Under the pieces are notes generated by a model. That model made no database searches and was not told the DNA's origin. It worked only from the letters and a program-made list of their open reading frames with translations. This document shows, in pieces, positions 1 through 64,000 of a stretch of DNA of 64,000 nt; positions within the stretch are counted from its first letter, which is position 1, and the number at the start of each line of letters is the position of its first letter. The stretch is from Patescibacteria group bacterium (GTDB lineage: Bacteria; Patescibacteriota; Patescibacteriia; UBA2591; JAQUPP01), in the NCBI GenBank assembly GCA_028716665.1, contig JAQUPP010000001.1, positions 128,467-192,466 of the forward strand, in the 5' to 3' direction. The translations under genes were made by a program, and so were the position numbers.

Positions 1-503
1 CTAAGAGTGATCTTGAATATATTGAGGCGGCAAAAGCTTTTGATATTCATAATTATATGCTTTCATTCACGGAACAAGAGAAAGATATTCTTGAGATATT
101 AAAAGCTGACCCCAAAGCCCGAATAATTGCCAAAATTGAATCTTTAAGAGGGTTAAGTTTTGTCAGAGAAGTATATCCTAAATATCGAAGACAAGTTCGA
201 TTAATGGCGGCTCGTGATGATCTCTATATTAATATAGGTAGAGAAAAGACAAAGATATTTGATATACTCGCAGAAATTATCAGAGCAGACTCAAGGGCAA
301 TAGTCGCTTCGAGAATCTTGACGTCTTTAGAGGAAAAAGAAGTGGTGGAAATGGCAGATATTTCCGATTTAAGGTTGATGTTTTTAATGGGTTATAGGTA
401 TTTTTTGTTGAGCGACATGATTTGTTTTCATGAAGATTCTTTTAAGAAAGCTATGGAGATATTGAATTTTTTTGAAAGAGAGGTGGCTAATGAAAAAAAG
501 TAA
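1..503 (+). CDS. 5'-truncated ORF (runs off the window start). It weakly resembles the C-terminal part of a pyruvate-kinase/PEP-utilising TIM-barrel (KIES..G and MAARDDL motifs).
   Basis: The frame is open from base 3. The motifs RIIAKIESLRG and LMAARDDLYINIG resemble the PK 'KIENxEG' and 'MVARGDLG' motifs, but the match is weak. Confidence 0.3.
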   Translation, partial: KSDLEYIEAAKAFDIHNYMLSFTEQEKDILEILKADPKARIIAKIESLRGLSFVREVYPKYRRQVRLMAARDDLYINIGREKTKIFDILAEIIRADSRAIVASRILTSLEEKEVVEMADISDLRLMFLMGYRYFLLSDMICFHEDSFKKAMEILNFFEREVANEKK

Positions 504-1905
504 AGTTATTTGCGGTCTTGGATTTGGCGACGAAGGTAAGGGTTCTCTAATTGATTTTTTGGTAAGGCATTACAAAATACCCTTAGTGGTTAGGTACACA
601 GGCGGTCCGCAAGCAGGGCACAATGTAGTCGAACCAAATGGTCGGTGGCATTGTTTTGCCCAATTCGGAGCAGGAACATTAGTCCCCGAGATCAAGACAT
701 TTCTTTCCAAACAGATGTTGGTTAAGTTGGAAAATCTGGATCAAGAAGCGCGGGTTTTAAAGAGTAAAGGAGTGGAGAAGGTGTTCGAAAGGTTAATAAT
801 TGATACAGATGCCACTATTATCACTCCGGCCCATAAAATGATATGCCAAATGATGGAAATAGGCCGAAAAGAACGCCGATTCGGTTCTTGTGGGGTAGGT
901 GTTGGACAAGCCTTATATGATAGAGAAAAGGGTCTAGGAATAGTGATGGGAGATGTCTTAGATGAAAATGCCTTAAGGGTAAAATTAGAACATCTAATTG
1001 GGATAAAACTCAAAGAGGCTGAAAAAATTTTCAAAAAATGTCCATCTCTGGAGATGAAGGAAATCTATGATTACTTTCTAGACAGAGTCAATCCTCGAAT
1101 GCTTGCGCAATTTTATTCTCATTTTCTAAAAACAGCAAAAATCAATTTAGAAAAAGAGGATTATTTCTTTAGAACCATTAAACAAGAAATTGAGATGGTT
1201 TTTGAAGGAGCTCAAGGCGCACTTCTTGATTCAATTTATGGATTCAGTCCGTATATTACAAAAACCAGGGCGACGTTTCATAATGCAGAAAAAATTCTGA
1301 GACAAGTTTCAAAAATTGAAAAGATAGGAGTTGTTAGAGCATATCTTACCCGTCACGGACCAGGACCTTTTGTAACAGAAGATATTAATTTGGGGAAGAA
1401 GGTTAACGATTCATATAATCCGGAGAATAGATGGCAAGGAAAATTACGTTCAGGATGGTTTGATTTATTGGCTATTCGATATGGAGTTTTGATTAATGAG
1501 GGAGTTGATTGGATTGCTTTGACGAATTTAGACCAACTTTCAGGACTAAAGACAATAAGGGTCTGTACTTCTTATGACTACCATGGAGATTTGCGAATTC
1601 TTGAACCTTATTTCAAATGGGAATCTATTGGAAAGAGAAGAGCAAAAATTTTTGCCTTCAAAAAACCGGATATCAATTCAGTAAAAATCGGTGAATTGGC
1701 TCAAATTTTATTCCAATGCAAACCCTTGGAATATAAAGAATTTGCAGGGTGGAGAGAAGATCTAACCAATATAAGAACTTTTAAAAAACTTCCGAGTCAG
1801 GCGCAAGAATACATTAAATTCTTGCAAAACTCTGGAGGGTTAGGGGTTCCTATCAAAATTGTCTCGGTAAATCCTACTTGGGAGGGTAAGATTCTACTCG
1901 ATTAA
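490..1905 (+). CDS. purA: Adenylosuccinate synthetase
   Basis: An N-terminal GDEGKG P-loop is followed by GGPQAGHN. YLTRHGPGPFVTED matches the PurA 'TRVGxGPFPTE' motif. The start was chosen at MKKSKVICGLGFGDEGKG. Confidence 0.8.
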   Translation: MKKSKVICGLGFGDEGKGSLIDFLVRHYKIPLVVRYTGGPQAGHNVVEPNGRWHCFAQFGAGTLVPEIKTFLSKQMLVKLENLDQEARVLKSKGVEKVFERLIIDTDATIITPAHKMICQMMEIGRKERRFGSCGVGVGQALYDREKGLGIVMGDVLDENALRVKLEHLIGIKLKEAEKIFKKCPSLEMKEIYDYFLDRVNPRMLAQFYSHFLKTAKINLEKEDYFFRTIKQEIEMVFEGAQGALLDSIYGFSPYITKTRATFHNAEKILRQVSKIEKIGVVRAYLTRHGPGPFVTEDINLGKKVNDSYNPENRWQGKLRSGWFDLLAIRYGVLINEGVDWIALTNLDQLSGLKTIRVCTSYDYHGDLRILEPYFKWESIGKRRAKIFAFKKPDINSVKIGELAQILFQCKPLEYKEFAGWREDLTNIRTFKKLPSQAQEYIKFLQNSGGLGVPIKIVSVNPTWEGKILLD

Positions 1906-1910
1906 AATTA

Positions 1911-1945
1911 AAAAAGTCGTTCAGATTAAATCTGAACGACTTTTT
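1911..1945. terminator. Perfect hairpin (aaaaagtcgttcaga-ttaaa-tctgaacgacttttt). It is a bidirectional intrinsic terminator.
   Basis: A 15-bp perfect inverted repeat is flanked by A/T runs between purA and a tRNA. Confidence 0.6.
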
Positions 1946-1960
1946 AAAATATTATTCATA

Positions 1961-2032
1961 TGCCTCCGACAGGAATCGAACCCGTATCCCTGGTTCCGAA
2001 GACCAGTGCTCTATCCTTTGAGCTACGGAGGC
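1961..2032 (-). tRNA. tRNA-Arg (anticodon TCG)
   Basis: The reverse complement folds into a cloverleaf with a 7-bp acceptor stem, a GCUC/GAGC D-stem, anticodon loop CUUCGGA and T-loop UUCGAUU. No CCA is encoded. Confidence 0.85.
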
Positions 2033-2180
2033 AGAATATAAAATGACCAATTGACCTAATTTCTAATTGACCTAATCAATAACTAACAACTAAACGCCCA
2101 ATGTCTAAAATTTTTTGGGTCATTGAGTCATTGGGATTTATTTAGATCAATTAGATTAATTAGACTAATTAGTCATTAAT

Positions 2181-3227
2181 TTATTCTTTCAATAATTCTT
2201 CCGGATAAGTTGCGTGGGCCAAGGCTGTGTCTAAAGTAATAACTTTTTCCCGATAAAGCTTTTTTAAGCCATCTTCCAGTGTGCACATTCCTTCTTTGCC
2301 GCCGGTTTGCATACAAGATTTTATTTGGGCGATTTTATTTTCTCTGATTAAATTGGCAACTGCCGGAGTGTTAATTAAAACTTCTCTGACCGCGACTCTG
2401 CCGCCGCCAATTTTTGGTAATAAATGTTGAGAGATAATGCCTCTTAAGGCCAAGGCAATTTGCAATTTTACTTGGTTTTGTTGATGAGGGGGGAAAACAT
2501 CAATAATTCTATCAATGGTTTGAGGGGCGTTTGCAGTATGAAGAGTGGCTAAAATTAAATGTCCGGTTTCAGCCAAAGTAATAGCCAGCCCGATTGTTTC
2601 TAAATCTCTCATCTCTCCGACAAAAATTACATCAGGATTTTGTCTGACAATGTGTTTTAAGGCCGAATCAAAAGAGGTCATATCTTGTCCTAACTCTCGC
2701 TGAGCGATCAAACTTTTTTTGGAAGTAAAAACATATTCAATTGGATCTTCAAGGGTAATAATATGACAGGCTCGTTCATTATTAATTCTTTCAATCATTG
2801 CCGCCAAAGTGGTTGATTTTCCACAGCCTGTCGGCCCAGTCACTAAAACCAACCCGTCTTGAAGTTTAATTAATTCATGAGCTGCCGGAGGCAAGCCGAT
2901 TTCTTCCATGCTTGGAATTATCGGTTGAATAACTCTGGCCGCCAAAGCCAAATGTCCTTTTTCCCAAAAAATATTAATTCTAAAACGGATATTATCTTTA
3001 ATTTGATAAGAAAGATCTAAATTTTTCTTTTTTAAAAGTACTTCTTTTTGGGCCGGGGTCATAATCGGTTCGGCCAATTTTAAAATAGTTTCGTGGTCAA
3101 AAATAGGCCAATTTTGTATTGGCCTTAAAATTCCGTCAACGCGGAAAAATGCGGGCAAGCCGTTGGCTAAGTGAACATCTGATGCTTTTAGCGCAACTGC
3201 GCCTTCAAATATTTCATCAAGATTCAT
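2181..3227 (-). CDS. pilT: Type IV pilus retraction ATPase PilT
   Basis: Walker A GPTGCGKSTTLAAMI is present, and the whole protein is PilT/PilU-like (348 aa). Confidence 0.85.
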   Translation of the reverse strand: MNLDEIFEGAVALKASDVHLANGLPAFFRVDGILRPIQNWPIFDHETILKLAEPIMTPAQKEVLLKKKNLDLSYQIKDNIRFRINIFWEKGHLALAARVIQPIIPSMEEIGLPPAAHELIKLQDGLVLVTGPTGCGKSTTLAAMIERINNERACHIITLEDPIEYVFTSKKSLIAQRELGQDMTSFDSALKHIVRQNPDVIFVGEMRDLETIGLAITLAETGHLILATLHTANAPQTIDRIIDVFPPHQQNQVKLQIALALRGIISQHLLPKIGGGRVAVREVLINTPAVANLIRENKIAQIKSCMQTGGKEGMCTLEDGLKKLYREKVITLDTALAHATYPEELLKE

Positions 3228-3284
3228 ATTTTAGCTTTTTAGGAATTAGCTTATTAGCTTTTATAAATTCTCAAGTTAGTTTTT

Positions 3285-3845
3285 TTATACCCTGGATACG
3301 TATTCGCCTGTATCGGTGTTAATTTTAATAATATCGCCTTCTTTAATAAAAATAGGAACAGTAAGTTGAGCTCCAGTTTCTATGGTAACAATTTTACTGG
3401 GAGTAGTGGCTGAATCACCTTTAACTGCAGGCGGCGCTTCAATTACTCTTAAATCTATTTTTTTTGGAATTTTTATACTGATTGGTCTTTCATTAAAAAG
3501 CAATACCTCCACTTCCAATCCTTCTTTTAAAAAATTTTTTGCCGTACCCAATATTTTTTCGTTTAAAGCAAATTGTTCATAATCGTCATCATTCATAAAA
3601 TAAAAATCTTTTCCGGATGGATAAAGAAAACTTGCTTTGGAAGTACTGGTGGAAGCCTCTTCAATTTTATCGCTTGATGAAAAAGTTTTTTCCAAAGCCT
3701 GCCCGGTAATGAGATTTTTAAGTTTTACGCGCACAGATGCTCTTCTATTGGCAACGTGAGTATGAAGAGAACTGACTATTGCGTAAGGCGCGTCATCAAT
3801 TTCAAGAATGGTTCCAATATTTTTTAAATCATTTAAGGATAACAT
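3285..3845 (-). CDS. efp: Elongation factor P
   Basis: The EF-P fold motifs are present: VRVKLKNLxTG and a C-terminal ...TGEYVSRV. The length is 186 aa. Confidence 0.85.
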   Translation of the reverse strand: MLSLNDLKNIGTILEIDDAPYAIVSSLHTHVANRRASVRVKLKNLITGQALEKTFSSSDKIEEASTSTSKASFLYPSGKDFYFMNDDDYEQFALNEKILGTAKNFLKEGLEVEVLLFNERPISIKIPKKIDLRVIEAPPAVKGDSATTPSKIVTIETGAQLTVPIFIKEGDIIKINTDTGEYVSRV

Positions 3846-3854
3846 AATATTTTT

Positions 3855-4064
3855 TTAGCTTTTAACAAAAGGCAAAAGAGCCATAAATCTTGCTCTTTTA
3901 ATGGCATGAGTTAATTTTCTTTGATGTTTGGCACAGACTCCTCTTTTGCGGCTTGGTAAAATTCTTTCATAAGTGGAAACAAATCGGCGCAAAAGTTCTA
4001 TGTCTTTATAATCAATTTCATTAACGCTATTGATGCAAAAATAACAATGTTTTTGATTTTCCAT
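3855..4064 (-). CDS. rpsR: Ribosomal protein S18
   Basis: The S18 consensus CYFC...IDYKD..LLRRFVS...[19 protein letters not shown] is recognisable. Confidence 0.85.
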
Positions 4065-4171
4065 AATTTAAATTCTAATTATTACAAATTTTAGAGCTTA
4101 CAAATTATTACAAATATTCGTAAAAATTTGTATTTAATATTATTTAATTATTTGTAGCGATTCGCATTTAA

Positions 4172-4609
4172 TTAAAACGGAATCTCCTCCACGTCTATTT
4201 CTTCTTCAGGGGTATTCCCTTCTTCGGGTAATGGTTTTTCTTCAGCTTCGCGCGGTTCATTATTTGAAGAAGCTCCTCCTCTTGCTTTGGCGCCAAATTG
4301 GACAGCCTGAGCGATAATTTCAGTGGTGGATTTTTTATTTCCTTGAGCATCTTGCCAAGAACGAGTGGTTAATCTGCCCTCAACATAAGCTTCTTGTCCT
4401 TTAACCAAATAACGGCTGCAGACTTCGGCTAATTTGCCCCAAACAACTACTCGATGAAAATCGGTTTGTTCTTTTTTTTCTCCTTGAGCGCTGGTCCAAT
4501 TTCTTGAAGTAGCCAAACTGAAAGTCGCCACATTTTGGCCATTAGGAGTGGTTCGCGCTTCAGGGTCTCTGGTCAATCGTCCAATAATCAAAACTTTATT
4601 AAGATTCAT
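4172..4609 (-). CDS. ssb: Single-stranded DNA-binding protein
   Basis: An OB-fold SSB sequence carries the acidic C-terminal tail ...EEIPF. The gene sits between rpsF and rpsR. Confidence 0.85.
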   Translation of the reverse strand: MNLNKVLIIGRLTRDPEARTTPNGQNVATFSLATSRNWTSAQGEKKEQTDFHRVVVWGKLAEVCSRYLVKGQEAYVEGRLTTRSWQDAQGNKKSTTEIIAQAVQFGAKARGGASSNNEPREAEEKPLPEEGNTPEEEIDVEEIPF

Positions 4610-4632
4610 AATTAAAAAATTATTAAATTAGA

Positions 4633-5061
4633 TTAAAATAAATCGTCAATTTTTTGTTCTAAATCTTTTAAACTGGTTTTGACAGTTGTTTTTTCTTCTT
4701 CTTTGACTTCTTTAATTTCTTCTTCCTTTTTTTCCACAGAGTGTCTCGGTTTTCTAATTTTCATCGGTTTGGAATTAAGGGTTACAATCATGTGCCTTAA
4801 AATTTCAGGCATTAATCTGATTGTGTCGTTTATTCCTTTTATTTCTTTTGTTTCTATTTCAAAACGAAAAAGGTTGTAGAACCCGCGATAAACATGCTTA
4901 ATCGGGTAAGCCAGTTTTTTGTTGCCAAGTTCTTCTTCTTTAAGAATCTTGCCGCCGGCCTTCTCAATCAACGACCTTATTTTTTTTGAAATTACCGGTA
5001 CGTCTTGCTCCGTGTAAGGAGTGGGAATGATATAGAGAATTTCATACATAAGATTTGACAT
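4633..5061 (-). CDS. rpsF: Ribosomal protein S6
   Basis: The S6-like N-terminus (YEI.YI..P) and the position at the head of the rpsF-ssb-rpsR operon support the call. Confidence 0.75.
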   Translation of the reverse strand: MSNLMYEILYIIPTPYTEQDVPVISKKIRSLIEKAGGKILKEEELGNKKLAYPIKHVYRGFYNLFRFEIETKEIKGINDTIRLMPEILRHMIVTLNSKPMKIRKPRHSVEKKEEEIKEVKEEEKTTVKTSLKDLEQKIDDLF

Positions 5062-5089
5062 TAATGATTTAAACTATAATAATGTTATT

Positions 5090-6349
5090 ATGACATATTT
5101 TCTTATATTAGGCAATAATCCAACTTTGTCAATAGCTGAAATCTTAAAGATACTCACAGGCCCTTTTGAGATTAAAAAAATATCAGAAGAAGTTTTAATT
5201 ATAGATTTGCCGGGAAATAAAGAAATTGATTTTGCGTATTTGGAAAACCGGTTGGGCGGAACTGTTAAGATCGGCAAAATTTTACCAAATCAGGATTTAA
5301 AAAATTTGGCTGATTTGTTTTCTGAAAAATCCACTAAAGTCAGATTCGGATTCAGTGTTTATCGTCTGGATCATCAAGCTTCAATTTCTCAAATCGTAAA
5401 TTTGATCAAAAATTTGGCTTTGAATTTGAAAAAAGACCTTAAAGAAAAAGGAATTTCTTCCCGCTGGGTCACTTCTCGCGAAGACGCTCTTTCTTCGGTT
5501 ATTGTTCAAACAAACAAGCTTTTAGAAACCGGCGCGGAATTTGTATTTTTCGCCGAGAAAAACGGATTTTTATTCGGCAGAACCTTGGCTTGTCAGGATT
5601 TTAAAGAGTACGGCTTTCGCGATTTTGGCCGGCCGAATCGGTCAATGGAACAGGGAATTTTACCGCCAAAACTGGCCAAAATTATGATTAATCTGGCCGG
5701 CGAACTGGATAAAAAAGCTTTAATTTTAGACCCTTTTTGCGGCGCGGGCACGATTTTGCAAGAAGCAGCCCTAATGGGTTATAAAAATATTATTGGCGCT
5801 GATTTAAACCCCGAAGCGATTAAAGACACTAAGGGAAATTTAGAATGGCTTGCCGAAAACAACCAATTGCCAATGACCAATTACAAAATTTTTCAGGCCA
5901 ATGTTAAAGAAATTTCTAAAAAAATAGACCCTCAATCAATTGATTTAATTGTTGCCGAGCCTTATTTGGGTCCGACCAAAATTTCCAGTTTAAAAGCTCA
6001 ATTGCCGATTATAATGTCTAAATTATCTGATTTATATCTTGGCGCTTTTAAAGAATTTCAAAAAATTTTAAAACCAAACGGGCAAGTGGTGATGATTTTT
6101 CCGATTTATCAGGATTTAAAACAAAATAATGGAATTTTTTCCGAATTTATTTTGCCGGAAATTATCCGCCCAAGGCCGACCAGCCTCGGGCTGGAAAAAA
6201 TAGGCTGGCAAATTATTAATCCCATTCCTGAAAATTTAAAAAATCATCCGATTATCAAATCAACCAAGCGGCAATCAATTATTTACGCCCGAGCCAATCA
6301 AGAAGTCTGGCGCGAAATTTTTATCTTCTCTCTCGGCAAAAATAGATAA
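5090..6349 (+). CDS. Putative RNA (N2-G/N6-A type) SAM-dependent methyltransferase, Trm11/RlmL/UPF0020-like
   Basis: The SAM-binding motif LILDPFCGAGTIL is present, together with a degenerate (N/D)PPY-like AEPYLG. Confidence 0.5.
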   Translation: MTYFLILGNNPTLSIAEILKILTGPFEIKKISEEVLIIDLPGNKEIDFAYLENRLGGTVKIGKILPNQDLKNLADLFSEKSTKVRFGFSVYRLDHQASISQIVNLIKNLALNLKKDLKEKGISSRWVTSREDALSSVIVQTNKLLETGAEFVFFAEKNGFLFGRTLACQDFKEYGFRDFGRPNRSMEQGILPPKLAKIMINLAGELDKKALILDPFCGAGTILQEAALMGYKNIIGADLNPEAIKDTKGNLEWLAENNQLPMTNYKIFQANVKEISKKIDPQSIDLIVAEPYLGPTKISSLKAQLPIIMSKLSDLYLGAFKEFQKILKPNGQVVMIFPIYQDLKQNNGIFSEFILPEIIRPRPTSLGLEKIGWQIINPIPENLKNHPIIKSTKRQSIIYARANQEVWREIFIFSLGKNR

Positions 6350-6358
6350 AAATAAAAA

Positions 6359-6385
6359 GAGGGCAAGAATATCTTTCTTGCCCTC
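6359..6385. terminator. Bidirectional intrinsic terminator (gagggcaagaa-tatct-ttcttgccctc)
   Basis: An 11-bp perfect stem is flanked by A-run/T-run between convergent genes. Confidence 0.6.
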
Positions 6386-6395
6386 AAATAAATAA

Positions 6396-7283
6396 TCACC
6401 TCTTTAAATCTTTCAATAGCTGCTTCCGATTTTCTTCTTCGATCTTTCTTTTTTTCTTTTCTTTAGCCTCTTCTTGTTCTTCTATTGTCTTCTCAGCTTT
6501 GAAATACACACTTGCTATTCTTTGTGCAAGACGTCCCTCGCTATTTGAAGTAAATTCAAATGCCTTTTTCTTATCAATAATGCGTAAACAATAATACGTC
6601 CAACTTACTGATTCATATAAGGCGGTGGTGCTGCCAGATTCTTGCGTAATAATAATTTTTTTTCTTTTGTAAACTGTTGAATAAGAAAAATAATCATTCC
6701 TTTCTTTTCTCCATACAACCCCAGCCTTTTTTAAAAGATCGAGTGTTTTTTCTACATCAGAAGATCTTAATTCAATTGCTTCTGCCATTTTAGGCCTCCT
6801 TTTTATAAGGTTTAGATTTAATCCTTTCTTTCTAAAAATCATATCAAATCCGTCTGATAGTTTAGGTGGGTCTTCCTCCAGCGCTCGATAATGAGTTTTG
6901 ATAGTATCAGTAGTCACAGGGAATGCGGGACCCCTACCTTGTTTTAATCGTTGGTAATGTCTGCGAATACAAGTATTAAGCGGTGGTTTCATCCAGATAC
7001 AAATTATTTTTTTTGCGCCAGCTTTTCTGCTAATTTCGATAATTTTTTTGCGCATATTAACAAAAGCATTTGGCATATCCACTATCACGTTTTGTTTTTC
7101 AGATAACAACTTCTTTAATTTTTTCTTAATGATTTCAAATATTTCCATCTCGGATTTATCTCTATATTGTCTTTTAATTTCATCAGCATCAAGAATTTCC
7201 AATTTAGATTTTTTCGCCAAATTCTTAGCAAAGGTAGTTTTCCCGGAAGCCGGCACTCCAACCATTATATAACAGTTCGACAT
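6396..7283 (-). CDS. P-loop kinase-like NTPase. Its C-terminal ~120-aa domain is homologous to the two small upstream ORFs, and it ends in a K/E-rich tail.
   Basis: A Walker A GVPASGKTT lies at the N-terminus (AAA_33/zeta-toxin/PNK-like). The C-terminal half aligns with ORFs 7338-7769 and 7946-8293 (AEAIELRSS...YFSYS...YYCLRIIDKK). The tail is ...EEENRKQLLKDLKR. Confidence 0.6.
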   Translation of the reverse strand: MSNCYIMVGVPASGKTTFAKNLAKKSKLEILDADEIKRQYRDKSEMEIFEIIKKKLKKLLSEKQNVIVDMPNAFVNMRKKIIEISRKAGAKKIICIWMKPPLNTCIRRHYQRLKQGRGPAFPVTTDTIKTHYRALEEDPPKLSDGFDMIFRKKGLNLNLIKRRPKMAEAIELRSSDVEKTLDLLKKAGVVWRKERNDYFSYSTVYKRKKIIITQESGSTTALYESVSWTYYCLRIIDKKKAFEFTSNSEGRLAQRIASVYFKAEKTIEEQEEAKEKKKRKIEEENRKQLLKDLKR

Positions 7284-7337
7284 CTTTTACCTCCTTTTTA
7301 CAAAACGAATAAGAATGTTTTTTACTCCCTAAAATAG

Positions 7338-7769
7338 CTATAGTTTCAGTTTTTTTAACAATTCCTCTCGAGCATTGTTTTCTGTTTTTTCGCGACCCCC
7401 TTCTTCAACTGCCCATTTTTCATTTTCTATTTTTACAATACTCTCCCTGATTTTTTTAACAATTAACGAGAGCTGATGGGAGATTTCGAATAATATTTTT
7501 TGTGCCCAAGAGTCTCCATAATAGTCCCCGGCAGACTTAAATTCATTTTTCCCATCAAGAACACAAAAATAATAATAGCTTATCGAGCTGGTGTCATATA
7601 TACCACTTGTATCTTGGCAACCTTCTATAATAATAAATTCTATTCCATTATCAGTTGTTGAGAAATTATCTTTCCCATTTTCCCTCCATTTATCAGTCTC
7701 GAGTTTTGTTAATTTTTTCATGATTTCTCGTGTTTCTGAACTACCTAATTCAATTGGTTCTTTTACCAT
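7338..7769 (-). CDS. Small protein of unknown function, paralog of the kinase C-terminal domain
   Basis: MVKEPIELGSSETREIMKKL...SYYYFCVLDGKNEF...ELLKKLKL aligns to the kinase C-terminal domain and to the 115-aa ORF. Confidence 0.5.
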   Translation of the reverse strand: MVKEPIELGSSETREIMKKLTKLETDKWRENGKDNFSTTDNGIEFIIIEGCQDTSGIYDTSSISYYYFCVLDGKNEFKSAGDYYGDSWAQKILFEISHQLSLIVKKIRESIVKIENEKWAVEEGGREKTENNAREELLKKLKL

Positions 7770-7945
7770 CTTTCCTCCTTTCTTGTAAAAGGCGAGAATA
7801 TTTTTTCTCGCCCCCCTTTAAATAACTTATACTTCCAACTTTTTTATTAATTGCTCTTGAGCTCTTTTTTCTGCCCGTTCTTGTTGTCTTTTCTCTCTTC
7901 TAAGCTTTTTTTCTTCAACTATTTTTTGTTGATCATTTTTTTTCT

Positions 7946-8293
7946 TTAGTTCCTCTTTAGCCCTATGAAAGAGAGACGCAATTCTCTGCCCCCTACTTTT
8001 TCTGCTATAAAAAATCTACCTTCTCCGTCAAGAATCATTAAGGTATATTCTACTACCCATTTTTGACCACTACCGCTGTCATAATCTGCATAGTAGCTAG
8101 AAATATCTTTAATAGTGATTTCCATCTTCCCGCTAATCGTTAATACAAGAGAGTCTTTGTCTATTCTTTCTATTTTATTGAACTTATCAATCCCAATTTT
8201 TTCTAACTTCTCCAAAATTTCTTTTATTTTTATATCACTTAATTTGATCGGTTCTTTTGCCATTTTCTCCTCCTTTTTAAAGAACAATTTCAT
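7946..8293 (-). CDS. Small paralog of the same family, apparently frameshifted. A conserved K/E-rich tail is encoded in another frame down to 7827.
   Basis: MAKEPIKLSD...MILDGEGRFF is family-like. After a T6 run (plus-strand A6 at 8009-8014) the conserved ...GQRIASLFHRAKEEL...EQLIKKLEV tail continues in a different frame and ends at a stop at 7827-7829. Confidence 0.5.
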   Translation of the reverse strand: MKLFFKKEEKMAKEPIKLSDIKIKEILEKLEKIGIDKFNKIERIDKDSLVLTISGKMEITIKDISSYYADYDSGSGQKWVVEYTLMILDGEGRFFIAEKVGGRELRLSFIGLKRN

Positions 8294-8312
8294 TTAATTG
8301 TCTTATATTATC

Positions 8313-8341
8313 ACTATAGCACAAATTTAATTTTTGTCAAG
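8313..8341 (-). promoter_or_regulatory. Sigma-70-like promoter for the small-paralog/kinase operon (minus-strand TTGACA ... TTGTGCTATAGT)
   Basis: The reverse complement reads TTGACA followed by ~17 nt and then an extended -10 TGTGcTATAGT. Confidence 0.45.
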
Positions 8342-8353
8342 TATTCTCGACAT
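8334..8353. promoter_or_regulatory. Candidate operator TTGTCAAG-N5-TCGACA. A similar site lies upstream of the second TrmB paralog.
   Basis: It is an imperfect inverted repeat matching 25972-25990. Confidence 0.35.
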
Positions 8354-8373
8354 AAAGAGAGTGGATAACTAAT

Positions 8374-8401
8374 TTGACATATTTTATGGGTATTATATAA
8401 T
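8374..8401 (+). promoter_or_regulatory. Sigma-70-like promoter TTGACA-N16-TATAAT upstream of the TrmB-like regulator
   Basis: There are exact consensus hexamers, and the -10 lies ~35 nt upstream of the ATG at 8437. Confidence 0.55.
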
Positions 8402-8436
8402 AAAAGTGTCGTCGAAAAATATCAACAAATACGCTT

Positions 8437-9171
8437 ATGCAAATAGAAAAAGTTTTAGAACAATTTAATCTGAATAAAAAAGAAATTAGTGTCTATCTCA
8501 CCTGTTTGGAGCTGGGTCCTTCTACGGCCGGAGTGGTCGCCCAGAAAGCAGGCATAAAAAGAACCAGCGCTTATGATATTTTGGGAGACCTGATAAAAGT
8601 CGGGCTTATTACTCATACTATAAAAAATAATAAAAAATATTTTTTAGCCGAAGATCCGGAAATACTTAAAAAAATTCTTCACGAAAAAGAGAGAGCATTA
8701 GAAGAAGTTCTCCCTCAATTGAAATCTATTTATAATATCCCGGGCATAAAACCAAAAACAAAATTTTATGAGGGAGTTTCCGGGGCAAGAAACATATTTA
8801 GAGAAACATTATCTTGCCGAAAAAAAGAAGCTATGGCCATTCTTCCGTCAGTAGACATTTATGATCTTATCGGAGTGGATTTTGCCAAAGATTATGTCGC
8901 CGCTCGAACGAAATTAAAAATAAAAAGCAGAACCCTGCGCGTTAAGACACGCGAGTCAGAAGAAAAATATTTTTTTCAACACAAAGAACAACTTCGGGAG
9001 ATGCGATATCTTCCAAAGTCAATCACTTTTTATTCAACTATTCTAATTTGGGATGATAAAGTGGCAATTATTACTTCCAAAAAAGAAAGTTTCAGTTTTT
9101 TAATCGAAAGTCAAGAATTCAGCCAAACCATGAAAGCATTATTTGAAATGCTTTGGCTGCAATCAAAATAA
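8437..9171 (+). CDS. TrmB-family HTH transcriptional regulator
   Basis: The N-terminal winged helix (LTCLELGPSTAGVVAQKAGIKRTSAYDILGDLIKVGL) is typical of TrmB, and the 244-aa length fits. It is a paralog of 25201-25944. Confidence 0.65.
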   Translation: MQIEKVLEQFNLNKKEISVYLTCLELGPSTAGVVAQKAGIKRTSAYDILGDLIKVGLITHTIKNNKKYFLAEDPEILKKILHEKERALEEVLPQLKSIYNIPGIKPKTKFYEGVSGARNIFRETLSCRKKEAMAILPSVDIYDLIGVDFAKDYVAARTKLKIKSRTLRVKTRESEEKYFFQHKEQLREMRYLPKSITFYSTILIWDDKVAIITSKKESFSFLIESQEFSQTMKALFEMLWLQSK

Positions 9172-9186
9172 TAATTGAAAAAATTT

Positions 9187-9270
9187 ATGCGCATCGGAAT
9201 TGACGCTCGTCCCAGTACTAGATTCGCCGGTAGGCAAATCAGTACGGGACATCGCTTTGTTAAGAGATAG
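9187..9270 (+). pseudogene. Remnant of a glycosyltransferase 5' end (MRIGIDAR...) that terminates after 27 codons
   Basis: It shares aaatttatg-cgcatcggaattgacgctcg with the starts of the two GT genes downstream, and then diverges into a GC-rich hairpin. Confidence 0.4.
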
Positions 9271-9314
9271 GAATAAGTAAGTTGAGTTTAATTGAGTTTT
9301 AATTGAAAAACTTT

Positions 9315-10451
9315 ATGAGAATAGGCATAGACGCTCGATTTTACGGCCCGACGGGCAAAGGAATCGGGCGCTACACTCAGGAACTTATCAAAAATCTTGA
9401 AGAAACCCGCCAAAATTTTGCTTCACAAAACTTAGGCGGGCAAAAAGATGATTATTTTATTTTCCTCCGCCAAGAGGGCTTTAATTTATATCATCCTCAA
9501 AACCCTCATTTTCACAAGGTTTTGGCCGATTATCCCTGGTATTCCTGGCAAGAGCAGATATTATTCCCCAGACAACTCGCCTCTCAACGCCTTGATTTGG
9601 TTCATTTTCTCCACTTTAATGTTCCTCTGTTTTATCTCGGCCGGTTTGTAGTGACGATTCATGATTTGACTCATAATCAAACTACTCCAAAAGCTTCAAC
9701 ACACTGGAAATCAATTTTTTATTTTAAAAAAATTATTTATTATTTGATTATTAAAAATGCCATGCAACGGGCGGAAAAAATTATCACGGTTTCTAATTTT
9801 ATTAAAGATTCAATTGTGAAACAATATAAAATTAATCCAAAAAAAATCTCTGTAACTTATGAAGCGACTGATATGGCGCCAAAGATTTCAGACTTTGAAC
9901 CGGTTTCGGAGCAGATCCCGGATAATTATTTATTATATATCGGCAATGCTTACCCGCACAAAAATTTGGAACGTTTAATCAAGGCTTTTAAAATTGTTTT
10001 ATCAAAACACCCGGGGATTCGTTTAATTTTAGTCGGGAAAATGGATTATTTTTATCATAATTTGCAAAAATTAACGCAAGAATTGGGGTTGGAAGAAAAA
10101 GTTATTTTTTCCGGTCAAGCTTCTGATGAAAAATTAGCTTGGCTTTATAAAAATGGTTTGGCTTATGTGTTTCCTTCTTTATCTGAGGGATTTGGCCTGC
10201 CCGGTTTGGAAGCAATGAAGTTCGGTCTACCGGTAATCGCCTCAAAACATCAACCCTTGCCTGAAATTTATGGTTCAGCTGCTTTATATTTTAATCCTAA
10301 AAACATAGAAGAAATGGCTGCAACCATTAATCAAGCTATAGAAAACAAAAATCTTCGCGAAGAACTAATTCAAAAAGGATTTGAACAAATTAAAAAATAT
10401 TCTTGGGAAAAATGCGCCCAAGAAACAGAAGAAATTTACAAAAATTTATGA
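9315..10451 (+). CDS. Glycosyltransferase family 1 (GT4-like)
   Basis: The C-terminal EX7E-type region FPSLSEGFGLPGLEAMKFGLPVIAS is present. The start was chosen at MRIGIDARF by comparison with the paralog. Confidence 0.8.
   Translation: MRIGIDARFYGPTGKGIGRYTQELIKNLEETRQNFASQNLGGQKDDYFIFLRQEGFNLYHPQNPHFHKVLADYPWYSWQEQILFPRQLASQRLDLVHFLHFNVPLFYLGRFVVTIHDLTHNQTTPKASTHWKSIFYFKKIIYYLIIKNAMQRAEKIITVSNFIKDSIVKQYKINPKKISVTYEATDMAPKISDFEPVSEQIPDNYLLYIGNAYPHKNLERLIKAFKIVLSKHPGIRLILVGKMDYFYHNLQKLTQELGLEEKVIFSGQASDEKLAWLYKNGLAYVFPSLSEGFGLPGLEAMKFGLPVIASKHQPLPEIYGSAALYFNPKNIEEMAATINQAIENKNLREELIQKGFEQIKKYSWEKCAQETEEIYKNL
9343..9671 (+). repeat. Direct repeat copy 1 (~329 bp) of a recent tandem duplication
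   Basis: It is near-identical to 10476-10804, with about four mismatches seen by eye. Confidence 0.8.
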
Positions 10452-11008
10452 AAATCGGAATCGACGCCAGATTCTACGGCCCGACGGGCAAAGGAATCGG
10501 GCGCTACACTCAGGAACTTATCAAAAATCTTGAAGAAACCCGCCAAAATTTTGCTTCACAAAACTTAGGCGGGCAAAAAGATGATTATTTTATTTTCCTC
10601 CGCCAAGAGGGCTTTAATTTATATCATCCTCAAAACCCTCATTTTCACAAGGTTTTGGCCGATTATCCCTGGTATTCCTGGCAAGAGCAGATATTATTCC
10701 CCAGACAACTCGCCTCTCAACGCCTTGATTTAGTTCATTTTCTCCACTTTAATGTCCCTCTGTTTTATCTCGGCCGGTTTGTGGTGACGATTCATGATTT
10801 GACTTTATTGCAATACCCGACTCAACATAAAAATTCTTTAGCGAAATTTATATATTCTTTCAAACACGGATTTTTTATTTTAATTTTGAAAAATGCTCTG
10901 CGACGGGCGGAAAAAGTCATTACTGATTCGGAAAAATCGAAACAAGATTTGATTAAAAATTTCCATATAAAATCAGAAAAAATAAAAGTTGTTTATTTGG
11001 CCTGTTAG
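10448..11008 (+). pseudogene. Chimeric or truncated glycosyltransferase paralog. Its N-terminal 120 aa are nearly identical to the upstream GT, it diverges in the middle, and it stops before the catalytic C-terminal domain.
   Basis: It is 201 aa long. Bases 10476-10804 are about 99% identical to 9343-9671, and the ATG overlaps the upstream stop (ATGA). Confidence 0.5.
10476..10804 (+). repeat. Direct repeat copy 2 (~329 bp)
   Basis: It is near-identical to 9343-9671. Confidence 0.8.
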
Positions 11009-11039
11009 CGGTTAACTGAATAATTGATTGAAATTTTTT

Positions 11040-11063
11040 AAGACCATTTGGTCTTATTTTTTT
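11040..11063 (+). terminator. Intrinsic terminator (aagacca-ttt-tggtctt followed by T7)
   Basis: A hairpin is followed by a T-run downstream of the truncated GT. Confidence 0.5.
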
Positions 11064-11285
11064 GTGGGGGTTGACCCCCTCACCAAACGCTGATGTGTTT
11101 TTTAAATAAGGATTCTATTTTTATTTATATAAAATTGAATTTAAAGATTTATAAGATAAAAAATCAAATATTTATCAGTGTTCTAGGTGAGGGGGTTGAC
11201 AAAAAGCGAAAAATATGCTTAAATATAATAGTCAAACAATTTAGTTTTGGCGCAAAAACAACAGTACCTTAAATAGGAGGATAAA

Positions 11286-11723
11286 ATGTCGAAAGCAAGT
11301 GTTTTTGTCTTATTGTTTAATGAATGGGGAGAAGTTTTATTGGTTCACAATAAAGAGACTCCTCCTACCGGTGATAAGCCTTTTACAAAGGAAGCAGGCT
11401 GGGGCTTACCTGGCGGCGGAATTGAAGAAGGCGAAACAAATTTGGTCGCATTAATTCGCGAGCTTGGAGAAGAAACCGGTATTGTCGCCGATCAGATAAA
11501 AATCGGTGAAAAAGAGATTGAAGAAGTAAAGGGAAATGGCCATCAGATTTTTACTCGTAGAGCAGATCTAAAAGTAAAATCAGATGACATAAAATTTGTT
11601 TCATCAACGTCCGATGTTGATGAAGCAGAATGGTATTTATTAGAAGAATTACCTGTGGATTTGTATAATAGCCACAGGAGAAGAATCAAAAATTTTATTT
11701 TGAATCAAAAGACCAACGTATAA
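11286..11723 (+). CDS. NUDIX hydrolase
   Basis: The Nudix box GGGIEEGETNLVALIRELGEETGI is present. A GGAGG RBS lies upstream. Confidence 0.8.
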   Translation: MSKASVFVLLFNEWGEVLLVHNKETPPTGDKPFTKEAGWGLPGGGIEEGETNLVALIRELGEETGIVADQIKIGEKEIEEVKGNGHQIFTRRADLKVKSDDIKFVSSTSDVDEAEWYLLEELPVDLYNSHRRRIKNFILNQKTNV

Positions 11724-11737
11724 AGTTGGTCTTTTTC
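11709..11737 (+). terminator. Intrinsic terminator (aagaccaac-gtataaa-gttggtctt followed by T5). The stop codon is in the loop.
   Basis: A 9-bp perfect stem is followed by a T-run. Confidence 0.6.
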
Positions 11738-11803
11738 TATTTTACGACACACAAAGAGCTATTGTTTATTAGATAAAAGTTATTTTTATATAAATTATTA
11801 ACT

Positions 11804-11827
11804 TAATTGTTCCACGTGGAACAATTA
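11804..11827. promoter_or_regulatory. Perfect 24-bp palindrome tAATTGTTCCACGTGGAACAATTa (copy 1, downstream of the radical-SAM gene)
   Basis: It is identical to its own reverse complement, and a second exact copy lies at 12652-12675. Confidence 0.5.
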
Positions 11828-11838
11828 TCCCCCTGTCT

Positions 11839-12636
11839 TTAAAAACAAATCTTAATCGGCAGTTTAAATTGCTGGTTTAATTTTAAGATCTCCTGGCGAA
11901 CGTTATTTTCATAAATTCGCCTTTTTTGGAACAAAAGCTCTTGGCATTTTGGTATTAGTTCGGGGAAACTCGGTTCAAGGGCATTTTTGAAGTTTTGCCA
12001 ATTAGCCGGTGCAGTGTTAAAGGTATCCAATAAGACCTCATCTACCTTACCAACCAGATTCTTAAAGATAAGCGGCAAATCGGTTATATAGGGCAAAATA
12101 GGCCCAACAAAGGCATAAGTCGGAATGCCAGCTTGGTGAATGGTCTGGAGGGCTAGAAGTCTCTTTTCAGGTGAACTGGTGCCCGGTTCTAAGATCTTGG
12201 CTATTTTGGGATCAAGATTGATTAAACTGAAACCAACCTTTTTTTGCTTAAAACCTTTGATTAGTTCTATGTCTCGCAGAATAAGGTCAGATTTAGTCAG
12301 GATATTGATCGGCCATTGGTGCTCTAAGAGAATTTTGAGGCATTTCTGGGTAATTTGGTATTTTTGCTCTAAAGGATTGTAGGCGTCAGTAATGGTTGAA
12401 AAGAAAACATCATTTTTTGGCTTTCGTTTAACTTCTTTCTCCAATATATCCGGGGCGTTAATTTTAACCTCCATAAATTGACCCCATTTTTGATCGGGCT
12501 TGAATCGTTGAATAAACTGAAGGTTATAACAATAAACGCAGCCATGCGGACAGCCAGAATAAGGATTTAAGGTATAACTCTGAAAAGCTTTGGATTGGTT
12601 AAGAATAGATTTGGCTTGAATAAGCTTAATAGTCAT
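11839..12636 (-). CDS. Radical SAM protein, SplB-like DNA repair (spore-photoproduct-lyase family)
   Basis: The motif NPYSGCPHGCVYCY contains the Cx3Cx2C cluster. The start was set at MTIKLIQ, because the tracked start is a TTG inside the palindrome. Confidence 0.65.
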   Translation of the reverse strand: MTIKLIQAKSILNQSKAFQSYTLNPYSGCPHGCVYCYNLQFIQRFKPDQKWGQFMEVKINAPDILEKEVKRKPKNDVFFSTITDAYNPLEQKYQITQKCLKILLEHQWPINILTKSDLILRDIELIKGFKQKKVGFSLINLDPKIAKILEPGTSSPEKRLLALQTIHQAGIPTYAFVGPILPYITDLPLIFKNLVGKVDEVLLDTFNTAPANWQNFKNALEPSFPELIPKCQELLFQKRRIYENNVRQEILKLNQQFKLPIKICF

Positions 12637-12651
12637 TTGATTTATAAAATG

Positions 12652-12675
12652 AAATTGTTCCACGTGGAACAATTT
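12652..12675. promoter_or_regulatory. Perfect 24-bp palindrome aAATTGTTCCACGTGGAACAATTt (copy 2, 16 bp upstream of the radical-SAM start)
   Basis: It is an exact duplicate of the 11805-11826 core, and it sits where an operator would be. Confidence 0.5.
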
Positions 12676-12760
12676 TGGTTTTATTAGCTACTTATTATAT
12701 AAAAAAAGAGTATTTTTTATTGTTTAAACATTATCTATGCGTCGTACAATGGAAATTAAA

Positions 12761-13504
12761 CTATACCCTTTGATTTAAGGTTTTATAAATAATTTTTTTC
12801 AAATCTTGACTGAATTTGGTTTTTAAAATTTTGTTCGCGTTGCCAATGGCTGATTCAAATTTTGAATCAAAATTTATTTTGCCCAAAATTTGCACACCGG
12901 AAATTTTACTTTCGGTTTTTGTTTGAGAAAATTGGTGAGATTGATAATTTTCAATAATGCCCAAAATCGGCGCTTTCAGTTCTTTCAACATTTTGATATT
13001 TTTGTTAACCGTTTCCATGGTGGTTTTAGATGGGGTGGCGACAATCAAGAATTCGGTTTTTTTAACTAATTTTAAAATGTCCAAAGCCGCGTCGCCAATG
13101 CCTGGTGGCATATCAATAATTAAAAAGTCCAAATCGCCCCATTGAGTAATGGTTAACAGTTCTAAAATAATATTGGAAATGTCTTCGCCTCTTAAAAGAG
13201 CCGGTTTTTTGCCCGTATAGTAAATAATGGACATAAATTTCAGGCCTTCAAATTCCGGCGGGATAATTCCTTTGTCTTCTTTTGGGAAGAGGTTGTTGAT
13301 TCCCAAAATGGTATGAGTTGAGGGTCCACAAAAGTCCAGGTCTAAAAGGCCTGTTTTTAAGCCATTTTTAGCCAAATTTAACGCCAAAACAGAGGCAATT
13401 GAGCTTTTGCCGATTCCTCCTTTGCCTCCGGAAACAGCAATAATAGTTTTAATGTTTTTTAATCTTTGATTAATGATGTTTGGTCGTGGATCCATAAATT
13501 TCAT
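12761..13504 (-). CDS. Mrp/MinD/ParA-family P-loop ATPase (ApbC/NBP35-like). It is a possible HypB-type metallochaperone partner of HypA.
   Basis: The deviant Walker A is AVSGGKGGIGKSS. The start overlaps the hypA stop by 4 nt. Confidence 0.75.
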   Translation of the reverse strand: MKFMDPRPNIINQRLKNIKTIIAVSGGKGGIGKSSIASVLALNLAKNGLKTGLLDLDFCGPSTHTILGINNLFPKEDKGIIPPEFEGLKFMSIIYYTGKKPALLRGEDISNIILELLTITQWGDLDFLIIDMPPGIGDAALDILKLVKKTEFLIVATPSKTTMETVNKNIKMLKELKAPILGIIENYQSHQFSQTKTESKISGVQILGKINFDSKFESAIGNANKILKTKFSQDLKKIIYKTLNQRV

Positions 13505-13896
13505 TTAATAGAATCTATCCAAACGCCCCGGCCTTTGATAATTTTGAAATCCGGGCTTTTGCATTTCGGACATCTGAGATAAGTATGGGCGATTTCGGGG
13601 ATAAAATGGATATATTCAGCTTCATTTTTATTGAGTTTTTTGAGGATTTTACTAAAATTCCATTGATGTTGGCAAATGCGGCATTTTAAAATCGCTTTTT
13701 CGGTTTTAATTTTTATTTTGCCGGTTATTTTTTTAAGTCGGCCGATTTGTTTTAAAGAAAACTTAAAAATATCCCTGTCTATTTGTTGCAGTTCGCCTAT
13801 TTTTAAATTAATTTCGGAAATTTTTTTCAGTTTATTCTTTTTTTGATATTTTATGGCCGAATAAACAACGGCCTGAGCTAATGACCATTCGTGCAT
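13501..13896 (-). CDS. hypA: HypA-like zinc/nickel metallochaperone
   Basis: The N-terminus MHEWSLAQAVV contains the Ni-binding Met-His-Glu. Two CxxC pairs are present (CRIC...CPKC). The length is 131 aa. Confidence 0.65.
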   Translation of the reverse strand: MHEWSLAQAVVYSAIKYQKKNKLKKISEINLKIGELQQIDRDIFKFSLKQIGRLKKITGKIKIKTEKAILKCRICQHQWNFSKILKKLNKNEAEYIHFIPEIAHTYLRCPKCKSPDFKIIKGRGVWIDSIK

Positions 13897-13931
13897 AAAA
13901 TATATTATACATAAATAAAAAGAAAACGCTA

Positions 13932-13960
13932 TTGACGTTTTTATAAAGTTGTGCTATATT
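13932..13960 (+). promoter_or_regulatory. Promoter TTGACG-N17-TATATT with extended -10 (TTGTGCTATATT)
   Basis: It lies about 60 nt upstream of the ORF at 14021, and the same architecture recurs at 26049, 19417 and 8313. Confidence 0.5.
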
Positions 13961-14020
13961 TATATTATAAGATATAATAATAAAAGATCGTAAATAATTT
14001 AAATCTTAAAAAATAATATT

Positions 14021-14908
14021 ATGGAAAAAATAAAATATACTCCATCTTTAGAGGAAGTAGAAAAAGCTGAAAAAATGATGACTTCTGAACAAAGAGAAAT
14101 GAGCCAACAAAAAGAAGCATTAGCTATTGAACAAGAACAGAAAAAGCAAGATTTTTTTGTTGCAGCTGAAGAAATTATTAAAAAAATTAAATCTATTGAA
14201 AATATTTCTAATGAAAAAAGAAGGGAGATATTTTTAGGATTGATGGAAAAGATAAATAATGTGCCGAATTATTTTGAAAATTCTGAAGTAATTGAAAAAA
14301 GAAAGGAAATTGTTGAAATGATATTGCCCGAATATCCTGTTCTCGAAGTTTATCCTGGTAAAGAAAAAGCAAAATATATTGGATATTCCATGGAAGAATA
14401 CTACAATCATCCTGCTGCTTTTTCTGTCGCCCCAGAAGTAGGCGGAGAAGAAAGAAAAACTGGGGTTATTGGTGATCAAATTTTCTATCCTGATTGGAAT
14501 AATAACCATAATGGGCAACAATTATTCGTTTTATTTGATAATGAGACAGGACCGGATTTCACAGAATTTTATAGCGAAAGATATGAAAATTTATTGGAAA
14601 AATATGGCTTCCCTCGAGAATTAAGTCTTCATACTTTTGCGAGTGGTGGGATGCCATATTTAGAAGATAATCCTGAATTAAAGGAAAGATTTGAAGCAAT
14701 AAAAGAAGAATTTAGAAATGAACTTAATGTTTTAAGAGAGGAAGCAGGTAAATATTGGTCTGAAGTTGTTCAAGATAAAAGAACATTGCGCATCGCTAAA
14801 TTAGCAACTTTGTTTTTAGATGGTGATTTTTTAATGAAAGACAAGGGGATTAGTAACAATAAGAATGTTGAAGATAATCCAGGGTATATTATATATAAAA
14901 ATAAATAA
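14021..14908 (+). CDS. Hypothetical Glu/Lys-rich protein
   Basis: It is a long ORF with its own promoter, and I recognised no motif. Confidence 0.5.
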   Translation: MEKIKYTPSLEEVEKAEKMMTSEQREMSQQKEALAIEQEQKKQDFFVAAEEIIKKIKSIENISNEKRREIFLGLMEKINNVPNYFENSEVIEKRKEIVEMILPEYPVLEVYPGKEKAKYIGYSMEEYYNHPAAFSVAPEVGGEERKTGVIGDQIFYPDWNNNHNGQQLFVLFDNETGPDFTEFYSERYENLLEKYGFPRELSLHTFASGGMPYLEDNPELKERFEAIKEEFRNELNVLREEAGKYWSEVVQDKRTLRIAKLATLFLDGDFLMKDKGISNNKNVEDNPGYIIYKNK

Positions 14909-15084
14909 TAAATTTGCCTCGATTTATTTCCGTTTAATCAGTGAAAAAGAATTTTTTATTACATCATACAACACGGCATATTTGATCTCGGCTTTTTACA
15001 AAAGCCTACCCCAAAATGCTTTACACTTTAGATATAGCTGATAAGTTATTTACATACTCTACAGGACGAAATTTATTTAAAATA

Positions 15085-15120
15085 AAAAGAAAACGTTTAT
15101 TGATTAGCGTTTTCTTTTTA
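15085..15120. terminator. Bidirectional intrinsic terminator (agaaaacg...cgttttct flanked by A/T runs)
   Basis: A hairpin with T-runs on both strands lies between convergent genes. Confidence 0.5.
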
Positions 15121-15128
15121 TATTTTAA

Positions 15129-16124
15129 TTAAATAATACGAGACGCGGTCAATTGTTCTAAATAATTTTTTGGCTGGTTAATAATGATTTTTTTATTTAA
15201 TTTTTTCTGTCCGTATTTGACTATGGCTTTTTCGTCCGGTGCGTCGGAAAAGGCGGCGGTTAAAGCAGCCGCTTGAATAATAGCTTTTTGGCTAGCCGGA
15301 CCGATTAAAAGGCCGGTTGGGCCCGGATATTTGGCGGTTTCAAAATAATAATCTTTCGGATTTTTTAAAGCTTTTAATTTTTTATTTTCTTCAAAATTGC
15401 GGCCGATAATAATTTTATTTTTATCCACTCGCCAATGCCTCCCGATTTTTAAAAGGGAAATATCAGCATCGCTGATTTTTTTATTTTGATTGAATAAATC
15501 TTGTAATCTTTTGGCAAAACTTTTGTCAGTTAGAAGACAGCCGCCGGCCGGCGTAGGGAAATTTTTGATTCCCCATTTTTTAGCCAAAGCTAATTGGCGC
15601 TGGCGGGATCGTCCGGAAATATCCAGAAGATTATCTCTTTTGACCCAGCCCATTTTTTCCGCTTCGGTTTCCGAAAGCAATTTAGCGGACAGGGGACGCA
15701 GTAATTTTCCTTTTAATCCGGTTTGTTTTTCCACCAATTCCATGGCTTGGGAATGCTGAGACATCGGCCGCTGACCCAAAACTTCGCCGGTAAAAATAAA
15801 TTTCGCTCCTGTTTTTTTAGCCAATTGTTTGGCTTTTTTTAAAATAAAAATTCGGCAATCAATGCAAGGATTAATCGCCGAACCGTAATGATATTTCGGA
15901 TTTTGCACCATTTTTAAATAATCAGCCCCGGCTTTTATGGTTTTTAAAGGGATTTTTAATTTTTTGGCCGTTGTCTTGAGATTATTTTTTTTATCTTCGG
16001 GAATAAACGGAATTTCAACATTAAGGCAAATTACTTTAATGCCTTGTTTTTGCAATATTTTTGCCGCCAAAATAGAATCCAATCCGCCGGAAAAAAGTCC
16101 GATGGCTGTAATTTTTTTTGCCAT
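15129..16124 (-). CDS. PP-loop ATP pyrophosphatase, ThiI/MnmA-like putative tRNA thiolation enzyme with no THUMP or rhodanese domain
   Basis: The PP-loop is SGGLDS. TGEVLGQRPMSQ resembles ThiI 'TGEsLGQVASQT', and NPCIDC resembles the MnmA 'NPDILCN' region. Confidence 0.55.
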   Translation of the reverse strand: MAKKITAIGLFSGGLDSILAAKILQKQGIKVICLNVEIPFIPEDKKNNLKTTAKKLKIPLKTIKAGADYLKMVQNPKYHYGSAINPCIDCRIFILKKAKQLAKKTGAKFIFTGEVLGQRPMSQHSQAMELVEKQTGLKGKLLRPLSAKLLSETEAEKMGWVKRDNLLDISGRSRQRQLALAKKWGIKNFPTPAGGCLLTDKSFAKRLQDLFNQNKKISDADISLLKIGRHWRVDKNKIIIGRNFEENKKLKALKNPKDYYFETAKYPGPTGLLIGPASQKAIIQAAALTAAFSDAPDEKAIVKYGQKKLNKKIIINQPKNYLEQLTASRII

Positions 16125-16130
16125 AAAATT

Positions 16131-18779
16131 TTATTTAGAGGTGTATTCAATTTGCTTTTTGTCCAGAATAACGGCTTGAGCAGCGGAAAGCCTGGCAATA
16201 GGCACGCGATAAGGGGAGCAGCTCACATAATTAAATCCGTTTTTATGGCAAAATTTTATGCTCTCCGGGTCGCCACCGTGCTCGCCGCAAATTCCGATTT
16301 TCAAATCAGGTCTGACACTTCTTCCTTTTTTAATGGCTATTGTTATCAGTTGTCCGATGCCTTCTTGATCCAAAGTTTTAAACGGATCGTCTTTGAGTAT
16401 TTTTTTGTCCAAATATATTTTAATGAATTTTCCGGCATCGTCTCGAGAAAATCCCATGCCCATTTGCGTCAAATCATTGGTACCGAACGAGAAAAATTTC
16501 GCTTCCGCGGCGATTTCATCCGCCACCAGCGAGGCTCTTGGAACTTCAATCATAGTGCCGACCAAATATTCAATTTTTACTTTGTATTTTTTCATTGTTT
16601 CGGCAGCAATATTTATGACGACATTTTTTTGGTCTTTTAATTCATTAACATGTCCGACCAGAGGAATCATTATTTCCGGAACTATTTTTATTTTTTCTTT
16701 AGCCAATTCGCAAGCCGCGGAAATAATGGCTCGGGTTTGCATTTCGGTTATTTCCGGATAAGTAATACCCAACCTGCATCCGCGATGGCCGAGCATCGGA
16801 TTTGTTTCGTGAAGTTCGCAAGATTTTTGCCAAATTTTTTCTCCGGGCACATTTATTTTTTCGGAAAGTTCGAAAGATTCTTTTTCTGTTTTCGGCAAAA
16901 ATTCATGGAGCGGGGGATCTAAGAATCTGATCGTCACTTGAAATCCTTTCATCTCCCTAAAAAGGCCTTTAAAATCTTCTTTTTGGAAAACGAATAATTT
17001 ATTTAAAACTTCGTTTCGGCCGGCGAGGTCGTCGGCTAAAATCATTTTTTGCATCAAAGGCAAGCGCTCTTTGGCGAAAAACATATGTTCGGTTCGACAA
17101 AGGCCGATGCCTTCAGCGCCAAATTGGCGGGCGACTTTTGCATCTCGCGGAATATCGGCATTGGTTCTGATTTTTAATGTTCTGATTTTGTCAGCCCATT
17201 TCATAAACTCCGCAAATTCATTGCTTAATTTAGGTTCAATTCTCGCCATTTTCCCCAAAATTACTCGGCCAGTTGAACCGTCAAGAGAAATCCAATCTCC
17301 TTCTTTGATTGTCATTTTTTTGGTGAAAAATTTTTTATTTTTTTCATCTATTTTGATTTCTTCGCAACCAACCACAGCGCATTTTCCCATTCCTCTGGCT
17401 ACGACCGCGGCATGCGATGTCATTCCGCCGCGAGAAGTTAAAATTCCCTCCGCTGCGTTGATTCCGTGAATGTCATCAGGGCAAGTTTCGGCGCGAACTA
17501 AAATTACTTTTTCCGTTTTGCTTAAAATAACCGCTTCATCGGCATTAAAAACAACTTTTCCAATGGCCGCGCCCGGAGAAGCGGGAAGTCCTTGAGTAAT
17601 TATTTCTATTTTCGCTTTTGGATCAATAATCGGGTGAAGCAGTTGATTAATTTGTTCCGGTTCAAGACGCATTAAAGCTTCTTCTTTGGAAATTAATTTT
17701 TCTTTGACCATATCCACGGCGATTTTTACCGCCGCCTGAGTGGTTCGTTTGCCGGTTCTGGTTTGCAACATATAAAGTTTTCCTTGTTCAATCGTAAATT
17801 CAAAATCTTGCACATCTTTCCAGTGTTTTTCCAGCCGCATGACTATTTTTTTTAATTCATCGTAAACTTTCGGCATTTCTTTTTTAAGTTCTTCGATCGG
17901 TTTCGGCGTTCTGACTCCGGCCACGACGTCTTCGCCTTGGGCATTGATCAAATATTCGCCGTAAATTTTTTTCTCGCCGGTTGAAGGATTACGCGTAAAA
18001 CCCACGCCAGTACCGCAATTTTCGCCAAGATTGCCGAAAACCATGGACTGGATATTCACTGCCGTGCCCAAATTATCAGGAATTTTATTTAATAGGCGGT
18101 AAGTGGCGGCTCGCGGATTATTCCAGCTTTTGAAAACTGCCATTTCCGCCATTTCTAACTGCTTAAACGGATTATCGGGAAATTCGCGGCCGATTTTTTC
18201 GTGAATGAATTTTTTATATTTCGTGATTAAGGATTTAAGATCTTCTTCTCTGAGTTCAGTGTCAAATTTCACTCCGAGTTCTTCTTTTTTCTTATTTAAA
18301 ATATCTTCAAATTCTTCTTTATTGATTTCCAAAACAACATTGCCGAACATTTGGATAAAACGGCGATAAGCATCGTAAACAAAACGCGGATTTTTAGTTT
18401 TTTGAATCAAACCGGGAATGGTTTTTAAAGAAAGACCCAAATTTAAAATCGTATCCATCATTCCGGGCATGGAAAATTTCGCTCCGCTTCTCACTGAGAG
18501 AAGCAATGGCTCGGTCGGATCGCCGAATTTTTTGTTGGTTGCTTTTTCCAATTTTTTGAGAGCTTTTTCAAATTGTTTTTTAAAATCAGGCGGCAATTTT
18601 TCTTTGTGCTCGTAAAAATAGCAGCAAACCTCGGTTGTAATCGTAAAACCGGGAGGAATCGGAATGCCATTTTTAGACATTTCCGCCAATCCAGCTCCTT
18701 TGCCGCCGAGTAAATTTTTCATTTGTCCATTGCCGTCAGTTTCATTTTTGCTGAAAAAATAAATAAATTTCTTTTCCAT
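16131..18779 (-). CDS. ppdK: Pyruvate, phosphate dikinase
   Basis: GGKGAGLAEM is present at the N-terminus, with the phospho-His region GGMTSHAAVVARGMGK and a PEP-utilising C-terminus (GTNDLTQ). The length is 882 aa. Confidence 0.9.
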   Translation of the reverse strand: MEKKFIYFFSKNETDGNGQMKNLLGGKGAGLAEMSKNGIPIPPGFTITTEVCCYFYEHKEKLPPDFKKQFEKALKKLEKATNKKFGDPTEPLLLSVRSGAKFSMPGMMDTILNLGLSLKTIPGLIQKTKNPRFVYDAYRRFIQMFGNVVLEINKEEFEDILNKKKEELGVKFDTELREEDLKSLITKYKKFIHEKIGREFPDNPFKQLEMAEMAVFKSWNNPRAATYRLLNKIPDNLGTAVNIQSMVFGNLGENCGTGVGFTRNPSTGEKKIYGEYLINAQGEDVVAGVRTPKPIEELKKEMPKVYDELKKIVMRLEKHWKDVQDFEFTIEQGKLYMLQTRTGKRTTQAAVKIAVDMVKEKLISKEEALMRLEPEQINQLLHPIIDPKAKIEIITQGLPASPGAAIGKVVFNADEAVILSKTEKVILVRAETCPDDIHGINAAEGILTSRGGMTSHAAVVARGMGKCAVVGCEEIKIDEKNKKFFTKKMTIKEGDWISLDGSTGRVILGKMARIEPKLSNEFAEFMKWADKIRTLKIRTNADIPRDAKVARQFGAEGIGLCRTEHMFFAKERLPLMQKMILADDLAGRNEVLNKLFVFQKEDFKGLFREMKGFQVTIRFLDPPLHEFLPKTEKESFELSEKINVPGEKIWQKSCELHETNPMLGHRGCRLGITYPEITEMQTRAIISAACELAKEKIKIVPEIMIPLVGHVNELKDQKNVVINIAAETMKKYKVKIEYLVGTMIEVPRASLVADEIAAEAKFFSFGTNDLTQMGMGFSRDDAGKFIKIYLDKKILKDDPFKTLDQEGIGQLITIAIKKGRSVRPDLKIGICGEHGGDPESIKFCHKNGFNYVSCSPYRVPIARLSAAQAVILDKKQIEYTSK

Positions 18780-18850
18780 ATATTTTTAACATTATTTTAA
18801 TTAAATTGCAGTCATTATATTATATCCTAATTTTAGAATTTTTCAATTAA

Positions 18851-18886
18851 AAAAGAGGCAAATCAATTGTGATTTGCCTCTAATAT
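18851..18886 (-). terminator. Intrinsic terminator (agaggcaaatca...tgatttgcctct followed by a T-run on the minus strand)
   Basis: A 12-bp stem lies downstream of the stop of the minus-strand gene ending at 18892. Confidence 0.5.
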
Positions 18887-18891
18887 TTTTC

Positions 18892-19368
18892 TTATTTTAA
18901 ATCAGATATTTTTACTCGTCCAATCTCCTTTTCTAATTCCTCTTTTTCCCTGAGTAATTCGGGAAACCTTTTTTGGACATATCTGTTCTGCCAAATTTCC
19001 GACAGCCAAGGAATAGACGAATATGCGATAAAACTTAAGCCGGCGATAAAAATTGCCGGAGTTCTTGGAATAAAATCAGTAGGGTAAAAAATATGCGCTA
19101 TTCCTATTATACAAATAATTATCCAAATTAAGAACCAAACTTCGGAAAACCAACGAGGTTTTTTCTCGTGAATTGTTTCTTTTAATTTTTCCAATTCCCG
19201 AACCATTTTGATATTTTTGCCGGTTGCCAGGCAAAAATCAGGTAGGGGAAAAGGATGGAGATTTTTGCAAACCGGGCAACGTTTTAAAACGGTCTCACCA
19301 CAGCTGCACCTAATTTCATTCTCCATTACTATGAATATTTCTCCTCCACATATCGGACATTTCATTTT
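18892..19368 (-). CDS. Zinc-ribbon membrane protein, paralog A (CxxC x4 N-terminus, TM segments, conserved C-terminal ...RKFPELLREKEELEKEI)
   Basis: It is a paralog of 26343-26849. The start was chosen at MKCPICGG, which has a GGAGG RBS and is consistent with the promoter position. Confidence 0.55.
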   Translation of the reverse strand, partial: KMKCPICGGEIFIVMENEIRCSCGETVLKRCPVCKNLHPFPLPDFCLATGKNIKMVRELEKLKETIHEKKPRWFSEVWFLIWIIICIIGIAHIFYPTDFIPRTPAIFIAGLSFIAYSSIPWLSEIWQNRYVQKRFPELLREKEELEKEIGRVKISDLK

Positions 19369-19416
19369 TCCTCCTTGTTTTTTTATAAAGAACCATTGTC
19401 TGATTTTTATATTTAA

Positions 19417-19445
19417 ATAATAGCACATTTTTTGCCTTTTGTCAA
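19417..19445 (-). promoter_or_regulatory. Promoter (minus strand) TTGACA-N17-TATTAT with extended -10 TGTGCTATTAT
   Basis: It is the reverse complement of tgtcaa...ataatagcaca. Confidence 0.5.
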
Positions 19446-19492
19446 TAGATAAAATTATTGTATTTATCTATTTTTAAGGTATAATTTAGAAT

Positions 19493-20365
19493 ATGAAATT
19501 GAAAAATAGTGACAAAATATTTGTTGTTGAAAAAATTTATCAAAAGATTTTGGGAATATACCCGTTTTTAACGAAAACGGAGAAAAATATATTTAAGAAG
19601 AAGGCCAAATTTATTTTAGATAAATCTAAATGTGGAAAATCAGAACAAGAAATCTCGATTAAAAATTTATTGGCCCTTCTTAATAGTAATGGTCACGCAG
19701 ATATTAAAGAATGGCGCAAGTCGGATCGTAATTTTATGCGCAAGGCGAAAATTAAAAAATCACCATTTTCAAAAATTGAAAATAGAATTCTTTATATTAA
19801 AATTCCGTCATGGGCGAAATGGCTTGGCGATATTGATCAAAAATTAAATAAATTTTGTCAAAAAAATATTAAAAAGTATAATGCCATTATTATTGATGTG
19901 AGAGAGAATCAAGGCGGGTCGTCAAGAATTGCCCATAATTTTGCCGGCATTTTTTTCAAAAAGACATTTATTTACGGCAAATTTATCAAGAAAAATGAAA
20001 ACGGTAAATTGAAAACTACAGAGGGCAGATTTAAACCGAATAAAAAGATTTTTATTGACCAGCCTATTATAATTTTAATTTCAAGAAAATGTTTTAGTTC
20101 AAATGAACTGTTTCTCGCACCATTTAAAATTTTAAAAAGAGCTGTTTTGATCGGCGAACCCACGGCCGGAGGAAGCGCCAACCCGATATCAGAAATAGTT
20201 GAGATTTTTGGAAAGAAATTTATTATTAGAATTCCGACTTGGAGATTTTTTTTGAAAGATAAAAAACAGCCAATAGAAAAGACAAAAATTAGTCCGGATA
20301 TTGTTTATAAAGGTAAAAATATAGAAAAGTTTGCAAAGAATTATTTATTAAAAAATAATAAGTAA
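19493..20365 (+). CDS. S41-family (C-terminal processing/tail-specific) peptidase-like protein
   Basis: IIDVRENQGGSS and a later LIGEPTAGGSA resemble the S41 catalytic region. The protein is short (290 aa) and has no obvious PDZ domain. Confidence 0.5.
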   Translation: MKLKNSDKIFVVEKIYQKILGIYPFLTKTEKNIFKKKAKFILDKSKCGKSEQEISIKNLLALLNSNGHADIKEWRKSDRNFMRKAKIKKSPFSKIENRILYIKIPSWAKWLGDIDQKLNKFCQKNIKKYNAIIIDVRENQGGSSRIAHNFAGIFFKKTFIYGKFIKKNENGKLKTTEGRFKPNKKIFIDQPIIILISRKCFSSNELFLAPFKILKRAVLIGEPTAGGSANPISEIVEIFGKKFIIRIPTWRFFLKDKKQPIEKTKISPDIVYKGKNIEKFAKNYLLKNNK

Positions 20366-20440
20366 TACTTTTTTGCGAAATAAAATAAAAAAATAGCAGT
20401 AATACTATTTTTTTATTTTAAAAAATTTAAATTAGGTGTT

Positions 20441-20968
20441 TTATTCCTTGCAGCAGTTAAGAACCTTTTTTAATAAATCTCCCATTTTGCCGAAAAATCC
20501 GGTTTTTTCTTGGTCGTGGACATTCAGTTGGTTGTCGTCAATTTTCTTCAAGTTTGAAGTGTCGATTATTTTTAAATTTATCGCCCAAAATAGTGAATAA
20601 AGCTCGTATGATTTTTTAAATAAATCTTCGGCTTTTTCTTTTTCTCCTTGACCCAAGTGTTTTGTCCCGACTTCCATCAATCTCATCGAGCCGGCCAGTA
20701 AGTGTTTGGAAATGCACCAAACTTCGCCTTCGTAATCCTTGATAATTTTTTTCAATAAGTCCTTGCGCATTTCACGCACAGTTTTTAATAAATCAAAATA
20801 TTCCGATTTACCGGTTTTTTTTGCGGTAAAGAAAAAATGCTCTTCAATGGATATTAAATTCATGATGGCAATAGAGAGGTCTTCGTCCAACGAAAGATCC
20901 AGTCCGCCACTTTTACTTTCTTCAACTTTTTTTAAAAGTTTTTGAATTTTTTCTTGTTCCAAATCCAT
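20441..20968 (-). CDS. Hypothetical protein
   Basis: It is an ORF of 175 aa with no recognised motif. Confidence 0.45.
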   Translation of the reverse strand: MDLEQEKIQKLLKKVEESKSGGLDLSLDEDLSIAIMNLISIEEHFFFTAKKTGKSEYFDLLKTVREMRKDLLKKIIKDYEGEVWCISKHLLAGSMRLMEVGTKHLGQGEKEKAEDLFKKSYELYSLFWAINLKIIDTSNLKKIDDNQLNVHDQEKTGFFGKMGDLLKKVLNCCKE

Positions 20969-20976
20969 AAATTTGT

Positions 20977-21498
20977 TTATTTATAACATTTAGTAATCCA
21001 ATAATAAACTAAACTGGTGATTAATAAAAGAGACACCGGAATCACCACTTTTTGATAAGGAAAAAATACCTTGCCGTGATTTTTCTTTTTTAATAAATTG
21101 TTCAAACCAACGCTGATCAGGAAAACCAAACCGCCCAAAATAATGCCGAATAATAATTTATCCATCCCGCACAGGCGGTTCAAAGGATGCCCCATCAGCC
21201 CCATACCGTAAAAAGAGGCGATAAAAAAGAAATAAAAAACGAGATAAATGACGAAATCGCGCAGCTTGAAATGAATATTTTTTTTATCCAACCAGGTTAA
21301 AAACCAAATAATTAAGGAAATAATCAAGCCTCCAACCCAAATACCGGTAATTCCGTCATCAACGCCCAGCCAGCGTGAAAGCCCAATACCGGCGCCAACC
21401 GCGATAGTACAAACGGGGCAAACAGCAGAAGCTTGGTATGGCAGAAAAATCGCGGTTATGGCTAAAATCAGCCAAATATTTTTTTTAATTAAATCCAT
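20977..21498 (-). CDS. Polytopic membrane protein with CPVC in the first TM. It could be a DsbB/VKOR-like partner of the adjacent thioredoxin-fold protein.
   Basis: It has about four TM segments, a CxxC near the N-terminus and two later Cys. Its size (173 aa) is DsbB-like. The call is tentative. Confidence 0.3.
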   Translation of the reverse strand: MDLIKKNIWLILAITAIFLPYQASAVCPVCTIAVGAGIGLSRWLGVDDGITGIWVGGLIISLIIWFLTWLDKKNIHFKLRDFVIYLVFYFFFIASFYGMGLMGHPLNRLCGMDKLLFGIILGGLVFLISVGLNNLLKKKNHGKVFFPYQKVVIPVSLLLITSLVYYWITKCYK

Positions 21499-21500
21499 GA

Positions 21501-21884
21501 TTATAATTTACTTTGGAAAAATTTAATAATATCAACATCTCCTATCAAGCAGACTGGGTTTTTATTTGACCCGTCAAACAAAAAAGGAATAGCAAGATCT
21601 CCTTCATTTAATCCGCATTCCCCGGCTTTTTCTTTTAATAATTCAAGATTGACGGCGATAGAAGTGTCTCGGTTCTCAAATTTTATTTTTTCAGCCGCTT
21701 TATTCTGGGCTAAAAATTCTTCCACTTTTATACAATGGGGACAGGTCGGAGAAAAGAATAAAACAATTCCGTCTTCCGGACTATTATTTTTACTTTTTTG
21801 TCCCGATCGATTGCCGATAATAACAAAAATAATCCCGATTATCACTAAAACGATAATGATGGCAAATAAAAGTTTTTTATTCAT
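21501..21884 (-). CDS. Membrane-anchored thioredoxin-fold protein with a DsbA-type CPHC active site
   Basis: An N-terminal TM helix is followed by FFSPTCPHCIKVEEFL. Confidence 0.55.
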   Translation of the reverse strand: MNKKLLFAIIIVLVIIGIIFVIIGNRSGQKSKNNSPEDGIVLFFSPTCPHCIKVEEFLAQNKAAEKIKFENRDTSIAVNLELLKEKAGECGLNEGDLAIPFLFDGSNKNPVCLIGDVDIIKFFQSKL

Positions 21885-21940
21885 ACGATTTTCAAAGGTT
21901 TATTATTATATTTCTATTAAAGCACACTATTTATTAATTG

Positions 21941-24244
21941 TCAAAAAGTAATTTCCAAAAATGCTTTATCAGGATGATCAGTGGAAAAAGTCATAATCAG
22001 CCAATAACCGGGTTTATACATGGTCAATTGATTAAGTCCTTCATCTTGTGTTCTATAGCCAAGGCCTTCTAGATGATTTTTAACCGCAGTGACATCGTCT
22101 TTAGTAACAATACGGGGGAATATATAATCAAGCATTGAGCCATCCATATTATCAGTCATTTTAACTTGATTATTATAAAGCTGATTTAAAATCGGCAAAA
22201 GTTCGCCATCAATCGTTCGGCTTTTGTCATTAATCAGTTCGGAAGGGATCGCTCTTTCATAATTAATTTCCGGCCAAGTTCTTGTTGCGGTTGAAGCAAG
22301 GTTCGAATTTTGAACCGGAGTATTATAAGCGAAAACATTAGGCAGTGTCGGACAGAGAGTATTTTTGGAATTATTCGGGGAAACATAAGTGGTGGTTTTT
22401 GTTTTTTTGTAAACAGAAAATTCCGGTTTGCGACTGGTTAACTTGACTGAGTAAGAATCTGTTTGGCTGATTAAATCATTGGTTGTTGCGTAAAGAGTTG
22501 TTATTTCCGTGATGATTTTATCGTTATAATCCACGACCCACCCGGCGTTGTTTTTAACATTTCCGCTCCCGTCCAATTTTACCAAGAAACCGTCTTTATA
22601 ATAGGTGATGCTGCTAAGCAAAACGGATTGAACCACGTCAGTCGTATATTCGCCGGCAATAATCGCTCCACTGTCCGGTGTTGCTTTCATGACATAATTA
22701 GTCAAAGGGCCGGACTTGGGCGGTTCGATTTCTTTTATCCAGTCAATATTTAATTCTTGATCAGTTTTTATTGTCAGAATGCTTCCGTGAGAAGCTTCTG
22801 TCGCGGCTTTAATGGCTGCTTGAACTTTTTTCCAATCTTCTTGCGATTGTTTTGTTTTTTGATTTCCTTCTTTCAACATTTCCATTTCTCCGTATTTTTC
22901 AACATACCATTTGCGCTGATCGTTAACATCTTGCATTTTGGTTCCGCAATCATCATCAGCCCAAGTATTGGGTCCGGCAATTATTATTTTATTGTCAGTC
23001 GTTGAGATAATGGAATAATTTGTCATCGGTCCGCTGAAATCATTAAAACTCAAAGTTATTTTTTTGGCCCATTCCAAATTTCCAGAGGAACTAAATTTAA
23101 ATCCCATTAAAGAATTTTTTGGTTTTGAATTTACGCTATTGCTGTCTGTAATTAAAGATAAAGCAGCGGATAAATTTCCAAAAACAATATAACCGTTGTC
23201 TTTGGTTTTAGCAAGACCTTGAACGACAATTGCTCCTTGCCGCATTTCTTTCCAACCCATTTCAAGGCCGCCTTCCGGCTTGGTGATTACAGCCGCCATT
23301 TCCAAAGGGATGCCTTCAATGCTTTTTGCCCATTCAAAATTAAAATTTTTATCAAATTTGGCCAAGCCCGGATAAGTATCAAAATTGTAAGGAGGGTCTT
23401 TTTCCGGATTCGACTGAGTTAAATTGCCGGCTAAAGCATAACCGCCATCCGGCGTGGGAATTAAATAAGAATCGTTTTCGCGGGCAATGAAATTTTTTAT
23501 ATTTTTAGACCACTGGATATTTCCATTTTGATCAAATTTAAAAACTTTAAGCGATGAGTAGGGCTGATCAAAATAAACATCGCTGTCTTCTCCGACTTTA
23601 TCCGGCGTTAAATCAGTAATATTTGTGTAAAATAAAAAACCGTTATCAGCGGTTTCCAATAAAGAATTTTTGGCGTCTTCAACAAAGCCGGTAAATGATT
23701 TACTCCAAATCATATTGCCGTTTTTGTCCAATTTGGTGAACATTATTTTGTCCAGTTCTACGTTATCCGCGCTCCATTCTTTGGCAGTGATAAAACCCCA
23801 AACCTTGGAAACCATTAAATATCCGCCGCTTTTCAATTCAATAATTGATTGAACGTCTTCATCTCCCAAAGGATTTCCTGCGCCGGCGGCATTTTTGGTT
23901 TTTAAAAGTTTCATCCATTGGATACCTCCCTTTTTATCAAGTTTGGCCACAAAACCATCCGGCGGGATAAACATAATATTCGGATCCGTGGTTCCGGAAA
24001 CAATATAACCGCCGTCTTTGGTCGGCCATGCGCCATTAATTTTTGTGAATACCAAAATGCGATATGATTTAAAAAAAGTGGTATTTGATAAAGAAAGAAC
24101 GCAACTTGATGGGTCGTTATCAATTGAAGCAATGTCGGCAATTGAGGCAGTGAGAGTCGGGGTAATAACTTTAACCGCCGCGACTACAATCGCCGCGCAT
24201 CCAAAAATCACAATCGCCAGAAATGTAATAATATTTTTTTTCAT
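21941..24244 (-). CDS. Secreted beta-propeller repeat (SBBP-like) protein
   Basis: A signal/TM N-terminus is followed by at least six repeats of the form K(L/F)DxxGxxxWxKxφ. The length is 767 aa. Confidence 0.55.
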   Translation of the reverse strand: MKKNIITFLAIVIFGCAAIVVAAVKVITPTLTASIADIASIDNDPSSCVLSLSNTTFFKSYRILVFTKINGAWPTKDGGYIVSGTTDPNIMFIPPDGFVAKLDKKGGIQWMKLLKTKNAAGAGNPLGDEDVQSIIELKSGGYLMVSKVWGFITAKEWSADNVELDKIMFTKLDKNGNMIWSKSFTGFVEDAKNSLLETADNGFLFYTNITDLTPDKVGEDSDVYFDQPYSSLKVFKFDQNGNIQWSKNIKNFIARENDSYLIPTPDGGYALAGNLTQSNPEKDPPYNFDTYPGLAKFDKNFNFEWAKSIEGIPLEMAAVITKPEGGLEMGWKEMRQGAIVVQGLAKTKDNGYIVFGNLSAALSLITDSNSVNSKPKNSLMGFKFSSSGNLEWAKKITLSFNDFSGPMTNYSIISTTDNKIIIAGPNTWADDDCGTKMQDVNDQRKWYVEKYGEMEMLKEGNQKTKQSQEDWKKVQAAIKAATEASHGSILTIKTDQELNIDWIKEIEPPKSGPLTNYVMKATPDSGAIIAGEYTTDVVQSVLLSSITYYKDGFLVKLDGSGNVKNNAGWVVDYNDKIITEITTLYATTNDLISQTDSYSVKLTSRKPEFSVYKKTKTTTYVSPNNSKNTLCPTLPNVFAYNTPVQNSNLASTATRTWPEINYERAIPSELINDKSRTIDGELLPILNQLYNNQVKMTDNMDGSMLDYIFPRIVTKDDVTAVKNHLEGLGYRTQDEGLNQLTMYKPGYWLIMTFSTDHPDKAFLEITF

Positions 24245-24804
24245 TTTTTTAGATATTTTTTAATTTTATTCAAAAGAAAATCAAATTTAATATATCCGGA
24301 ATCTTTATTAATGTGTCCCGCGTTTTTAATAATGATTAATTTGGTATTTAAATTTTTTGCCAGCACTTTGCCTTTTTCAAGCGGGACGTAGGGATCATTA
24401 TTTGAATTGATAACATAAAATTTCTGGCAATTTTTATTTATTTTAGTCCAATTAAAGGATTTGGTCGTAAAGGTTCTATTAAGTTTATCAAAATCTCTAC
24501 GGCCTATCAAGCCGGTGAAACCAGCCACAAAAAATGCGGCTTTAATCGGATGATTCAATTTTCCCAAAACACTCAATAAAAAAGACGGCCCCAAGCTATG
24601 GCCGATAACTATAGTATCTTTATCTAAATATTGGTTGTATTTTTTAAAGATTTTCAGCCAATTTTTTAAAGATTGATTTTTGGGGGTAGGAAATTCAGGA
24701 ATAAAAACCCGGCAACCGATTTTTTTCAATTCGGATTTTAACCAAGGAAACCAGTTTCCCTTCGGACTTCCGCAGGTACCATGAATTATAATTACATTAG
24801 TCAT
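24241..24804 (-). CDS. Alpha/beta serine hydrolase (RBBP9/YdeN-like)
   Basis: The nucleophile elbow GHSLG is present and the protein is 187 aa. Confidence 0.6.
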   Translation of the reverse strand: MTNVIIIHGTCGSPKGNWFPWLKSELKKIGCRVFIPEFPTPKNQSLKNWLKIFKKYNQYLDKDTIVIGHSLGPSFLLSVLGKLNHPIKAAFFVAGFTGLIGRRDFDKLNRTFTTKSFNWTKINKNCQKFYVINSNNDPYVPLEKGKVLAKNLNTKLIIIKNAGHINKDSGYIKFDFLLNKIKKYLKK

Positions 24805-24812
24805 TAATTTTT

Positions 24813-25115
24813 TTATTTGTATCTATTTTTGTCTCTTTTGACAACTTTATTAAAACTTTTTCTGATTGCTTTGTCCAAATCAACATTATTTGAATTGGCA
24901 AAACAAATCAGCGTATAAATTATATCGCCGATTTCTTCTTCCAGCTCTTGTTTCTTTTCTTCATCTCTTTTCGGCTTGTCGCCGTAAAGATGATTAACTA
25001 ATCTCGCGAATTCGCCGCATTCTTCGTAAAGCCGCGCCAAAATTGACAACTGAGACCAGTATTTCCAGTCGTTTTCTTTAAACCATTTGTCCAATTCTTT
25101 TTGATATTTTTTCAT
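24813..25115 (-). CDS. MazG-like nucleotide pyrophosphohydrolase
   Basis: The acidic motifs EECGEF...ELEEEIGDIIYTL are typical of the small MazG/NTP-PPase family (100 aa). Confidence 0.65.
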   Translation of the reverse strand: MKKYQKELDKWFKENDWKYWSQLSILARLYEECGEFARLVNHLYGDKPKRDEEKKQELEEEIGDIIYTLICFANSNNVDLDKAIRKSFNKVVKRDKNRYK

Positions 25116-25139
25116 AAACGCAAATTAAAATATTTTTTA

Positions 25140-25210
25140 TGGACCTAGGCAGAATCGAACTGCCGTCTCCGCAATGCGAATGCGGCGTATTACCACTATA
25201 CTATAGGCCC
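25140..25210 (-). tRNA. tRNA-Ala (anticodon CGC)
   Basis: The cloverleaf carries the G3:U70 Ala identity pair, anticodon loop UUCGCAU and T-loop UUCGAUU. Confidence 0.85.
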
Positions 25211-25944
25211 TTGTTTGCCAAACCTTGCCAGGTTAAATCAAATAAAATTCTGACAAAATTGGCGATTTTTTTATCTTCAATGGAAACAATGAAAATTTCA
25301 TCTTGCAGAGAACCGAGTAAAATTTTATCGCCGACAATACCTAGATCACTGCCAGACGGTTTTATATTTTTAGGCAAAAAACGAATTTGGTGAAACGGCC
25401 CTTGATTTCTTTTAGTATAATCTTTAGCAACCGGCTCGTCAAATAAAATTTCTCTAACCGAGAAGTTTTTATTTTTCTGTTTTTTTTCAAAAGGTTTGGC
25501 CATTTTGGGGTATCGTTTGTCAGCCTCGCTTATTGTACTAATAAATAATATTTCACCCTGATATTCTAAGATATCCTGATAAGCCCGATCCGGCGCGTCC
25601 TCGCCTTCAAAAATCATAATTTTTGGTTTTTGTTTTTCTAAATTATGGATAGCCATTAATTGAGGCAATAAACTTTGAAAATCCAAAATTTGTTCATTTA
25701 AAGAATTTAAAATTTTTTTTGGCGGCTGGGCGATAAAAACTTGGGTCCGTTCTTTGAGCGAGCGGGTGACTAATCCTTTTTCGGCCAGTAAATCCAAAAT
25801 TAAATAAGTAGTTGGACGTTTGACTCCGCTTTTTTTGCTGATTTCCATGGGCGTGCCGGCGCCAAGTTCCAAGGCAGCCAAATAAACAGCTGATTCTTTT
25901 TCCGCCAGACCGAATTTAGTTAATTGTTCCTTTAAAGTGTTCAT
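25201..25944 (-). CDS. TrmB-family HTH transcriptional regulator (paralog of 8437-9171)
   Basis: LAALELGAGTPMEISKKSGVKRPTTYLILDLLAEKGL is a TrmB-type winged helix. The stop region abuts the 5' end of the tRNA. Confidence 0.65.
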   Translation of the reverse strand: MNTLKEQLTKFGLAEKESAVYLAALELGAGTPMEISKKSGVKRPTTYLILDLLAEKGLVTRSLKERTQVFIAQPPKKILNSLNEQILDFQSLLPQLMAIHNLEKQKPKIMIFEGEDAPDRAYQDILEYQGEILFISTISEADKRYPKMAKPFEKKQKNKNFSVREILFDEPVAKDYTKRNQGPFHQIRFLPKNIKPSGSDLGIVGDKILLGSLQDEIFIVSIEDKKIANFVRILFDLTWQGLANKGL

Positions 25945-25971
25945 GTTTTTATTATAACATATTTATTGATG

Positions 25972-25990
25972 TTGTCAAGATTATTGACAC
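25972..25990. promoter_or_regulatory. Candidate operator palindrome TTGTCAA-GATTA-TTGACA in the divergent region
   Basis: It is an inverted repeat about 30 bp upstream of the regulator start, and it resembles 8334-8353. Confidence 0.4.
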
Positions 25991-26048
25991 ATAAGTTATC
26001 CACAGATACATTTAACTTTGTTTATTCACTATTTGGCGTCTAAAATTC

Positions 26049-26077
26049 TTGACAGATTTTAAAAATTGTGCTATACT
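26049..26077 (+). promoter_or_regulatory. Promoter TTGACA-N17-TATACT with extended -10 (TTGTGCTATACT)
   Basis: It has near-consensus hexamers with ideal spacing, about 30 nt upstream of the ATG at 26107. Confidence 0.6.
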
Positions 26078-26106
26078 GTTTTTAGAATATTAAAAAGGGG
26101 GAAGAG

Positions 26107-26346
26107 ATGAAAAATTTTTTTAGATTTTGGGGTCCAGTGATTATTGTGTGCTTAGGTGTAATTTTTCTATTCAAAAGTCTATTTGTTGCTCAAGATGCGT
26201 TTATGAAATCATCTGTGGTGCCTATTTGGACTTTATTTGGAGAACTTGGAGGAGCTATACTCACACTTGGAGGAGTTTTTCGGCTTACGTACATTGTAGA
26301 AACAGATATATTTGAAGAAAAAAACGAAAAAGGAGGTAAAAAATGA
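26107..26346 (+). CDS. Small two-TM membrane protein
   Basis: A GGAAGAG RBS is present, and the stop overlaps the next start (ATGA). Confidence 0.5.
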   Translation: MKNFFRFWGPVIIVCLGVIFLFKSLFVAQDAFMKSSVVPIWTLFGELGGAILTLGGVFRLTYIVETDIFEEKNEKGGKK

Positions 26347-26849
26347 AATATCCTAAATTCAGATGTTCTAAATGCGGAAGTAGTGTATTTGAAGAAGGAT
26401 TTACGATTGAGAGCACAAGTAACTTTATTTGGGATATCAAAGAACTCAAATGTGGCAGGTGTGGTGAAATTTTAGTAGCAAAATGCTCGGTCTGTGATAA
26501 ATGGCATGCACCAATAAAATCAAATTGTCTGACGGCTGATGAAAAAAAGGTTCGGGGATTAGAGAAGGTGAATCAGGAAATTAGAAAAAAAGAACCCCCT
26601 TATTATGGGCTTATCTTCGTAGGATGTTTTTGGGGATTTGCTATCCTGGGAGTAGGATTAGTAATAGAATGTCACCCCGTTATTTTTATAGGTGGTTGTC
26701 TGATATTTCTAACCATATGCATGGCTCTTTGTGCTTCTACGGTTAAGTTTCAAAAATTTATAGAACGGAAAACTCGCCAAAAATTTCCAGAACTTTTTCA
26801 GAAAAAAGAGGAATTAGAGAGAGAAATTAAAAGGACAAAGAAAAGGTAA
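26343..26849 (+). CDS. Zinc-ribbon membrane protein, paralog B
   Basis: The N-terminus CSKCGS...CGRCG...CSVCDK is followed by TM segments and the C-terminal ...RQKFPELFQKKEELEREIKR. It is homologous to 18892-19368. Confidence 0.55.
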   Translation: MKYPKFRCSKCGSSVFEEGFTIESTSNFIWDIKELKCGRCGEILVAKCSVCDKWHAPIKSNCLTADEKKVRGLEKVNQEIRKKEPPYYGLIFVGCFWGFAILGVGLVIECHPVIFIGGCLIFLTICMALCASTVKFQKFIERKTRQKFPELFQKKEELEREIKRTKKR

Positions 26850-26856
26850 CAAAAAA

Positions 26857-26890
26857 AGGGGTCTGAAAAAATTCAGCCCCTTTTTTCTAT
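26857..26890 (+). terminator. Intrinsic terminator (ggggtctgaa...ttcagcccc followed by T6)
   Basis: A GC-rich hairpin is followed by a T-run after the stop. Confidence 0.55.
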
Positions 26891-26910
26891 TTATAGAAAT
26901 TTCGAATTGT

Positions 26911-27177
26911 TTATTTTTTAGAACCAATTTTGGTTTTCATGCCGAGAATTGTTCCGGTTGCGACGCCCGCCGCATAAACCATAATTGCTATTATACTTCT
27001 TTCATTATCAAGCCGAGTTAAAATATTATAAAGCACGAGCATTGATACAACTGTCACGGCAAAAGAAAAAATAGCCGCGGGAACAACTTTTTCTTTATTG
27101 ATATATCGCCAATTAAGAGTTAACAAAAAATCCTGCAAAACGCCAGCTAAGTAATAAATTATAAGATAATAATGCAT
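26911..27177 (-). CDS. Small membrane protein (hypothetical)
   Basis: It is 88 aa long with two to three TM segments. Confidence 0.4.
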   Translation of the reverse strand: MHYYLIIYYLAGVLQDFLLTLNWRYINKEKVVPAAIFSFAVTVVSMLVLYNILTRLDNERSIIAIMVYAAGVATGTILGMKTKIGSKK

Positions 27178-27199
27178 ATTTGTGTGTTTTTATAATCAA

Positions 27200-27271
27200 T
27201 GCCCCCGAGAGGAATCGAACCCCTATCTCATCCTTAGGACGGATTTGCTCTATCCGTTGAGCTACGAGGGC
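27200..27271 (-). tRNA. tRNA-Arg (anticodon CCT)
   Basis: The cloverleaf has T-loop UUCGAUU and anticodon loop GUCCUAA. There is one A:G mismatch in the anticodon stem and an unusual G32. Confidence 0.75.
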
Positions 27272-27282
27272 GGAAAATTAAC

Positions 27283-27415
27283 AAGTATATAAGTTAATAA
27301 GTTGGTAAGCTAACTAAGTAAATAAGCTGATAAGTATGTAAGTGGATAAGCAAATAAATAATTTATTATTTCTTTTTTACTTATCTACTTATTAACTTGC
27401 CAGCTTGGTTAGCTT
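27283..27415. repeat. Long AT-rich imperfect palindrome built of ATAAG/CTTAT words, next to the tRNA-Arg(CCT) 5' flank
   Basis: aagttaataagttggtaagctaactaagtaaataagctgataag ... cttatctacttattaacttgccagcttggttagcttatttgtcagctt. Confidence 0.4.
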
Positions 27416-27431
27416 ATTTGTCAGCTTGAAA

Positions 27432-27638
27432 TTATTGCTTGATCAATTTTCCCATTAGCGATTCGGCCAAATGAGATAAGAAACTTGTTTGACTGTTTAT
27501 AATTGCCAAGACAACTAAAACCAAAATTAAAATTGTGGTTGTCCAAAATACTTTTTTTAATCCTTTGCGAATGTAATCACTGGTATCGGGGGCAGTTTTT
27601 AATTTTGTTTCGTTGGCGATTTTTATTGTTTGAGCCAT
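27432..27638 (-). CDS. Small single-TM protein (hypothetical)
   Basis: It is 68 aa long with a central hydrophobic helix. Confidence 0.35.
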   Translation of the reverse strand: MAQTIKIANETKLKTAPDTSDYIRKGLKKVFWTTTILILVLVVLAIINSQTSFLSHLAESLMGKLIKQ

Positions 27639-27793
27639 ATTTTTATATTTAGTTAAAATCTTATATCCAATACTTTAAATGATAAATAGGTTTTTGTCAA
27701 TTGGGAGGGTATAAAAAGGTTGACTATTAAAATTATTCTATTATAATTTAATATCATGTCTTTAATTTAATTAATAATTAACTAAAAAATATT

Positions 27794-28186
27794 ATGTTTG
27801 AAAAAGACGCAAAAATGAAACCCGAAGACACCGAAACAATTATCGGCGCCGGGGTAAAAGTTGAAGGAACTTTCGTGGCCGCCGGAGACGTAGTGGTCAA
27901 AGGCCAAATCATCGGTTCAGTTGAAACCGAGAGTGATTTGATTTTAAAACAGGGTGGCTTGATTGAAGCCGACATTAAAGCCCAAAATATTTCCGTAGCC
28001 GGAGTGGTTAAGGGAAATTTGGAAGTATTGAATAAAATTGAAATGGCTTCCACGGCCAATGTCGCGGGCGATATTAATTGCCAAATCCTTTCCATGGAAG
28101 AAGGAGCGACTTTAAGCGGCCGCTGCAGCGTTGGCAAGGGCCCATCAACTTCCGGACATAAAAGAGAAAAAGCAGAAGAGATATAA
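27794..28186 (+). CDS. Bactofilin
   Basis: Repetitive beta-helix motifs (G.V.G...V.G.V.G) run throughout its 130 aa. Confidence 0.65.
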   Translation: MFEKDAKMKPEDTETIIGAGVKVEGTFVAAGDVVVKGQIIGSVETESDLILKQGGLIEADIKAQNISVAGVVKGNLEVLNKIEMASTANVAGDINCQILSMEEGATLSGRCSVGKGPSTSGHKREKAEEI

Positions 28187-28206
28187 AGGGCTTTCTTTAA
28201 ATTTTT

Positions 28207-28390
28207 GAGCGCGAAGCACGATAAAAATTTAACTAGAAAACCTTTACCCGCCCAGATTTTTGGACTATTAATTAAGATTAGGGCGATGTATTAGGTCTAT
28301 GTTTTATCTGACCCGAAGATTGTGGCAAGTAAGTGTCCAAAAACTTGGGCGGGTACGCAAAATTATAGTTAAAAATTTTGCGCTTTCAGC
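28207..28390 (+). other. A ~180-nt extended imperfect hairpin. Inner arms acccgcccagatttttggac / gtccaaaaacttgggcgggt are enclosed by outer arms gcgc..aaaaatttaacta / tagttaaaaattttgcgc. It is a candidate structured RNA or attenuator.
   Basis: Two nested inverted-repeat pairs about 75 nt apart were seen by eye. The region is GC-enriched relative to its surroundings. Confidence 0.3.
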
Positions 28391-28413
28391 TTAAATTTTC
28401 AAATAATTTTGGT

Positions 28414-29196
28414 ATGTATTTTTACATTTACGATTCTTTTTTATCTGAGAAAAGGTATGAAAAACAAGTCAATGAAATAGAAATTCGATTGGCTAATTTA
28501 GGTATTACGGGCAAAAAAATCCGCTTTTCCATTTTAAAAAGCATCTCGGATATTATCAAAGAAAGTTTAAGAGATAAAAATCCAACCGTAGTGATTGTGG
28601 GAAGTGATGAAACTTTTATTCAAGCGGCTATTCCCATGGCTAATCAAAATGCGGTTCTGGGTTTTATCCCCACTCAGTCAAACTCAACAATGGCGCATAT
28701 TTTAGGCTTGCCGACCAATGAATTCGCCTGTGATGTGATTTCATCGCGCCGAATTGAAGATGTAAGCTTGGGCATGATTAACGGGCAGTATTTTCTTTCG
28801 TCTTTAGAATTTAATCCGGTTCAGACCCGTTTGATTTGCGATGAACAATATCAAATCAATCCTACCGGAATTAATCTGACAAAAGTTGTTAATTTGGATC
28901 TTTTGCAATTTAAAAAAATGTCTCAGGACCCTGATTTTAAAAAAACAGTTTCCGATCCAAAAGACAATTATTTGGAAGTTTTATTGGGAAATGCGGGCAA
29001 AGACTTTCTTTTTATAAAAGGCAAAGACAAAAAAGACAGTTTATTTTTCGTAAAAAAATTGAGAGTTGAATCCAAAAAAGAGGGCGATGAAGTATTTATT
29101 AAAGTTGATCAGAATAAAATCGTTAAAACTCCGGCCATAATTGAAGTTGCTCCCAAAGTTTTAAAATTAATTGTCGGAAAAGACAGACTCATCTAA
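28414..29196 (+). CDS. Diacylglycerol/lipid kinase catalytic-domain protein (YegS/BmrU-like) with a degenerate GGDGT motif (GSDET)
   Basis: The DAGK_cat pattern FYIYD...VVIVGSDETFIQA...LGFIPTQSNST is present. Confidence 0.55.
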   Translation: MYFYIYDSFLSEKRYEKQVNEIEIRLANLGITGKKIRFSILKSISDIIKESLRDKNPTVVIVGSDETFIQAAIPMANQNAVLGFIPTQSNSTMAHILGLPTNEFACDVISSRRIEDVSLGMINGQYFLSSLEFNPVQTRLICDEQYQINPTGINLTKVVNLDLLQFKKMSQDPDFKKTVSDPKDNYLEVLLGNAGKDFLFIKGKDKKDSLFFVKKLRVESKKEGDEVFIKVDQNKIVKTPAIIEVAPKVLKLIVGKDRLI

Positions 29197-29257
29197 AATT
29201 TTCAATTTTCAATAAAATTAACTCGTTAACTCTTTAATCCGTTAACTCAAAAATAAA

Positions 29258-29896
29258 ATGAACAAACTAGACATTGCAAAACTTATTGATTATACGAATG
29301 TAAGCCCGATTGCCACGAGTTCTGATATTAAAAAACTTTGCCAAGAAGCCAAGAAATACGGCTTCTTTTCCGTTTGCGTGACTTCTTCAAGAGCAAAATT
29401 GGCTAAAAGTTTTTTGAAAAATTCATCAATAAAATTAATCAGCGTGGTTGGATTTCCACATGGCACCACCACCAGCCAAATTAAAGCGGCCGAAGCCAAA
29501 CAGGCGGTTGAAAACGGAGCTGACGAAATTGACATGGTGATGAACATTGGCGCTTTTAAAGAAAAAAATTATCAATATGTTTTAAATGAAATAAAAATGG
29601 TGGTTAAATCGGCAAAACCGAAATCGGTTAAAGTGATTATTGAAACTTGTTATTTGACTAAAAATGAAATTAAGAAAGTTTGTCAAATTGTGAAAAAATC
29701 CGGCGCAGTTTTTGTCAAAACTTCCACCGGTTACGGACCGTCAGGCGCGAAAGAAGAAGATATTAAATTGATGCGAAAAACAGTTGGTCCAGATTTCGGC
29801 GTAAAAGCTTCAGGTGGAATTAGAGATTTGGAAACAATTTTAAAAATGATTAAAGCCGGAGCAAATCGAATCGGCACCAGAACTTTATTGAAGTAG
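29258..29896 (+). CDS. deoC: Deoxyribose-phosphate aldolase
   Basis: The motifs VCV..., FVKTSTGYG and KASGGIRDLET are present (Schiff-base Lys region). The length is 212 aa. Confidence 0.85.
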   Translation: MNKLDIAKLIDYTNVSPIATSSDIKKLCQEAKKYGFFSVCVTSSRAKLAKSFLKNSSIKLISVVGFPHGTTTSQIKAAEAKQAVENGADEIDMVMNIGAFKEKNYQYVLNEIKMVVKSAKPKSVKVIIETCYLTKNEIKKVCQIVKKSGAVFVKTSTGYGPSGAKEEDIKLMRKTVGPDFGVKASGGIRDLETILKMIKAGANRIGTRTLLK

Positions 29897-29899
29897 AAA

Positions 29900-29998
29900 A
29901 TAGTTTACAGTTTTTAGTTAATGGTTATAGTTGGTCGGTTGCTAGTTTAAAACCAAAAACCAGTAAACTAAAACTAAAGACTAATAACCAAAAACCAT
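29900..29998. repeat. AT-rich imperfect palindrome (agtttac.../...gtaaact words) between deoC and comM
   Basis: tagtttacagtttttagttaatggttatagttggt pairs with accagtaaactaaaactaaagactaataaccaaaaacca. Confidence 0.35.
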
Positions 29999-29999
29999 T

Positions 30000-31559
30000 A
30001 TGTTAGCGAAAATTCTTTCGGCAGTTAATGTCGGAATAGAATCAAATTTAGTGGAAGTTGAAGTGGATATTGCAAGCGGATTTCCTTGTTTTGATATTGT
30101 CGGCTTGCCGGATCGGGCCATTGAAGAATCAAAAATGAGAGTTCGCTCGGCCATTATTAATTCCGGCTTGAAATTTTTACCGGATCCGCGCAAAAAACGT
30201 TTAACAATTAATTTGGCGCCGGCTGATGTGAAAAAAGAAGGCTCGGTTTATGATTTGCCCATGGCGGTTGGAATTTTAATCGCTTCAAATCAGATCCCGG
30301 CCGATTTTTTAAAAGAGAAGAGTTTATTTGTCGGCGAATTGGCTTTAAACGGCGAGCTTCGTCATTCTAAAGGGGTTTTACCAATGGCGATTTTAGCCGC
30401 GGAAAAAGGCATCAAAAATATTTTTTTGCCTTCTTCTAATGCTCAAGAGGCGGCTTTGATAGAAAATGAAAATTTTAAAATTTATCCGCTTGATTCTTTG
30501 GATTCTTTAATCAGTCATTTGACCGGACAAAAAATAATCAAACCTTTTATCGGCGAAAATATTAATGTTTTGGAGAAAGAAACAGAATATGAATTTGATA
30601 TGGCTTATGTCAAAGGCCAAGAACAGGCAAAAAGAGCCTTGGAAATCGCGGCAGCCGGCGGACACAATATTTTGATGAGCGGCGCGCCGGGTTCAGGAAA
30701 AACTCTTTTGGCAAAAACTATACCTTCAATTTTGCCGAAAATGTCCAAAGAAGAAATTTTAGATGTAACAAAAATTTACAGCGTGGCCGGACTTTTAACA
30801 GAAGGCGAACTGAAATTTGAAAGACCTTTTCGATCTCCTCATCACACTATTTCTGACGTAGCCATGGTTGGCGGAGGACAAATCCCCAAACCGGGTGAAA
30901 TCAGCTTGGCTCATCGGGGAGTTTTATTTTTAGACGAAGTGCCGGAATTTTCCCGTCATGTTTTGGAAAGTTTGCGCCAGCCGTTGGAAGATGGCATAAT
31001 TTCCATTTCCCGAGCCAGGGGCGCTTTGGTTTTTCCATCAAAATTTATTTTAATTGCCGCTCAAAATCCTTGTCCTTGCGGATATTATCGCGATCCGGAA
31101 AAACCATGCCGCTGCGGTATTGGCGAAATTACAAAATATCGTAAAAAAATATCCGGGCCGTTGTTGGACCGAATTGATTTGCACTTGGAAATTCCCCGTC
31201 TTAAATTTGAAAAATTAACCAATGAAAAAGTTGCTGAAAGTTCAAAAGAAATCAGAAAAAGAGTGGAAAAAGCGAGAGAAATTCAAACAAAAAGATTTAA
31301 AAATGATTCATCCAAGAAAAAAGTTTTAACCAATGCCGAAATGACTTTGCCGCAATTGAAAAAATTCTGTCAAGTTGACGATAAAAGCCACGAATTATTG
31401 AAAAAAGCCATTGATCAATTTGCTTTGTCAACGCGCGCTTATCATCGGATTTTAAAAGTTTCCCGAACCATTGCCGATTTGGCCGGCGACAAAGAAATTA
31501 CTTTTAATCATATTGCCGAAGCCATTCAATATAGGACAAAATTAGAAGAAGTATTATAG
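30000..31559 (+). CDS. comM: Mg-chelatase-like AAA+ ATPase ComM/YifB
   Basis: A Lon-like N-terminal domain is followed by Walker A GAPGSGKT and the YifB C-terminus. The length is 519 aa. Confidence 0.85.
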   Translation: MLAKILSAVNVGIESNLVEVEVDIASGFPCFDIVGLPDRAIEESKMRVRSAIINSGLKFLPDPRKKRLTINLAPADVKKEGSVYDLPMAVGILIASNQIPADFLKEKSLFVGELALNGELRHSKGVLPMAILAAEKGIKNIFLPSSNAQEAALIENENFKIYPLDSLDSLISHLTGQKIIKPFIGENINVLEKETEYEFDMAYVKGQEQAKRALEIAAAGGHNILMSGAPGSGKTLLAKTIPSILPKMSKEEILDVTKIYSVAGLLTEGELKFERPFRSPHHTISDVAMVGGGQIPKPGEISLAHRGVLFLDEVPEFSRHVLESLRQPLEDGIISISRARGALVFPSKFILIAAQNPCPCGYYRDPEKPCRCGIGEITKYRKKISGPLLDRIDLHLEIPRLKFEKLTNEKVAESSKEIRKRVEKAREIQTKRFKNDSSKKKVLTNAEMTLPQLKKFCQVDDKSHELLKKAIDQFALSTRAYHRILKVSRTIADLAGDKEITFNHIAEAIQYRTKLEEVL

Positions 31560-31622
31560 GGCAAGCTAATAAGTTGATAAGCTTACTAAGTAAATAAGTT
31601 AATAAGTAAATAAATAACGAAG

Positions 31623-32690
31623 ATGAAAAAAAATAAAGTTATTCATTTAAAAAGAAGTTATCGCATCGGCCGCGAAATTATCGCCGATATGAAGGGCTGC
31701 GACGCGCGAATCATTAATGATGAGCAGCTTTTAAAAAGATTGGTTCAGGAAGCTATCCACAAAACAGACCATCATTTATTAAGTTTGGTCTCCAAAAAGT
31801 TTTCACCGGTCGGAATAACGATTGTCGGAATTTTAGCCGAAAGCCATATCAGCGTGCATACTTATCCGGAAATCGGCTATGTCGGCATTGATATTTTTAC
31901 TTGCGGCGCGAATAAACCAGAGCCGATCCTTGATTATTTAAAGGAAAAAATCGGCGCCAAAGATGTAAGTTGGACGTTTATTAAAAGAGGAACAATGCGT
32001 CAATGGAAGACAATTTTGCAAAGTGAAGGATTCAGGCGTGAAATTGAGGTGATAAAAACAATTCATAAACGACAAACTCCATATCAAAATTTGGAATTGG
32101 TTAAAACAAAAAAACTCGGTACCTGTCTTTTTTCAAACGGTATTTTGCAATATGCAACAACTGATTCAAATTTTTATGATGATCAAATGTTAAAAAAATT
32201 AAAACTTATCAAGGCGGAATCGGTTTTGATTATCGGCGGCGGAGATTGTTCGGTTCTGAAAAAAATAATTCCGAATAAGCATTTGAAAGACATTTATATG
32301 TTTGAGCAAGATCAGCAAGTGGTGGAAATTGCCAAAAAATATTTGGGAGCAAATAAGGTTTTGAGAGATCCGCGTTTGAAAATGTTTTACGGCGACGCAC
32401 TTGAAACCATTCCCTATTTGAAAGACAAAAAAATTGACTACGCGGTGGTGGATATTATTTCAGAATCAGAAACAAAATTTAAAAAATTCTACAACGAAAT
32501 GATGAAATTGCTGCATGAAATAAAGGTTCCGGCTTGGTCGGCTTGCGCGGGAAATATTTTGGAAACGCAAAAACTGAAATGCATTAAAAATTCAGCCGAA
32601 AAATTTTATGATCATATTATCATGGAAGATAAATGGTTTTTGTCCGGCGGAATGACAAGATTTTTATTCGGTGAAAAACTGAGAAAATAA
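31623..32690 (+). CDS. Fusion of S-adenosylmethionine decarboxylase proenzyme (SpeH-type) and a spermidine-synthase-like domain
   Basis: The N-terminal half has the SpeH pyruvoyl motif LAESHISVHTYPE and FTCG. The C-terminal half has SpeE-like IIGGGDCS, VEI and GDA, but lacks the D-x-x-D-P-x-G-P motif. Confidence 0.7.
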   Translation: MKKNKVIHLKRSYRIGREIIADMKGCDARIINDEQLLKRLVQEAIHKTDHHLLSLVSKKFSPVGITIVGILAESHISVHTYPEIGYVGIDIFTCGANKPEPILDYLKEKIGAKDVSWTFIKRGTMRQWKTILQSEGFRREIEVIKTIHKRQTPYQNLELVKTKKLGTCLFSNGILQYATTDSNFYDDQMLKKLKLIKAESVLIIGGGDCSVLKKIIPNKHLKDIYMFEQDQQVVEIAKKYLGANKVLRDPRLKMFYGDALETIPYLKDKKIDYAVVDIISESETKFKKFYNEMMKLLHEIKVPAWSACAGNILETQKLKCIKNSAEKFYDHIIMEDKWFLSGGMTRFLFGEKLRK

Positions 32691-32691
32691 T

Positions 32692-33582
32692 ATGAAGAAG
32701 AAAAAATATACATTTGAATTTCATCCCACGGGAAAAATTCTTGAGGGCAAAAAAGCGAATTTTAATTATGCTTACGGTTTTGCTTATGACAAACTTATTT
32801 ATAAAGGCAAAACCAAATATCAGAAAATTGAACTTTTTGACACGCCGTGGCTGGGCAAATTATTGAAATTGGACGGTTATTTCCAAACCTCTGAAAAAGA
32901 TGAATTTTTTTATCACGAAGCAATGACGCAACCGGCTTTGTTCTCGCATCCCAATCCGAAAAAAGTTTTGATTATCGGCGGCGGAGATGGCGGAATTTTA
33001 AAGCAAGTTTTGGCGCATCGATCAATTGAGAAAGTAATAATGGTGGAAATAGACAAGGAAGTGATTGATTTTTCCAAAAAATATTTAAAATTTATCCACA
33101 AAAATTCATTTAAAAATCCTAAAGCTGAAATTATTGTCGGAGACGGGAAAAAATTTGTGGAAGAAACAAAAGAAAAATTTGATGTGATTATTTCCGATTT
33201 GACCGATCCGATTGGTCCGTCAAAAGCGCTTTATACAAGAAGTTTTTATCAGAAAATCTCATCAAAACTGGGGAAAAACGGCATTTTTATGACACATTTG
33301 GATTTGGTGACCACTCGGCCGGAATTATCAAAATGGATTTATAAAAATTTAAAATCTGTTTTTAAATTTTCTTCGGTTTTTGCTTCTTATATCCCTCTTT
33401 ATGGATCTTTAATGGCTTTCGGTATTAACAGCAATTATATTGACGCGACAAAAATAAAAAATGAAATTATTCAAAAAAGATTAAAAGAACGCAAGGTGAA
33501 AAATTTGAAATGGTATTATCCGAAAATTCATCAGGCGATTTTTGCCTTGCCGGTTTATCTTAAAAAGCTATTTAAAATTTAA
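32692..33582 (+). CDS. speE: Spermidine synthase / aminopropyltransferase
   Basis: It has the canonical LIIGGGDGG, MVEID, VGDG and ISDLTDPIGP motifs. Confidence 0.8.
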   Translation: MKKKKYTFEFHPTGKILEGKKANFNYAYGFAYDKLIYKGKTKYQKIELFDTPWLGKLLKLDGYFQTSEKDEFFYHEAMTQPALFSHPNPKKVLIIGGGDGGILKQVLAHRSIEKVIMVEIDKEVIDFSKKYLKFIHKNSFKNPKAEIIVGDGKKFVEETKEKFDVIISDLTDPIGPSKALYTRSFYQKISSKLGKNGIFMTHLDLVTTRPELSKWIYKNLKSVFKFSSVFASYIPLYGSLMAFGINSNYIDATKIKNEIIQKRLKERKVKNLKWYYPKIHQAIFALPVYLKKLFKI

Positions 33583-33660
33583 GTTAGTGATATAATTTAG
33601 AAAATTAAAAAAGTCTCTCTAAAAATTTTTAGAGAGACTTTTTTAATATATTAATTTTTT

Positions 33661-34902
33661 TTACTCCGCGTAAATATAACCCAAAATACGCACATCATTA
33701 CGGTTAATTGTTCTCTGGGTGACGCGCCAAGGAGTAGGATGATTCATCTCAGTAAAAGTAATAGTGTCATTGTTAAAAGATTCAACATAAGCAACGTGTC
33801 CCCAACAATAGGAACTTCTTCCACAACAACCGCGGCCGGCCTCACATAAAGAAACAACGGCTCCTTTTTGAGGATCATCTCCAATTTTAAATCCTCGCTG
33901 TCTGGCGTTACCGAGCCAGTCTTTGGCATTACCGCTCCAAGCGACACATTTGCCGAGATCGGTTGCCCATTTATAAGCTACATAAGAAGTACATTGACCG
34001 TTATAAAATTTGTGGCATTTTGTGTTTCTTAACCAAGAATTGTAGTTTGGTGAAGTTGTTACCAATTCTGTTTTTTCAAAACGAGGTTGAACAACTTGAG
34101 GTTTTGGCACTACCGGCGGAGGTGCTGAAGGTTGAGATCCGTAAGGAATAATTAAAATATCATTTGCTAAAATATCAGAAGCATCGGCCAAGCCGTTGAA
34201 ATCAACGATATCATTTATTGACGCTTTATATTTTCTAGCGATTTGATCCAAAGTTTCACCCGATTTGACTTTATGAGTTAAACCGTCGATAGGCAAAATA
34301 GAAAGTGTTTGTCCGGGTCTGATAAGATTTGCCGAACGAAGCGTTAAATTGTTTGCCGCAAGAATGGAAGTGATATTAATGCCGAATTTTTGAGCAATAG
34401 TATAAATAGTATCCCCTGCTTCAATGACATATTTTTCAACCTCTGTTCTGGTGTTTGGCATTGAGTCATTAAATTCTGTCTCAGGAGTAATTAAAGTGCT
34501 GCCGCCCAGGGTTAAAGAAATATCAGAATTTGCCAGCATTCTATTGCCGGCAATATGAAAATCAGCCTCCTTCTTATCGGAAGAGGCTTGATTGTTAAAA
34601 TTATTTTGAGCCTTAACAATAATTTTATCTTGATTGGTAATAGAGGTAATCAAATTTTCATGATTGGAGTTTTCATAAAGATTTTTCATTTCCAAAGATG
34701 AGAAAATAATAAAAAAGGCGATTACCGCCACTAAAGCAAATTCGCCCGTTATTATTTTATCACGGTGTCTAAGGCAAAAATGAGAGATGTAAAGTATTCT
34801 CCCGATAATCGCTTTTCCCAGATTGGCCAAGCCTGATTGAACATTGGACCACAAATTGTTCAGAAAAACCTTAAGATAATTGTTTTCAAGAGGTTTTTTC
34901 AT
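33661..34902 (-). CDS. Membrane-anchored peptidoglycan hydrolase with two LysM domains and a CHAP domain
   Basis: An N-terminal TM segment is followed by two LysM repeats (YVIEAGDTIYTIAQKFG..., HKVKSGETLDQIARKY...) and a C-terminal Cys...His CHAP-like region (GQCTSYVAYKW...GHVAYVE). Confidence 0.7.
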   Translation of the reverse strand: MKKPLENNYLKVFLNNLWSNVQSGLANLGKAIIGRILYISHFCLRHRDKIITGEFALVAVIAFFIIFSSLEMKNLYENSNHENLITSITNQDKIIVKAQNNFNNQASSDKKEADFHIAGNRMLANSDISLTLGGSTLITPETEFNDSMPNTRTEVEKYVIEAGDTIYTIAQKFGINITSILAANNLTLRSANLIRPGQTLSILPIDGLTHKVKSGETLDQIARKYKASINDIVDFNGLADASDILANDILIIPYGSQPSAPPPVVPKPQVVQPRFEKTELVTTSPNYNSWLRNTKCHKFYNGQCTSYVAYKWATDLGKCVAWSGNAKDWLGNARQRGFKIGDDPQKGAVVSLCEAGRGCCGRSSYCWGHVAYVESFNNDTITFTEMNHPTPWRVTQRTINRNDVRILGYIYAE

Positions 34903-35135
34903 AATTTAACCCTTGTTCAGGGTTGTTTTTTATTATCAAGCGAGTGAGAGAAAAGCAATCCGCTAATGCGAGAGTGCTTTTCCGAGCAAGCGCAGATATC
35001 AAAGGTTTAATATCTTTATTATACCACTAATTTTTCGCTTGTCAAGAGGATAAGTTTATGTTAAGATTAAATGATAAAAATATAGAAAAGAGTATGAAAA
35101 GTAAAATATTTTCAAAAAAATTAACCAAAAAGATG

Positions 35136-37652
35136 GAAGATTATAATTTTGCCAAAATAGAAAAAAAGTGGCAAAAAGTTTGGGAAAAATTGAAGCTTCA
35201 TCAGGCTCAGGATTCTTCCGAAAAGCCCAAACAATATATTTTGGCGGAATTTCCTTATCCTTCCGGTGACGGTCTCCATGTGGGGCACTGCCGCCCTTAT
35301 TTAGCCATGGACGTCTTGGCCAGAAAAAGACGAATGCAAGGGCAAAACGTTCTTTACCCTATGGGTTGGGACGCTTTTGGTTTGCCGACGGAAAATTATG
35401 CCATCAAAAAAGGAATTCATCCGGCCAAAATCACAGCTCAAAATATCGCTGTTTTTAAAAAACAATTTGAATCTTTGGGAATTTCTTTTGATTGGTCTAA
35501 AGAAATTAATACCACTGATCCGAAATATTATAAATGGACGCAATGGATTTTTATCCAATTGTTTAAGAGAGGAATGGCTTATCAATCTGAAATTCCGATT
35601 AACTGGTGTCCAAAATGCAAGATCGGTTTGGCAAATGAAGAAGTGGTTCAGGGAAAATGCGAACGCTGCGGCGCTCAAACTGAGAGGCGGCAAATGAAAC
35701 AATGGATGCTTAAAATTACCGAATATGCAGATCGTTTGATTAAAGAATTGGAAACAGTTGATTATCTGGAAAAAATTAAAACTCAGCAAATCAATTGGAT
35801 TGGCCGAAGCGAAGGAACAAATTTAAAATTTTTAATTAAAGATTCTGATTCGGAAGAAGAACAATCTATTGAAGTTTTTACCACTCGCGTTGATACGATT
35901 TACGGCGTAACGGCTTTGGTAATCGCGCCCGAGCATAAAATGATTGAGACATTAAAATTAAAAATTAAAAATTTGGAAGAAGTGGAAAAATATATTAAAG
36001 CATCTCAAGAAAAATCAGACATGGAAAGAACTGATTTGGCAAAAGAAAAATCAGGCGTCCAATTAAAAGGACTTTTTGCCGTTAATCCGATTAATAAAAA
36101 ATCAGTGCCGATTTTCCTCGGCGATTATGTGATTGCCGCTTATGGCGGAGGCTCGGTTATGGTTGTGCCGGCTCATGATCAAAGAGATTTTGATTTTGCC
36201 CAAAAATACGGATTGGAAATTATTGAGGTAATCAAACCTGACCAAAATCACAAAGCCGCGGAAAAGGGCGCCAATAATGAGTTATTAGAGGCCTTTGAAT
36301 CAGAGGGAATTTTAATCAATTCGGAAGAATTTTCCAATTTAGCTTCTGCTGAAGCAAGAAAAAAAATCACTGAAAGATTGACTTTGGAAAAATCAGGCGG
36401 ACTAAAAATAAATTATAAATTGCGAGATTGGGTTTTTTCCCGTCAGCATTATTGGGGAGAACCGATTCCATTGGTTTTCTGTCAAAAATGCGCTGACAAA
36501 ATAAAAAGTAAGAAACAAGAAGCGGATTGTAAAGAATTTAATCAGGGAGAATTATTAAATCCCGGCTGGACGGCGATTGAAGAAAAAAATTTGCCGGTTG
36601 AGTTGCCTTATCTTAAAAAATATCAGCCGTCAGGAACAGGTGAATCGCCACTCAGCAAATGCGAGAATTGGATAAAAGTGAAATGTCCGCGATGCGGCGC
36701 TTGGGCGAGAAGAGAAACCGACACCATGCCGAATTGGGCCGGTTCAAATTGGTATTTTATCCGTTATCTTGATTCCAAAAATGACAAAACTTTAGCCAGT
36801 CCGGAAAAAATGAAATATTGGTTGCCGGTTGATATTTATAATGGCGGAATGGAACACACAACTTTGCATCTTCTTTATTCCCGTTATTGGTATAAATTTT
36901 TATATGACATTGGCCTCGCGGAAAGCAATGAACCTTATTTTAAGAGAAGATCACACGGAATGATTCTGGCAGAAGATGGCAGGAAAATGAGTAAAAGTTT
37001 TTCCAATGTTGTTAACCCGAATGAGATCGTCAAAAAATATGGCGCTGATACTCTGCGGCTTTATGAAATGTTTATGGGACCGTATGATCAGCCGATTGCT
37101 TGGAACACTCAAACTATTGAAGGGGTTTGGCGTTTTATAAATCGGGTATGGAATTTAGCTTCTCAAACAAATTTAAAATCAGATGTTAAAAATGACGACT
37201 TGGAGTGTTTGATGCATCAGACAATAAAAAAAGTAAGCGAGAATATTGAGAATTTTAAATTCAACACCACGGTTGCCTTTCTAATGGAATATTTGAATGT
37301 TCTGGAAAAATCTCCGAATATCTCCGGCATTAAAACTTTACTTTTATTATTATCTCCTATTACTCCCCATCTTTGTGACGAACTTTGGTCTAAAATTAAT
37401 GGTGGTAAAAAAAGTATTTTTCAAGAAAAATGGCCGGAATTTGATTCTCGATTAGTCAAAGAAAAAGATTTTATTTTAGTTGTTCAAATTAACGGTAAAA
37501 TGAGAGATTCAATTAAAACTCATATTGGCATTACTGAAGAAGAAGCAAGTCGGATTGCTCTTAATAGTCAGAAAATTCAGAAATTTTTGAACGGACAAAA
37601 AATTAAAAAAACAATTTTTATCGCCGGAAGATTAATTAATTTAGTGGTTTAA
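35136..37652 (+). CDS. leuS: Leucyl-tRNA synthetase
   Basis: The HIGH-type region is PYPSGDGLHVGHCRPY and KMSKS is present. The start was chosen at MEDYNFAKIEKKWQ. Confidence 0.9.
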   Translation, partial: EDYNFAKIEKKWQKVWEKLKLHQAQDSSEKPKQYILAEFPYPSGDGLHVGHCRPYLAMDVLARKRRMQGQNVLYPMGWDAFGLPTENYAIKKGIHPAKITAQNIAVFKKQFESLGISFDWSKEINTTDPKYYKWTQWIFIQLFKRGMAYQSEIPINWCPKCKIGLANEEVVQGKCERCGAQTERRQMKQWMLKITEYADRLIKELETVDYLEKIKTQQINWIGRSEGTNLKFLIKDSDSEEEQSIEVFTTRVDTIYGVTALVIAPEHKMIETLKLKIKNLEEVEKYIKASQEKSDMERTDLAKEKSGVQLKGLFAVNPINKKSVPIFLGDYVIAAYGGGSVMVVPAHDQRDFDFAQKYGLEIIEVIKPDQNHKAAEKGANNELLEAFESEGILINSEEFSNLASAEARKKITERLTLEKSGGLKINYKLRDWVFSRQHYWGEPIPLVFCQKCADKIKSKKQEADCKEFNQGELLNPGWTAIEEKNLPVELPYLKKYQPSGTGESPLSKCENWIKVKCPRCGAWARRETDTMPNWAGSNWYFIRYLDSKNDKTLASPEKMKYWLPVDIYNGGMEHTTLHLLYSRYWYKFLYDIGLAESNEPYFKRRSHGMILAEDGRKMSKSFSNVVNPNEIVKKYGADTLRLYEMFMGPYDQPIAWNTQTIEGVWRFINRVWNLASQTNLKSDVKNDDLECLMHQTIKKVSENIENFKFNTTVAFLMEYLNVLEKSPNISGIKTLLLLLSPITPHLCDELWSKINGGKKSIFQEKWPEFDSRLVKEKDFILVVQINGKMRDSIKTHIGITEEEASRIALNSQKIQKFLNGQKIKKTIFIAGRLINLVV

Positions 37653-37655
37653 TTA

Positions 37656-38522
37656 ATGTCGCTTAAACAAGAAACACAAGAAATTTGCAATCAATATCAA
37701 ATTCAACCTTTAAGAAGAAGAGGACAAAATTTTTTAATTAATCAGGACGCGATAAATAAATTATTGGACGCGGCTAATTTGGAAAAATCAGATTGTGTGA
37801 TAGAAATCGGCGCCGGACTTGGAATTTTAACTCAAGAAATATCGGAAAAAGTAAAAAAAGTTTTAGCCGTGGAAATTGACAAGAAATTAATTGAGGTTTT
37901 GAAAGAAAAATTGAAAGATTATAAAAATGTTGAGATTCTACAAGAAGACATTCTTCAAATTCCAAATTCTAGATTCCAAATTCTGGATTCTTACAAGGTG
38001 GTGGCGAATTTGCCTTTTAATATTACCAGCGCGGTTCTAAGAAAATTTTTAGAAAATCCCGACGCCGCAAGGGGTCGGGACTCCGACCAAGAGCGTCGGA
38101 GAAAACCAAAATCAATAACTCTAATCCTTCAAAAAGAAGTTGGAGAGCGCATTCTGGCTCGACCGCCCGAAATGAATCTTTTGGCGATCTCAATTCAATT
38201 TTACAGTCAGCCCAAAAGAATTTTTAAAATTTCAAAAGAAAATTTTTGGCCCAAACCAAAAGTTGATTCAATAATTTTACAAATTATTCCAAATTATGAG
38301 TCAAACAGAACCAATGTAGACGAAGATGTTTTTTTTAAAATTGTCAGAGCCGGTTTTTCTTCGCCGCGAAAATACCTCTTGAATAATTTGGTGAAAAGTG
38401 CTATGGTAAATAAAGAAGAAGGTGAAAATATTTTATCTCAAACAAATCTTTCTCTAAAATCCAGAGCACAGGAATTATCAATTGAAAATTGGATAAATTT
38501 AGTTAATAAAATTAAAAAATAA
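37656..38522 (+). CDS. rsmA: 16S rRNA (adenine1518/1519-N6)-dimethyltransferase
   Basis: GQNFL and the SAM motif VIEIGAGLGILT are present in a KsgA fold, with one charged insertion. Confidence 0.85.
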   Translation: MSLKQETQEICNQYQIQPLRRRGQNFLINQDAINKLLDAANLEKSDCVIEIGAGLGILTQEISEKVKKVLAVEIDKKLIEVLKEKLKDYKNVEILQEDILQIPNSRFQILDSYKVVANLPFNITSAVLRKFLENPDAARGRDSDQERRRKPKSITLILQKEVGERILARPPEMNLLAISIQFYSQPKRIFKISKENFWPKPKVDSIILQIIPNYESNRTNVDEDVFFKIVRAGFSSPRKYLLNNLVKSAMVNKEEGENILSQTNLSLKSRAQELSIENWINLVNKIKK

Positions 38523-38526
38523 TTTC

Positions 38527-39240
38527 ATGCCGCAAAAGAAAAATACTTTTATTATAGTTTTTTTCATCTTAATCGGCATTGGCGCCGTTACTCTTGGTTT
38601 TCTGAAAATAAAAGGGGCAATTTATGCTCCTTTTATTAGTTATTCCAAACCAAAATCATTAACCCAAGAAGAGATTTTGGCCGGCTTAAAAATTATTGAT
38701 ACGGATCAAGACGGTTTTTCTGACTTCGACGAACAGTTTAAATATCAAACTTCGGCTTATTTGGCGGACTCTGACAGTGACGGATATTCTGATAAAACCG
38801 AAGTAGACGCGCAGTCCGATCCTTTAAATCTTATTTCAACCCCGCTTAATAAATTGGCAGCGGGAAGTGAAAATAATTTAGAAAAAACATTTTCCAGCCC
38901 CAGTGTTGGGACATTAAATCCAACTTCTAATTTAAGCAATGAGTCTGTTCAGAAAATTCGTGATTTATTGGTGGATAAAGGAGGTTTAAGCCGTGATGTT
39001 GTGGATAAGCTTGATAGCGAAACTCTTCAGAAGTTATATAATGAAACTAAGACAGAAACAGGAATAGATTTGGAAGCAATAGCAACGCCGAATACTGCTT
39101 CGGGCGATTTTTCTGATTTGGATATAAATGAGTTACGTCAACTCTTGATCACGCAAGGAGCGGATCCGGAAATATTAAATAAAATAGATGACGAAACATT
39201 AAAATTAATGTTTTTACAGTCAGCTCAACAATCACAATAA
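38527..39240 (+). CDS. Membrane-anchored protein with calcium-binding DxDxDG-type (thrombospondin-type-3-like) repeats
   Basis: An N-terminal TM segment is followed by DTDQDGFSDFDE and DSDSDGYSDKTEVD. Confidence 0.45.
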   Translation: MPQKKNTFIIVFFILIGIGAVTLGFLKIKGAIYAPFISYSKPKSLTQEEILAGLKIIDTDQDGFSDFDEQFKYQTSAYLADSDSDGYSDKTEVDAQSDPLNLISTPLNKLAAGSENNLEKTFSSPSVGTLNPTSNLSNESVQKIRDLLVDKGGLSRDVVDKLDSETLQKLYNETKTETGIDLEAIATPNTASGDFSDLDINELRQLLITQGADPEILNKIDDETLKLMFLQSAQQSQ

Positions 39241-39287
39241 GCAGAGAAGTAATAATCTGTTAGTTTATTAACTTATTATTTTACTCG

Positions 39288-42200
39288 TTGGCTTTTAAAT
39301 TTTTTATGAAAGCTAAAAAATTATTAAATTTTAGAATTTTAACCGGGGCGGTTTTATTGGTAATGTTTTTATCGATAATGACTCCGGTTTTATTTTATCC
39401 AAAACAAGCTCAAGCCCAAATGGTAGTTCATGATCCGCTTAAAGTGATAGTGGATAAGGTTTGGGAATTTTTAAAATTAGCTTGGAAAAATGGCGCGGGA
39501 ATCGCTTACAAAAACGCGATTAACACTTATACCAGTCAAATAGCCACGCAAACTGCCGAATGGGTGGCCTCGGGAGGAAAAGGACAAACCCCAATGTTTA
39601 TCGCCGATCCGGACTATTGGGTTAAGGTGGGAGATAATATGTTGGGAGAGTTTATTGACGCGGCCGCAGGACCGAAAGGCTTTTTCGGACAAAGCTTGTG
39701 CGATCCGATTGATCCGACTCTCCGTTTGAACATTTTAATTTCTTTTGATCCGCTTTATCGTCAAAAAACTTGGACACAAGAAAACAAATGTTCTTTCACT
39801 AAAATAAGACAAAGAATCAAAGAGGCAAGTCAAAAAAATTTAATTGAATTTTCCGTGGATTTGAAAGAAGGACCAGTTGGCAGATATCAGTCCAGTTTTA
39901 AATCCATTTTTGAAGCGGACAGTAAATTAAATGAATGGCAGACCGCTGATTGGCCGGGCGGGGATCACAAAACAAATCTGAAAATGATTGCTGATAAAAT
40001 TACAAGCATTCAAAAAGATTTTTCTCAAACCGTTGAGGATTTAAAAGCCAATAAAAACAATACTTCATTAATTCAAAAAGAAAATATTCAAGCTGATTTT
40101 CGAAACAGAATCAATAATAATGTTTGGGGACCGGACGAACCTCCGGCGACACAATATGGACAATATTTGAAATTTTGGCAAAAAAATACGTCAGCCTGCG
40201 CGGCCAAAAATAAAGAAAATTTTTGTCAGGATTTGAATTGTTATAATATCTGCAGCAAAACTGATTGTTTGGGTAATTTTACCAATTGTTTGGCTTATAC
40301 CAATAGAGCCAATCTTTATGTTAAACAATTAATAGATTGGACCAACCAATTGACAGGCATGATTAATAAAACTGATTTTACCGCTTTGACAACCAAAGAA
40401 GAGGTTACCTTGGAAGATATCGGCAGAATGTATTCGGAAGATAATGATTTGAGAATTACTTTAAGTCTCCAATCCAGTTTGATGGAAAAACAAGCCAATG
40501 CGGTATCTAAATCTCAATATTTTCAATCTCTCCAGGGCAGGCTTAATGATGTGACAACAAAAATTTCCGGTTTGACTAAAACTCCGTCATCATTGGTTGA
40601 TACGGCGGCTCGGGAGGCGGTAAAAAATGGCACAGCCAGTCCGATGCAATATACCGGTGTGGCGGTGGCCGACGCAATTGGCATATTTACCAATACTTTA
40701 ATTGATAAACTTTTAAAACAAATTTTTGAGAAAGGCTATAATGTTAATGTTTCACCGGAGGCGGTTAGAACACAGCCATTTTTAAGCGGAGAAGGAGGGT
40801 TGATTACTTTGGGTTCAAACGCGGGTGGATCGCTTTTTTCCGACTTGACAGTGGCTTCTTTGAAAAAAGGCGGGGAAATATCAATTTATGACGAATACTC
40901 AGTTTGCCCACAAGATCCGAAATACGCTTTGCCGAGCAATTGCGTAATGGATTCGGGAATGGTTAGAGCACTTGAAGACAATTTGACTTTAAAACAAGCC
41001 ATGGATAAAAATTTAATTCATTCGGATTGGTTGGTCAGCGGACGAAGTAAAAAAGACGCAGCTACTGATTATTTGGGCCGCTACAGTTTAACCAATATTA
41101 AAAAATTGCGCGCGATCAGAGTTTTTCCATTAGGTTTGGAAATTGCGGCGCAAAAAATTTATGACGGTAAATTGGGTGATGCTCAATTTACTTTAAAAGA
41201 TATTGTTGACGGATTTGATAAAGTCAGTTCAGACGGTGATTGTCGGATTTATATTGATCCTACTAAAACTCCGAAAGAAGGAAGTATGGAAATTCCATGT
41301 CCGGTTTGGGACAATGATCATTGTTATACTAATGTAGGGAAAACAAAAGAATCATTTTCCGCTTCACCTTTTTGTCATTTGGTTGATCCGAATTGGGTTT
41401 TAAAAGCGCCGTCTTTTCAATGTGAAACCATTGCTTATTCGGCTATTCCTTTACCCGGTTCCAACCAACGTCAGGAAACCTGTATTGATATGAAAGATTG
41501 TATTCACGAAGACGCGAATGGGAAATGCGATACTTGGGGTTATTGCACCAGAGAAAAAAATATTTGGCGGGCAGGCGGAAATTCTTGCGACAGCCAATTT
41601 AATACTTGTCAAACTTATACTAAAACCAGCGATAAAAAAAGTTCTTCTTATTTGGCCAATACTTTAAATTTTGCTAATTGCAGCGTCAATGATGTGGGTT
41701 GTAAATGGTATTGTTCCGATTATCAAAAAAGTTTTGGGGCCAATAAGGCAGATATTTGGGCTTGCGAAAAACCGGGAGTATCATTGACTTGCATAGACAG
41801 AGATGAAAGCGGCCAATGTACAACTTATGGGAAAAATGGTACTGAGCAAAATCCTACCCAAAACGCCATTTTCTTTAATCGCAATGTTGAAAAATGCGAC
41901 AAAAATTCAGAGGGCTGCCATGAATATATTCGGACTGCTACTGATTCAAAAATTTATTTAAAAACCGCGCCAGAATGGATGGATTGTGAAGGTGACAGCC
42001 CGAGTTTGGAATGTTCTAATTTCGCCACCAGTTGTGAAAAAGAAGATGTCGGTTGCGGATTATATGCGCCAATCAATAATGATCCGACTATCCCGGGAAT
42101 TGTTTCTGAAGGAAATCGTTGTTCGGAAAAATGTGTTGGAACGAATTATTTCAAAGAAATGAAGACAAATTTTGAAACCAATCAGCCCGACGTGCTGCTA

Positions 42201-45200
42201 ATTCCTTCTTTAGCCAAATCTTGTTCTGCGCCGGGTTGCGAAGAATTTACCAATTTAGATGAAGTGGCAAAGGGTGGTGAAGGAATACAATATTATTCTT
42301 ATATTCGAACTTGCCAAAAACCGGATACGCAAACTTGCGGTTATTATTACACTTGGGTTGGTTCAGATACCAATGGTTATCAATTAAAAAAATATTATTT
42401 AACAGCTGGGGCAGGAGGACCGGCAGAAATTGACAGCCCGTCTGCTCAATTCGGAATATGTGATAAAGACCAAATTTTTACTAATCCTCATTGCAAAGAA
42501 TTTTATGACGCGGATGGAAAAGTAAGTTATCGTATTTACGAAAATACTATTACTTGCTCTGATGATTGTCATCCTTTAAGGATAACTATTCCAACTGGTT
42601 TTGACTCAACTAAATGTTCAAATAGCGGCGGGACATGGGATAATGGAAATTGTATTTATCAAACCATTCCTACTGAAAGCGTTTCTTGTAGCAAGGCCAA
42701 TATCGGCTGCCGAGAATATAAAGGCAACGCCGCCAATAATGTTCGCCAAATTTTAAAAAGTGATTTTGAAGACGCGAAGGACCAAGGTTGGAATGGGACG
42801 CCTGTTAATGAATCAGGAGTTTATACGGGTCATTCATTGCAGAGCCCATCATTTATGATTTCTCACTCAGTTTCTTTAACGAGCGAAAAATCTTATATAC
42901 TTTCTTTCTGGGCCAGGGGCAATGGTGACTACTACTCATTTTTTACAAAAGATAAAGAAACTGTTTGGTTTAATAATAAAGATAAAACAACTATTTTTTC
43001 CGATGATTGGCAAGAAATTAAATTGGGGCCAATTTATTCGAACAATCAATTATCTTCTGGTGATTGGGAACTAAATATTAGAGGTCCTAATGGATTTTAT
43101 GTTGACGATATTATTTTAAAAGAAGTTAAAGACGATTTGAATTTAATCAAAGATTCTTGGAAAACAAAAATGCCTGCTGGATGCACTGTCTCGGGTTGCC
43201 AGGCATATAAAGATCAAAACAACAAACTTCAATATCTGACTTCATTTGCTCGTCTTTGTGATGAAAAATCAGTCGGCTGCGAAGCTTTGATTGACACCAA
43301 AAATTCCACTTCGCCGTTTGCTGAAACATTTAAAAATGGAACAACGGTTCCGGACGACAGTCCGATTTATTTGATCAATGATTCCAAAAAATCCTGTCAA
43401 GAAACAAACAAGGGTTGTCAAAGATTCGGTTTGCCGACGCTTTCTTCCGAAGATACGGTAGTTGGTTGGTCTGATTTATATTTAAGAAATAATCCTGATA
43501 ATTATTCTGCCAAGATTCTTTGCGACAGCGCGAATACCGGTTGCGAAGAATATAAAATCAACGGTTCCGGCAGTTCGGTTTATTTCAAAGATCCGGGCGA
43601 AAATCTTTGCGAATGGCGCGAAAAAATAATGGTCGGAGGAGAAAATAAAACAGGTTGGTTCAAAAAGGGAACCAGCCAGCCTTGCTATTACAACACAGAC
43701 AACACTCCATATCAAATCAATGGTCTTTATAGTATTAAAACAAGTGCTGAACCTGATTATAAAAATATAGCCGGAGTTTGTCCTCAAAAACAAACCGGTT
43801 GCACGCAATTTACTGATTTTGGAGCCACGGTTGGCAATAATTTAATTAATGGCGGAGATTTTGAAACCGGAAATTTGGGTCAATGGACACCTGCCTATGG
43901 TTCAGTAGCAAAACCTGATACAATTCAGCTTTTAAGCGGATTTGGTCAACCTGCTAATTTTTTAAGAATTGAAAGCGACGGTTCAAGTCCTCGTTTTGGC
44001 GTAGCTCAATACCCGGAATTTAATGATTTGCCAAGTGGCGCCAGTTTTAATTTTTCGGCTAAAATTAAATTAGATAATAATCTTACTGATGACGTAAAAG
44101 CGACTGTTTATTTGGACTTATTTTATCGGGGCAATAAAGAATTTGACAATCAAGGTTGTATTGTAAAAATTGACGACAAGTCTGTTCCCCGAGATTGTTC
44201 AGATTCGGAAAGCGCAATTGTTCGGACGTGTGCCGACCAAGGGAAAGATAACTGTACTGGTTCTAATGATTTAGAAAAATCTTATGTACAATGTTTAAAA
44301 GATGTTAATTTGGGAAATGTAAATGGTTGGTGTTTTAATTGGGTTTATGGCTATCAGCCGGCTGTCGGTTGGGGAGGAATTGATACAACCAATAAAGATT
44401 GGATAACTTTGAATAAAACAATTGTTGCCGGCGGAAAAGATAATCCTAAAAATTTGCCTTTATATAAAATAATGGTATCCCCTGTTTTAGTCAAAGGAAA
44501 TGGGACTGCGGGAGTTATTGATATCACAAATAGTAGTGTATATGCTGATTTTGATGATATCAGTTTGAAACAAATTCAAAATTATTATTATCTTGATGAC
44601 GACAAGTTGGATCAATCTTCCTGTCAAGGCAATGTTTCACAAAAACAAGATTGCATTCTCTTACTTGATTCAAGTTTAAAAAATGCCGATGGTCAAGTTT
44701 TGGCCACTTATAATACTTTTGCCACTTACAAAAAATCGGAAGCAACTAATCCAAAATACGGATTGGTTTCGCCGGTTGATTGTACAAAAGGAGTACCACA
44801 AACTGGCAAAAGTTGTACAGATGCTGAATATACAAATACAGATTATTGTAAATATTGTTCGTCTTACGGACAAATTAAAAATGACGCGAATACAATTCTT
44901 AAAGTCCGGCAAGATAGAACTTGCGGCGAATGGCTGACTTGCACCAGCTCGCGTTCAGAATGGGATAAAACTAGCGGTTCTTTTAAAGATATTTGTGAAG
45001 CGGTTGGCCGTTGCGACAAATTGATCGGCACTGGAAATGCGAATCAATGCGGTCATCTGATTTGGGAAAATGACCCGAAAGTTTTAGCCGATAATATATA
45101 TCAAAACCGAGATGTTTCTTGGAGCGGGATGGATTACGCCGGCCACTCAATTTACAATATGTACCCGATTGAAAGATTATGGGCCAAGGAATATAACGGT

Positions 45201-47510
45201 GTTTACAGATTAAGTTATCTTGATACAAACGGGAGCGTTTATGGAGTCGATGGAATTAAACTTAAATCGTCGATACAACCAGATAGTGAGATTAATTCAA
45301 CGCAATTGACAAAATCTACTATTGGGAAAACCTGTCGAGCTTATCCGGAAAAAGATTCGCCATTTAAGAGTGACGTGGAAAAATATTATTTTTCCGATGT
45401 TAATGTTTGCAATGATACGAATAATACCGGCGAAAATAAAGATTGCCAATGCAGTTACACTAAAGATGATTATGGCGGAACAACAAAATATTATAATACG
45501 GCGCCGACAACAACGGGAATTTGTGTGAGCAGCAGTGATGGCAAGGAAACAGGAGATACAACTCAGAATATTTGCGTGAGCACTCAAAATGATCATACTC
45601 CGGGAATTTGGAAAACTTTAACCAAACAGACAAACGCGCTTGGTCTGAGAGGTTTTTGTTTGGAACCGGATCCATCAAAACCTGCTGATTTAAATGCTTG
45701 CATTACCTGGTGGCCCGGCGCGGCAATCGGCGACCCGGATATTTATAATCAATTCACTTCTGCCGGCTATCAAGCCGCGAATGAGCGACAATGGTATTGT
45801 GCTAAAAAAATTGAAGTTCCAGTAATAGATTTACAATCAGAGGGTAATTTAACAATGACTTCTCATAACGATTGTAAATCTGGAGAAACATGGAAATGCG
45901 CTTGGCAGAAAGGTAATATATGTAATGATGTGGAATGGTGGCCACATAATTGGAGATCGGATAGTTGTTCAACAAATATAACAGGTATTTATTCTGTTAG
46001 TGAGCTTGATAATTGTAATTTAGATTGTCCCGCTCAAGCGATATTTTCTTTGGGTAATAGCTCATCAAATAGAGTCAAAAATTTAAAGGCGGACATGGTT
46101 GAAAGTATTAATATTAATGTTTGTTCTTGTACCAGCGCTAATGGTGCTGGCGATACGAATACCTGTTCAAGCGGTTCCTGTACAGATATTAGTGGGAATG
46201 ATTCAGGAAGTCTTTGGGGCTGGGATCCTCTGGTATTATCTTTAAATGATTCTAATTCTTGGACATCATCTTACGGTTCGGGGAATGGCGTAAAGATAAT
46301 TGCTAACTGGAAAGAAGATCAAACTTTTGATTCTTTGGTATTAAAAGCAGCAGATGAAAAGAATTTTGGATACTTTAAAATAAATTCAATCACTTTAAAA
46401 ATTAAAAATGATTGTGAACAAGTTGTTAAAATTGCGGATACTGACAGAATGGCCACCGCTTACACTAATCGGGTAAATAATATTAAAAATTATTTTAATG
46501 ATTCTGTGGATGGTAAAACAGAGTTTGAAAATTGTACTCCTTGGGGCGCGGTTAAAAATTGGGATACATCAACAGTTTATATTACAGAATCATCAAATAC
46601 TTGTGAAATAAATAAGGGTGCTTTATATGATTATACGGGCAACATAAAAGACTCTGTTTTTGCTAAAAAACTTTTTGCTCGATCTTTTGATGTCAAAACA
46701 TTTTCTTTGTCTGATTTTCAATATCATACGGGAAGCTTATATACTGTTTTGGATTCTACTAATACTCCTCAAGTGGCGGCCCCAACCTGTGATGAATTAA
46801 CGAATGTTTGTAAAATGGATTCTGAGGGGGCTTCAAATCATATTACTATCGGTAATGTCTATAAAGATGGAGAGAACATTACTCGTGTTCAGTCATATTT
46901 GGCAATTTTGAAATTTTATGCTTGGGCAAATGAAAATCAAATGCCGATCAGGGAAATTTCCATTGATTGGGGAGATAGAGCTGGCGAAGTTAATCCTTAT
47001 TCGGTAATAGCTAAAAATCACAAACAGGCTTGTTGTGAAGGAAGTGGCAGTTGTGCAAATCTCGGAGTTGCATGTAAAGAAGGAATCAATGCCGGCAAAG
47101 CTTGCAATAAAGATTCAGATTGTTTAAAAGAATATGCTTTATGCACAAATAAAAAATGTCAGGCCGGGGTTAATCAAAATCAGGCTTGTGATAAACCAGA
47201 AGATTGTCCGATTTATAGCGAATGTCAAAATATGGTTAATTTAAATTTCGGCAATATTCCTGATGCCTGCACAAATAATTATTTCCAATTTACTCATATT
47301 TATCAATGCGCCGGCGAAGGTTCACCGGGTTGGAATGCCTTTAAGTGTTCCAATACTTGTTGTTTTAAACCTCGCGTTTATGTTCAAGATAATTGGGGTT
47401 GGTGTAATAATGGAAAGGAGAATGTATTAAAATCATCTAATGGTAAATGTAATGGATTGGGGATAGCAGGCACACCATTCGGAGGCTTAATAATTATTAG
47501 ACCGCAATAA
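39288..47510 (+). CDS. Giant (2,740 aa) Cys-rich secreted/anchored surface protein with CBM4/9-like (galactose-binding-like) domains
   Basis: It has a signal/TM N-terminus and more than 100 Cys. Two regions match the CBM pattern (DFEDA..GWNG...; NGGDFETGNLGQWT...). Confidence 0.7.
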   Translation: MAFKFFMKAKKLLNFRILTGAVLLVMFLSIMTPVLFYPKQAQAQMVVHDPLKVIVDKVWEFLKLAWKNGAGIAYKNAINTYTSQIATQTAEWVASGGKGQTPMFIADPDYWVKVGDNMLGEFIDAAAGPKGFFGQSLCDPIDPTLRLNILISFDPLYRQKTWTQENKCSFTKIRQRIKEASQKNLIEFSVDLKEGPVGRYQSSFKSIFEADSKLNEWQTADWPGGDHKTNLKMIADKITSIQKDFSQTVEDLKANKNNTSLIQKENIQADFRNRINNNVWGPDEPPATQYGQYLKFWQKNTSACAAKNKENFCQDLNCYNICSKTDCLGNFTNCLAYTNRANLYVKQLIDWTNQLTGMINKTDFTALTTKEEVTLEDIGRMYSEDNDLRITLSLQSSLMEKQANAVSKSQYFQSLQGRLNDVTTKISGLTKTPSSLVDTAAREAVKNGTASPMQYTGVAVADAIGIFTNTLIDKLLKQIFEKGYNVNVSPEAVRTQPFLSGEGGLITLGSNAGGSLFSDLTVASLKKGGEISIYDEYSVCPQDPKYALPSNCVMDSGMVRALEDNLTLKQAMDKNLIHSDWLVSGRSKKDAATDYLGRYSLTNIKKLRAIRVFPLGLEIAAQKIYDGKLGDAQFTLKDIVDGFDKVSSDGDCRIYIDPTKTPKEGSMEIPCPVWDNDHCYTNVGKTKESFSASPFCHLVDPNWVLKAPSFQCETIAYSAIPLPGSNQRQETCIDMKDCIHEDANGKCDTWGYCTREKNIWRAGGNSCDSQFNTCQTYTKTSDKKSSSYLANTLNFANCSVNDVGCKWYCSDYQKSFGANKADIWACEKPGVSLTCIDRDESGQCTTYGKNGTEQNPTQNAIFFNRNVEKCDKNSEGCHEYIRTATDSKIYLKTAPEWMDCEGDSPSLECSNFATSCEKEDVGCGLYAPINNDPTIPGIVSEGNRCSEKCVGTNYFKEMKTNFETNQPDVLLIPSLAKSCSAPGCEEFTNLDEVAKGGEGIQYYSYIRTCQKPDTQTCGYYYTWVGSDTNGYQLKKYYLTAGAGGPAEIDSPSAQFGICDKDQIFTNPHCKEFYDADGKVSYRIYENTITCSDDCHPLRITIPTGFDSTKCSNSGGTWDNGNCIYQTIPTESVSCSKANIGCREYKGNAANNVRQILKSDFEDAKDQGWNGTPVNESGVYTGHSLQSPSFMISHSVSLTSEKSYILSFWARGNGDYYSFFTKDKETVWFNNKDKTTIFSDDWQEIKLGPIYSNNQLSSGDWELNIRGPNGFYVDDIILKEVKDDLNLIKDSWKTKMPAGCTVSGCQAYKDQNNKLQYLTSFARLCDEKSVGCEALIDTKNSTSPFAETFKNGTTVPDDSPIYLINDSKKSCQETNKGCQRFGLPTLSSEDTVVGWSDLYLRNNPDNYSAKILCDSANTGCEEYKINGSGSSVYFKDPGENLCEWREKIMVGGENKTGWFKKGTSQPCYYNTDNTPYQINGLYSIKTSAEPDYKNIAGVCPQKQTGCTQFTDFGATVGNNLINGGDFETGNLGQWTPAYGSVAKPDTIQLLSGFGQPANFLRIESDGSSPRFGVAQYPEFNDLPSGASFNFSAKIKLDNNLTDDVKATVYLDLFYRGNKEFDNQGCIVKIDDKSVPRDCSDSESAIVRTCADQGKDNCTGSNDLEKSYVQCLKDVNLGNVNGWCFNWVYGYQPAVGWGGIDTTNKDWITLNKTIVAGGKDNPKNLPLYKIMVSPVLVKGNGTAGVIDITNSSVYADFDDISLKQIQNYYYLDDDKLDQSSCQGNVSQKQDCILLLDSSLKNADGQVLATYNTFATYKKSEATNPKYGLVSPVDCTKGVPQTGKSCTDAEYTNTDYCKYCSSYGQIKNDANTILKVRQDRTCGEWLTCTSSRSEWDKTSGSFKDICEAVGRCDKLIGTGNANQCGHLIWENDPKVLADNIYQNRDVSWSGMDYAGHSIYNMYPIERLWAKEYNGVYRLSYLDTNGSVYGVDGIKLKSSIQPDSEINSTQLTKSTIGKTCRAYPEKDSPFKSDVEKYYFSDVNVCNDTNNTGENKDCQCSYTKDDYGGTTKYYNTAPTTTGICVSSSDGKETGDTTQNICVSTQNDHTPGIWKTLTKQTNALGLRGFCLEPDPSKPADLNACITWWPGAAIGDPDIYNQFTSAGYQAANERQWYCAKKIEVPVIDLQSEGNLTMTSHNDCKSGETWKCAWQKGNICNDVEWWPHNWRSDSCSTNITGIYSVSELDNCNLDCPAQAIFSLGNSSSNRVKNLKADMVESININVCSCTSANGAGDTNTCSSGSCTDISGNDSGSLWGWDPLVLSLNDSNSWTSSYGSGNGVKIIANWKEDQTFDSLVLKAADEKNFGYFKINSITLKIKNDCEQVVKIADTDRMATAYTNRVNNIKNYFNDSVDGKTEFENCTPWGAVKNWDTSTVYITESSNTCEINKGALYDYTGNIKDSVFAKKLFARSFDVKTFSLSDFQYHTGSLYTVLDSTNTPQVAAPTCDELTNVCKMDSEGASNHITIGNVYKDGENITRVQSYLAILKFYAWANENQMPIREISIDWGDRAGEVNPYSVIAKNHKQACCEGSGSCANLGVACKEGINAGKACNKDSDCLKEYALCTNKKCQAGVNQNQACDKPEDCPIYSECQNMVNLNFGNIPDACTNNYFQFTHIYQCAGEGSPGWNAFKCSNTCCFKPRVYVQDNWGWCNNGKENVLKSSNGKCNGLGIAGTPFGGLIIIRPQ

Positions 47511-47600
47511 TTATAGCTTATTAGCTTGTAGCTTCTTGGCTTTTTAGAAAATAAAAAAGAGTAGGTCTATTACAGACCTACTCGGCGAGAAATAAATTTC

Positions 47601-48485
47601 TCATTTTAACAAAGTCAATTTTGTAGTTACAGTTTTATTGCCCATCAAGGTTTTTGCAAAATAAATTCCATTAGGTAATTGTTTCCCGGATTCATTTTTC
47701 CCGTTCCATATCCGTTCTTTCAAAATGGTCTTTACTTTTTTACCGCTGATATCGTAAATCGCAATTTGGCCAACGACCGAGGTTCTAAAATGGCAAGAAT
47801 AAGAAAATGGATTTGGAAAGATTTCTAATTTTTCATTTTGATTTTTCCATTTTTCATTTTCCTCAACTCCTTGACTTTCCCCCATCGAATCTAGAAGCAC
47901 TTTATTGTTATTATGATAGGTTTGATAAGCAAGATTATCAAGCTTTCCGCCAAAAGGAAAGTGGGGATTTTCCCCAGTCTCCCACCAAACCTCTAGAATT
48001 AAAATATCAATTCTTGTTGCTCGTAAGCAGCTTGATGCCCCCCAGATTAGAGAGTGGAATTCCATCTCTTGTCTCCAGTCGGTATAACTAGTCCCCCAAA
48101 TATTAGAGCTGGAATAAAGTTTTCCTTCTGAAATCATATAAAATCGGAAACAGACAGAATCTGACAGAACTTTAATATCAGTAAAGAGTTGGGAAGTATC
48201 GCCAATATCCCGATTATATTCTTTTTTAAAATATTCCGCATATCTTCCGGAATCAACCATAAATTGAACAGAATGTTGACTGTTTCTCCACGGGCTATGA
48301 TCATCTGAAACTTTCACTGTTCCATAACTCAAAAGAGCATCAGGTCCAAAATAATCCAGAAATACTGAATCCGCGTTACTTGAATCTACCGGGATCCATC
48401 CATCGACCGGCTGTGTTAGTCCAAAAACCGAACTGAAAAATCCGAACATTAAAACTATAACTAAAATAAATTTTTTAAAGAACAT
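47601..48485 (-). CDS. Secreted protein with a C-terminal domain resembling the T9SS/Por-type (FlgD-Ig-like) sorting tail
   Basis: It has a signal peptide. The last ~75 aa (FPNPFSYSCHFRTSVVGQIAIYDISGKKV...NGIYFAKTLMGNKTVTTKLTLLK) fit the Por_Secre_tail pattern. Confidence 0.45.
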   Translation of the reverse strand: MFFKKFILVIVLMFGFFSSVFGLTQPVDGWIPVDSSNADSVFLDYFGPDALLSYGTVKVSDDHSPWRNSQHSVQFMVDSGRYAEYFKKEYNRDIGDTSQLFTDIKVLSDSVCFRFYMISEGKLYSSSNIWGTSYTDWRQEMEFHSLIWGASSCLRATRIDILILEVWWETGENPHFPFGGKLDNLAYQTYHNNNKVLLDSMGESQGVEENEKWKNQNEKLEIFPNPFSYSCHFRTSVVGQIAIYDISGKKVKTILKERIWNGKNESGKQLPNGIYFAKTLMGNKTVTTKLTLLK

Positions 48486-48582
48486 TTGTCCCCCTTTGAG
48501 TTAAACGTTATTGTCTAACTGTATAATACTCTATCATATTTTTTGCTTTTTGTCAAGATGTTATAATAAGTTAATTTTTATG

Positions 48583-51465
<2,883 letters not shown>

Positions 51466-51473
51466 TTTGAATT

Positions 51474-53375
51474 ATGATTGATGATATCGTATTAAAATTT
51501 AAAGAGTTGCCGTTAGAAGTTCAAGACAAGCTATCTTCGATAGAAATTTTAGGAATTTTAGATAAAATAGAAAAGCAATATTCTCAACGCCAGGTTTCTT
51601 TGGCCGAGATACTGATGAGGATCGCAATTAAAGAGATAGATATTAATAATTTGACAGAGATTTTGGAGAAAGAATATCTTTTGGAAAGGGAAAAGGCGAG
51701 AGAGATCAGTATTGCTTTGAAAGAAAAAATTTCGTGGTTAGCATTAGGTTTTGACATAGAAAAAAAAGAATTATTGGAAGAAAAAGCAGAATCGAAATAT
51801 TTTCAATTACCAGGGAAAATTAGAAATGTAATTTTTGCTCCGGAAAATACGGAAATTTTTAACCAACTTGCCGAAAAATATAATTTTGACATTAATGCCA
51901 TAGTAATAAGGCTGGTAGTTGGAGATATTACATTTAATGATTTGGATAAAATATTAGTAACGGATTATCATCTCCTTGTATCTGCGTTAAGGGATGTTGA
52001 AGAAAATTTGAGTAAAATTTTGAAACCGATTATTCAAATGCTAGAAATGCAGAAACCGGGAGAAATCAATACAGAAGAGCTTGATAGAGAAATTGAAAAA
52101 TTAAAAGAGAATATTCCTACTCTTGCTGCAAAACTTGATATTAATCAGGCGGCGGACAATGCGATTACCAAGGTTGGCCTGACTTTCCCAGATGAAACAA
52201 TAGAAAAACGTTTTAAAAATGTAGTCATTTCTTTTTTAAGAGAAGTGCGCGGAGAGATTGAAACAAGAATTGTTTTAAAAAGACCACAAAAAATCGGAGG
52301 CGTGGAATTGGACGAAAAAATAGTTGACAAGGTGATGGATATTTTGAAACAAGAAAAGCCGATGATTAAAATTGAACCAATGGGTAATATTCCTCAGATT
52401 GAACTGGCCGAAGGACTAAAACAGCCGGAAGAAACAATTCAAAAATTTACTCGCATGGAAAAACCCGAAATAAAATCAGTTTCTTTGTTGTCTAAAATTG
52501 AAGAAGAAAAATTACTTCCTCAACCTGAAGAAGTAAAAGAGAAATTATTAAAAGAAAAATTTGAGCAAGAACCGTTGGTAGCACCGATTTTAGAAAAACC
52601 GGCTCCGGTTATTGAAAAGCCCAAGCCGATAATTCCGGAAATTAAAATTGTCAAAGAAGAACCAAAATTGGCCATGCCGGAATTTAAACCGATTATTCCG
52701 CCTGTTTTGGAAAAGAAAATTGAAGAGAAAACAGCGCCAAATTTATTTACCGCGGTTTCGGAAGAACCGAAAACTAAAGTTTCCGGACCGGAAGAAATTA
52801 CTGATGTTTTAAAAGAAATTGATCAATTACCGCCGGGAGATACCCCATTTGTTCTTGATGAAGAGGCAGAAGACAAATTTAAATTACCGGTTAGAGAATT
52901 GCCAAAAGAGGAATTGAAACCAATTATTGAAGAGCCAAAAGTTGAAGAAATAAAAAAAGAAATTAAACCTCAACCTCAGGCGGAAATTTTTATTCACCGG
53001 CCGCCTCGCGAGCCGGCAATGGCTAAAATGGAAGAAATTAAGGTTACTCCTCGTGTTTCCGGCCCGATTGAAGAGTTACAAGGTGCCACTCTTCAGGATT
53101 TTCGAAGATGGGGCAGCGCTGAACAAGCTGTTCAAAAAATAAAAGAAAAAATAGATTTATTGGGGGAAGAATCTTTGGTTAAAAAATCGGAAGGAATCAA
53201 GGCATGGAAAGAATCAGAAATTAATAAATTATATTTGGATATCGGCACGGAATCAATTGATAAGGGCATCTCAGTCAGTGAAGTAATCATTTTAAGACAA
53301 AAAGAAAATCGTAAAACTTTAAACGAAGAAGAATTTGACAAAGTGGTGGAATTGAACCAGAACCTCCGTTTCTGA
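51474..53375 (+). CDS. Hypothetical Glu/Lys/Pro-rich protein with EKP/IIP repeats
   Basis: It is 633 aa long and includes the repetitive stretch EKPAPVIEKPKPIIPEIK. Confidence 0.45.
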   Translation: MIDDIVLKFKELPLEVQDKLSSIEILGILDKIEKQYSQRQVSLAEILMRIAIKEIDINNLTEILEKEYLLEREKAREISIALKEKISWLALGFDIEKKELLEEKAESKYFQLPGKIRNVIFAPENTEIFNQLAEKYNFDINAIVIRLVVGDITFNDLDKILVTDYHLLVSALRDVEENLSKILKPIIQMLEMQKPGEINTEELDREIEKLKENIPTLAAKLDINQAADNAITKVGLTFPDETIEKRFKNVVISFLREVRGEIETRIVLKRPQKIGGVELDEKIVDKVMDILKQEKPMIKIEPMGNIPQIELAEGLKQPEETIQKFTRMEKPEIKSVSLLSKIEEEKLLPQPEEVKEKLLKEKFEQEPLVAPILEKPAPVIEKPKPIIPEIKIVKEEPKLAMPEFKPIIPPVLEKKIEEKTAPNLFTAVSEEPKTKVSGPEEITDVLKEIDQLPPGDTPFVLDEEAEDKFKLPVRELPKEELKPIIEEPKVEEIKKEIKPQPQAEIFIHRPPREPAMAKMEEIKVTPRVSGPIEELQGATLQDFRRWGSAEQAVQKIKEKIDLLGEESLVKKSEGIKAWKESEINKLYLDIGTESIDKGISVSEVIILRQKENRKTLNEEEFDKVVELNQNLRF

Positions 53376-53398
53376 TAATTTAAAATTGAAAAATCAAA

Positions 53399-53770
53399 AT
53401 GGAAAATGACAGTGTAAATTTTAAAAATGAATTCAAAAAACGCCTCTATAACTGGGTTTTAAGGTTAATCAAGTTTATAGACAAGCTTCCCAAAGACTCC
53501 GTATGCAATGTCTTGGGAAAACAGCTTCTAAGAAGTGGAACAAGCATTTTGGCAAATTATATTGAGGCAAACTCAGCCAGCTCAAAGAAAGATTTTATCA
53601 ATTTTTTCACTCATTCTTTAAAATCAGCCAATGAATCTAAGGTTTGGCTGACATTATTAAGAGATACTGACAAAGGAGATAAAAATGAATTGCAGTGGTC
53701 ATTAAAAGAACTGATAGAAATAGCCAATATTCTGGCTTCTAGTATTTTAACTCTCAAGGGTAAGAAATAA
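53399..53770 (+). CDS. Four-helix-bundle protein of the 23S-rRNA-IVS / DGR-Avd family
   Basis: Family-like motifs are present (...SILANYIEANSASSKKDFINFF.HSLKSANESKVWL). The length is 123 aa. Confidence 0.6.
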   Translation: MENDSVNFKNEFKKRLYNWVLRLIKFIDKLPKDSVCNVLGKQLLRSGTSILANYIEANSASSKKDFINFFTHSLKSANESKVWLTLLRDTDKGDKNELQWSLKELIEIANILASSILTLKGKK

Positions 53771-53828
53771 TTTTGACATTTTGAATTGTAATTTTAATTT
53801 TTGATATTTACATTTTGCATTTTTTATC
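53771..53828 (+). promoter_or_regulatory. Cassette 3' element (ttttgacattttgaattgtaattttaatttttgatatttacatttt) upstream of the VirB3-like ORF
   Basis: It recurs at 55086-55139 and 57716-57748, each directly upstream of a start codon. Confidence 0.45.
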
Positions 53829-54260
53829 ATGCAATTCATCGTTCCACAATTTATTGATATTGAACCGAAAATAATCGGGCAGATTACGCCACGGCAATTT
53901 TTGACTATTATTATCACGACTATCACTATTGGTGTTTGCTATAAATTATTTGATTTTGCTTTATTCATTTTGGTCGCGATTATCACCGCGTCAGTGGGAG
54001 TATCTCTCGCCTTTTTGAAAGTTAATGGCCGGCCGATATATTATTTTCTCGTAAATGTTTTTCAAACTTTTCGCAGGCCCAAAATAAGAGTTTGGCGCAA
54101 AGAATTTATTAGAATTGTTGAAAAAAATTTCAGAGATAAAGAAAAAACAGCCAGAACAATGCAGGAATTTGTTCCCCGTCCCCCGCTTTCTTCCACTCGG
54201 CTTTCTCAAGTTGCCCTATTGGTTGATACGGGAGGGAAATATACCGAAGACAATGAATAA
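53829..54260 (+). CDS. Small two-TM membrane protein, candidate VirB3-like
   Basis: It is 143 aa long with a hydrophobic hairpin, and it lies immediately upstream of the VirB4-like ATPase. Confidence 0.3.
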   Translation: MQFIVPQFIDIEPKIIGQITPRQFLTIIITTITIGVCYKLFDFALFILVAIITASVGVSLAFLKVNGRPIYYFLVNVFQTFRRPKIRVWRKEFIRIVEKNFRDKEKTARTMQEFVPRPPLSSTRLSQVALLVDTGGKYTEDNE

Positions 54261-54331
54261 TAGCTTTTTAGCTTGTAGCTTATTAGCTTTTTAGGGCTAA
54301 GAAGCTAATTCCTAATATCCTAATTTTAAAT

Positions 54332-54997
54332 ATGAATAATCAAAAACCTCAATTTCCTTCAACGCAAAAATATTTAAACATTTCCGAAATAAGAAATGAT
54401 TGCGTTATTTTGCAAGACGGCACTTTAAGGGCTGTTCTTTTGGTTTCTTCAATTAATTTTTCCTTGAAATCAGAAGAAGAGCAAAATGCCGTGATTCAAG
54501 CTTATGTTCAATTTTTAAATTCTTTGGATTTTCCGATTCAAATCGTTATTCAATCCAGGCCGTTTAACATCAATCCTTATTTGACTCAATTGGAAGAATT
54601 AAAAAGAACCCAAACCAATGATTTGTTAAAAGCGCAAATGGCTGATTATATTGATTTCACCAGAGAATTAATCCAAATGGGCGAAATAATGAGTAAACGT
54701 TTTTATATAGTGGTGCCTTACAATCCTTTAGGCGACAAAAAACGAAGTTTCGCGTCCATTATGACTGATGTTTTAAGCGCTGCTTCGGTTGTTAAGCTTA
54801 AAAGAGAAAAATTTGAAAAATACAGAGAAATTCTTTTCAGGAGAATGGATAACGTTTTGTCAAATCTTTCAAGTATGGGCATTAAAGCAATATCACTCGA
54901 CACTCAAAGTTTGATTGAACTTTTCTATAATACTTATAATCCATCCAGCGCTCAGAATCAAAAATTAGTTGAAATAAAAGATTTAAGAGTTGAATAG
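54332..54997 (+). CDS. N-terminal domain of a VirB4-like ATPase, encoded as a separate ORF
   Basis: The pattern CVILQDGTLRAVLLVSSINFSLKSEEEQNAVIQAYVQFLNSL.FPIQIVIQSRP is typical of Gram-positive-type VirB4 N-termini. It is separated from the ATPase core by a cassette remnant. Confidence 0.4.
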   Translation: MNNQKPQFPSTQKYLNISEIRNDCVILQDGTLRAVLLVSSINFSLKSEEEQNAVIQAYVQFLNSLDFPIQIVIQSRPFNINPYLTQLEELKRTQTNDLLKAQMADYIDFTRELIQMGEIMSKRFYIVVPYNPLGDKKRSFASIMTDVLSAASVVKLKREKFEKYREILFRRMDNVLSNLSSMGIKAISLDTQSLIELFYNTYNPSSAQNQKLVEIKDLRVE

Positions 54998-55085
54998 TAA
55001 TAAATCAAAATTAAAAAATCAAAATGCAAAATGACAGTGTAAAGTTTAAAACTAATAAAAGTCAAAAAGTATTTTATAAATTCAA
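54998..55085 (+). repeat. Internally deleted copy of the 4HB cassette 5' end (MQNDSVKFK... 25-codon remnant)
   Basis: aaaaatcaaaatgcaaaatgacagtgtaaa matches 53381-53415. Confidence 0.6.
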
Positions 55086-55117
55086 TAATTTTACATTTTA
55101 ATTTGTCATTTTAATCT

Positions 55118-57076
55118 TTGATATTTACATTTTCTATTATGCCAATACGACCATCGGCTTTAAACGAGCCAACAACAATTGAAAAAGTCCAAAGTCCGCA
55201 AGAAATAAAAATTCGAGAAACCAAAAGAGATACAGAGGCGAAAGAGATTTTGAAATCCGAAGAGGCCTATCAAAGAGGGACTATCACCGTCAGAGACTTG
55301 GTTGCTCCGGCGGCTTTAAGAGTAGACGCGAAATATTTGCAATTGGGTGATCAATATTTAAGAACCATTTTTGTCACCACCTTTCCCCGTTATGTTATGG
55401 TGGGTTGGTTTTCACCGATAATTCATCTTAACGCACCTTTGGATATTGCGATGTTTTTCTATCCGGTTGAGAGTAAAGAAGTTTTAAAACAATTATTAAA
55501 GAAGGTTGGTAATTTGGAAGTCGAGATTCAAGCTGATCGGGAAAAAACATTGCCACGAGACCCGGTTAAAGAAACCGCGTTGCAAGACATTGAAAAATTA
55601 AGAGATGATTTAACTACCGGGACTGAACATTTTTTCCAACTTGCTTTATATGTGACTATTTATGCCAATGATTTAAAAGCGTTGGATCTTCTGACCGAAA
55701 GAGTGGAAACGATATTTGGCGGTAAAATGGTTTATACTCGCCGTGTTCTTTATCAATCCGAACAAGGATTTAACTCCACTTTGCCTTTGGCTAACGATGA
55801 AATAATGACTACGGTCAATATGAGCTCCTCTCCTTGCGCTTCAAGTTTTCCTTTTATTTCCGCAGATCTTACTTCGGATAGCGGCGTGCTTTATGGGATT
55901 AACCGTCATAATAACAGTTTGATTTTATTCGACAGATTTTCCATGCCGAATGCGAACTTCACTGTTTTTGCCACCAGCGGTAGCGGTAAAAGTTATTTTG
56001 CCAAATTGGAAGTTTTGCGTTCTTTAATGCTTGGCACTGACGTGATTATTATTGATCCGGAAAGAGAATATAAGCATCTTTGCGATGCAGTGGGCGGAAC
56101 TTATGTTAATATTTCTCTAACTTCAGAAAGTAAAATCAATCCTTTTGATTTGCCGCGTTCATCAAGTCAGGATGTAAAAACCGGTGATTTGATTCGTTCC
56201 GCGGTTATTACTTTGAAAGGATTATTGAAAATTTGTATTGGCAAACCGGATGAAAAGGGGAATCTCAGTTTTACGCCGGAAGAAGATTCATTGATTGATC
56301 GCGCTTTAATTGAATCCTACGCTAAAAAAGATATTGTTCCGGGTTGCGATTTAAGTCAGATGGAAATGCCGATTATGGGTGATTTGCAGGAAATTTTGGA
56401 AGGAATGGAAGGCGGCAATAATTTAGCCGAGCGTCTTAAAAAATATACTCAAGGAACGTTCAGTGGATTTTTAAATAACCCGACCAATGTTCAAATGGAT
56501 AATAAATTGGTGATTTTTTCCGTCAGGGATTTGGAAGACGAATTAAGACCGATGGCCATTTATACGATTGTGAATTATATTTGGAATGTTGTCCGTTCGC
56601 AAATGAAAAAAAGAATTTTAATGATTGATGAAGCTTGGTGGCTGCTGCAATATGAAGATTCGGCGAAATTCATTTATGCTTTGGTGAAACGCTGCCGCAA
56701 ATATTATCTGGGCGTGACCACCATCAGTCAAGATGTGGCGGATTTCTTGAATTCTCCTTATGGAAAAGCCATTGTTACCAACTCGGCCATGCAATTGCTT
56801 TTAAAACAATCTCCGGCTGCCATTGACTTGATCGCCAAGACTTTTATGTTGACTGAAGGAGAAAAATATTTATTACTTGAATGTGGTGTTGGCGACGGCA
56901 TATTCTTCGCCGGCAATAAACACGCGGCGATTAAAGTGGTTGCTTCTTACTCGGAAGATCAGTTAATCACTTCTGATCCGCGCCAAATTTTGGAAATTGA
57001 ACAAGCCAAAAGAGATTTTGATAAAAGTTTAGATAAGGGCTCGTCAGAAAGTATCGGCGATATGCCCATTGAATAA
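55118..57076 (+). CDS. VirB4/TraC/TrbE-like conjugation-type ATPase core
   Basis: Walker A FATSGSGKSYFAK, Walker B ILMIDEAWWLL and the C-terminal KYYLGVTTISQDVAD are present. The length is 652 aa. Confidence 0.7.
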   Translation: MIFTFSIMPIRPSALNEPTTIEKVQSPQEIKIRETKRDTEAKEILKSEEAYQRGTITVRDLVAPAALRVDAKYLQLGDQYLRTIFVTTFPRYVMVGWFSPIIHLNAPLDIAMFFYPVESKEVLKQLLKKVGNLEVEIQADREKTLPRDPVKETALQDIEKLRDDLTTGTEHFFQLALYVTIYANDLKALDLLTERVETIFGGKMVYTRRVLYQSEQGFNSTLPLANDEIMTTVNMSSSPCASSFPFISADLTSDSGVLYGINRHNNSLILFDRFSMPNANFTVFATSGSGKSYFAKLEVLRSLMLGTDVIIIDPEREYKHLCDAVGGTYVNISLTSESKINPFDLPRSSSQDVKTGDLIRSAVITLKGLLKICIGKPDEKGNLSFTPEEDSLIDRALIESYAKKDIVPGCDLSQMEMPIMGDLQEILEGMEGGNNLAERLKKYTQGTFSGFLNNPTNVQMDNKLVIFSVRDLEDELRPMAIYTIVNYIWNVVRSQMKKRILMIDEAWWLLQYEDSAKFIYALVKRCRKYYLGVTTISQDVADFLNSPYGKAIVTNSAMQLLLKQSPAAIDLIAKTFMLTEGEKYLLLECGVGDGIFFAGNKHAAIKVVASYSEDQLITSDPRQILEIEQAKRDFDKSLDKGSSESIGDMPIE

Positions 57077-57090
57077 AATATTTTAATCAT

Positions 57091-57651
57091 ATGAAAAAAG
57101 TTATATTAATTATTGTTATTTTAGTTTTAATCGGCGGCACGGTTTGGTTTTTGATGTCAAAAAAAAGCCAACCAATTTTGGAAAATAAAAATATTATAAA
57201 TCAATTGGTTGATCAAGAAAACACGGTTAACCAAAATCAGGTTGAAACAGAAACATTGGTTCCAACTGCGGAAGATTTATTAAAAATAGATTTAACAAAT
57301 CAGGCACGGTCTTTTATTGAACGTTATGGGAGTTACTCTACGGACAGTAATTATGAAAATTTGCAAGAATTATTGCCGAAAATGGCTCAGCCGCTTAGAA
57401 CAGAAACAGAATCAAGAATTCAAAAAGGAGTGAAAAAAGACATGGCTGTTAATGATTTTTTCGGGCTGACTACTAAAATAATTTCCATCAATTTGGATAA
57501 ATTCGTCCCGGATTCGCAAGCGATTTTTACCGCGGAAATTCAAGAGCAAGCCGCGCGCTTAGGTCAAACAGATATTTTATATAAAACAGTAAAATTGACT
57601 TTTATAAAATCAGCCGATGAATGGAAAGTGGGAGAGATAGAGATTCATTAA
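57091..57651 (+). CDS. Bitopic membrane protein, possible VirB8-like (NTF2-like) component
   Basis: An N-terminal TM segment is followed by a ~150-aa periplasmic domain. The call rests on architecture only. Confidence 0.3.
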   Translation: MKKVILIIVILVLIGGTVWFLMSKKSQPILENKNIINQLVDQENTVNQNQVETETLVPTAEDLLKIDLTNQARSFIERYGSYSTDSNYENLQELLPKMAQPLRTETESRIQKGVKKDMAVNDFFGLTTKIISINLDKFVPDSQAIFTAEIQEQAARLGQTDILYKTVKLTFIKSADEWKVGEIEIH

Positions 57652-57748
57652 TAAATCAAAAATTAAAAATCAAAATGAAAAATGACAATGATAAAAATTT
57701 AAAATTAAAAATAAGAAATATTTTTGACATTTTAAATTATAGTAATTT
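57652..57748 (+). repeat. Second internally deleted cassette copy (MKNDNDKNLK... remnant plus ttttgacattttaaatt 3' element)
   Basis: aaaaatcaaaatgaaaaatgacaatg is followed by atttttgacattttaaattatag. Confidence 0.55.
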
Positions 57749-58204
57749 ATGGTTAGTGATATTGAAGAACAAGAAACAGAACAATCAATCGCCGTGAGAT
57801 TAAAAGCGGAAAGAGCCGAGGATGTGGTGAAATCAGATGATTCGGGAACGTCTTTCACCGGGAAAACCAAAGAATTGAAAGATGCGGCTCAGCGCCTTAA
57901 AACTGTTTATCGGATAATTAACGGAGCTTCGGCGATAACCGTAGTTGGTTTGATTGTCACCTTTCTATTGATGAATGCTCAATTGATTTTCGGTAATTTA
58001 TTAAAAGTCAAATTTGTGCCGGCTTTGGAAATATGGGAAATTATTATTTTGGGTATTATTGATGTCATTATTTTAACTGTCTTATTTTGTTTAATAGTGC
58101 TTTCAACCATCAGCGTAGTGGCCATCACTGATCCCGGGGAACTTTTTAAACTGCTATGGAGTAGTGGTTTGCAAATAATTAAAAACGCATTTTCACCATC
58201 GTAA
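57749..58204 (+). CDS. Three-TM membrane protein (hypothetical)
   Basis: It is 151 aa long, with an acidic N-terminus followed by three hydrophobic helices. Confidence 0.4.
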   Translation: MVSDIEEQETEQSIAVRLKAERAEDVVKSDDSGTSFTGKTKELKDAAQRLKTVYRIINGASAITVVGLIVTFLLMNAQLIFGNLLKVKFVPALEIWEIIILGIIDVIILTVLFCLIVLSTISVVAITDPGELFKLLWSSGLQIIKNAFSPS

Positions 58205-58221
58205 AAAATAATTTTATTTAA

Positions 58222-59493
58222 ATGACAATTAAAAATAAAAAAACTTATTTACTTATTTACTTATCAGCTTATTTGCTTATCAGTTTATTCGCGGCTGATT
58301 TTGCTTTGGCTCAGATTAAATTTCAACCTCAAGTAAGTCTTCCCGGCTTTATGAATGTCGGCGACATAAAAAATATTAGCGGCACGACTTTGGGTGAATT
58401 TATTATTGCTTTTTATAAATGGTCTATTGGCACAATCGCTTTTTTGGCTGTGGTGATGATTATGATTGCCGGTTTTCGCTGGATGACTGCGGCTGGCAGC
58501 GCGCCTCAAATTACACAAGCCAAAGATCGGATTAATTCCGCTTTGATCGGTTTGATTTTGGCCATTGGCGCTTACAGTTTATTGAGTTTTCTGAATCCCG
58601 CTTTAGTCAGATTCAAAAATTTGAATATTACAAATATTAATAATATAGAATTGGGGATAACTTGGTGCAGGGATATTTATAATAATAGTTTAATGAATCA
58701 TTTACCTGAAGAAAATGTGGTTGAATACGGTCAAGTTAATATTGATAAAACTATTAATGGAAAAACTCAATTAATTGGACAAGTTTTGGACAAACCATGT
58801 GCTCAAAGATTCCAGGTTGTTCAAGAAGAAAATGGTGTTTGGAAAGCGGCCGGTAATTCTTGTTGGACAGATTTTTGCGAAGGGGATAACAGTTGCTATA
58901 GACAGTCATCGGATAATAGTTTTATTTGCACAGATCCTATAAAATTATGTGAAGGAAAGCCGAGTACCAGTGATGCGACTTGCGCGCTTTATTTGAAAGA
59001 CGTAGGATGGGGCACTTTATATGACAAAAGTCGGCATGTTTGCGCTTATGAACCAAAGGGTTTAAATAATTGTATTCTCGATACTTTATTCAACTGTCCA
59101 AATCCCAAAGAGGGTGATAAAAAATATGAGCGGGTCAATTGCTCTGCTTCTAAAGACGCAGCAAACAATAGCGCGTGTTGGCTAAAAGGCGATGAAAAAC
59201 CTCAAGTTACTGAAGGCAAAAGATGCGCCGATGTCGATAAAACCCCTCAACCAACCTGGAGTAAAGATGGAATTTGTTGTCATGAAGTAGGAACGCTTTT
59301 TAACGACTCAAAAAATTATGTAATGTGTTACACTATTCAACCCAAGCAACTCAGATGTGAAAAATATTCATGGGACGCGCTGCCAGGGAAAAAAAGGGAA
59401 ATTATATTCTCAAGTTCTTGCGCAGAGGGTGAACAACCAGGGGTTAATATAAGCGGCGATTGTAACACAGCTTGGACTTGGTTTCGTCCTTAA
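58222..59493 (+). CDS. Secreted protein with a VirB2/TrbC-like pilin hairpin fused to a ~280-aa Cys-rich C-terminal domain
   Basis: A signal peptide is followed by YKWSIGTIAFLAVVMIMIAGFRWMTAAGS...AKDRINSALIGLILAIGAYSLL (compare VirB2 ...AVLGIVAIGISWMFGRAS...) and then at least 24 Cys. Confidence 0.45.
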   Translation: MTIKNKKTYLLIYLSAYLLISLFAADFALAQIKFQPQVSLPGFMNVGDIKNISGTTLGEFIIAFYKWSIGTIAFLAVVMIMIAGFRWMTAAGSAPQITQAKDRINSALIGLILAIGAYSLLSFLNPALVRFKNLNITNINNIELGITWCRDIYNNSLMNHLPEENVVEYGQVNIDKTINGKTQLIGQVLDKPCAQRFQVVQEENGVWKAAGNSCWTDFCEGDNSCYRQSSDNSFICTDPIKLCEGKPSTSDATCALYLKDVGWGTLYDKSRHVCAYEPKGLNNCILDTLFNCPNPKEGDKKYERVNCSASKDAANNSACWLKGDEKPQVTEGKRCADVDKTPQPTWSKDGICCHEVGTLFNDSKNYVMCYTIQPKQLRCEKYSWDALPGKKREIIFSSSCAEGEQPGVNISGDCNTAWTWFRP

Positions 59494-59509
59494 AGAGTAA
59501 AGTTAATTT

Positions 59510-60808
59510 TTGAAATTTTTTGTTAATATGAATAAAAAAGCCTTAATTATATTTTTAGTGGCAGTGATAATTTTAGCCGGATTGGTTTGGTTTGTCTTTT
59601 TTCGTCAAAAACCGGTTGTTGTTCAGCCAACTCCTGAGCAACCGATTACGGAGCAGCCGGCTCGATTGCCGGTAACTAGAAGTCAGTGGGAAGGGATGAC
59701 CATTGAAGAACGGGGACGCTTAGGTCTGCCTATTTCGGAATGGCCGGCAGAAGAAACAATAACTCCCGAAACTCCCGTGGCGCCGGAAAAAATAACTCCG
59801 GAAATTGATGAAGTGGCTTCCGGCAGCAGAACATGGATTAATACTATTTCTGATGACCAGGTTCAAAATGCAACTTTAGCCGGTGACGGACAGAGTAATA
59901 TTTATTACGATAAAACAGGCGGGCATTTTTATAAAATAGATAATTTGGGCAATAAAGAATTATTGACTGATCAAGTTTTTTATAATGTGGATAATATCAA
60001 TTGGGCCCCGACCAAAGACAGAGCGATTTTGGAATACCCGGACGGATTTAAAGTGATGTATGATTTTGATCAAAAAAAACAATATACTTTGCCAAAAAAT
60101 TGGGAAAATTTTTCTTGGGATTCGTCAGGTTCTCATTTTGCGTTTGAATCAACCAGTCAATATCCGGAAAATAATTGGTTGGCTACCAGTCGGGCCGACG
60201 GCAGTGAAGCAAAACCGATTGAACATATCGGAAACAATGCTGACAAAGTAACGGTTTCTTGGTCGCCGAATAATCAAGTTGTCGCTTTCTCGGCTACCGG
60301 AGATCCGCGAGGCGCTTGGGAACAGGAAATATTATTAATCGGCCAAAATGGCGAAAATTTTAAATCTTTGGTTATTGACGGCCGCGGTTTTGAATCGAAA
60401 TGGTCTCCAGTCGGCGACAAAATTGTTTACAGTGTTTACAGTTCTGATTCAAACTATCAACCCAAACTTTATATAGTGGATGCTCAAGGAGATGCAATCG
60501 GTAGCGGTAAAATAGATTTAAATTTGGCTACATGGGCCAATAAATGTTCATTTAATAATAATGGCAATACTCTTTATTGCGCTGTTCCTAAAAGTTTACC
60601 TGAAGGATCAGGATTAATACCTGATTTAGCCGCTAATACTCGTGATGATTTTTATAAGATAGATGTGGCCACCGGTCAAATTTCATTCTTGGCTGAAGGA
60701 GCAATGGGCGGATATAATGTAGGTGATATTTATTTATCAAGTGATGACAGTATGCTGTATTTTATTGACAAAGACACCAGTCATTTAAGATCAATCAGGC
60801 TAAAATAA
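59510..60808 (+). CDS. Membrane-anchored PD40/TolB-like beta-propeller protein with a Pro-rich linker
   Basis: An N-terminal TM segment and a PxxP linker are followed by repeated W(S/A)P...(A/V)(F/Y)S blades. Confidence 0.5.
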   Translation: MKFFVNMNKKALIIFLVAVIILAGLVWFVFFRQKPVVVQPTPEQPITEQPARLPVTRSQWEGMTIEERGRLGLPISEWPAEETITPETPVAPEKITPEIDEVASGSRTWINTISDDQVQNATLAGDGQSNIYYDKTGGHFYKIDNLGNKELLTDQVFYNVDNINWAPTKDRAILEYPDGFKVMYDFDQKKQYTLPKNWENFSWDSSGSHFAFESTSQYPENNWLATSRADGSEAKPIEHIGNNADKVTVSWSPNNQVVAFSATGDPRGAWEQEILLIGQNGENFKSLVIDGRGFESKWSPVGDKIVYSVYSSDSNYQPKLYIVDAQGDAIGSGKIDLNLATWANKCSFNNNGNTLYCAVPKSLPEGSGLIPDLAANTRDDFYKIDVATGQISFLAEGAMGGYNVGDIYLSSDDSMLYFIDKDTSHLRSIRLK

Positions 60809-60847
60809 GTAAATAGGCAAATAAGCTAACTAAGTAAATAAGTTGAA

Positions 60848-62032
60848 ATGAAAATTCAAAATTCCAAATTCAAAATTCCAAATTCTTTACTTATAATCGC
60901 CTTAATGGCGTTTTTTTGGTTTTGGGCCGGTCAGCAAGTTTCGGCTGCCTGTATCCCGCTTGGCGGAACAGATCAGCGCCCGGAAGGTTGTAATGGCAAT
61001 CCTTGTTGTCCCGGTTCTAATTGCCAAGCCACGCCACTTTTTGGAGATTCTCAAGGTTCGAACACAATGTTTCAAATTAATTGTTGGAATATTAGTGAAG
61101 GCGTAATGCCTATTACCGGTATAGAAACTGACACTCAAGAATCAAAATCAATAATTGCTCCGCAATTGCAAGTTCAAATTCCAGGTTTTCAAGGATTTAC
61201 CACTGATGAAAGTAAAATCGTGACTGAGCAAAATGGCAAAAAAAGTTATTCCTTTCCATGGATTGGCGAATATCTTATAGCTCTTTATAAATGGGCGATC
61301 AGATTAATCGCCGCTTTGGCCGTGGTGATGATTATGTGGGCCGGGGTGGAATGGATGATTGCCGGAGGCAATAGCAGTCGGATTTCCGATGCCAAAGGAA
61401 GAATCACTGGTGCTTTATTCGGGCTGGTTTTATTATTAGGCATTAATACTTTTTTAAATTTTATAAATCCGCAGTTAACTTTTTTCAAGCCGATTCATCT
61501 GGGAGAAATTGCAAAAATTGAGCTTGATGCAGAAGAAATAGATTATCCGATTGTTTTGGAAGGACAGACAGACTCGGATTGGTGGAGATTTAACCCGGGA
61601 ATTACCAAACAAATACCTGATATGTCGCCCCAATTAGCCAGTTTTACAGATTGTCTTGGTAAAAAAATCGTTGGTTCGGATAATAAACCAAAAGCGGTAA
61701 TTACCAGTATTTCCGATGATGCAGGCGTGGAAAGATGTAGAAATGCCTGGCAAAAAAAGGATTGTCGAGAAGAAAATGATCCTAATTGTTATTCTTGTCA
61801 TCATACTAAAAATTCTTGTCATTATGGAGGCAAGGAGTGTCCAGCTCAATCTTATGCCATAGATATTGGTATAACCACCAGTCCTTCGCCAACGGAAATA
61901 ATCAACGCGATTAAAGAGTGTAACCCGAACGCTTATATTTGTTATACTCCTTATAATAACTGCCCGGGTCATACAAATCATATTCATACCAGTATTGGTT
62001 GGGACTCCGGTTGTAAATGCGATAAAAAATAA
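60848..62032 (+). CDS. Paralogous secreted protein: Cys-rich N-terminal region, VirB2/TrbC-like hairpin, Cys-rich C-terminal domain
   Basis: YKWAIRLIAALAVVMIMWAGVEWMIAGGNSSRISDAKGRITGALFGLVLLLG aligns with the 58222 protein. Confidence 0.45.
   Translation: MKIQNSKFKIPNSLLIIALMAFFWFWAGQQVSAACIPLGGTDQRPEGCNGNPCCPGSNCQATPLFGDSQGSNTMFQINCWNISEGVMPITGIETDTQESKSIIAPQLQVQIPGFQGFTTDESKIVTEQNGKKSYSFPWIGEYLIALYKWAIRLIAALAVVMIMWAGVEWMIAGGNSSRISDAKGRITGALFGLVLLLGINTFLNFINPQLTFFKPIHLGEIAKIELDAEEIDYPIVLEGQTDSDWWRFNPGITKQIPDMSPQLASFTDCLGKKIVGSDNKPKAVITSISDDAGVERCRNAWQKKDCREENDPNCYSCHHTKNSCHYGGKECPAQSYAIDIGITTSPSPTEIINAIKECNPNAYICYTPYNNCPGHTNHIHTSIGWDSGCKCDKK
60852..60886 (+). repeat. Heptanucleotide tract (AAATTCA/AAATTCC)x4 plus AAATTCT, starting 2 nt after the start codon of the pilin-like gene
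   Basis: Five tandem 7-nt units are seen directly. Confidence 0.7.
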
Positions 62033-62040
62033 ATCAATTT

Positions 62041-63429
62041 ATGCCTCAAAATAAAACAATATATGCCTGTTCAAAATGCGGATCTCAATTTCCAAAATGG
62101 TTGGGACAATGTTCGGAATGCGGCGCATGGGGAACAATTTCTGAAACTGTTCAAAATAATTCTCCGCGCAAAAATTTTACAACAACAAAAGCCGGTGAAG
62201 TTATTGAATTCAGCGCCATTAAAAGCCAAAATTTTTCAAGATTTAAAACAGGCATTGAAGAATTGGACAGAGTTTTGGGAGGTGGATTGGTTCCGGGTTC
62301 GCTGATTCTTTTGGGCGGCGCGCCGGGCGTTGGAAAGAGCACTTTAGTATTACAAATAGTAAGGCAAATTTCTAATCTGCCAGTTAATGAACCAAATTCC
62401 AAATTCCAAATTCCAAATTCTGTATTATATATCAGTGGCGAAGAATCAGCCGAGCAAGTAAAATTGCGATTGGAAAGAATCGGCGTTTCGGAAAATAATT
62501 TAAAATTTTTCGGCGATACGGATGTTGATGTCATTTGCGCCACAATTGAAAAACATAAGCCTAAAATAGCGGTGGTTGACTCAATCCAGACGGTCTCTTC
62601 TTCCGGGGTTGATTCGGAAGCGGGCAGCGTTAATCAAATTCGCGCTTCAACCGCCAAATTAATGGAAGTCGGCAAGAAAACACAAACAACAATTTTTATT
62701 GTCGGTCATATTACCAAACAAGGCTCAGTGGCCGGTCCTAAAACTTTGGAGCATTTGGTTGATGTTGTCTTATATCTTGAAGGCGATTCGCATCATCATT
62801 TTCGTTTTTTAAGATCTTATAAAAATCGTTTCGGTTCAACTAATGAAGTCGGAGTTTTTGAAATGAAAAAACAAGGATTGGTGGAAATAAAAAATCCTTC
62901 CGAAGTTTTTTTGGCCAATCGGAATTCTCAAGTCATCAGCGGCTCGGTAATCGCGGCCATTATGGAAGGCGTTCGTCCTTTTTTGATAGAAGTTCAGGCA
63001 CTTGTTTCAAGAACTAATTTTGGCTATCCGCAAAGAAAAAGCACGGGTTTTGACTTTAACCGTTTACAGCTTTTGGTCGCGGTTTTAACCAAACGATGCG
63101 GCCTTAAATTGGAAAATCAGGATATTCATATCAATATTGTCGGCGGATTGGAAATTTCCGAACCGGCGGCAGATTTGGCCGTGGCTATGGCCATTGCTTC
63201 CGCTTTTTACAACAAACCGATTGACGCTAAAACTTTATTTTTCGGCGAAGTCGGTCTGGCCGGCGAATTGAGAAATGTTTCTTGGCCGGAAAAAAGAATT
63301 AAAGAAGCGGAAAAATTGGGTTTTGAAAAAATTGTGATGTCTAAAGAAAAATTTTTGGATTTTCAGCCGAAAATAAAAATTATTCAGGAAGAAAATTTGA
63401 GCCAGGCGATAAAAACAGTATTGGGATAG
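62041..63429 (+). CDS. radA: DNA repair protein RadA/Sms
   Basis: It has an N-terminal zinc ribbon CSKCGSQFPKWLGQCSECGAWG, Walker A GGAPGVGKST and a Lon-like C-terminus. A ~12-aa insertion is encoded by the heptamer tract. Confidence 0.85.
   Translation: MPQNKTIYACSKCGSQFPKWLGQCSECGAWGTISETVQNNSPRKNFTTTKAGEVIEFSAIKSQNFSRFKTGIEELDRVLGGGLVPGSLILLGGAPGVGKSTLVLQIVRQISNLPVNEPNSKFQIPNSVLYISGEESAEQVKLRLERIGVSENNLKFFGDTDVDVICATIEKHKPKIAVVDSIQTVSSSGVDSEAGSVNQIRASTAKLMEVGKKTQTTIFIVGHITKQGSVAGPKTLEHLVDVVLYLEGDSHHHFRFLRSYKNRFGSTNEVGVFEMKKQGLVEIKNPSEVFLANRNSQVISGSVIAAIMEGVRPFLIEVQALVSRTNFGYPQRKSTGFDFNRLQLLVAVLTKRCGLKLENQDIHINIVGGLEISEPAADLAVAMAIASAFYNKPIDAKTLFFGEVGLAGELRNVSWPEKRIKEAEKLGFEKIVMSKEKFLDFQPKIKIIQEENLSQAIKTVLG
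62404..62431 (+). repeat. Heptanucleotide tract (AAATTCC)x3 plus AAATTCT inside radA
   Basis: It is near-identical to 60866-60886. Confidence 0.7.
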
Positions 63430-63456
63430 AAAAATTCAATAATTTATCAATAAAAA

Positions 63457-63486
63457 ATAGCCTTGACAAAAGGGCTATTTTTTGAT
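63457..63486 (+). terminator. Intrinsic terminator (atagcc-ttgacaaaag-ggctat followed by T6). It overlaps a TTGACA -35-like box for the next gene.
   Basis: A hairpin is followed by a T-run after the radA stop. Confidence 0.5.
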
Positions 63487-63553
63487 AGTATAATTGTATG
63501 GTTAAGATGAATATAATAAAGGTTAAAAATTTAATTAATTAAATTAAAAAAAT

Positions 63554-64000
63554 ATGTCTACCGAAACAGGTGGTTATGTGCCACCAAAAGAAAATATAGA
63601 AGATACTACTGAAGTAACAGGCCAAGAAGCTGCAGAAAAAATAAAGGAAGTTGTTGAAAAAACCGAAAAAGACAAGGAGATTGAAGAATTGATTGCTAAT
63701 GCCCAAAACATTGAAGATTTAATTAATAATGTTTTACCTAAAATCGACGCAATGGAGGGTCTTGAACCGACCCCAGCCGACGAACTTAAGATAATTATTG
63801 ATGATATAAGGAAAACAGGCGATTTTACTTCTATGCCAAGCGATCATGGTCTACGTGAAAAAGTTTTTAAATTATTATCACCAGAACTTCCTGAAAAAGG
63901 GGGAGGAAAATCTTTTCTTGATAGAGAATTACTTTATAAAATAAAATTGAATCAAAGCGAACTTCCAGAGGGCGAAAAGGGAGATCTCACTAAAACATTG
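63554..64000 (+). CDS. 3'-truncated hypothetical acidic protein (runs off the window end)
   Basis: The frame is open from the ATG at 63554 to the end of the window. Confidence 0.35.
   Translation, partial: MSTETGGYVPPKENIEDTTEVTGQEAAEKIKEVVEKTEKDKEIEELIANAQNIEDLINNVLPKIDAMEGLEPTPADELKIIIDDIRKTGDFTSMPSDHGLREKVFKLLSPELPEKGGGKSFLDRELLYKIKLNQSELPEGEKGDLTKTL

Follow-up and report, generated by a model that had tools for sequence, protein, structure and literature searches.

Other lineages encode the VirB4 ATPase in one gene; at this locus of a Patescibacteria genome its N-terminal part and its ATPase core lie in two successive ORFs with a repeat-bearing spacer between them. The question that this layout raises is whether an intact ATPase gene was interrupted by an insertion or whether two older genes had a foreign element placed between them. 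We analyzed the stretch of 64,000 nucleotides containing the locus (hereafter the window) together with related loci. The initial annotation of the sequence had proposed that the ATPase was either split by a 120-bp insert carrying a decayed copy of a four-helix-bundle (4HB) cassette, or had been given an internal promoter and start by it. The evidence presented below favours another reading, in which we have considerable confidence: the locus is most probably a normal Patescibacteria T4SS core operon (PrgI/VirB3-like, TrsD, VirB4) with two ancestral genes, the junction of which was later filled by a hairpin element. The features concerned are listed in the table.

Features of the operon and of its hairpin elements, in positions of the window.
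Feature	Position	Strand	Remarks
Full 4HB cassette	53376..53828	+	Heptamer arms flanking a 123-aa four-helix-bundle ORF; 5' arm ~53376-53430 (tandem AAAATNN heptamers, contains the start codon), ORF 53399-53770, 3' arm 53771-53828 (NNATTTT heptamers, extends up to the ATG of the gene that follows)
PrgI/VirB3-like gene, 143 aa	53829..54260	+	PF12666 PrgI, E 5.7e-5, just below cut-off
Hairpin element of another heptamer family (AGCTTNT), 71 nt	54261..54331	+	PrgI-like/TrsD junction
TrsD homologue, 221 aa	54332..54997	+	Corresponds to N-terminal segment of intact VirB4
ORF-less heptamer-arm hairpin element	54998..55138	+	5' arm 55000-55051, loop 55052-55083, 3' arm 55084-55133
VirB4 (TrsE-like) ATPase, 645 aa	55139..57076	+	True start ATG 55139
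Third, more diverged ORF-less copy of the spacer family	57652..57748	+	Between 186-aa and 151-aa genes; blastn matches extend over 57651-57763

Both parts of the ATPase recognized in the initial annotation, the VirB4 N-terminal domain and the ATPase core, are present and match VirB4 models. The long ORF has P-loop_TraG, AAA_10 and DUF87 domain matches and a match to PF19044 (E 1.5e-28), exceeds the curated threshold of NF045971 (conju_CD1110), a VirB4 model of CD1110 type (343.7 vs 325 bits), and matches the VirB4 C-terminal domain 4AG5 (E 2.6e-44), and a Walker A motif (GSGKS) is visible in its translation. The 221-aa ORF gave a weak TraC_F_IV match; further matches were to N-terminal portions of VirB4 models and to the NCBIfam TrsD model NF041427 (positions 21-144 of 201, E 5.9e-10), in the last case with 39.3 bits against a curated cut-off of 200. 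Using BLASTP, we found 27% identity over 118 aa between this product and TrsD of the Staphylococcus aureus plasmid pSK41 (E 1e-9), and 25% identity over 554 aa between the core and pSK41 TrsE (E 3e-41). These comparisons support homology of the 221-aa product to the TrsD/TraD family as a distant relative, and do not support membership at the equivalog level. AlphaFold modelled TrsD with low confidence (pLDDT 59), the top Foldseek matches of the model, to R388 TrwK/VirB4, being weak (E 0.017) and suggestive at most, and PDB searches with the TrsD sequence, alone or as a 26-sequence profile, returned nothing useful. In pSK41, the counterpart by position of the PrgI/VirB3-like gene is a 135-aa gene that precedes trsD.

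When aligned to intact VirB4 models of NCBIfam, as the initial annotation had suggested, the two ORFs fell side by side: TrsD and the core cover positions 2-152 and 176-730 of the CD1110 model (752 positions), 5-183 and 243-729 of VirB4_CagE (792 positions), and 103-264 and 281-892 of VirB4_plasma, respectively. TrsD and VirB4 are thus collinear with intact VirB4, with no segment missing. The long ORF extends over 652 aa (55118-57076) if read from a TTG and over 645 aa if read from the ATG at 55139. The latter start (MPIRPSALNE...) is that of the deposited protein P0121 and is homologous in relatives, in which the frame is already closed by stop codons 3-15 nt further upstream. The comparison identifies ATG 55139, and not TTG 55118, as the real start of VirB4. 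With this start the spacer measures 141 nt (54998-55138) instead of 120 nt and the tttgatatttacatttt motif becomes wholly intergenic; the insert described initially is indeed inserted sequence of the 4HB-cassette element family, but its length has to be corrected.

Several lines of evidence bear on the age of the two-gene layout. Stand-alone proteins of 200-235 aa make up all of the 120 best homologues of the 221-aa ORF; for the VirB4 core the 120 best are likewise stand-alone, with 606-718 aa except for one truncated entry. A stop codon separates the two genes in all 77 species-level Patescibacteria loci that hold both, the gap having a median of 10 nt and not exceeding 25 nt in 56 of them. 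The same order of a VirB3-like gene, a gene for about 220 aa and a VirB4 gene for about 650 aa occurs in pSK41/pGO1 (TrsD/TraD and TrsE, MPF-FATA subclass). In pSK41, TrsD (227 aa) and TrsE (672 aa, a DUF87 protein) are separated by 14 nt, compared with 221 and 645 aa in the window, where the gap is 141 nt because of the insertion of the element. Relatives free of the insert have the same stop codon at the end of TrsD, and the same start codon and N-terminus in VirB4, as the window. The adjacency of TrsD and VirB4 in Patescibacteria is already known, 2,272 TrsD homologues having been reported there, 1,664 of them adjoining virB4 (PMC12102498, 2025).

Judged from these comparisons, the two-gene TrsD/VirB4 state is ancestral, and both genes appear intact and together equivalent to the single VirB4 of other lineages. 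As the initial annotation had it, a polypeptide of its own corresponds here to the N-terminal part of VirB4, but the idea that the insert split the ATPase is contradicted by the homologue lengths, by the uniform two-gene loci, by pSK41 and by the published survey. It had also been reasoned that an N-domain always encoded separately and followed by the same spacer would indicate a split ancestral gene; the N-domain has its own gene throughout, but conservation does not extend to the spacer, and this combination points to an ancestral split and a recent insert. Recognizing this keeps the pair from being mis-annotated: neither the 221-aa gene nor the 645-aa gene is a pseudogene or a piece of a broken VirB4.

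The spacer element occupies the entire interval from the TrsD stop to the VirB4 start, leaving both genes intact, and shares its arms with the full 4HB cassette located 1.2 kb upstream. Its 5' arm is 90% identical over 52 nt to 53375-53426 (E 8e-15) and its 3' arm 90% identical over 51 nt to 53766-53816 (E 3e-13), a likeness well in excess of what chance would give in the window and with no clear extension beyond the arms. The earlier observation that an element within the spacer also precedes other genes was borne out: TTTGATATTTACATTTT occurs exactly at 53800 and at 55117 (55117-55133, in the spacer 3' arm), and 11 matches with up to three mismatches were found in the window against 3.06 +/- 1.91 expected, a count that 0 of 100 shuffles reached. 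The 25-codon ORF previously read as a remnant of the 4HB gene is real (55024-55101) and starts within the 5' arm; its 'MQNDSVKFK' codons result from in-frame reading of the 7-base tandem repeats of the arm, so that they are by themselves no proof of a decayed gene. The spacer is predicted to fold into a hairpin of -19.9 kcal/mol (z -2.7), a value that 2 of 200 shuffled sequences matched. Within the family this hairpin ranks among the weaker ones (z -2.1 to -2.9). An Rfam search of the spacer region gave no match at E<=1. Sense and antisense folding energies were mixed, with no consistent asymmetry and no sign of RNA-specific G-U pairing. The spacer is best described as a later arrival, an ORF-less member of an A/U-rich hairpin family sharing the arms of the 4HB cassette.

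Other elements of this kind lie in the same region. The ORF of the full cassette encodes a 4HB protein (PF05635, E 3e-18) of the 23S-rRNA-IVS-protein family (TIGR02436, 82 bits vs a cut-off of 24), and its arms align with those of the cassettes in the related loci L026 and L040. The third copy is 81% identical to both ends of the 4HB cassette (blastn) and aligns in the same alignment (A2) as the spacer, and the 71-nt hairpin at the PrgI-like/TrsD junction has an MFE of -21.5 kcal/mol (z -5.0). Pfam scans of the other small ORFs in the window returned no further cassette genes.

A metagenomic survey of the family bears on how the spacer lost, or never had, an ORF. The 5'-arm motif occurred 133 times in 120 metagenome contigs, about 8 occurrences starting a 4HB ORF of 117-123 aa and 22 reading ATG-TAA. 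In metagenomes, ORF-less copies exceed 4HB-bearing ones by about 8:1 or more, and many of the ORF-less copies have unrelated loops with small GC hairpins. Among 41 ORF-less copies, 34 fold with z < -2 (median z -4.1), the outer helix spanning nearly the whole element; RNAalifold found no consensus pairs in these 41 copies and hence no covariation support, probably as a result of shifting repeat registers. One variable arm position, inspected by eye in a simple mirror register, pointed to mismatches and not to compensatory changes. The end of the 3' motif lies 5-12 nt (mode 12) ahead of the ATG of a long ORF in 34 of 79 cases. The spacer could have been a full 4HB cassette that decayed in situ, a serious possibility from which we nevertheless lean away. 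Alignment A2 places the spacer against both ends of the cassette with one large internal gap (about 330 nt absent), the same TrsD|VirB4 junction holds a full GxxExxY cassette in L004/L005 and an ORF-less one in L001/L003, and a 176-bp deletion within the ORF has been reported for a Coxiella intervening sequence (PMC4990558). Against such decay stand the restriction of the likeness to the heptamer arms and the excess of ORF-less copies with their many unrelated loops, and the ORF-less form may be the basic propagating one.

The arms of the spacer family also occur in ribosomal RNA. One related locus (L158) is a 23S rRNA gene (1373.6 bits) carrying two ORF-less elements with such arms, one of them in a helix loop at model positions 1203-1227. 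We take these positions to be helix 45, a classic site of intervening sequences (IVS), which in 23S rRNA are found in helix 9, 25 or 45. In Coxiella, the helix-45 IVS carries heptameric repeats in tandem ahead of its S23p (4HB) ORF, that ORF shows decay, including the deletion mentioned above, and excision by RNase III has been shown experimentally in Coxiella and other species (PMC4990558). The window family thus resembles the IVS of Coxiella burnetii, Leptospira and Salmonella in its long inverted-repeat stem, in the tandem heptameric repeats at the 5' side, in an optional S23p/four-helix-bundle ORF that may be decayed or absent, and in a sporadic distribution suggesting horizontal transfer. 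A difference is the location of the window copy, in the trsD-virB4 interval and not in rRNA, and RNase III excision is here only presumed. The window copy shares a sequence family with rRNA IVS members without itself being an rRNA IVS.

These observations suggest how the present arrangement could have come about. A short TrsD|VirB4 junction would have been filled by the 141-nt palindromic element, with (AAAATNN)n repeats in its 5' arm and complementary (NNATTTT)n repeats in its 3' arm. The element would be co-transcribed in the operon mRNA and form a long stem-loop rich in A and U, at whose base the UAG and the AUG may come close together. RNase III might then cut the stem-loop in the manner of rRNA intervening sequences, or the hairpin might simply be tolerated. 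The element itself would be selfish and rapidly turning over, and not part of the ATPase.

Comparison of genomes with a TrsD 73-95% identical to that of the window (in L208, TrsD ~75% and VirB4 77%) revealed six states of the TrsD|VirB4 junction. It is empty in L007 (4 nt), holds the ORF-less 4HB-arm element in the window, an ORF-less GxxExxY-arm element in L001/L003, the full GxxExxY cassette in L004/L005, an AGCT-family hairpin of the same family as the 71-nt element in L002/L006/L207, and an AATTTTC-family hairpin in L208. Other junctions of the operon are likewise polymorphic between empty and filled: L001 and L002 have an empty junction of 11 nt where the 71-nt hairpin lies, the junction of the third copy is reduced to an empty 25 nt in L004 and is occupied by a different family in L001 and L002, and the site of the 4HB cassette holds a GxxExxY/PDDEXK_3 cassette in L001-L003. 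No target-site duplication was seen at pairs of empty and filled junctions, and no transposase was found for the elements, whose ORF-bearing relatives encode 4HB, GxxExxY or GIY-YIG proteins. The insert in the spacer is, on this comparative evidence, apparently secondary and mobile.

The hairpin could alternatively be an RNA element of benefit to the host, tuning or uncoupling TrsD and VirB4 through RNase III cleavage, mRNA stabilization or attenuation. Every genome with a TrsD at least 84% identical to that of the window has some hairpin at this junction, albeit of differing families, and the hairpins span the whole gap and join stop to start. We nevertheless consider a host function unlikely, as 56 of the 77 species do without an insert, and the fillers show no sequence relationship and are replaced rapidly, a pattern more in keeping with invasion than with a conserved function; a scan for promoters and terminators found no terminator-like feature.

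An internal promoter in the 3' arm of the spacer, driving virB4 independently of trsD, is less probable still. A sigma-70-like match (TTGTCA-17-TACATT, 55103-55131) does exist, and at many loci the 3' motif keeps a narrow distance, mostly 5-12 nt, from the downstream ATG. However, the match is 9/12 in a region with 29 such matches against 18.7 +/- 4.6 expected, the scan being uninformative in AT-rich DNA; the -10 bases fall on the variable heptamer dinucleotide, the critical A at position 2 of the hexamer being replaced by G in many copies of the family; and the same arm is found within a gene for 23S rRNA, a setting in which a promoter would serve no purpose. Nor does the start codon come from the element, as the initial annotation had supposed, the ATG and the first VirB4 residues being ancestral. 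That an intact VirB4 was cut in two in this lineage by insertion of a cassette remnant is scarcely credible: the two ORFs are jointly collinear with intact models and the element sits exactly between them, yet two genes are found in 77/77 species-level loci with the junction empty (1-25 nt) in 56, the pair recurs in pSK41 and in published Patescibacteria, and the TrsD stop and the VirB4 start and N-terminus are identical in relatives without the insert.

Returning to the reading of a mobile element in an ancestral junction, we compared the elements with other short repeats. Neisseria Correia elements, ERIC and REP/BIME sequences are short, ORF-less, multi-copy hairpins within operons and polymorphic between strains, and Correia elements are RNase III substrates. 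The window elements are likewise short, ORF-less, hairpin-forming and multi-copy, and lie between the genes of operons. Their ends are imperfectly inverted. In contrast to MITE and REP sequences, no target-site duplication and no cognate transposase or RAYT were seen, their arms consist of tandem heptamers, and their ORF-bearing relatives carry 4HB, GxxExxY or GIY-YIG genes. We rejected an identification as MITEs, given the absence of visible duplications at empty/filled junctions and ORF-bearing relatives lacking a transposase. Cyanobacterial STRR sequences, reportedly described by Mazel et al. in 1990, are short intergenic tandem heptanucleotide repeats, and 4HB and GxxExxY genes likewise abound in the genomes that have them. 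In the literature on GxxExxY, PDDEXK_3, 23S_rRNA_IVP, Patescibacteria MITE/REP elements and STRR heptamers, we retrieved no description of such elements at gene junctions and nothing connecting STRR heptamers with the window elements.

We tentatively put forward a wider proposal, for all that we think it more probably wrong than right: heptamer-arm hairpins may form one class of mobile IVS-type cassettes in Patescibacteria, with several families, that extend beyond rRNA and routinely colonize the stop-to-start junctions of protein-coding operons, including an essential T4SS operon. If so, each family would have ORF-less forms and forms bearing a 4HB, GxxExxY/PDDEXK_3 or GIY-YIG gene, and the cassettes would turn over between strains still 95% identical in their flanking proteins. 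They would be an mRNA-embedded counterpart of rRNA IVS, RNase III would split polycistronic messages, and the element, not the host, would benefit from the small proteins that it encodes, through homing, maintenance or RNA binding, for instance.

The findings indicate that elements of the 23S-rRNA-IVS family also reside at gene junctions of protein-coding operons, alongside the poorly understood 4HB and GxxExxY genes, and that their gain, exchange and loss probably take very little evolutionary time. The junction elements offer a testable handle on these abundant orphan families and their hairpins, bear on how operons are expressed under such insertions in very small genomes, and could be used as strain-level markers in metagenomes.

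All 19 matches to ORF-bearing cassettes (about 15 of them independent) are co-oriented with the operon; the orientation of ORF-less copies is ambiguous because their arms mirror each other. The 4HB protein of the window is 80-84% identical to those of the L026 and L040 cassettes, at which loci VirB4 is 66-68%, TrsD 55-57% and PrgI 38-44% identical, and in L011 this pattern is reversed.

In the window, whose G+C content is 35.9% (low-GC) and whose matching deposited proteins carry Patescibacteria labels, the T4SS cluster is chromosomal and flanked by LeuRS/KsgA and RadA. The initial annotation proposed that a VirB4-like ATPase had been split into two ORFs by a cassette remnant. Both ORFs are present, but the ATPase was corrected to begin at ATG 55139 (645 aa, matching the deposited protein); relatives share the homologous ATG, with the frame closed just upstream. 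Because the ATPase starts there, the intervening spacer measures 141 nt instead of 120 bp. In NCBIfam profiles the two ORFs align collinearly with complementary segments of intact VirB4 models: the 221-aa and 645-aa ORFs cover positions 2-152 and 176-730 of the CD1110-type model (the latter passing the cut-off of 325 with 343.7 bits), 5-183 and 243-729 of VirB4_CagE, and 103-264 and 281-892 of the Mycoplasma-type model. The junction lacks no residues and, if anything, has a surplus on each side. The 221-aa ORF also matched the TrsD/TraD model (E 6e-10), although without reaching its curated cut-off.

Comparison with homologues indicates that TrsD and VirB4 are ancestrally two genes, a state already known. 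All of the top 120 database homologues found for the 221-aa ORF (at least 59% identity) are 200-235 aa long, and the best 120 of the ATPase core span 606-718 aa, one truncated entry excepted. A scan limited to a single genome for each species gave at least 587 related loci, 80 of which were retrieved; among the 77 carrying both genes none had an uninterrupted gene, a stop codon always lying between them, and the gap had a median of 10 nt (up to 25 nt in 56 loci, 60-200 nt in 14 and ~510 nt in two). This gene order is also seen in Staphylococcus aureus pSK41, where a 135-aa gene is followed by trsD (227 aa) and, 14 nt further on, by the gene for a 672-aa DUF87/TrsE protein; TrsD and TrsE are homologous to and collinear with the window proteins (E 1e-9 and 3e-41, respectively). 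Among the T4SS components found in Patescibacteria, TrsD has been reported to be the most abundant, with 1,664 of 2,272 homologues adjoining virB4; it is described as remotely homologous to the N-terminal part of VirB4, and a homologue is among the genes listed as essential in a cultivated strain (PMC12102498, 2025). Together, these homologue lengths, loci and precedents rule out the insert as the cause of the split. The N-terminal domain is thus consistently a separate gene, but the spacer is not conserved with it, as relatives differ at this junction. In one relative with proteins 95% identical to the window's (L001, 6775-8711), virB4 is called in two pieces (468 and 174 aa), which reflects either genuine disruption of the gene or an error in sequencing; it is intact in the otherwise near-identical L003.

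Features of the T4SS region and heptamer-repeat hairpins in the window
Feature	Position	Strand	Remarks
ORFs of 2740, 984 and 633 aa	39288-47510, 48511-53375		directly 5' of T4SS core genes
Four-helix-bundle (4HB) cassette	53376-53828		same arms as spacer
123-aa 4HB gene	53399-53770	+	PF05635, TIGR02436
PrgI/VirB3-like gene	53829-54260	+
AGCTTNT-heptamer hairpin (second family), 71 nt	54261-54331		between PrgI-like gene and TrsD; z -5.0
221-aa ORF (TrsD homologue)	54332-54997	+	NCBIfam VirB4 and TrsD/TraD models
Spacer, 141 nt	54998-55138	+	between 221-aa ORF and ATPase ORF
ATPase ORF, 645 aa	55139-57076	+	start ATG 55139
Two small genes, then T4SS-pilin-like gene	after 57076, within 53.4-59.5 kb	+
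Third, more diverged element copy	57651-57763
AGCTTNT family, further sites	3228-3284, 31560-31622, 47511-47600
Other intergenic heptamer-repeat hairpins	29897-29999 (z -3.4), 29197-29257		inside another co-directional gene run

The spacer is nevertheless related to the 4HB cassette, as first noted: it matches both cassette ends at 90% (55000-55051 against 53375-53426 over 52 nt, E 8e-15; 55084-55133 against 53766-53816 over 51 nt, E 3e-13), and the 25-codon ORF was found at 55024-55101. It fills the gap from TrsD stop to VirB4 start exactly, leaving both genes intact, and its hairpin (dG -19.9 kcal/mol, z -2.7) lies at the weak end of its family. The arms of this family are degenerate tandem heptamers: a 5' arm, (AAAATNN)n, which in ORF-bearing copies contains the ATG and first ~10 codons, and a 3' arm, (NNATTTT)n, terminating in ...TGTCATTTTNATTTTTGATATTTACATTTT. 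In 34 of 79 motif occurrences the 3' arm ends 5-12 nt before the ATG of the next gene (mode 12 nt). The repeat TTTGATATTTACATTTT, described as an element preceding other genes, is real, with two exact copies in the window and 11 matches at up to three mismatches (3.1 expected; 0 of 100 shuffles reached 11); since the 3' arm ends just before the next ATG, however, it is the outer part of that arm. We found no good support for the suggestion that the cassette acts as an internal promoter. Heptamer-repeat hairpins are not confined to the T4SS operon, as copies lie in another gene run.

A metagenome scan with the 5'-arm core retrieved at least 133 occurrences in at least 120 contigs. Among the matches listed, 22 read ATG-TAA and only ~8 begin a 4HB ORF of 117-123 aa, the rest being ORF-less, so that the commonest form is an ORF-less hairpin like that of the window. 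When 41 ORF-less copies were folded, the median z was -4.1 (z < -2 in 34) and the outer helix covered nearly the whole element. In five metagenome loci (L092, L161, L145, L124 and L122) a long downstream ORF (212-557 aa) continues the frame of the element ATG (MQND...); host genes may sometimes obtain their start codon and N-terminus from the arm, or gene callers may be misled.

The spacer element is a recent, replaceable occupant of the TrsD-VirB4 junction, whose content differs among relatives with TrsD 73-95% identical to the window's, even where TrsD and VirB4 are both 95% identical. Two loci (L004 and L005) carry a full GxxExxY/PDDEXK_3 cassette (125-aa gene, 478 nt), L001 and L003 its two ends but not its gene (108 nt), L002, L006 and L207 a 121-nt hairpin of the AGCT (AGCTTNT) family, and L208 (TrsD ~75%, VirB4 77% identical) a 103-nt hairpin from yet another family; in L007 (73%) the junction is empty (4 nt). 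The spacer may be a 4HB cassette that lost its gene in place, and such loss does occur, as the full and gene-less GxxExxY cassettes of L004 and L001 illustrate; alternatively, it may have arrived already ORF-less. The remaining operon junctions either measure 11-25 nt or are occupied along their full length by a hairpin element, and genomes differ: that between the PrgI-like gene and TrsD is 11 nt in L001 and L002, which lack the window's hairpin. At the site 5' of the PrgI-like gene lie the 4HB cassette in the window, a GxxExxY cassette in L001-L003 and small GIY-YIG genes in L004 (1819-1932) and L208 (2276-2545), one a 37-aa fragment, making GIY-YIG a third cassette gene family there. Cassette genes were co-oriented with the operon in all 19 hits found (~15 independent).

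The window 4HB protein is 80-84% identical to those of cassettes in L026 and L040, where VirB4 is 66-68%, TrsD 55-57% and PrgI only 38-44% identical; in L011 the relation is reversed. Combined with the near-identical non-coding arms of the distant hosts L040 and L058, this discordance indicates element mobility or horizontal transfer. No transposition signature was found at empty/filled junction pairs. In L040 (2655-8600) four 4HB cassettes lie within 8.6 kb of the T4SS operon, one at the TrsD-VirB4 junction, and in another (~8095-8595) the 3' arm encloses a small GC-rich hairpin.

Elements with spacer-family arms also occur in rRNA. Metagenome contig Ga0210015_1040241 (L158) is a 23S rRNA gene (RF02541, 1373.6 bits) with two ORF-less copies, at ~650-780 and ~1590-1710. 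One of them sits in the loop of a hairpin at model positions 1203-1227, which we interpret as helix 45, where intervening sequences classically lie; the other is a 171-nt insert near model position 1895. An unrelated 80-nt AT-rich insert is found at model position ~1763. The helix-45 intervening sequence of Coxiella has been described as selfish and as containing inverted repeats; tandem heptameric repeats lie just 5' of its S23p (4HB-family) ORF, which shows decay (a 176-bp deletion among the examples), and RNase III excises the sequence (PMC4990558). ORFs for 23S_rRNA_IVP and GIY-YIG proteins are on record from non-intron insertions in Patescibacteria rRNA genes (PMC11270868). Given the shared arms in L158 and the Coxiella likeness, the spacer belongs to the intervening-sequence family but lies at an mRNA junction rather than in rRNA.

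The spacer would be transcribed as part of the operon and, once folded, its stem base would juxtapose UAG (54995-54997) and AUG (55139); the MFE outer helix pairs nucleotides beside both codons. By analogy with its rRNA relatives, it might then be cut by RNase III, or merely tolerated. Scans of the spacer found no terminator-like feature and no Rfam family. The consensus of the 41 ORF-less copies showed no covariation and folding of the element no strand asymmetry, so RNA-level selection is not supported. We found no account in the open-access literature of such elements at protein-coding junctions in Patescibacteria. The spacer is a known kind of element (intervening-sequence-type or MITE-like palindromic repeat) in an apparently undescribed niche. 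More broadly, intervening-sequence-type cassettes may colonise operon junctions as a class.

Many typical Patescibacteria T4SS loci belong to TPA MAG records that bear the title 'uncultured Gammaproteobacteria bacterium', probably wrongly. The 2740-, 984- and 633-aa proteins encoded upstream of the T4SS core genes had no Pfam match and possibly belong to the T4SS as secreted or surface proteins.

Follow-up and report, generated by a model that had tools for sequence, protein, structure and literature searches.

Two proteins encoded in a type IV secretion system (T4SS) locus of an ultrasmall Patescibacteria group bacterium, P1 and P2, carry a pilin-like module joined to Cys-rich outer domains which, in near-identical strains, have been replaced outright, in one of the two genes mostly by cell-wall-cutting enzymes. 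Given this replacement, P1 and P2 look like exchangeable surface tools at the point of contact with the host. We consider it probable, if by no means assured, that they are modular VirB2-like T4SS proteins, with P2 displaying a wall hydrolase and P1 a binding domain of variable type. The searchable literature yielded no description of such modular VirB2-like proteins with exchangeable outer domains.

The analysed window, a stretch of 64,000 nucleotides, contains a chromosomal T4SS locus of Gram-positive (MPF-FATA-like) type, flanked by leuS/ksgA and radA. All genes given with coordinates lie on the forward strand. The core genes (53829–58204; Pfam and NCBIfam matches), located directly upstream of P1, encode a PrgI/VirB3-like protein (53829–54260), a TrsD-like protein (54332–54997), VirB4 (55118–57076; CD1110 family match at 2.2e-102, above the family cutoff), the TM-anchored p186 (57091–57651) and the membrane protein p151 (57749–58204). 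A polytopic VirB6-like candidate of 984 aa (48511–51465), with several hydrophobic segments visible in the sequence and a proline-rich tail, weakly matches the NCBIfam conjugal transfer family MMCAP2_0566 (E = 0.0019, below the cutoff). No relaxase or coupling protein was found in the T4SS locus. A separate LysM+CHAP hydrolase gene is present 24 kb upstream, meaning that wall hydrolases are not scarce in this cell, a point that weighs against the explanation favoured below. Patescibacteria T4SS loci are known to carry arrays of VirB2-like pilins, most of these loci lacking a recognisable VirB1 (PMC12102498), and in S. epibionticum the T4SS is essential, as is the array of pilins (PMC10633639).

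As originally predicted, P1 (58222–59493; 423 aa) and P2 (60848–62032; 394 aa) are complete ORFs, the former deposited at NCBI under the name ‘MAG: pilin [Patescibacteria group bacterium]’. The span assigned to them in the original prediction, 58222–62032, covers both proteins but also includes an unrelated gene (59510–60808) for a putative membrane-anchored TolB/PD40-like beta-propeller (weak TolB and PD40 matches), which displays 86–92% amino acid identity in loci L005, L007 and L014 and always lies between the P1-type and P2-type genes there. At the N-terminus, both P1 and P2 bear a segment resembling a signal peptide, and each contains two hydrophobic helices (residues 60–92 and 103–129 in P1; 142–174 and 185–208 in P2). 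In P1, the signal-peptide-like segment (58222–58311; residues 1–30) consists of KNKK, a hydrophobic core and a putative cleavage site between ALA and Q, with hydrophobic 19-mers at residues 9–32. It is followed by the conserved module (58315–58629; residues 32–136), comprising the KFQPQVSLPGF motif, TM1, the loop AAGSAPQITQAKDR, TM2 and NPALVRFKNL, and by an orphan variable outer-domain cassette (58630–59490; residues 137–423), in which all 20 Cys fall between residues 149 and 414. In P2, a small variable N-terminal Cys-rich domain (60947–61144; residues 34–99; 6 Cys at positions 35–79) precedes the conserved module (61145–61522; residues 100–225: PQLQVQIPGF motif, TM1, loop AGGNSSRISDAKGR, TM2, NPQLTFFKPI), which leads into a C-terminal cassette in the enzyme slot (61523–62029; residues 226–394; 12 Cys).

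Thus, the two predicted ORFs with a hairpin and Cys-rich domains are indeed there, but the sizes, Cys counts and extent of paralogy need revision. Instead of 250–300 aa each, the P1 C-terminal domain spans ~285 aa and the P2 N- and C-terminal domains ~65–100 and ~170 aa, respectively; instead of more than 20 Cys per domain, we counted 20 in P1 and 18 in the two P2 domains together. The proteins are paralogs only in their hairpin modules (44% identity over 124 aa, E = 2e-26), and the C-terminal domain of P1 does not resemble that of P2. The motifs AGFRWM/AGVEWM and AKDRI/AKGRI, as well as FLNP in P1, read as quoted in the original prediction, but P2 has FINP. The Cys enrichment itself is real and specific, being confined to P1 (4.7%), P2 (4.6%) and a giant protein of the same locus (4.3%), compared to ~1% in the other ORFs, exported ones included.

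Several lines of evidence indicate that the hairpin is VirB2-like. Both proteins exceed the gathering score (26.6 bits) of the Pfam family T4SS_pilin (PF18895), with 28.0 bits for P1 (residues 55–124) and 34.0 bits for P2 (residues 141–206). In an hhalign comparison, a profile of the hairpin matched eight genuine VirB2/TrbC pilins with a score of 23.7 (P = 0.0013), which none of 300 column-shuffled controls attained, and the register was kept across TM1, the loop and TM2 (...LAVLGIVAIGISWMFGR... against ...LAVVMIMWAGVEWMIAGG...). The similarity to VirB2/TrbC pilins posited in the original prediction was therefore recovered with PF18895 and hhalign but not with PF04956 (TrbC), for which the profile search gave no threshold match to P1 or P2 and weak sub-threshold matches in the hairpin region of their homologues. 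Among NCBIfam models, that of the Mbov_0395 family of pilin-like conjugal transfer proteins matches P1 below threshold. The module is absent from all other ORFs of the window, and no short stand-alone pilin was found in the T4SS locus.

With a signal peptide ahead of two transmembrane helices, both termini would be outside the cell, regardless of signal peptide cleavage. In line with the original prediction, the Cys-rich domains are accordingly predicted to be extracellular rather than cytoplasmic, and this location is supported by the L015 relative, in which peptidoglycan enzymes flank the hairpin on both sides. The outer domains presumably contain disulfides; a DsbA-like gene adjoins the P2-type gene of L015, and MdbA/VKOR-type oxidoreductases have been reported to be enriched in CPR bacteria (bioRxiv 10.1101/335083).

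The gene order of the T4SS locus recurs in 15 syntenic loci, which constituted the comparison set, and the order of the core genes upstream of P1 is kept in L005, L007, L010 and L017. The backbone is 84–90% identical at the nucleotide level to L005 and L007, with amino acid identities of 97% for VirB4 and 95% for RadA. In P1, nucleotide similarity to these two loci stops at ~58631, just past the hairpin, and returns at ~59506, at the next gene; the conserved module is 74–75% identical to those of L005, L007 and L014, with the match ending at 58623–58645, and the cassette span has no nucleotide similarity to the syntenic loci. In P2, the conserved module is 83–86% identical to its counterparts in L005, L006 and L007 over 61144–61534, and similarity is lost over 60958–61143 (versus L005) and 61522–62035. 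The compared proteins are identical as far as NPALVRFK and divergent beyond, and the GC content of the cassette equals that of the backbone. Cassettes have hence been replaced, with sharp boundaries, between close strains.

Judging from family matches, the P2 slot of relatives holds hydrolases: VanY/M15 (P0001–3, L005 and L009), Peptidase_C39_2 (P0004, 1.7e-10), SLT (P0006, 1.7e-14), 3D (P0005, just under threshold) and Amidase_2 (L017, 2.5e-16). In L015, a single protein combines Peptidase_M15_4, located in the N-terminal slot, with the hairpin and Amidase_2. C39-like peptidases are not necessarily wall hydrolases. Given that the slot holds cell-wall hydrolases in syntenic relatives, the proposed adhesin-on-pilin architecture gives way, in the case of P2, to an enzyme on a pilin module. 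The C-terminal domain of P2 itself (SCHYGG...SYAIDI...NHIHTS) is probably a zinc peptidase of divergent LAS/M15-like type: its SxHxxG...AxD...HxH motifs follow the LAS order and are kept in three homologues, and a low-confidence AF2 model gives the secondary-structure order a1-b1-a2-b2-a3-b3-b4. HMM, PDB-sequence and hhalign comparisons of the domain with M15 families gave nothing significant, and it matches no SLT, CHAP or NlpC/P60 model; the putative H...D spacing exceeds the canonical H-x6-D, and in structural comparisons of the low-confidence model generic alpha/beta sandwiches rank above LAS enzymes.

The P1 slot contains at least seven mutually BLAST-unrelated Cys-rich types across the syntenic loci, none with a family match. 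The P1 cassette has no match in Pfam, PHROGs or PDB, and its sole distant homologue among 1.84 billion representatives, P0009, has the same architecture. In view of this hypervariability and the predicted exposure, the likeliest role of the P1 outer domain would be to recognise a surface ligand and thereby determine host or strain specificity; for P1, hypervariability would be compatible with an adhesin or other binding protein.

In the explanation that we favour, the signal peptide, the ‘LQVQIPGF’ motif, the two-helix hairpin and the ‘NPxLxxFKxI’ linker would form one conserved module that is inserted by the Sec route, leaving both flanks exposed and the short basic loop on the cytoplasmic side. 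By means of this module, the protein would be attached to the T4SS, lying in the membrane next to the channel or contributing a minor subunit to a short stalk or pilus, and the outer domains would be disulfide-stabilised, exchangeable cassettes. The P2 hydrolase, in the window probably the LAS/M15-type peptidase, would cut the wall in the manner of VirB1, an activity otherwise apparently missing from Patescibacteria T4SS loci, and may act on the host wall at the contact site; P1 would contribute the hypervariable ligand-binding domain.

An alternative, in our view unlikely, is that P1 and P2 are true pilus subunits, extracted from the membrane by VirB4 and polymerised into a filament whose outer surface bears variable binding domains and wall hydrolases; such a ‘catalytic or adhesive pilus’ would extend to the host envelope and break through it. 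In the solved conjugative pili (F and T), the two ends of the pilin point to the exterior and the lumen is lined by the loop, so that N- and C-terminal fusions would sit on the pilus surface. Homology of the hairpin to VirB2, this outward orientation, the lack of any other pilin candidate in the locus, the essentiality of Patescibacteria T4SS pilin arrays and speculation on a pilus in reviews (PMC10633639, PMC12857230) are all consistent with such a filament. However, by a geometric estimate, a VirB2-type helical lattice would become crowded if each subunit carried domains of 170–290 aa, with no short major pilin found to dilute them; furthermore, the loop is ~7 residues longer than that of VirB2, the PF04956 threshold is not reached, and no protein of this kind has been seen to form a filament.

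Slightly less probable still, P1 and P2 might be housekeeping assembly factors only, the hairpin being a mere membrane anchor and P2 cutting the cell's own wall for T4SS assembly, with no role at the host interface. Own-wall cutting is the role of PrgK, TraG (pIP501), CwlT and VirB1, and, according to the studies cited as refs 72–76 in PMC12102498, transfer by Gram-positive T4SS requires wall hydrolases that are encoded in the locus, anchored in the membrane and often built of two domains; L015 likewise has two enzyme domains, and the absence of a recognisable VirB1 from most Patescibacteria loci fits the same role. Yet amidases, DD/LD-peptidases, lytic transglycosylases and cysteine peptidases, which differ in the bonds they cut, interchange between strains 95–97% identical in VirB4/RadA, and this is not readily reconciled with a substrate as unchanging as the cell's own wall; the hypervariable, non-enzymatic P1 slot would also be left unexplained. 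We regard as very improbable that P1 and P2 are polymorphic effectors or toxins, in which a pilin-like delivery or trafficking module would be cleaved near NPxLxxFK, the C-terminal domain then being released or injected and damaging competitor or host cells: sharply bounded, non-homologous and largely wall-hydrolytic cassettes behind a constant N-terminal part in near-identical backbones, and the strongly conserved linker motif directly before the breakpoint, have parallels in Rhs/CdiA-type toxins and in peptidoglycan-hydrolase effectors of bacteria-killing T4SS/T6SS, but neither cassette is followed by a co-varying immunity gene (beta-propeller and radA, the genes located downstream, are conserved at 86–95% amino acid identity), no silent cassette array was found in the window, and T4SS substrates normally start in the cytoplasm, whereas P1 and P2 bear Sec-type signal peptides.

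The modular VirB2-like proteins were compared with several known systems. With polymorphic toxins (Rhs, CdiA-CT), they share a constant N-terminal region and sharply delimited non-homologous C-termini between close strains, but differ in the Sec signal peptide and membrane hairpin, and in having neither an adjacent co-varying immunity gene nor an orphan cassette array in the window. Modular type IV pilins, such as PilB and PilC of Streptococcus sanguinis (PMC8179133), similarly graft a bulky adhesin, lectin or enzyme onto a conserved pilin module, but this is an analogy only, because type 4 filaments are unrelated (class III signal peptide, prepilin peptidase) and P1 and P2, of the T4SS VirB2 lineage, lack such a motif. 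Like PrgK of pCF10, TraG of pIP501, CwlT of ICEBs1, TcpG of pCW3 and VirB1, P2-type genes lie within the T4SS locus, and their membrane-anchored products have a catalytic domain predicted to be outside, with two different wall-cutting domains in L015; P2-type proteins would take the place of VirB1, which most Patescibacteria loci are reported to lack. Unlike in these Gram-positive hydrolases, the anchor is a VirB2-like hairpin rather than a single N-terminal helix, and the catalytic domains, VanY/M15, Amidase_2, 3D and C39-like besides SLT, are swapped between strains. TrbC/VirB2 conjugative pilins of Gram-negative bacteria (PF04956, e.g., Agrobacterium VirB2) resemble P1 and P2 in having a long leader and two hydrophobic helices with a short polar/basic loop, in matching them in register at the profile level and in the predicted N-out/C-out topology, but P1 and P2 have the longer loop, fall short of the PF04956 threshold, show no sign of cyclisation or C-terminal trimming signals, come from a monoderm and carry large domains fused at one or both sides. 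Patescibacteria VirB2-like pilins (the arrays of Ca. Southlakia epibionticum and Ca. Nanosynbacter lyticus) share the above-threshold PF18895 match, the signal peptide followed by a two-helix hairpin and a gene position near virB4 in a relaxase-less chromosomal T4SS locus. The literature on Patescibacteria T4SS, as far as its text is accessible, treats PF18895-type proteins as pilins and does not mention fusions of this kind. What sets P1 and P2 apart from those pilins is their length of 394–423 aa, the 170–290-aa, presumably disulfide-rich outer domains, the swapping of these domains between close strains and a P2 slot occupied by predicted cell-wall hydrolases.

P1 (58222-59493, +, 423 aa) and P2 (60848-62032, +, 394 aa), two proteins of the T4SS locus, carry Sec-type leaders recognizable by sequence (MTIKNKK...FALA/Q and MKIQNSK...QVSA/A, respectively, the slash marking the putative cleavage site) and, according to hydropathy, two strongly hydrophobic helices with a short, polar and basic loop between them; the loops of the two proteins read AAGSAPQITQAKDR and AGGNSSRISDAKGR. 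The hairpin motifs quoted in the original prediction are present in both proteins, except that P2 has FINP rather than FLNP. P1 and P2 are 44% identical over 124 aa (E 2e-26), but this similarity is confined to the hairpin module, and pairwise comparison yielded no alignment outside it, so that the proposed paralogy holds for the module and does not extend to the rest of the two proteins. The module accounts for only ~105-125 aa of either protein, unlike the small protein expected of a major pilin. All 20 cysteines of P1 lie within its C-terminal 275 residues, whereas in P2, six cysteines precede the hairpin and 12 follow it. The numbers originally put forward, more than 20 cysteines in each of several domains of 250-300 aa, are thus overstated with regard to both cysteine content and size, but the central proposal, that exported Cys-rich domains are fused to the hairpin of a T4SS pilin, stands. 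The Cys content is 4.3-4.7% in P1, P2 and the first protein of the locus (2740 aa), compared to ~1% in other ORFs. Cys-richness as a general trait of exported proteins can be ruled out, given that the other exported proteins of the locus, including the beta-propeller protein and the small membrane protein p186, contain 0-0.5% Cys.

The hairpins of both proteins match nearly the full length of the 71-position PF18895 (T4SS_pilin) profile above its gathering threshold of 26.6 bits, with 28.0 bits for P1 (residues 55-124) and 34.0 bits for P2 (residues 141-206). Of the 25 relatives scanned, 20 likewise exceed the threshold and five fall below it. P1 is additionally matched, below threshold, by the NCBIfam model 'Mbov_0395 family pilin-like conjugal transfer protein' and is named 'MAG: pilin [Patescibacteria group bacterium]' at NCBI. 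The originally suggested TrbC/VirB2 profile, PF04956 (gathering threshold 27.9 bits), matches neither P1 nor P2 at E<=0.1; sub-threshold hits of 15-17 bits, always on the hairpin region, were obtained for P0009, L011, L013 and L018, all members of the set of homologous proteins and related loci. When 25 hairpins of this family were compared with eight annotated plasmid VirB2/TrbC proteins using hhalign, the two groups aligned with a score of 23.7 (P 0.0013) over 40 in-register columns, the end of TM1 (...LAVLGIVAIGISWMFGR versus ...LAVVMIMWAGVEWMIAGG) being followed by a loop that is seven residues longer in the present family and then by TM2. None of the 300 shuffled controls (150 full-column and 150 within 22-column blocks) reached this score, the maximum being 20.8. 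The HH probability is only 18%, and the support from hhalign is accordingly modest; the likeness of the hairpin to VirB2 does exceed that expected from composition and hydrophobic layout. PDB searches, either with the sequence profile of the hairpin or with the full P2 sequence, returned nothing; for fold comparison, two helices forming a hairpin are a query of little specificity. In an AlphaFold2 model of full-length P2 built from eight sequences, helices 137-171 and 176-206 are predicted at pLDDT of ~70 within an overall poor model (pLDDT 43.6).

The genomic context is that of a T4SS. Directly upstream of P1 are genes for PrgI/VirB3-like, TrsD-like and VirB4 proteins, followed by two small membrane proteins; VirB4, assigned to the CD1110 family (2.2e-102, above the cutoff), ends 1.1 kb upstream of P1. 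Farther upstream, there is a polytopic VirB6-like candidate and the 2740-aa Cys-rich exported protein, and the entire cluster is bounded by leuS/ksgA and radA. Family-profile scans detected neither a relaxase nor a coupling protein in the T4SS cluster of the window. Patescibacteria possess a chromosomal T4SS related to the MPF-FATA class of monoderms, usually without a relaxase; its VirB2-like pilins often come from arrays comprising 2-11 divergent genes, and a recognizable VirB1 is usually missing (PMC12102498). Ca. Southlakia epibionticum, the only Patescibacterium that is amenable to genetics, cannot lead its epibiotic life without the T4SS and the pilin array, both of which are essential (PMC10633639; reviewed in PMC12857230). 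The relaxase-free chromosomal T4SS with VirB2-like pilins described here matches this published picture. Fusions of pilin-like proteins to other domains are mentioned neither in these three publications (PMC12102498, PMC10633639 and PMC12857230) nor in the supplementary table searched.

Several other features of the locus deserve mention. The VirB4 function is divided between two genes encoding a TrsD-like/VirB4 N-terminal protein of 221 aa (54332-54997, +) and an ATPase of 652 aa (55118-57076, +), in agreement with reports that TrsD is a component of its own in Patescibacteria and MPF-FATA systems. The exported protein that heads the locus (39288-47510, +; 2740 aa) contains 118 Cys (4.3%), shows no similarity to the outer domains of P1 and P2, and gives a weak match to the carbohydrate-binding family CBM_4_9 (E 0.0033) as its sole family signal; it may represent a giant adhesin belonging to this T4SS. 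The VirB6-like candidate (48511-51465, +; weak MMCAP2_0566 match) has 15 prolines in a row and an extended low-complexity stretch rich in Pro, Ser and Gly, after which comes a charged C-terminal domain. On the opposite strand within the locus, a 294-aa ORF (47601-48485, -) matches Por_Secre_tail (30.1 bits versus the threshold of 27), the C-terminal sorting domain of type IX secretion, which is unexpected in the monoderm Patescibacteria. Among the T4SS genes, just upstream of the PrgI-like one, lies a gene for a four-helix bundle of the '23S rRNA-intervening sequence protein' family (53399-53770, +; PF05635, 3e-18). Outside the T4SS locus, ~24 kb upstream of P1, a gene (33661-34902, -) encodes a peptidoglycan hydrolase with two LysM domains and a CHAP domain.

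Pattern scans of public genomes and metagenomes identified 15 loci with the same module. Where the DNA is long enough, the gene order is VirB4, p186, p151 (the second small membrane protein), P1-type gene, beta-propeller, P2-type gene and RadA. In the two closest loci, L005 and L007, the backbone DNA is 84-90% identical to that of the window, and protein identity reaches 97% for VirB4, 94-95% for RadA and 86-92% for the beta-propeller. Against this background, nucleotide similarity in P1 stops at 58623-58645 and returns only at 59506-59527. In P2, similarity covers the signal peptide (to 60957), is absent from 60958-61143, returns across the pre-hairpin motif and the hairpin (61144-61521) and is absent again until radA (62036). 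Consistently, the P1-type proteins are identical through NPALVRFK(N/S)L and unrelated thereafter. Given such breaks in similarity at fixed points between nearly identical backbones, the outer domains are, as judged from sequence comparison, exchangeable cassettes between two conserved recombination shoulders. A foreign origin of the cassettes was considered and rejected, because their GC content is the same as that of the backbone. No silent copies of the cassettes turned up when the rest of the window was searched for similarity. The membrane-anchored TolB/PD40-like beta-propeller protein (59510-60808, +; 432 aa), which contains a Pro-rich linker, is always encoded between the P1-type and P2-type genes and remains 86-92% identical while the outer domains of its neighbours change; it probably is a fixed structural partner of P1 and P2.

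The cassettes in the P2 slot, the position of the replaceable outer domains in P2-type genes, can in relatives be assigned to enzyme families. VanY/M15 domains were found in P0001, P0002 (locus L005), P0003 (L007) and L009, with scores of up to 25.3 bits versus the cutoff of 25; Peptidase_C39_2 in P0004 (L006; 1.7e-10) and, by BLAST, in L008; SLT in P0006 (1.7e-14); and Amidase_2 in L017 (2.5e-16), whereas the match of P0005 to the 3D domain lies just below the threshold. Four of the five recognizable types are peptidoglycan hydrolases, the fifth being a papain-like peptidase. The adhesin role that had been suggested for P2 therefore gives way to that of a cell-wall hydrolase slot. In L015, a single 710-aa protein combines Peptidase_M15_4 (2.9e-14), the hairpin and Amidase_2 (2.3e-16), and a hairpin with a peptidoglycan enzyme at either end implies that both flanks are located outside the membrane. 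Directly upstream of this P2-type gene, L015 carries a DsbA/Thioredoxin_4-like gene (904-1551, +; 6.5e-16), which is consistent with extracytoplasmic disulfide formation in the Cys-rich domains and fits the reported enrichment of MdbA/VKOR disulfide machinery in CPR (bioRxiv 10.1101/335083). L004 encompasses tandem genes with an identical hairpin, one with a P2-like C-terminal domain and the other with an SLT-like domain (ES...GLYQI motif). This 1950-bp contig (CAZWCK010000141.1) is binned in an 'Oscillospiraceae' MAG but probably is a mis-binned Patescibacteria fragment.

The C-terminal domain of P2 itself matches no Pfam, NCBIfam or PHROGs family, and a PDB profile search came back empty. 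Comparison with the VanY and M15_4 domains of the relatives using hhalign was not significant, the best local match being SYAIDI versus GHAIDV, and scanning metagenomes for the P2 C-terminal pattern yielded nothing. Word-indexed homologue searches with the C-terminal domains of P1 and P2 retrieved only P1 itself, from a database that lacks full-length P2 because the P2 gene is cut by the contig end in the public assembly (L001). Nevertheless, conservation of the signature SCHYGG...SYAIDI...NHIHTS links P2 to P0007 and the L004 ORF, and all three also share a helix SP.L..F..CL and the motifs V(I/L)TSISD, C.H.K.SCHYG, (Y/H)A(I/V)D(I/L) and H(I/F)H(A/T)S. The predicted order of secondary-structure elements in the domain is a1-b1-a2-b2-a3-b3-b4 (AlphaFold2; pLDDT 58, pTM 0.64). 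By their order and predicted secondary structure, the motifs would be the counterparts of three LAS/M15 elements: the SxxR strand, the zinc site S-x-H-x-x-G...A-x-D and the His strand at the end. The domain departs from the LAS pattern in that the His-Asp spacing is 12-14 residues instead of 6 and the Arg of SxxR is missing. On balance, the domain is probably a divergent LAS-type zinc peptidase.

The P1 slot is of a different character. The outer domains of nine proteins (120-285 aa, 6-28 Cys) fall into at least seven groups without BLAST links to each other, and none of them has a match in Pfam, PHROGs or the PDB. When the outer domain of P1 was used as query in an exhaustive HMMER search against 1.84 billion representatives, only the query itself and one relative with 35% identity were recovered; this relative shares the architecture of P1, and most of the Cys pattern is conserved in it. 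The sole recurring feature noticed in most P1-slot versions is (D/K)-x-I-C-C near the C-terminus; it is located 20-70 residues from the end in the P1 domain of the window (58630-59490) and in those of L005, L007, L010, L011, L012 and L014, and could mark a terminal sub-domain shared by these proteins or serve in processing or recognition.

Taken together, these observations suggest a scheme in which Sec-dependent insertion would leave the hairpin loop inside and both flanks outside, the Cys-rich outer domains would be stabilized by disulfides, P2 would serve as the wall-cutting, VirB1-like component and P1 as a variable binding head. In known VirB2 pili, the termini of the subunits face outward. 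This orientation, along with the homology of the hairpin to VirB2, speaks for the possibility that P1 and P2 polymerize, whereas the bulk of their outer domains and the lack of a short pilin in the locus speak against a homopolymeric pilus. Filament formation by any PF18895 member is not reported in the Patescibacteria T4SS literature searched (PMC10633639, PMC12857230). We consider it doubtful that the T4SS of these ultrasmall epibionts builds a filament or stalk of VirB2-like subunits, each with a functional head (a wall-cutting enzyme or a hypervariable binding domain), which acts as a host-specific drilling and docking tool. If this were the case, strains that swap cassettes at the two fixed hot spots would thereby change which host envelopes they can attach to and open, and the absence of a recognizable VirB1 from most Patescibacteria T4SS loci would be explained as well.

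The hydrolases may also have a purely self-directed role in the assembly of the apparatus through the cell's own wall. However, enzymes with different bond specificities interchange between strains with ~95% identical housekeeping neighbours, which argues that the target is variable, most plausibly the host envelope at the contact site, and speaks against the cell's own wall. The architecture, in which a conserved N-terminal region is joined to C-terminal domains that are non-homologous even between close relatives, also fits polymorphic toxins, but this reading fails on the immunity gene: instead of a co-varying downstream gene, there are the conserved beta-propeller (86-92% aa identity) and radA (94-95% aa identity), and the window contains no silent cassettes. 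Origin from a phage lysis module is rejected, given the lack of relatives in 2.9 million viral contigs and the conserved synteny with the T4SS. Some Patescibacteria 'pilins' are carriers of wall hydrolases and hypervariable surface domains that are swapped between strains. Such carriers provide a specific candidate for the wall-breaching function missing from Patescibacteria T4SS and two defined variable loci for host-range comparison in metagenomes, with enzymes and a topology that are testable.

The PF18895 pilins have been described as a family, but the searchable literature contains no account of the modular architecture, of fusions to hydrolases or of cassette exchange between strains. 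Compared to the established peptidoglycan hydrolases of T4SS (VirB1; PrgK/TraG/CwlT), a recognized catalytic domain is present in the P2 slot of the relatives, but none was matched in P2 itself. The modular pilins of type 4 filaments are characterized by a class III signal peptide, a prepilin-peptidase site and a single N-terminal helix, whereas P1 and P2 combine a Sec-type leader with a two-helix hairpin and match no type IV pilin family in Pfam and NCBIfam scans. With the proteins described here, the 'modular pilin' concept reaches beyond type 4 pili into the VirB2 lineage, which is unrelated to them.

Follow-up and report, generated by a model that had tools for sequence, protein, structure and literature searches.

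The window, a 64 kb stretch of DNA from a member of the Patescibacteria, carries a radA/sms gene directly downstream of a gene for a T4SS-pilin-like protein, and both genes contain arrays of seven-nucleotide units. The relevant features of this region are as follows:

62041-63429, + strand: radA/sms, 462 amino acids, with a C4 zinc ribbon, a RecA-like ATPase, the Walker A motif GAPGVGKST, a KNRFG motif and a Lon/ChlI-like C-terminal domain
62392-62420, + strand: perfect heptanucleotide microsatellite, (CCAAATT)x4 + C (TRF: period 7, 4.1 copies, 100% match)
62394-62421, + strand: the same tract read as (AAATTCC)x3 + AAATTCT, encoding PNSKFQIPNS
62377-62415, + strand: insertion of 39 nt (13 codons, LPVNEPNSKFQIP) relative to the four closest RadA alleles
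62302-62445, + strand: mosaic patch of high divergence around the insert, about 140 nt
60848-62032, + strand: T4SS-pilin-like gene, directly upstream of radA
60849-60886, + strand: tract of (AAAATTC/CAAATTC)x5, MKIQNSKFKIPNS, at the extreme 5' end of the pilin-like gene, of the same unit family as the radA tract

The product of radA shows all the features of the RadA/Sms family, including GAPGVGKST and YKNRFGST, matches the Pfam families PF18073, PF13481, PF06745 and PF13541 (AAA_25/KaiC-type ATPase domain), and aligns over its full length with Streptococcus pneumoniae RadA (5LKM, E = 9e-132). The gene order pilin-radA is kept in distant relatives.

As assembled, the heptamer array is in frame within the radA open reading frame (62041-63429), as an earlier note on this DNA had reported. 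The sequence (AAATTCC)x3 + AAATTCT was also read correctly there, and it is the position that needs amending: the interval 62404-62431 contains TTCCAAATTCCAAATTCTGTATTATATA, and the array lies 10 bases upstream, at 62394-62421. Likewise, the near-identity to bases 60866-60886 of the pilin tract, which had been ascribed to 62411-62431 (4/21 identical), holds for 62401-62421 (20/21). Within the 64 kb, the radA tract is the sole perfect repeat of at least three units at any period from 5 to 12. In third-order Markov simulations (n=100), perfect tracts of at least three units numbered 0 at periods 7-12, with means of 0.31 for period 5 and 0.03 for period 6. When at least four units with at least 85% periodic identity were demanded at periods 6-14, two tracts in the window passed, both of period 7: the radA tract and the pilin tract at 60849-60886. 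A 20-mer of the radA tract matched the window seven times with up to three mismatches, compared with 0.25 matches expected. The window is AT-rich (G+C 33-40%), and the radA tract is far beyond chance.

The single heptamers behave differently from the array, in that neither AAATTCC (19 occurrences on the + strand, 25 on the - strand) nor CCAAATT (28 and 29) shows excess or skew in the window; an oriented signal resembling Chi or a DNA uptake sequence was ruled out on these grounds. A hairpin or cruciform at the tract was also ruled out, the DNA fold giving z = +0.9 and no secondary structure. Since a seven-nucleotide repeat yields the same cyclic seven-residue peptide in any frame (here KFQIPNS), a reading frame shared among copies is uninformative, and only the strand of the copies, not their codon phase, carries information.

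The tract encodes part of a 13-residue insert, LPVNEPNSKFQIP. The earlier note had put the insert at about 10 residues; compared with the closest relatives it comprises 13 residues, and compared with 5LKM it comprises 12. Gap placement is ambiguous in this alignment, because AATGATTCGG of the relatives resembles one repeat unit. The location proposed before, in the loop after the Walker A helix, agrees with the alignment, in which the insert falls opposite a 12-residue gap in 5LKM, between the post-Walker A helix and the strand (V)LYVSGEES. An AlphaFold model of the protein has a helix at residues 99-111, coil at 112-127 and a strand at 128-131, with pLDDT below 50 at residues 113-125; the model is of low confidence (shallow alignment, pLDDT 61, pTM 0.45) and was used for secondary structure and disorder near the loop. 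The insert is thereby predicted to lie in a disordered, length-tolerant surface loop that precedes the strand VLYISGEES. Among the best 120 RadA homologs, which all belong to the Patescibacteria type, the GKST-to-SGEE segment spans 16-61 residues with a mode of 16-17, and about one-fifth of RadA representatives clustered at 50% identity have an expanded loop, indicating that the loop is broadly permissive. An intein footprint at this loop was ruled out, as the RadA inteins of other phyla insert in the P-loop (GK/C...HN/ST); those in P0292, P0320, P0332 and P0374 lie about 25 residues upstream of the tract-bearing loop.

Alignment of RadA orthologs confirmed the suggestion that the insertion is specific to the lineage. 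Four relatives with 94-95% protein identity, L001 (GCA_028717225.1) and L123, L124 and L125 (JGI metagenomes), are without the insert. They are mutually diverged at synonymous sites, read ...QIVHSLSN-DSVLYV..., and are 39 nt shorter; the junction in the insert-free allele, TCCAATGATTCGGTT, already resembles one degenerate unit. By comparison, L002 (GCA_028690995.1), an independent contig from the species itself, shows 100% identity to the window across 62268-64000, tract included. The complete 462-residue RadA is on record under two further accessions, with the insert identical in P0269, and three assemblies of the species share the radA tract unchanged.

With the insert left out, the patch 62302-62445 diverges by 24-27% at the nucleotide level from each relative, against 6-7% in the rest of radA, an excess with a binomial P of about 1e-9 for a region chosen post hoc. 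Its codon differences are 12-14 synonymous and six non-synonymous. No comparable divergence spike was seen among the relatives themselves, and a donor radA allele for the patch was identified in none of the sequences compared. Because a patch of about 140 nt is divergent mostly at synonymous sites, local mutagenesis is disfavoured, and recombination with a more distant radA allele is the probable source of the insert-bearing one.

Seven-nucleotide periodicity at this site extends well beyond the species. In the distant ortholog P0018 (59% identity) the loop contains ...NPKQIPNSKFQISNSVLYV and encodes the peptide IPNSKFQISNS. The earlier note had reasoned that its proposal would fail if orthologs carried the same peptide without nucleotide repetitiveness; in P0018 the opposite is found, the DNA behind the peptide being repetitive. 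Many expanded RadA loops show peptides with a seven-residue period, including LDSRFQIPGS (P0019), NSKFEIRNS (P0022), KLQVTSYKLQV (P0003) and NQKLKIEN (P0044), and P0034 and related loops carry CQVSSVNCQMSNV. When the DNA of the loop was examined in the window and six other lineages, the best period was 7 in 7/7, with differing units:

Window: (TTCCAAA)x4
L127: (AAATCCG)x4 + (TTCCAAA)x3
L129: (TTYCAGA)x4
L130: (TTCGAAA)x3
L136: about 10 units of AGTGTCA/AATGTCA
L137: (ACAAGTT)x5
L138: (TTGAAAA)x3

At the peptide level, 12-residue windows were scored against the 11,256 peptides that arise when a 7-mer repeated three times is translated into a seven-residue window. Scores of at least 10/12 were reached by 6/120 RadA loops, compared with 1/3000 control windows outside the loop. 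The same approach was informative for KsgA, which carries a related array in the window (below): of its homologs (n=120), 30 scored at least 9/12 and 17 at least 10/12, the high-scoring ones nearly all at a single position, which the NLPY motif follows 16 residues later. Loops above the 99% level of the null numbered 8/120 (RadA) and 27/109 (KsgA) for period 7, 2/120 and 1/109 for period 4, 0/120 and 0/109 for period 5, and 1/120 and 7/109 for period 8. Period 7 is thus clearly enriched in the RadA and KsgA loops, and periods 4 and 5 are not.

Within the window proteome, three segments are clearly heptamer-coded, in ksgA, the pilin-like gene and radA, and all three draw on one unit family; a fourth, shorter array of other units was found in leuS. 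The two additional arrays are:

37953-37994, + strand: degenerate tract of six heptamer units in ksgA/rsmA (LQIPNSRFQILDSY; LQIPNSRFQILD), of the radA tract's family, between the DIL and NLPF motifs
35954-35973, + strand: (AAAATTA)x2.9 in leuS, encoding ETLKLKIKNL

The pilin tract covers the first 13 codons of its gene and is hypervariable among close relatives; in L123 it consists of a pure (AAATTCC)x3. The ksgA tract has the same DNA length in an 85%-identical relative and differs from it by substitutions only. Across KsgA homologs the length at this site is constant at six units, with many different unit sequences (AAAATTC, CAGATTC, CAGTTAC, ATTTTCA, TCCAATA, TTACAAC, CTGGAAA, AGTTACA and others). 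The leuS array stands where the LeuRS of another metagenome-assembled genome (MAG) carries QNSKFKIQN, in the editing domain. In-frame copies were confirmed in other MAGs in genes for GluRS, a UvrA-like ABC ATPase, the LeuRS editing domain, a PrmC-like methyltransferase, PGK and MurG. A scan for the generic tract AAATTCMAAATTCMAAATTC in one genome per species returned at least 120 loci in many phyla; among the matches listed, most were from Nostocales and Bacteroidota, the tract lay within a long open stretch in at least 52, and none was in radA, ksgA or the pilin gene. The window also contains a 21-nt repeat at 12582-12624, in the N-terminal coding region of a minus-strand open reading frame (11839-12672), which was rejected as a member of the heptamer family for want of a 7-nt period. 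Separately, ksgA holds a GC-rich double hairpin, within the window the better analogue of Rickettsia palindromic elements.

These observations are rather likely to reflect a self-perpetuating coding microsatellite that sits in a permissive loop, was acquired together with a short recombination patch, and is kept in frame by selection. Replication slippage or unequal exchange among the 7-nt units would create the array and re-homogenise it, and selection would purge lengths that are not a multiple of three, with only in-frame alleles reaching consensus genomes. Many bacteria are already known to favour slippage at units of this length. Once present, the array would perpetuate itself while the sequence of its unit drifts, which would explain why homologous Patescibacteria loops contain different 7-nt units. 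In the species of the window, the insert-bearing allele most likely derives, through homologous recombination, from a radA allele that is more distant, and would not have been built in place; this rests on the saturated synonymous divergence of the patch of about 140 nt surrounding the insert. The array itself would be neutral.

Several points run counter to reading the tract as such a microsatellite. A change by a single unit breaks the frame, and to build or re-homogenise the arrays takes jumps of 21 nt or passage through null alleles. Under plain neutrality, coding loops would be expected to hold units of 3, 6 or 9 nt, but it is period 7 that dominates. Moreover, the 7-nt period persists across deep divergence and through changing units, at constant length in KsgA, and looks maintained. 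Finally, the argument for recombination uses a region delimited post hoc.

A more purposeful role, in which the tract is selected for stochastic switching of radA between OFF and ON through slipped-strand mispairing and thereby tunes recombination or transformation in a lineage dependent on DNA uptake, appears fairly unlikely. The tract is frameshift-prone, as the earlier note had pointed out: its unit is not a multiple of three and lies inside an open reading frame, and the gain or loss of one or two units would leave a RadA product of 137-154 amino acids, lacking everything after Walker A, while a change of three units stays in frame. RadA is dispensable in model bacteria, and the occurrence of 7-nt repeats with different units at one radA site in seven lineages suggests that the repeat state is kept. 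The position of radA directly downstream of a pilin gene with a hypervariable 5' tract of the same family adds to the case, as does the resemblance of that pilin tract to simple sequence repeats in the signal-peptide regions of phase-variable surface genes. Against this stands the shortness of the tract, about four units, when judged by characterised loci; known tetra- to heptanucleotide contingency tracts usually have well above four. Unit number showed no polymorphism in three conspecific assemblies, which are consensus sequences from very few samples and could hide an OFF subpopulation of low frequency, and none of the six products predicted for changes of -3 to +3 units is present in a collection of 15 billion proteins. 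With only about three public assemblies of the species, this absence of length variants is weak evidence. In ten clusters at 90% identity from other lineages, no variation in loop length was seen and the loop peptides were invariant, and the truncated members of such clusters break downstream of the RadA loop, not inside it. All of the best 120 RadA homologs are in frame. In addition, the same tract family is found in frame in essential genes (GluRS, LeuRS, PGK, MurG), in which switching off would be lethal, so that such tracts exist without being switches. The stochastic ON/OFF switching proposed earlier is therefore unsupported for radA, and phase variation is possible; the tract is a frameshift hazard, and a regulated or selected switch is not demonstrable from it.

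None of the readings considered here explains the specificity for period 7, nor the way in which units at fixed sites turn over in concert. On a broader proposal, distinctly unlikely in our judgement, frameshift-prone 7-nt microsatellites would be under active maintenance in Patescibacteria at certain fixed loops of housekeeping proteins (the RadA Walker A loop, the loop of KsgA that separates motifs III and IV, and the LeuRS editing-domain site) and would evolve in concert, the arrays changing their unit while keeping period and site. Such arrays could act as a conserved system of stochastic switches or, alternatively, be the product of a templated, 7-nt-specific writer.

It is quite improbable that template switching or ectopic gene conversion copied the tract into radA, for instance from the pilin 5' tract lying 1.5 kb upstream, or that the tract is a small mobile element spreading between genes. 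The earlier note had raised a mobile micro-insertion, and one part of that idea stands, namely that the ksgA, pilin and radA segments use one unit family, different from the units found in other lineages. Between the radA and pilin tracts 20/21 bases agree and the codon phase is shared, the L123 pilin tract is a pure (AAATTCC)x3, and multicopy, genome-specific heptamer families are known (PMC2700814, PMC4692102, PMC4679880). However, ungapped similarity between radA and pilin stops at the borders of the repeat, so that the shared sequence or structure beyond the repeat that would mark a MITE-, REP- or RPE-like element is lacking, and neither a hairpin nor a terminal structure is present (z = +0.9). 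A gapped resemblance to the start region of the pilin gene (AGTT..AATGAA) was dropped as a sign of copying, ungapped identity being limited to the repeat. The single heptamer is neither over-represented nor skewed between strands, a tract is already present at this site in distant RadA orthologs, and the patch flanking the insert consists of radA coding sequence that has diverged, implying that the donor was another radA allele.

Selection of PNSKFQIPNS for a structural or interaction role in RadA is very unlikely: similar peptides (IPNSKFQISNS, LDSRFQIPGS, NSKFEIRNS) do occur in distant RadA and KsgA proteins, but elsewhere the site is occupied by unrelated ones (CQVSSVN, KLQVTSY, KLKIENF) that have only the 7-nt DNA period in common, the insert is absent from the closest relatives and from model RadA proteins, and the segment is predicted to be disordered in a model of low confidence. 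The chance of an assembly or sequencing artefact is close to negligible, for although the source is a metagenome-assembled genome and repeats can mis-assemble, L002 (GCA_028690995.1), an independent contig, has the identical tract, as do two more protein records, its 29 nt are shorter than a read and in frame with collinear flanks, and analogous tracts occur in independent NCBI, ENA, JGI and Logan data sets.

The self-perpetuating microsatellite that we favour for radA can be placed among several known systems. Heptanucleotides are the commonest class of long simple sequence repeat in most bacterial genomes, according to the part of PMC4679880 that cites Mrazek 2007; the same part relates that a stretch of about 7 nt has been proposed to interact with the polymerase, favouring slippage, and that coding regions usually hold units in multiples of three. 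[quoted passage not shown] The radA tract belongs to this general kind. It is a long simple sequence repeat with 4.1 perfect copies, where 0/100 simulations gave a perfect tract at period 7, and its family is represented by three arrays in 64 kb (ksgA, the pilin 5' end and radA). As in the families of Geobacter, Xanthomonas/Nostoc and Beggiatoaceae and the cyanobacterial STRR, the units are tandem 7-mers, about four to five per array, with several arrays per genome; a slippage origin has been proposed for those families, and some Geobacter copies are intragenic (PMC2700814, PMC4692102, PMC4679880). In contrast, the known families lie mainly between genes, being under-represented in coding DNA, whereas all arrays of the tract's family in the window lie in frame within open reading frames. 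Unlike the known families, moreover, the Patescibacteria arrays sit at homologous loops of RadA, KsgA and LeuRS in many lineages and have lineage-specific units. What appears to be new is the in-frame placement at homologous housekeeping loops, its recurrence across many lineages of Patescibacteria, and the turnover of units with period and site fixed. Literature searches on heptanucleotide repeats, directed at Patescibacteria and at the Candidate Phyla Radiation, found nothing relevant.

Contingency loci offer a second comparison. Examples are the CTCTT repeats in the signal-peptide region of Neisseria opa, the tetranucleotide loci of Haemophilus influenzae and the 7-bp repeats of the hmw promoters. 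With these the radA tract shares a non-triplet repeat in which slippage would shift the frame, and the tract of the neighbouring pilin gene lies in the signal-peptide n-region, as in opa. Unlike them, the radA tract is short (about four units), its target is a cytoplasmic DNA-repair protein, and no ON/OFF polymorphism is present in the data examined; a literature search for phase-variable radA found no account. Rickettsia palindromic elements are similar in being short in-frame insertions tolerated in loops of housekeeping proteins and patchy among relatives. They are, however, structured palindromes of 100-150 bp, whereas the radA tract is an unstructured tandem repeat.

The over-representation of heptanucleotide repeats in bacteria is known and its cause unexplained, and such repeats have been thought to avoid coding DNA. 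The loops of Patescibacteria proteins thus provide a natural comparative system for asking why period 7 is favoured, whether through polymerase slippage or selection, and the 7-nt loop repeats account for one kind of lineage-specific insertion that Candidate Phyla Radiation (Patescibacteria) proteins show. If the tract is stable, the lesson is one for annotation, in that loop inserts with a seven-residue period are products of microsatellites and not functional motifs. The radA tract is also a concrete candidate on which phase-variable DNA repair can be tested, in organisms believed to rely on the uptake of DNA. Were the arrays in RadA, KsgA and LeuRS actively maintained, the distinctly unlikely case considered above, recombination and ribosome maturation would be under their control in minimal, DNA-scavenging cells.

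Apart from the heptamer tract in the loop after the Walker-A helix of RadA, 7-nt periodicity in coding sequence was observed at further sites. In four lineages, a second, A-rich 7-nt-periodic stretch occupies the variable linker that joins the RadA zinc ribbon to the ATPase domain (codons about 35-48), and a short tract lies in leuS of the window:

L129 3110-3143: A-rich 7-nt-periodic stretch, radA linker
L130 1300-1336: A-rich 7-nt-periodic stretch, radA linker
L136 1610-1638: A-rich 7-nt-periodic stretch, radA linker
L138 1604-1636: A-rich 7-nt-periodic stretch, radA linker
Window 35954-35973: (AAAATTA)x2.9 in leuS (35058-37652), encoding LKLKIKN

The LKLKIKN peptide lies just past the LeuRS APEH motif, and at the same LeuRS site a MAG labelled Gammaproteobacteria (L049) encodes QNSKFKIQN from (AAAATTC)n. 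This adds a third homologous position, in an essential gene, at which coding sequence carries 7-nt repeats. Furthermore, among the matches listed from the one-genome-per-species scan for a generic heptamer tract (at least 120 loci, L003-L122), several genomes gave two or more (e.g. Calditrichaeota VGIO01, Alistipes JAZOVT01, Nostoc JBALDA01, Symploca JAAHFP01), which suggests that the (AAATTCM)n family is enriched in a genome-specific way. In RadA proteins of other phyla (P0292, P0320, P0332, P0374), inteins of about 150-500 aa are positioned in the P-loop, at the GK to ST junction (GVGK|C...VHN|STLL).

Two GC-rich features were identified within other open reading frames of the window:

Window 38050-38105: GC-rich in-frame insert of 39 nt, AARGRDSDQERRR, inside ksgA (37656-38522)
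Window 50547-50697: (GCC)n / GCCGCCGCCGCCACC repeat in an ORF of 984 aa (48511-51465)

The ksgA insert, AARGRDSDQERRR, is present in a single copy in the window and folds into two hairpins in tandem whose arms are CCGAC...GTCGG (DNA fold -17.9 kcal/mol, z = -6.7). The window KsgA and the homolog P0151 (78% identity) both carry it; P0150 (85% identity) and P0152 (75% identity) lack it. The insert resembles a small palindromic element that was introduced in frame, comparable to the Rickettsia palindromic elements. The (GCC)n / GCCGCCGCCGCCACC repeat, richer in G+C than the genome, codes for a long stretch of prolines. A giant cysteine-rich ORF of 2740 aa with an N-terminal signal-like segment (39288-47510) was also noted 3' of ksgA.

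Period-8/16 repeats of the TAAGTAAATAAGC type were found at six positions:

Window 27278-27343: plus orientation
Window 31563-31617: plus orientation
Window 60803-60842: plus orientation
Window 47514-47544: reverse orientation
Window 54261-54294: reverse orientation
Window 58243-58289: reverse orientation

Both repeats compared with their ORF context (two of the six) are at pilin-like genes, 60803-60842 in the spacer immediately 5' of the pilin gene starting at 60848, and 58243-58289 within the first codons of a pilin-like ORF (58222-59493). Possibly, these repeats are a shared promoter or regulatory signal.

Close relatives differ far more in the pilin 5' tract than in the radA tract. The orthologous tract of one metagenomic relative was resolved as follows:

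L123 1233-1316: (AAATTCC)x3, a 21-nt insert and two further units

This insert contains the hairpin CCTGCC-TTATC-GGCAGG, and the resulting 5' end encodes MKIPNSKF-PALSAGR-QIPNS. The tract of L001 is degenerate and shorter by 9 nt; L124 and L125 have a different pilin N-terminus with (TAAATCC)-type heptamers upstream.

A T4SS-pilin-like gene lies immediately 5' of radA in the window (the two genes span 60848-63429), in L001 and in the distant contigs L127, L129, L136, L137 and L138, lineages that span 59-95% RadA identity. In L001, the pair adjoins PrgI-, TraC- and VirB4-like genes. This arrangement suggests that RadA has a conserved link to a pilus or uptake apparatus.
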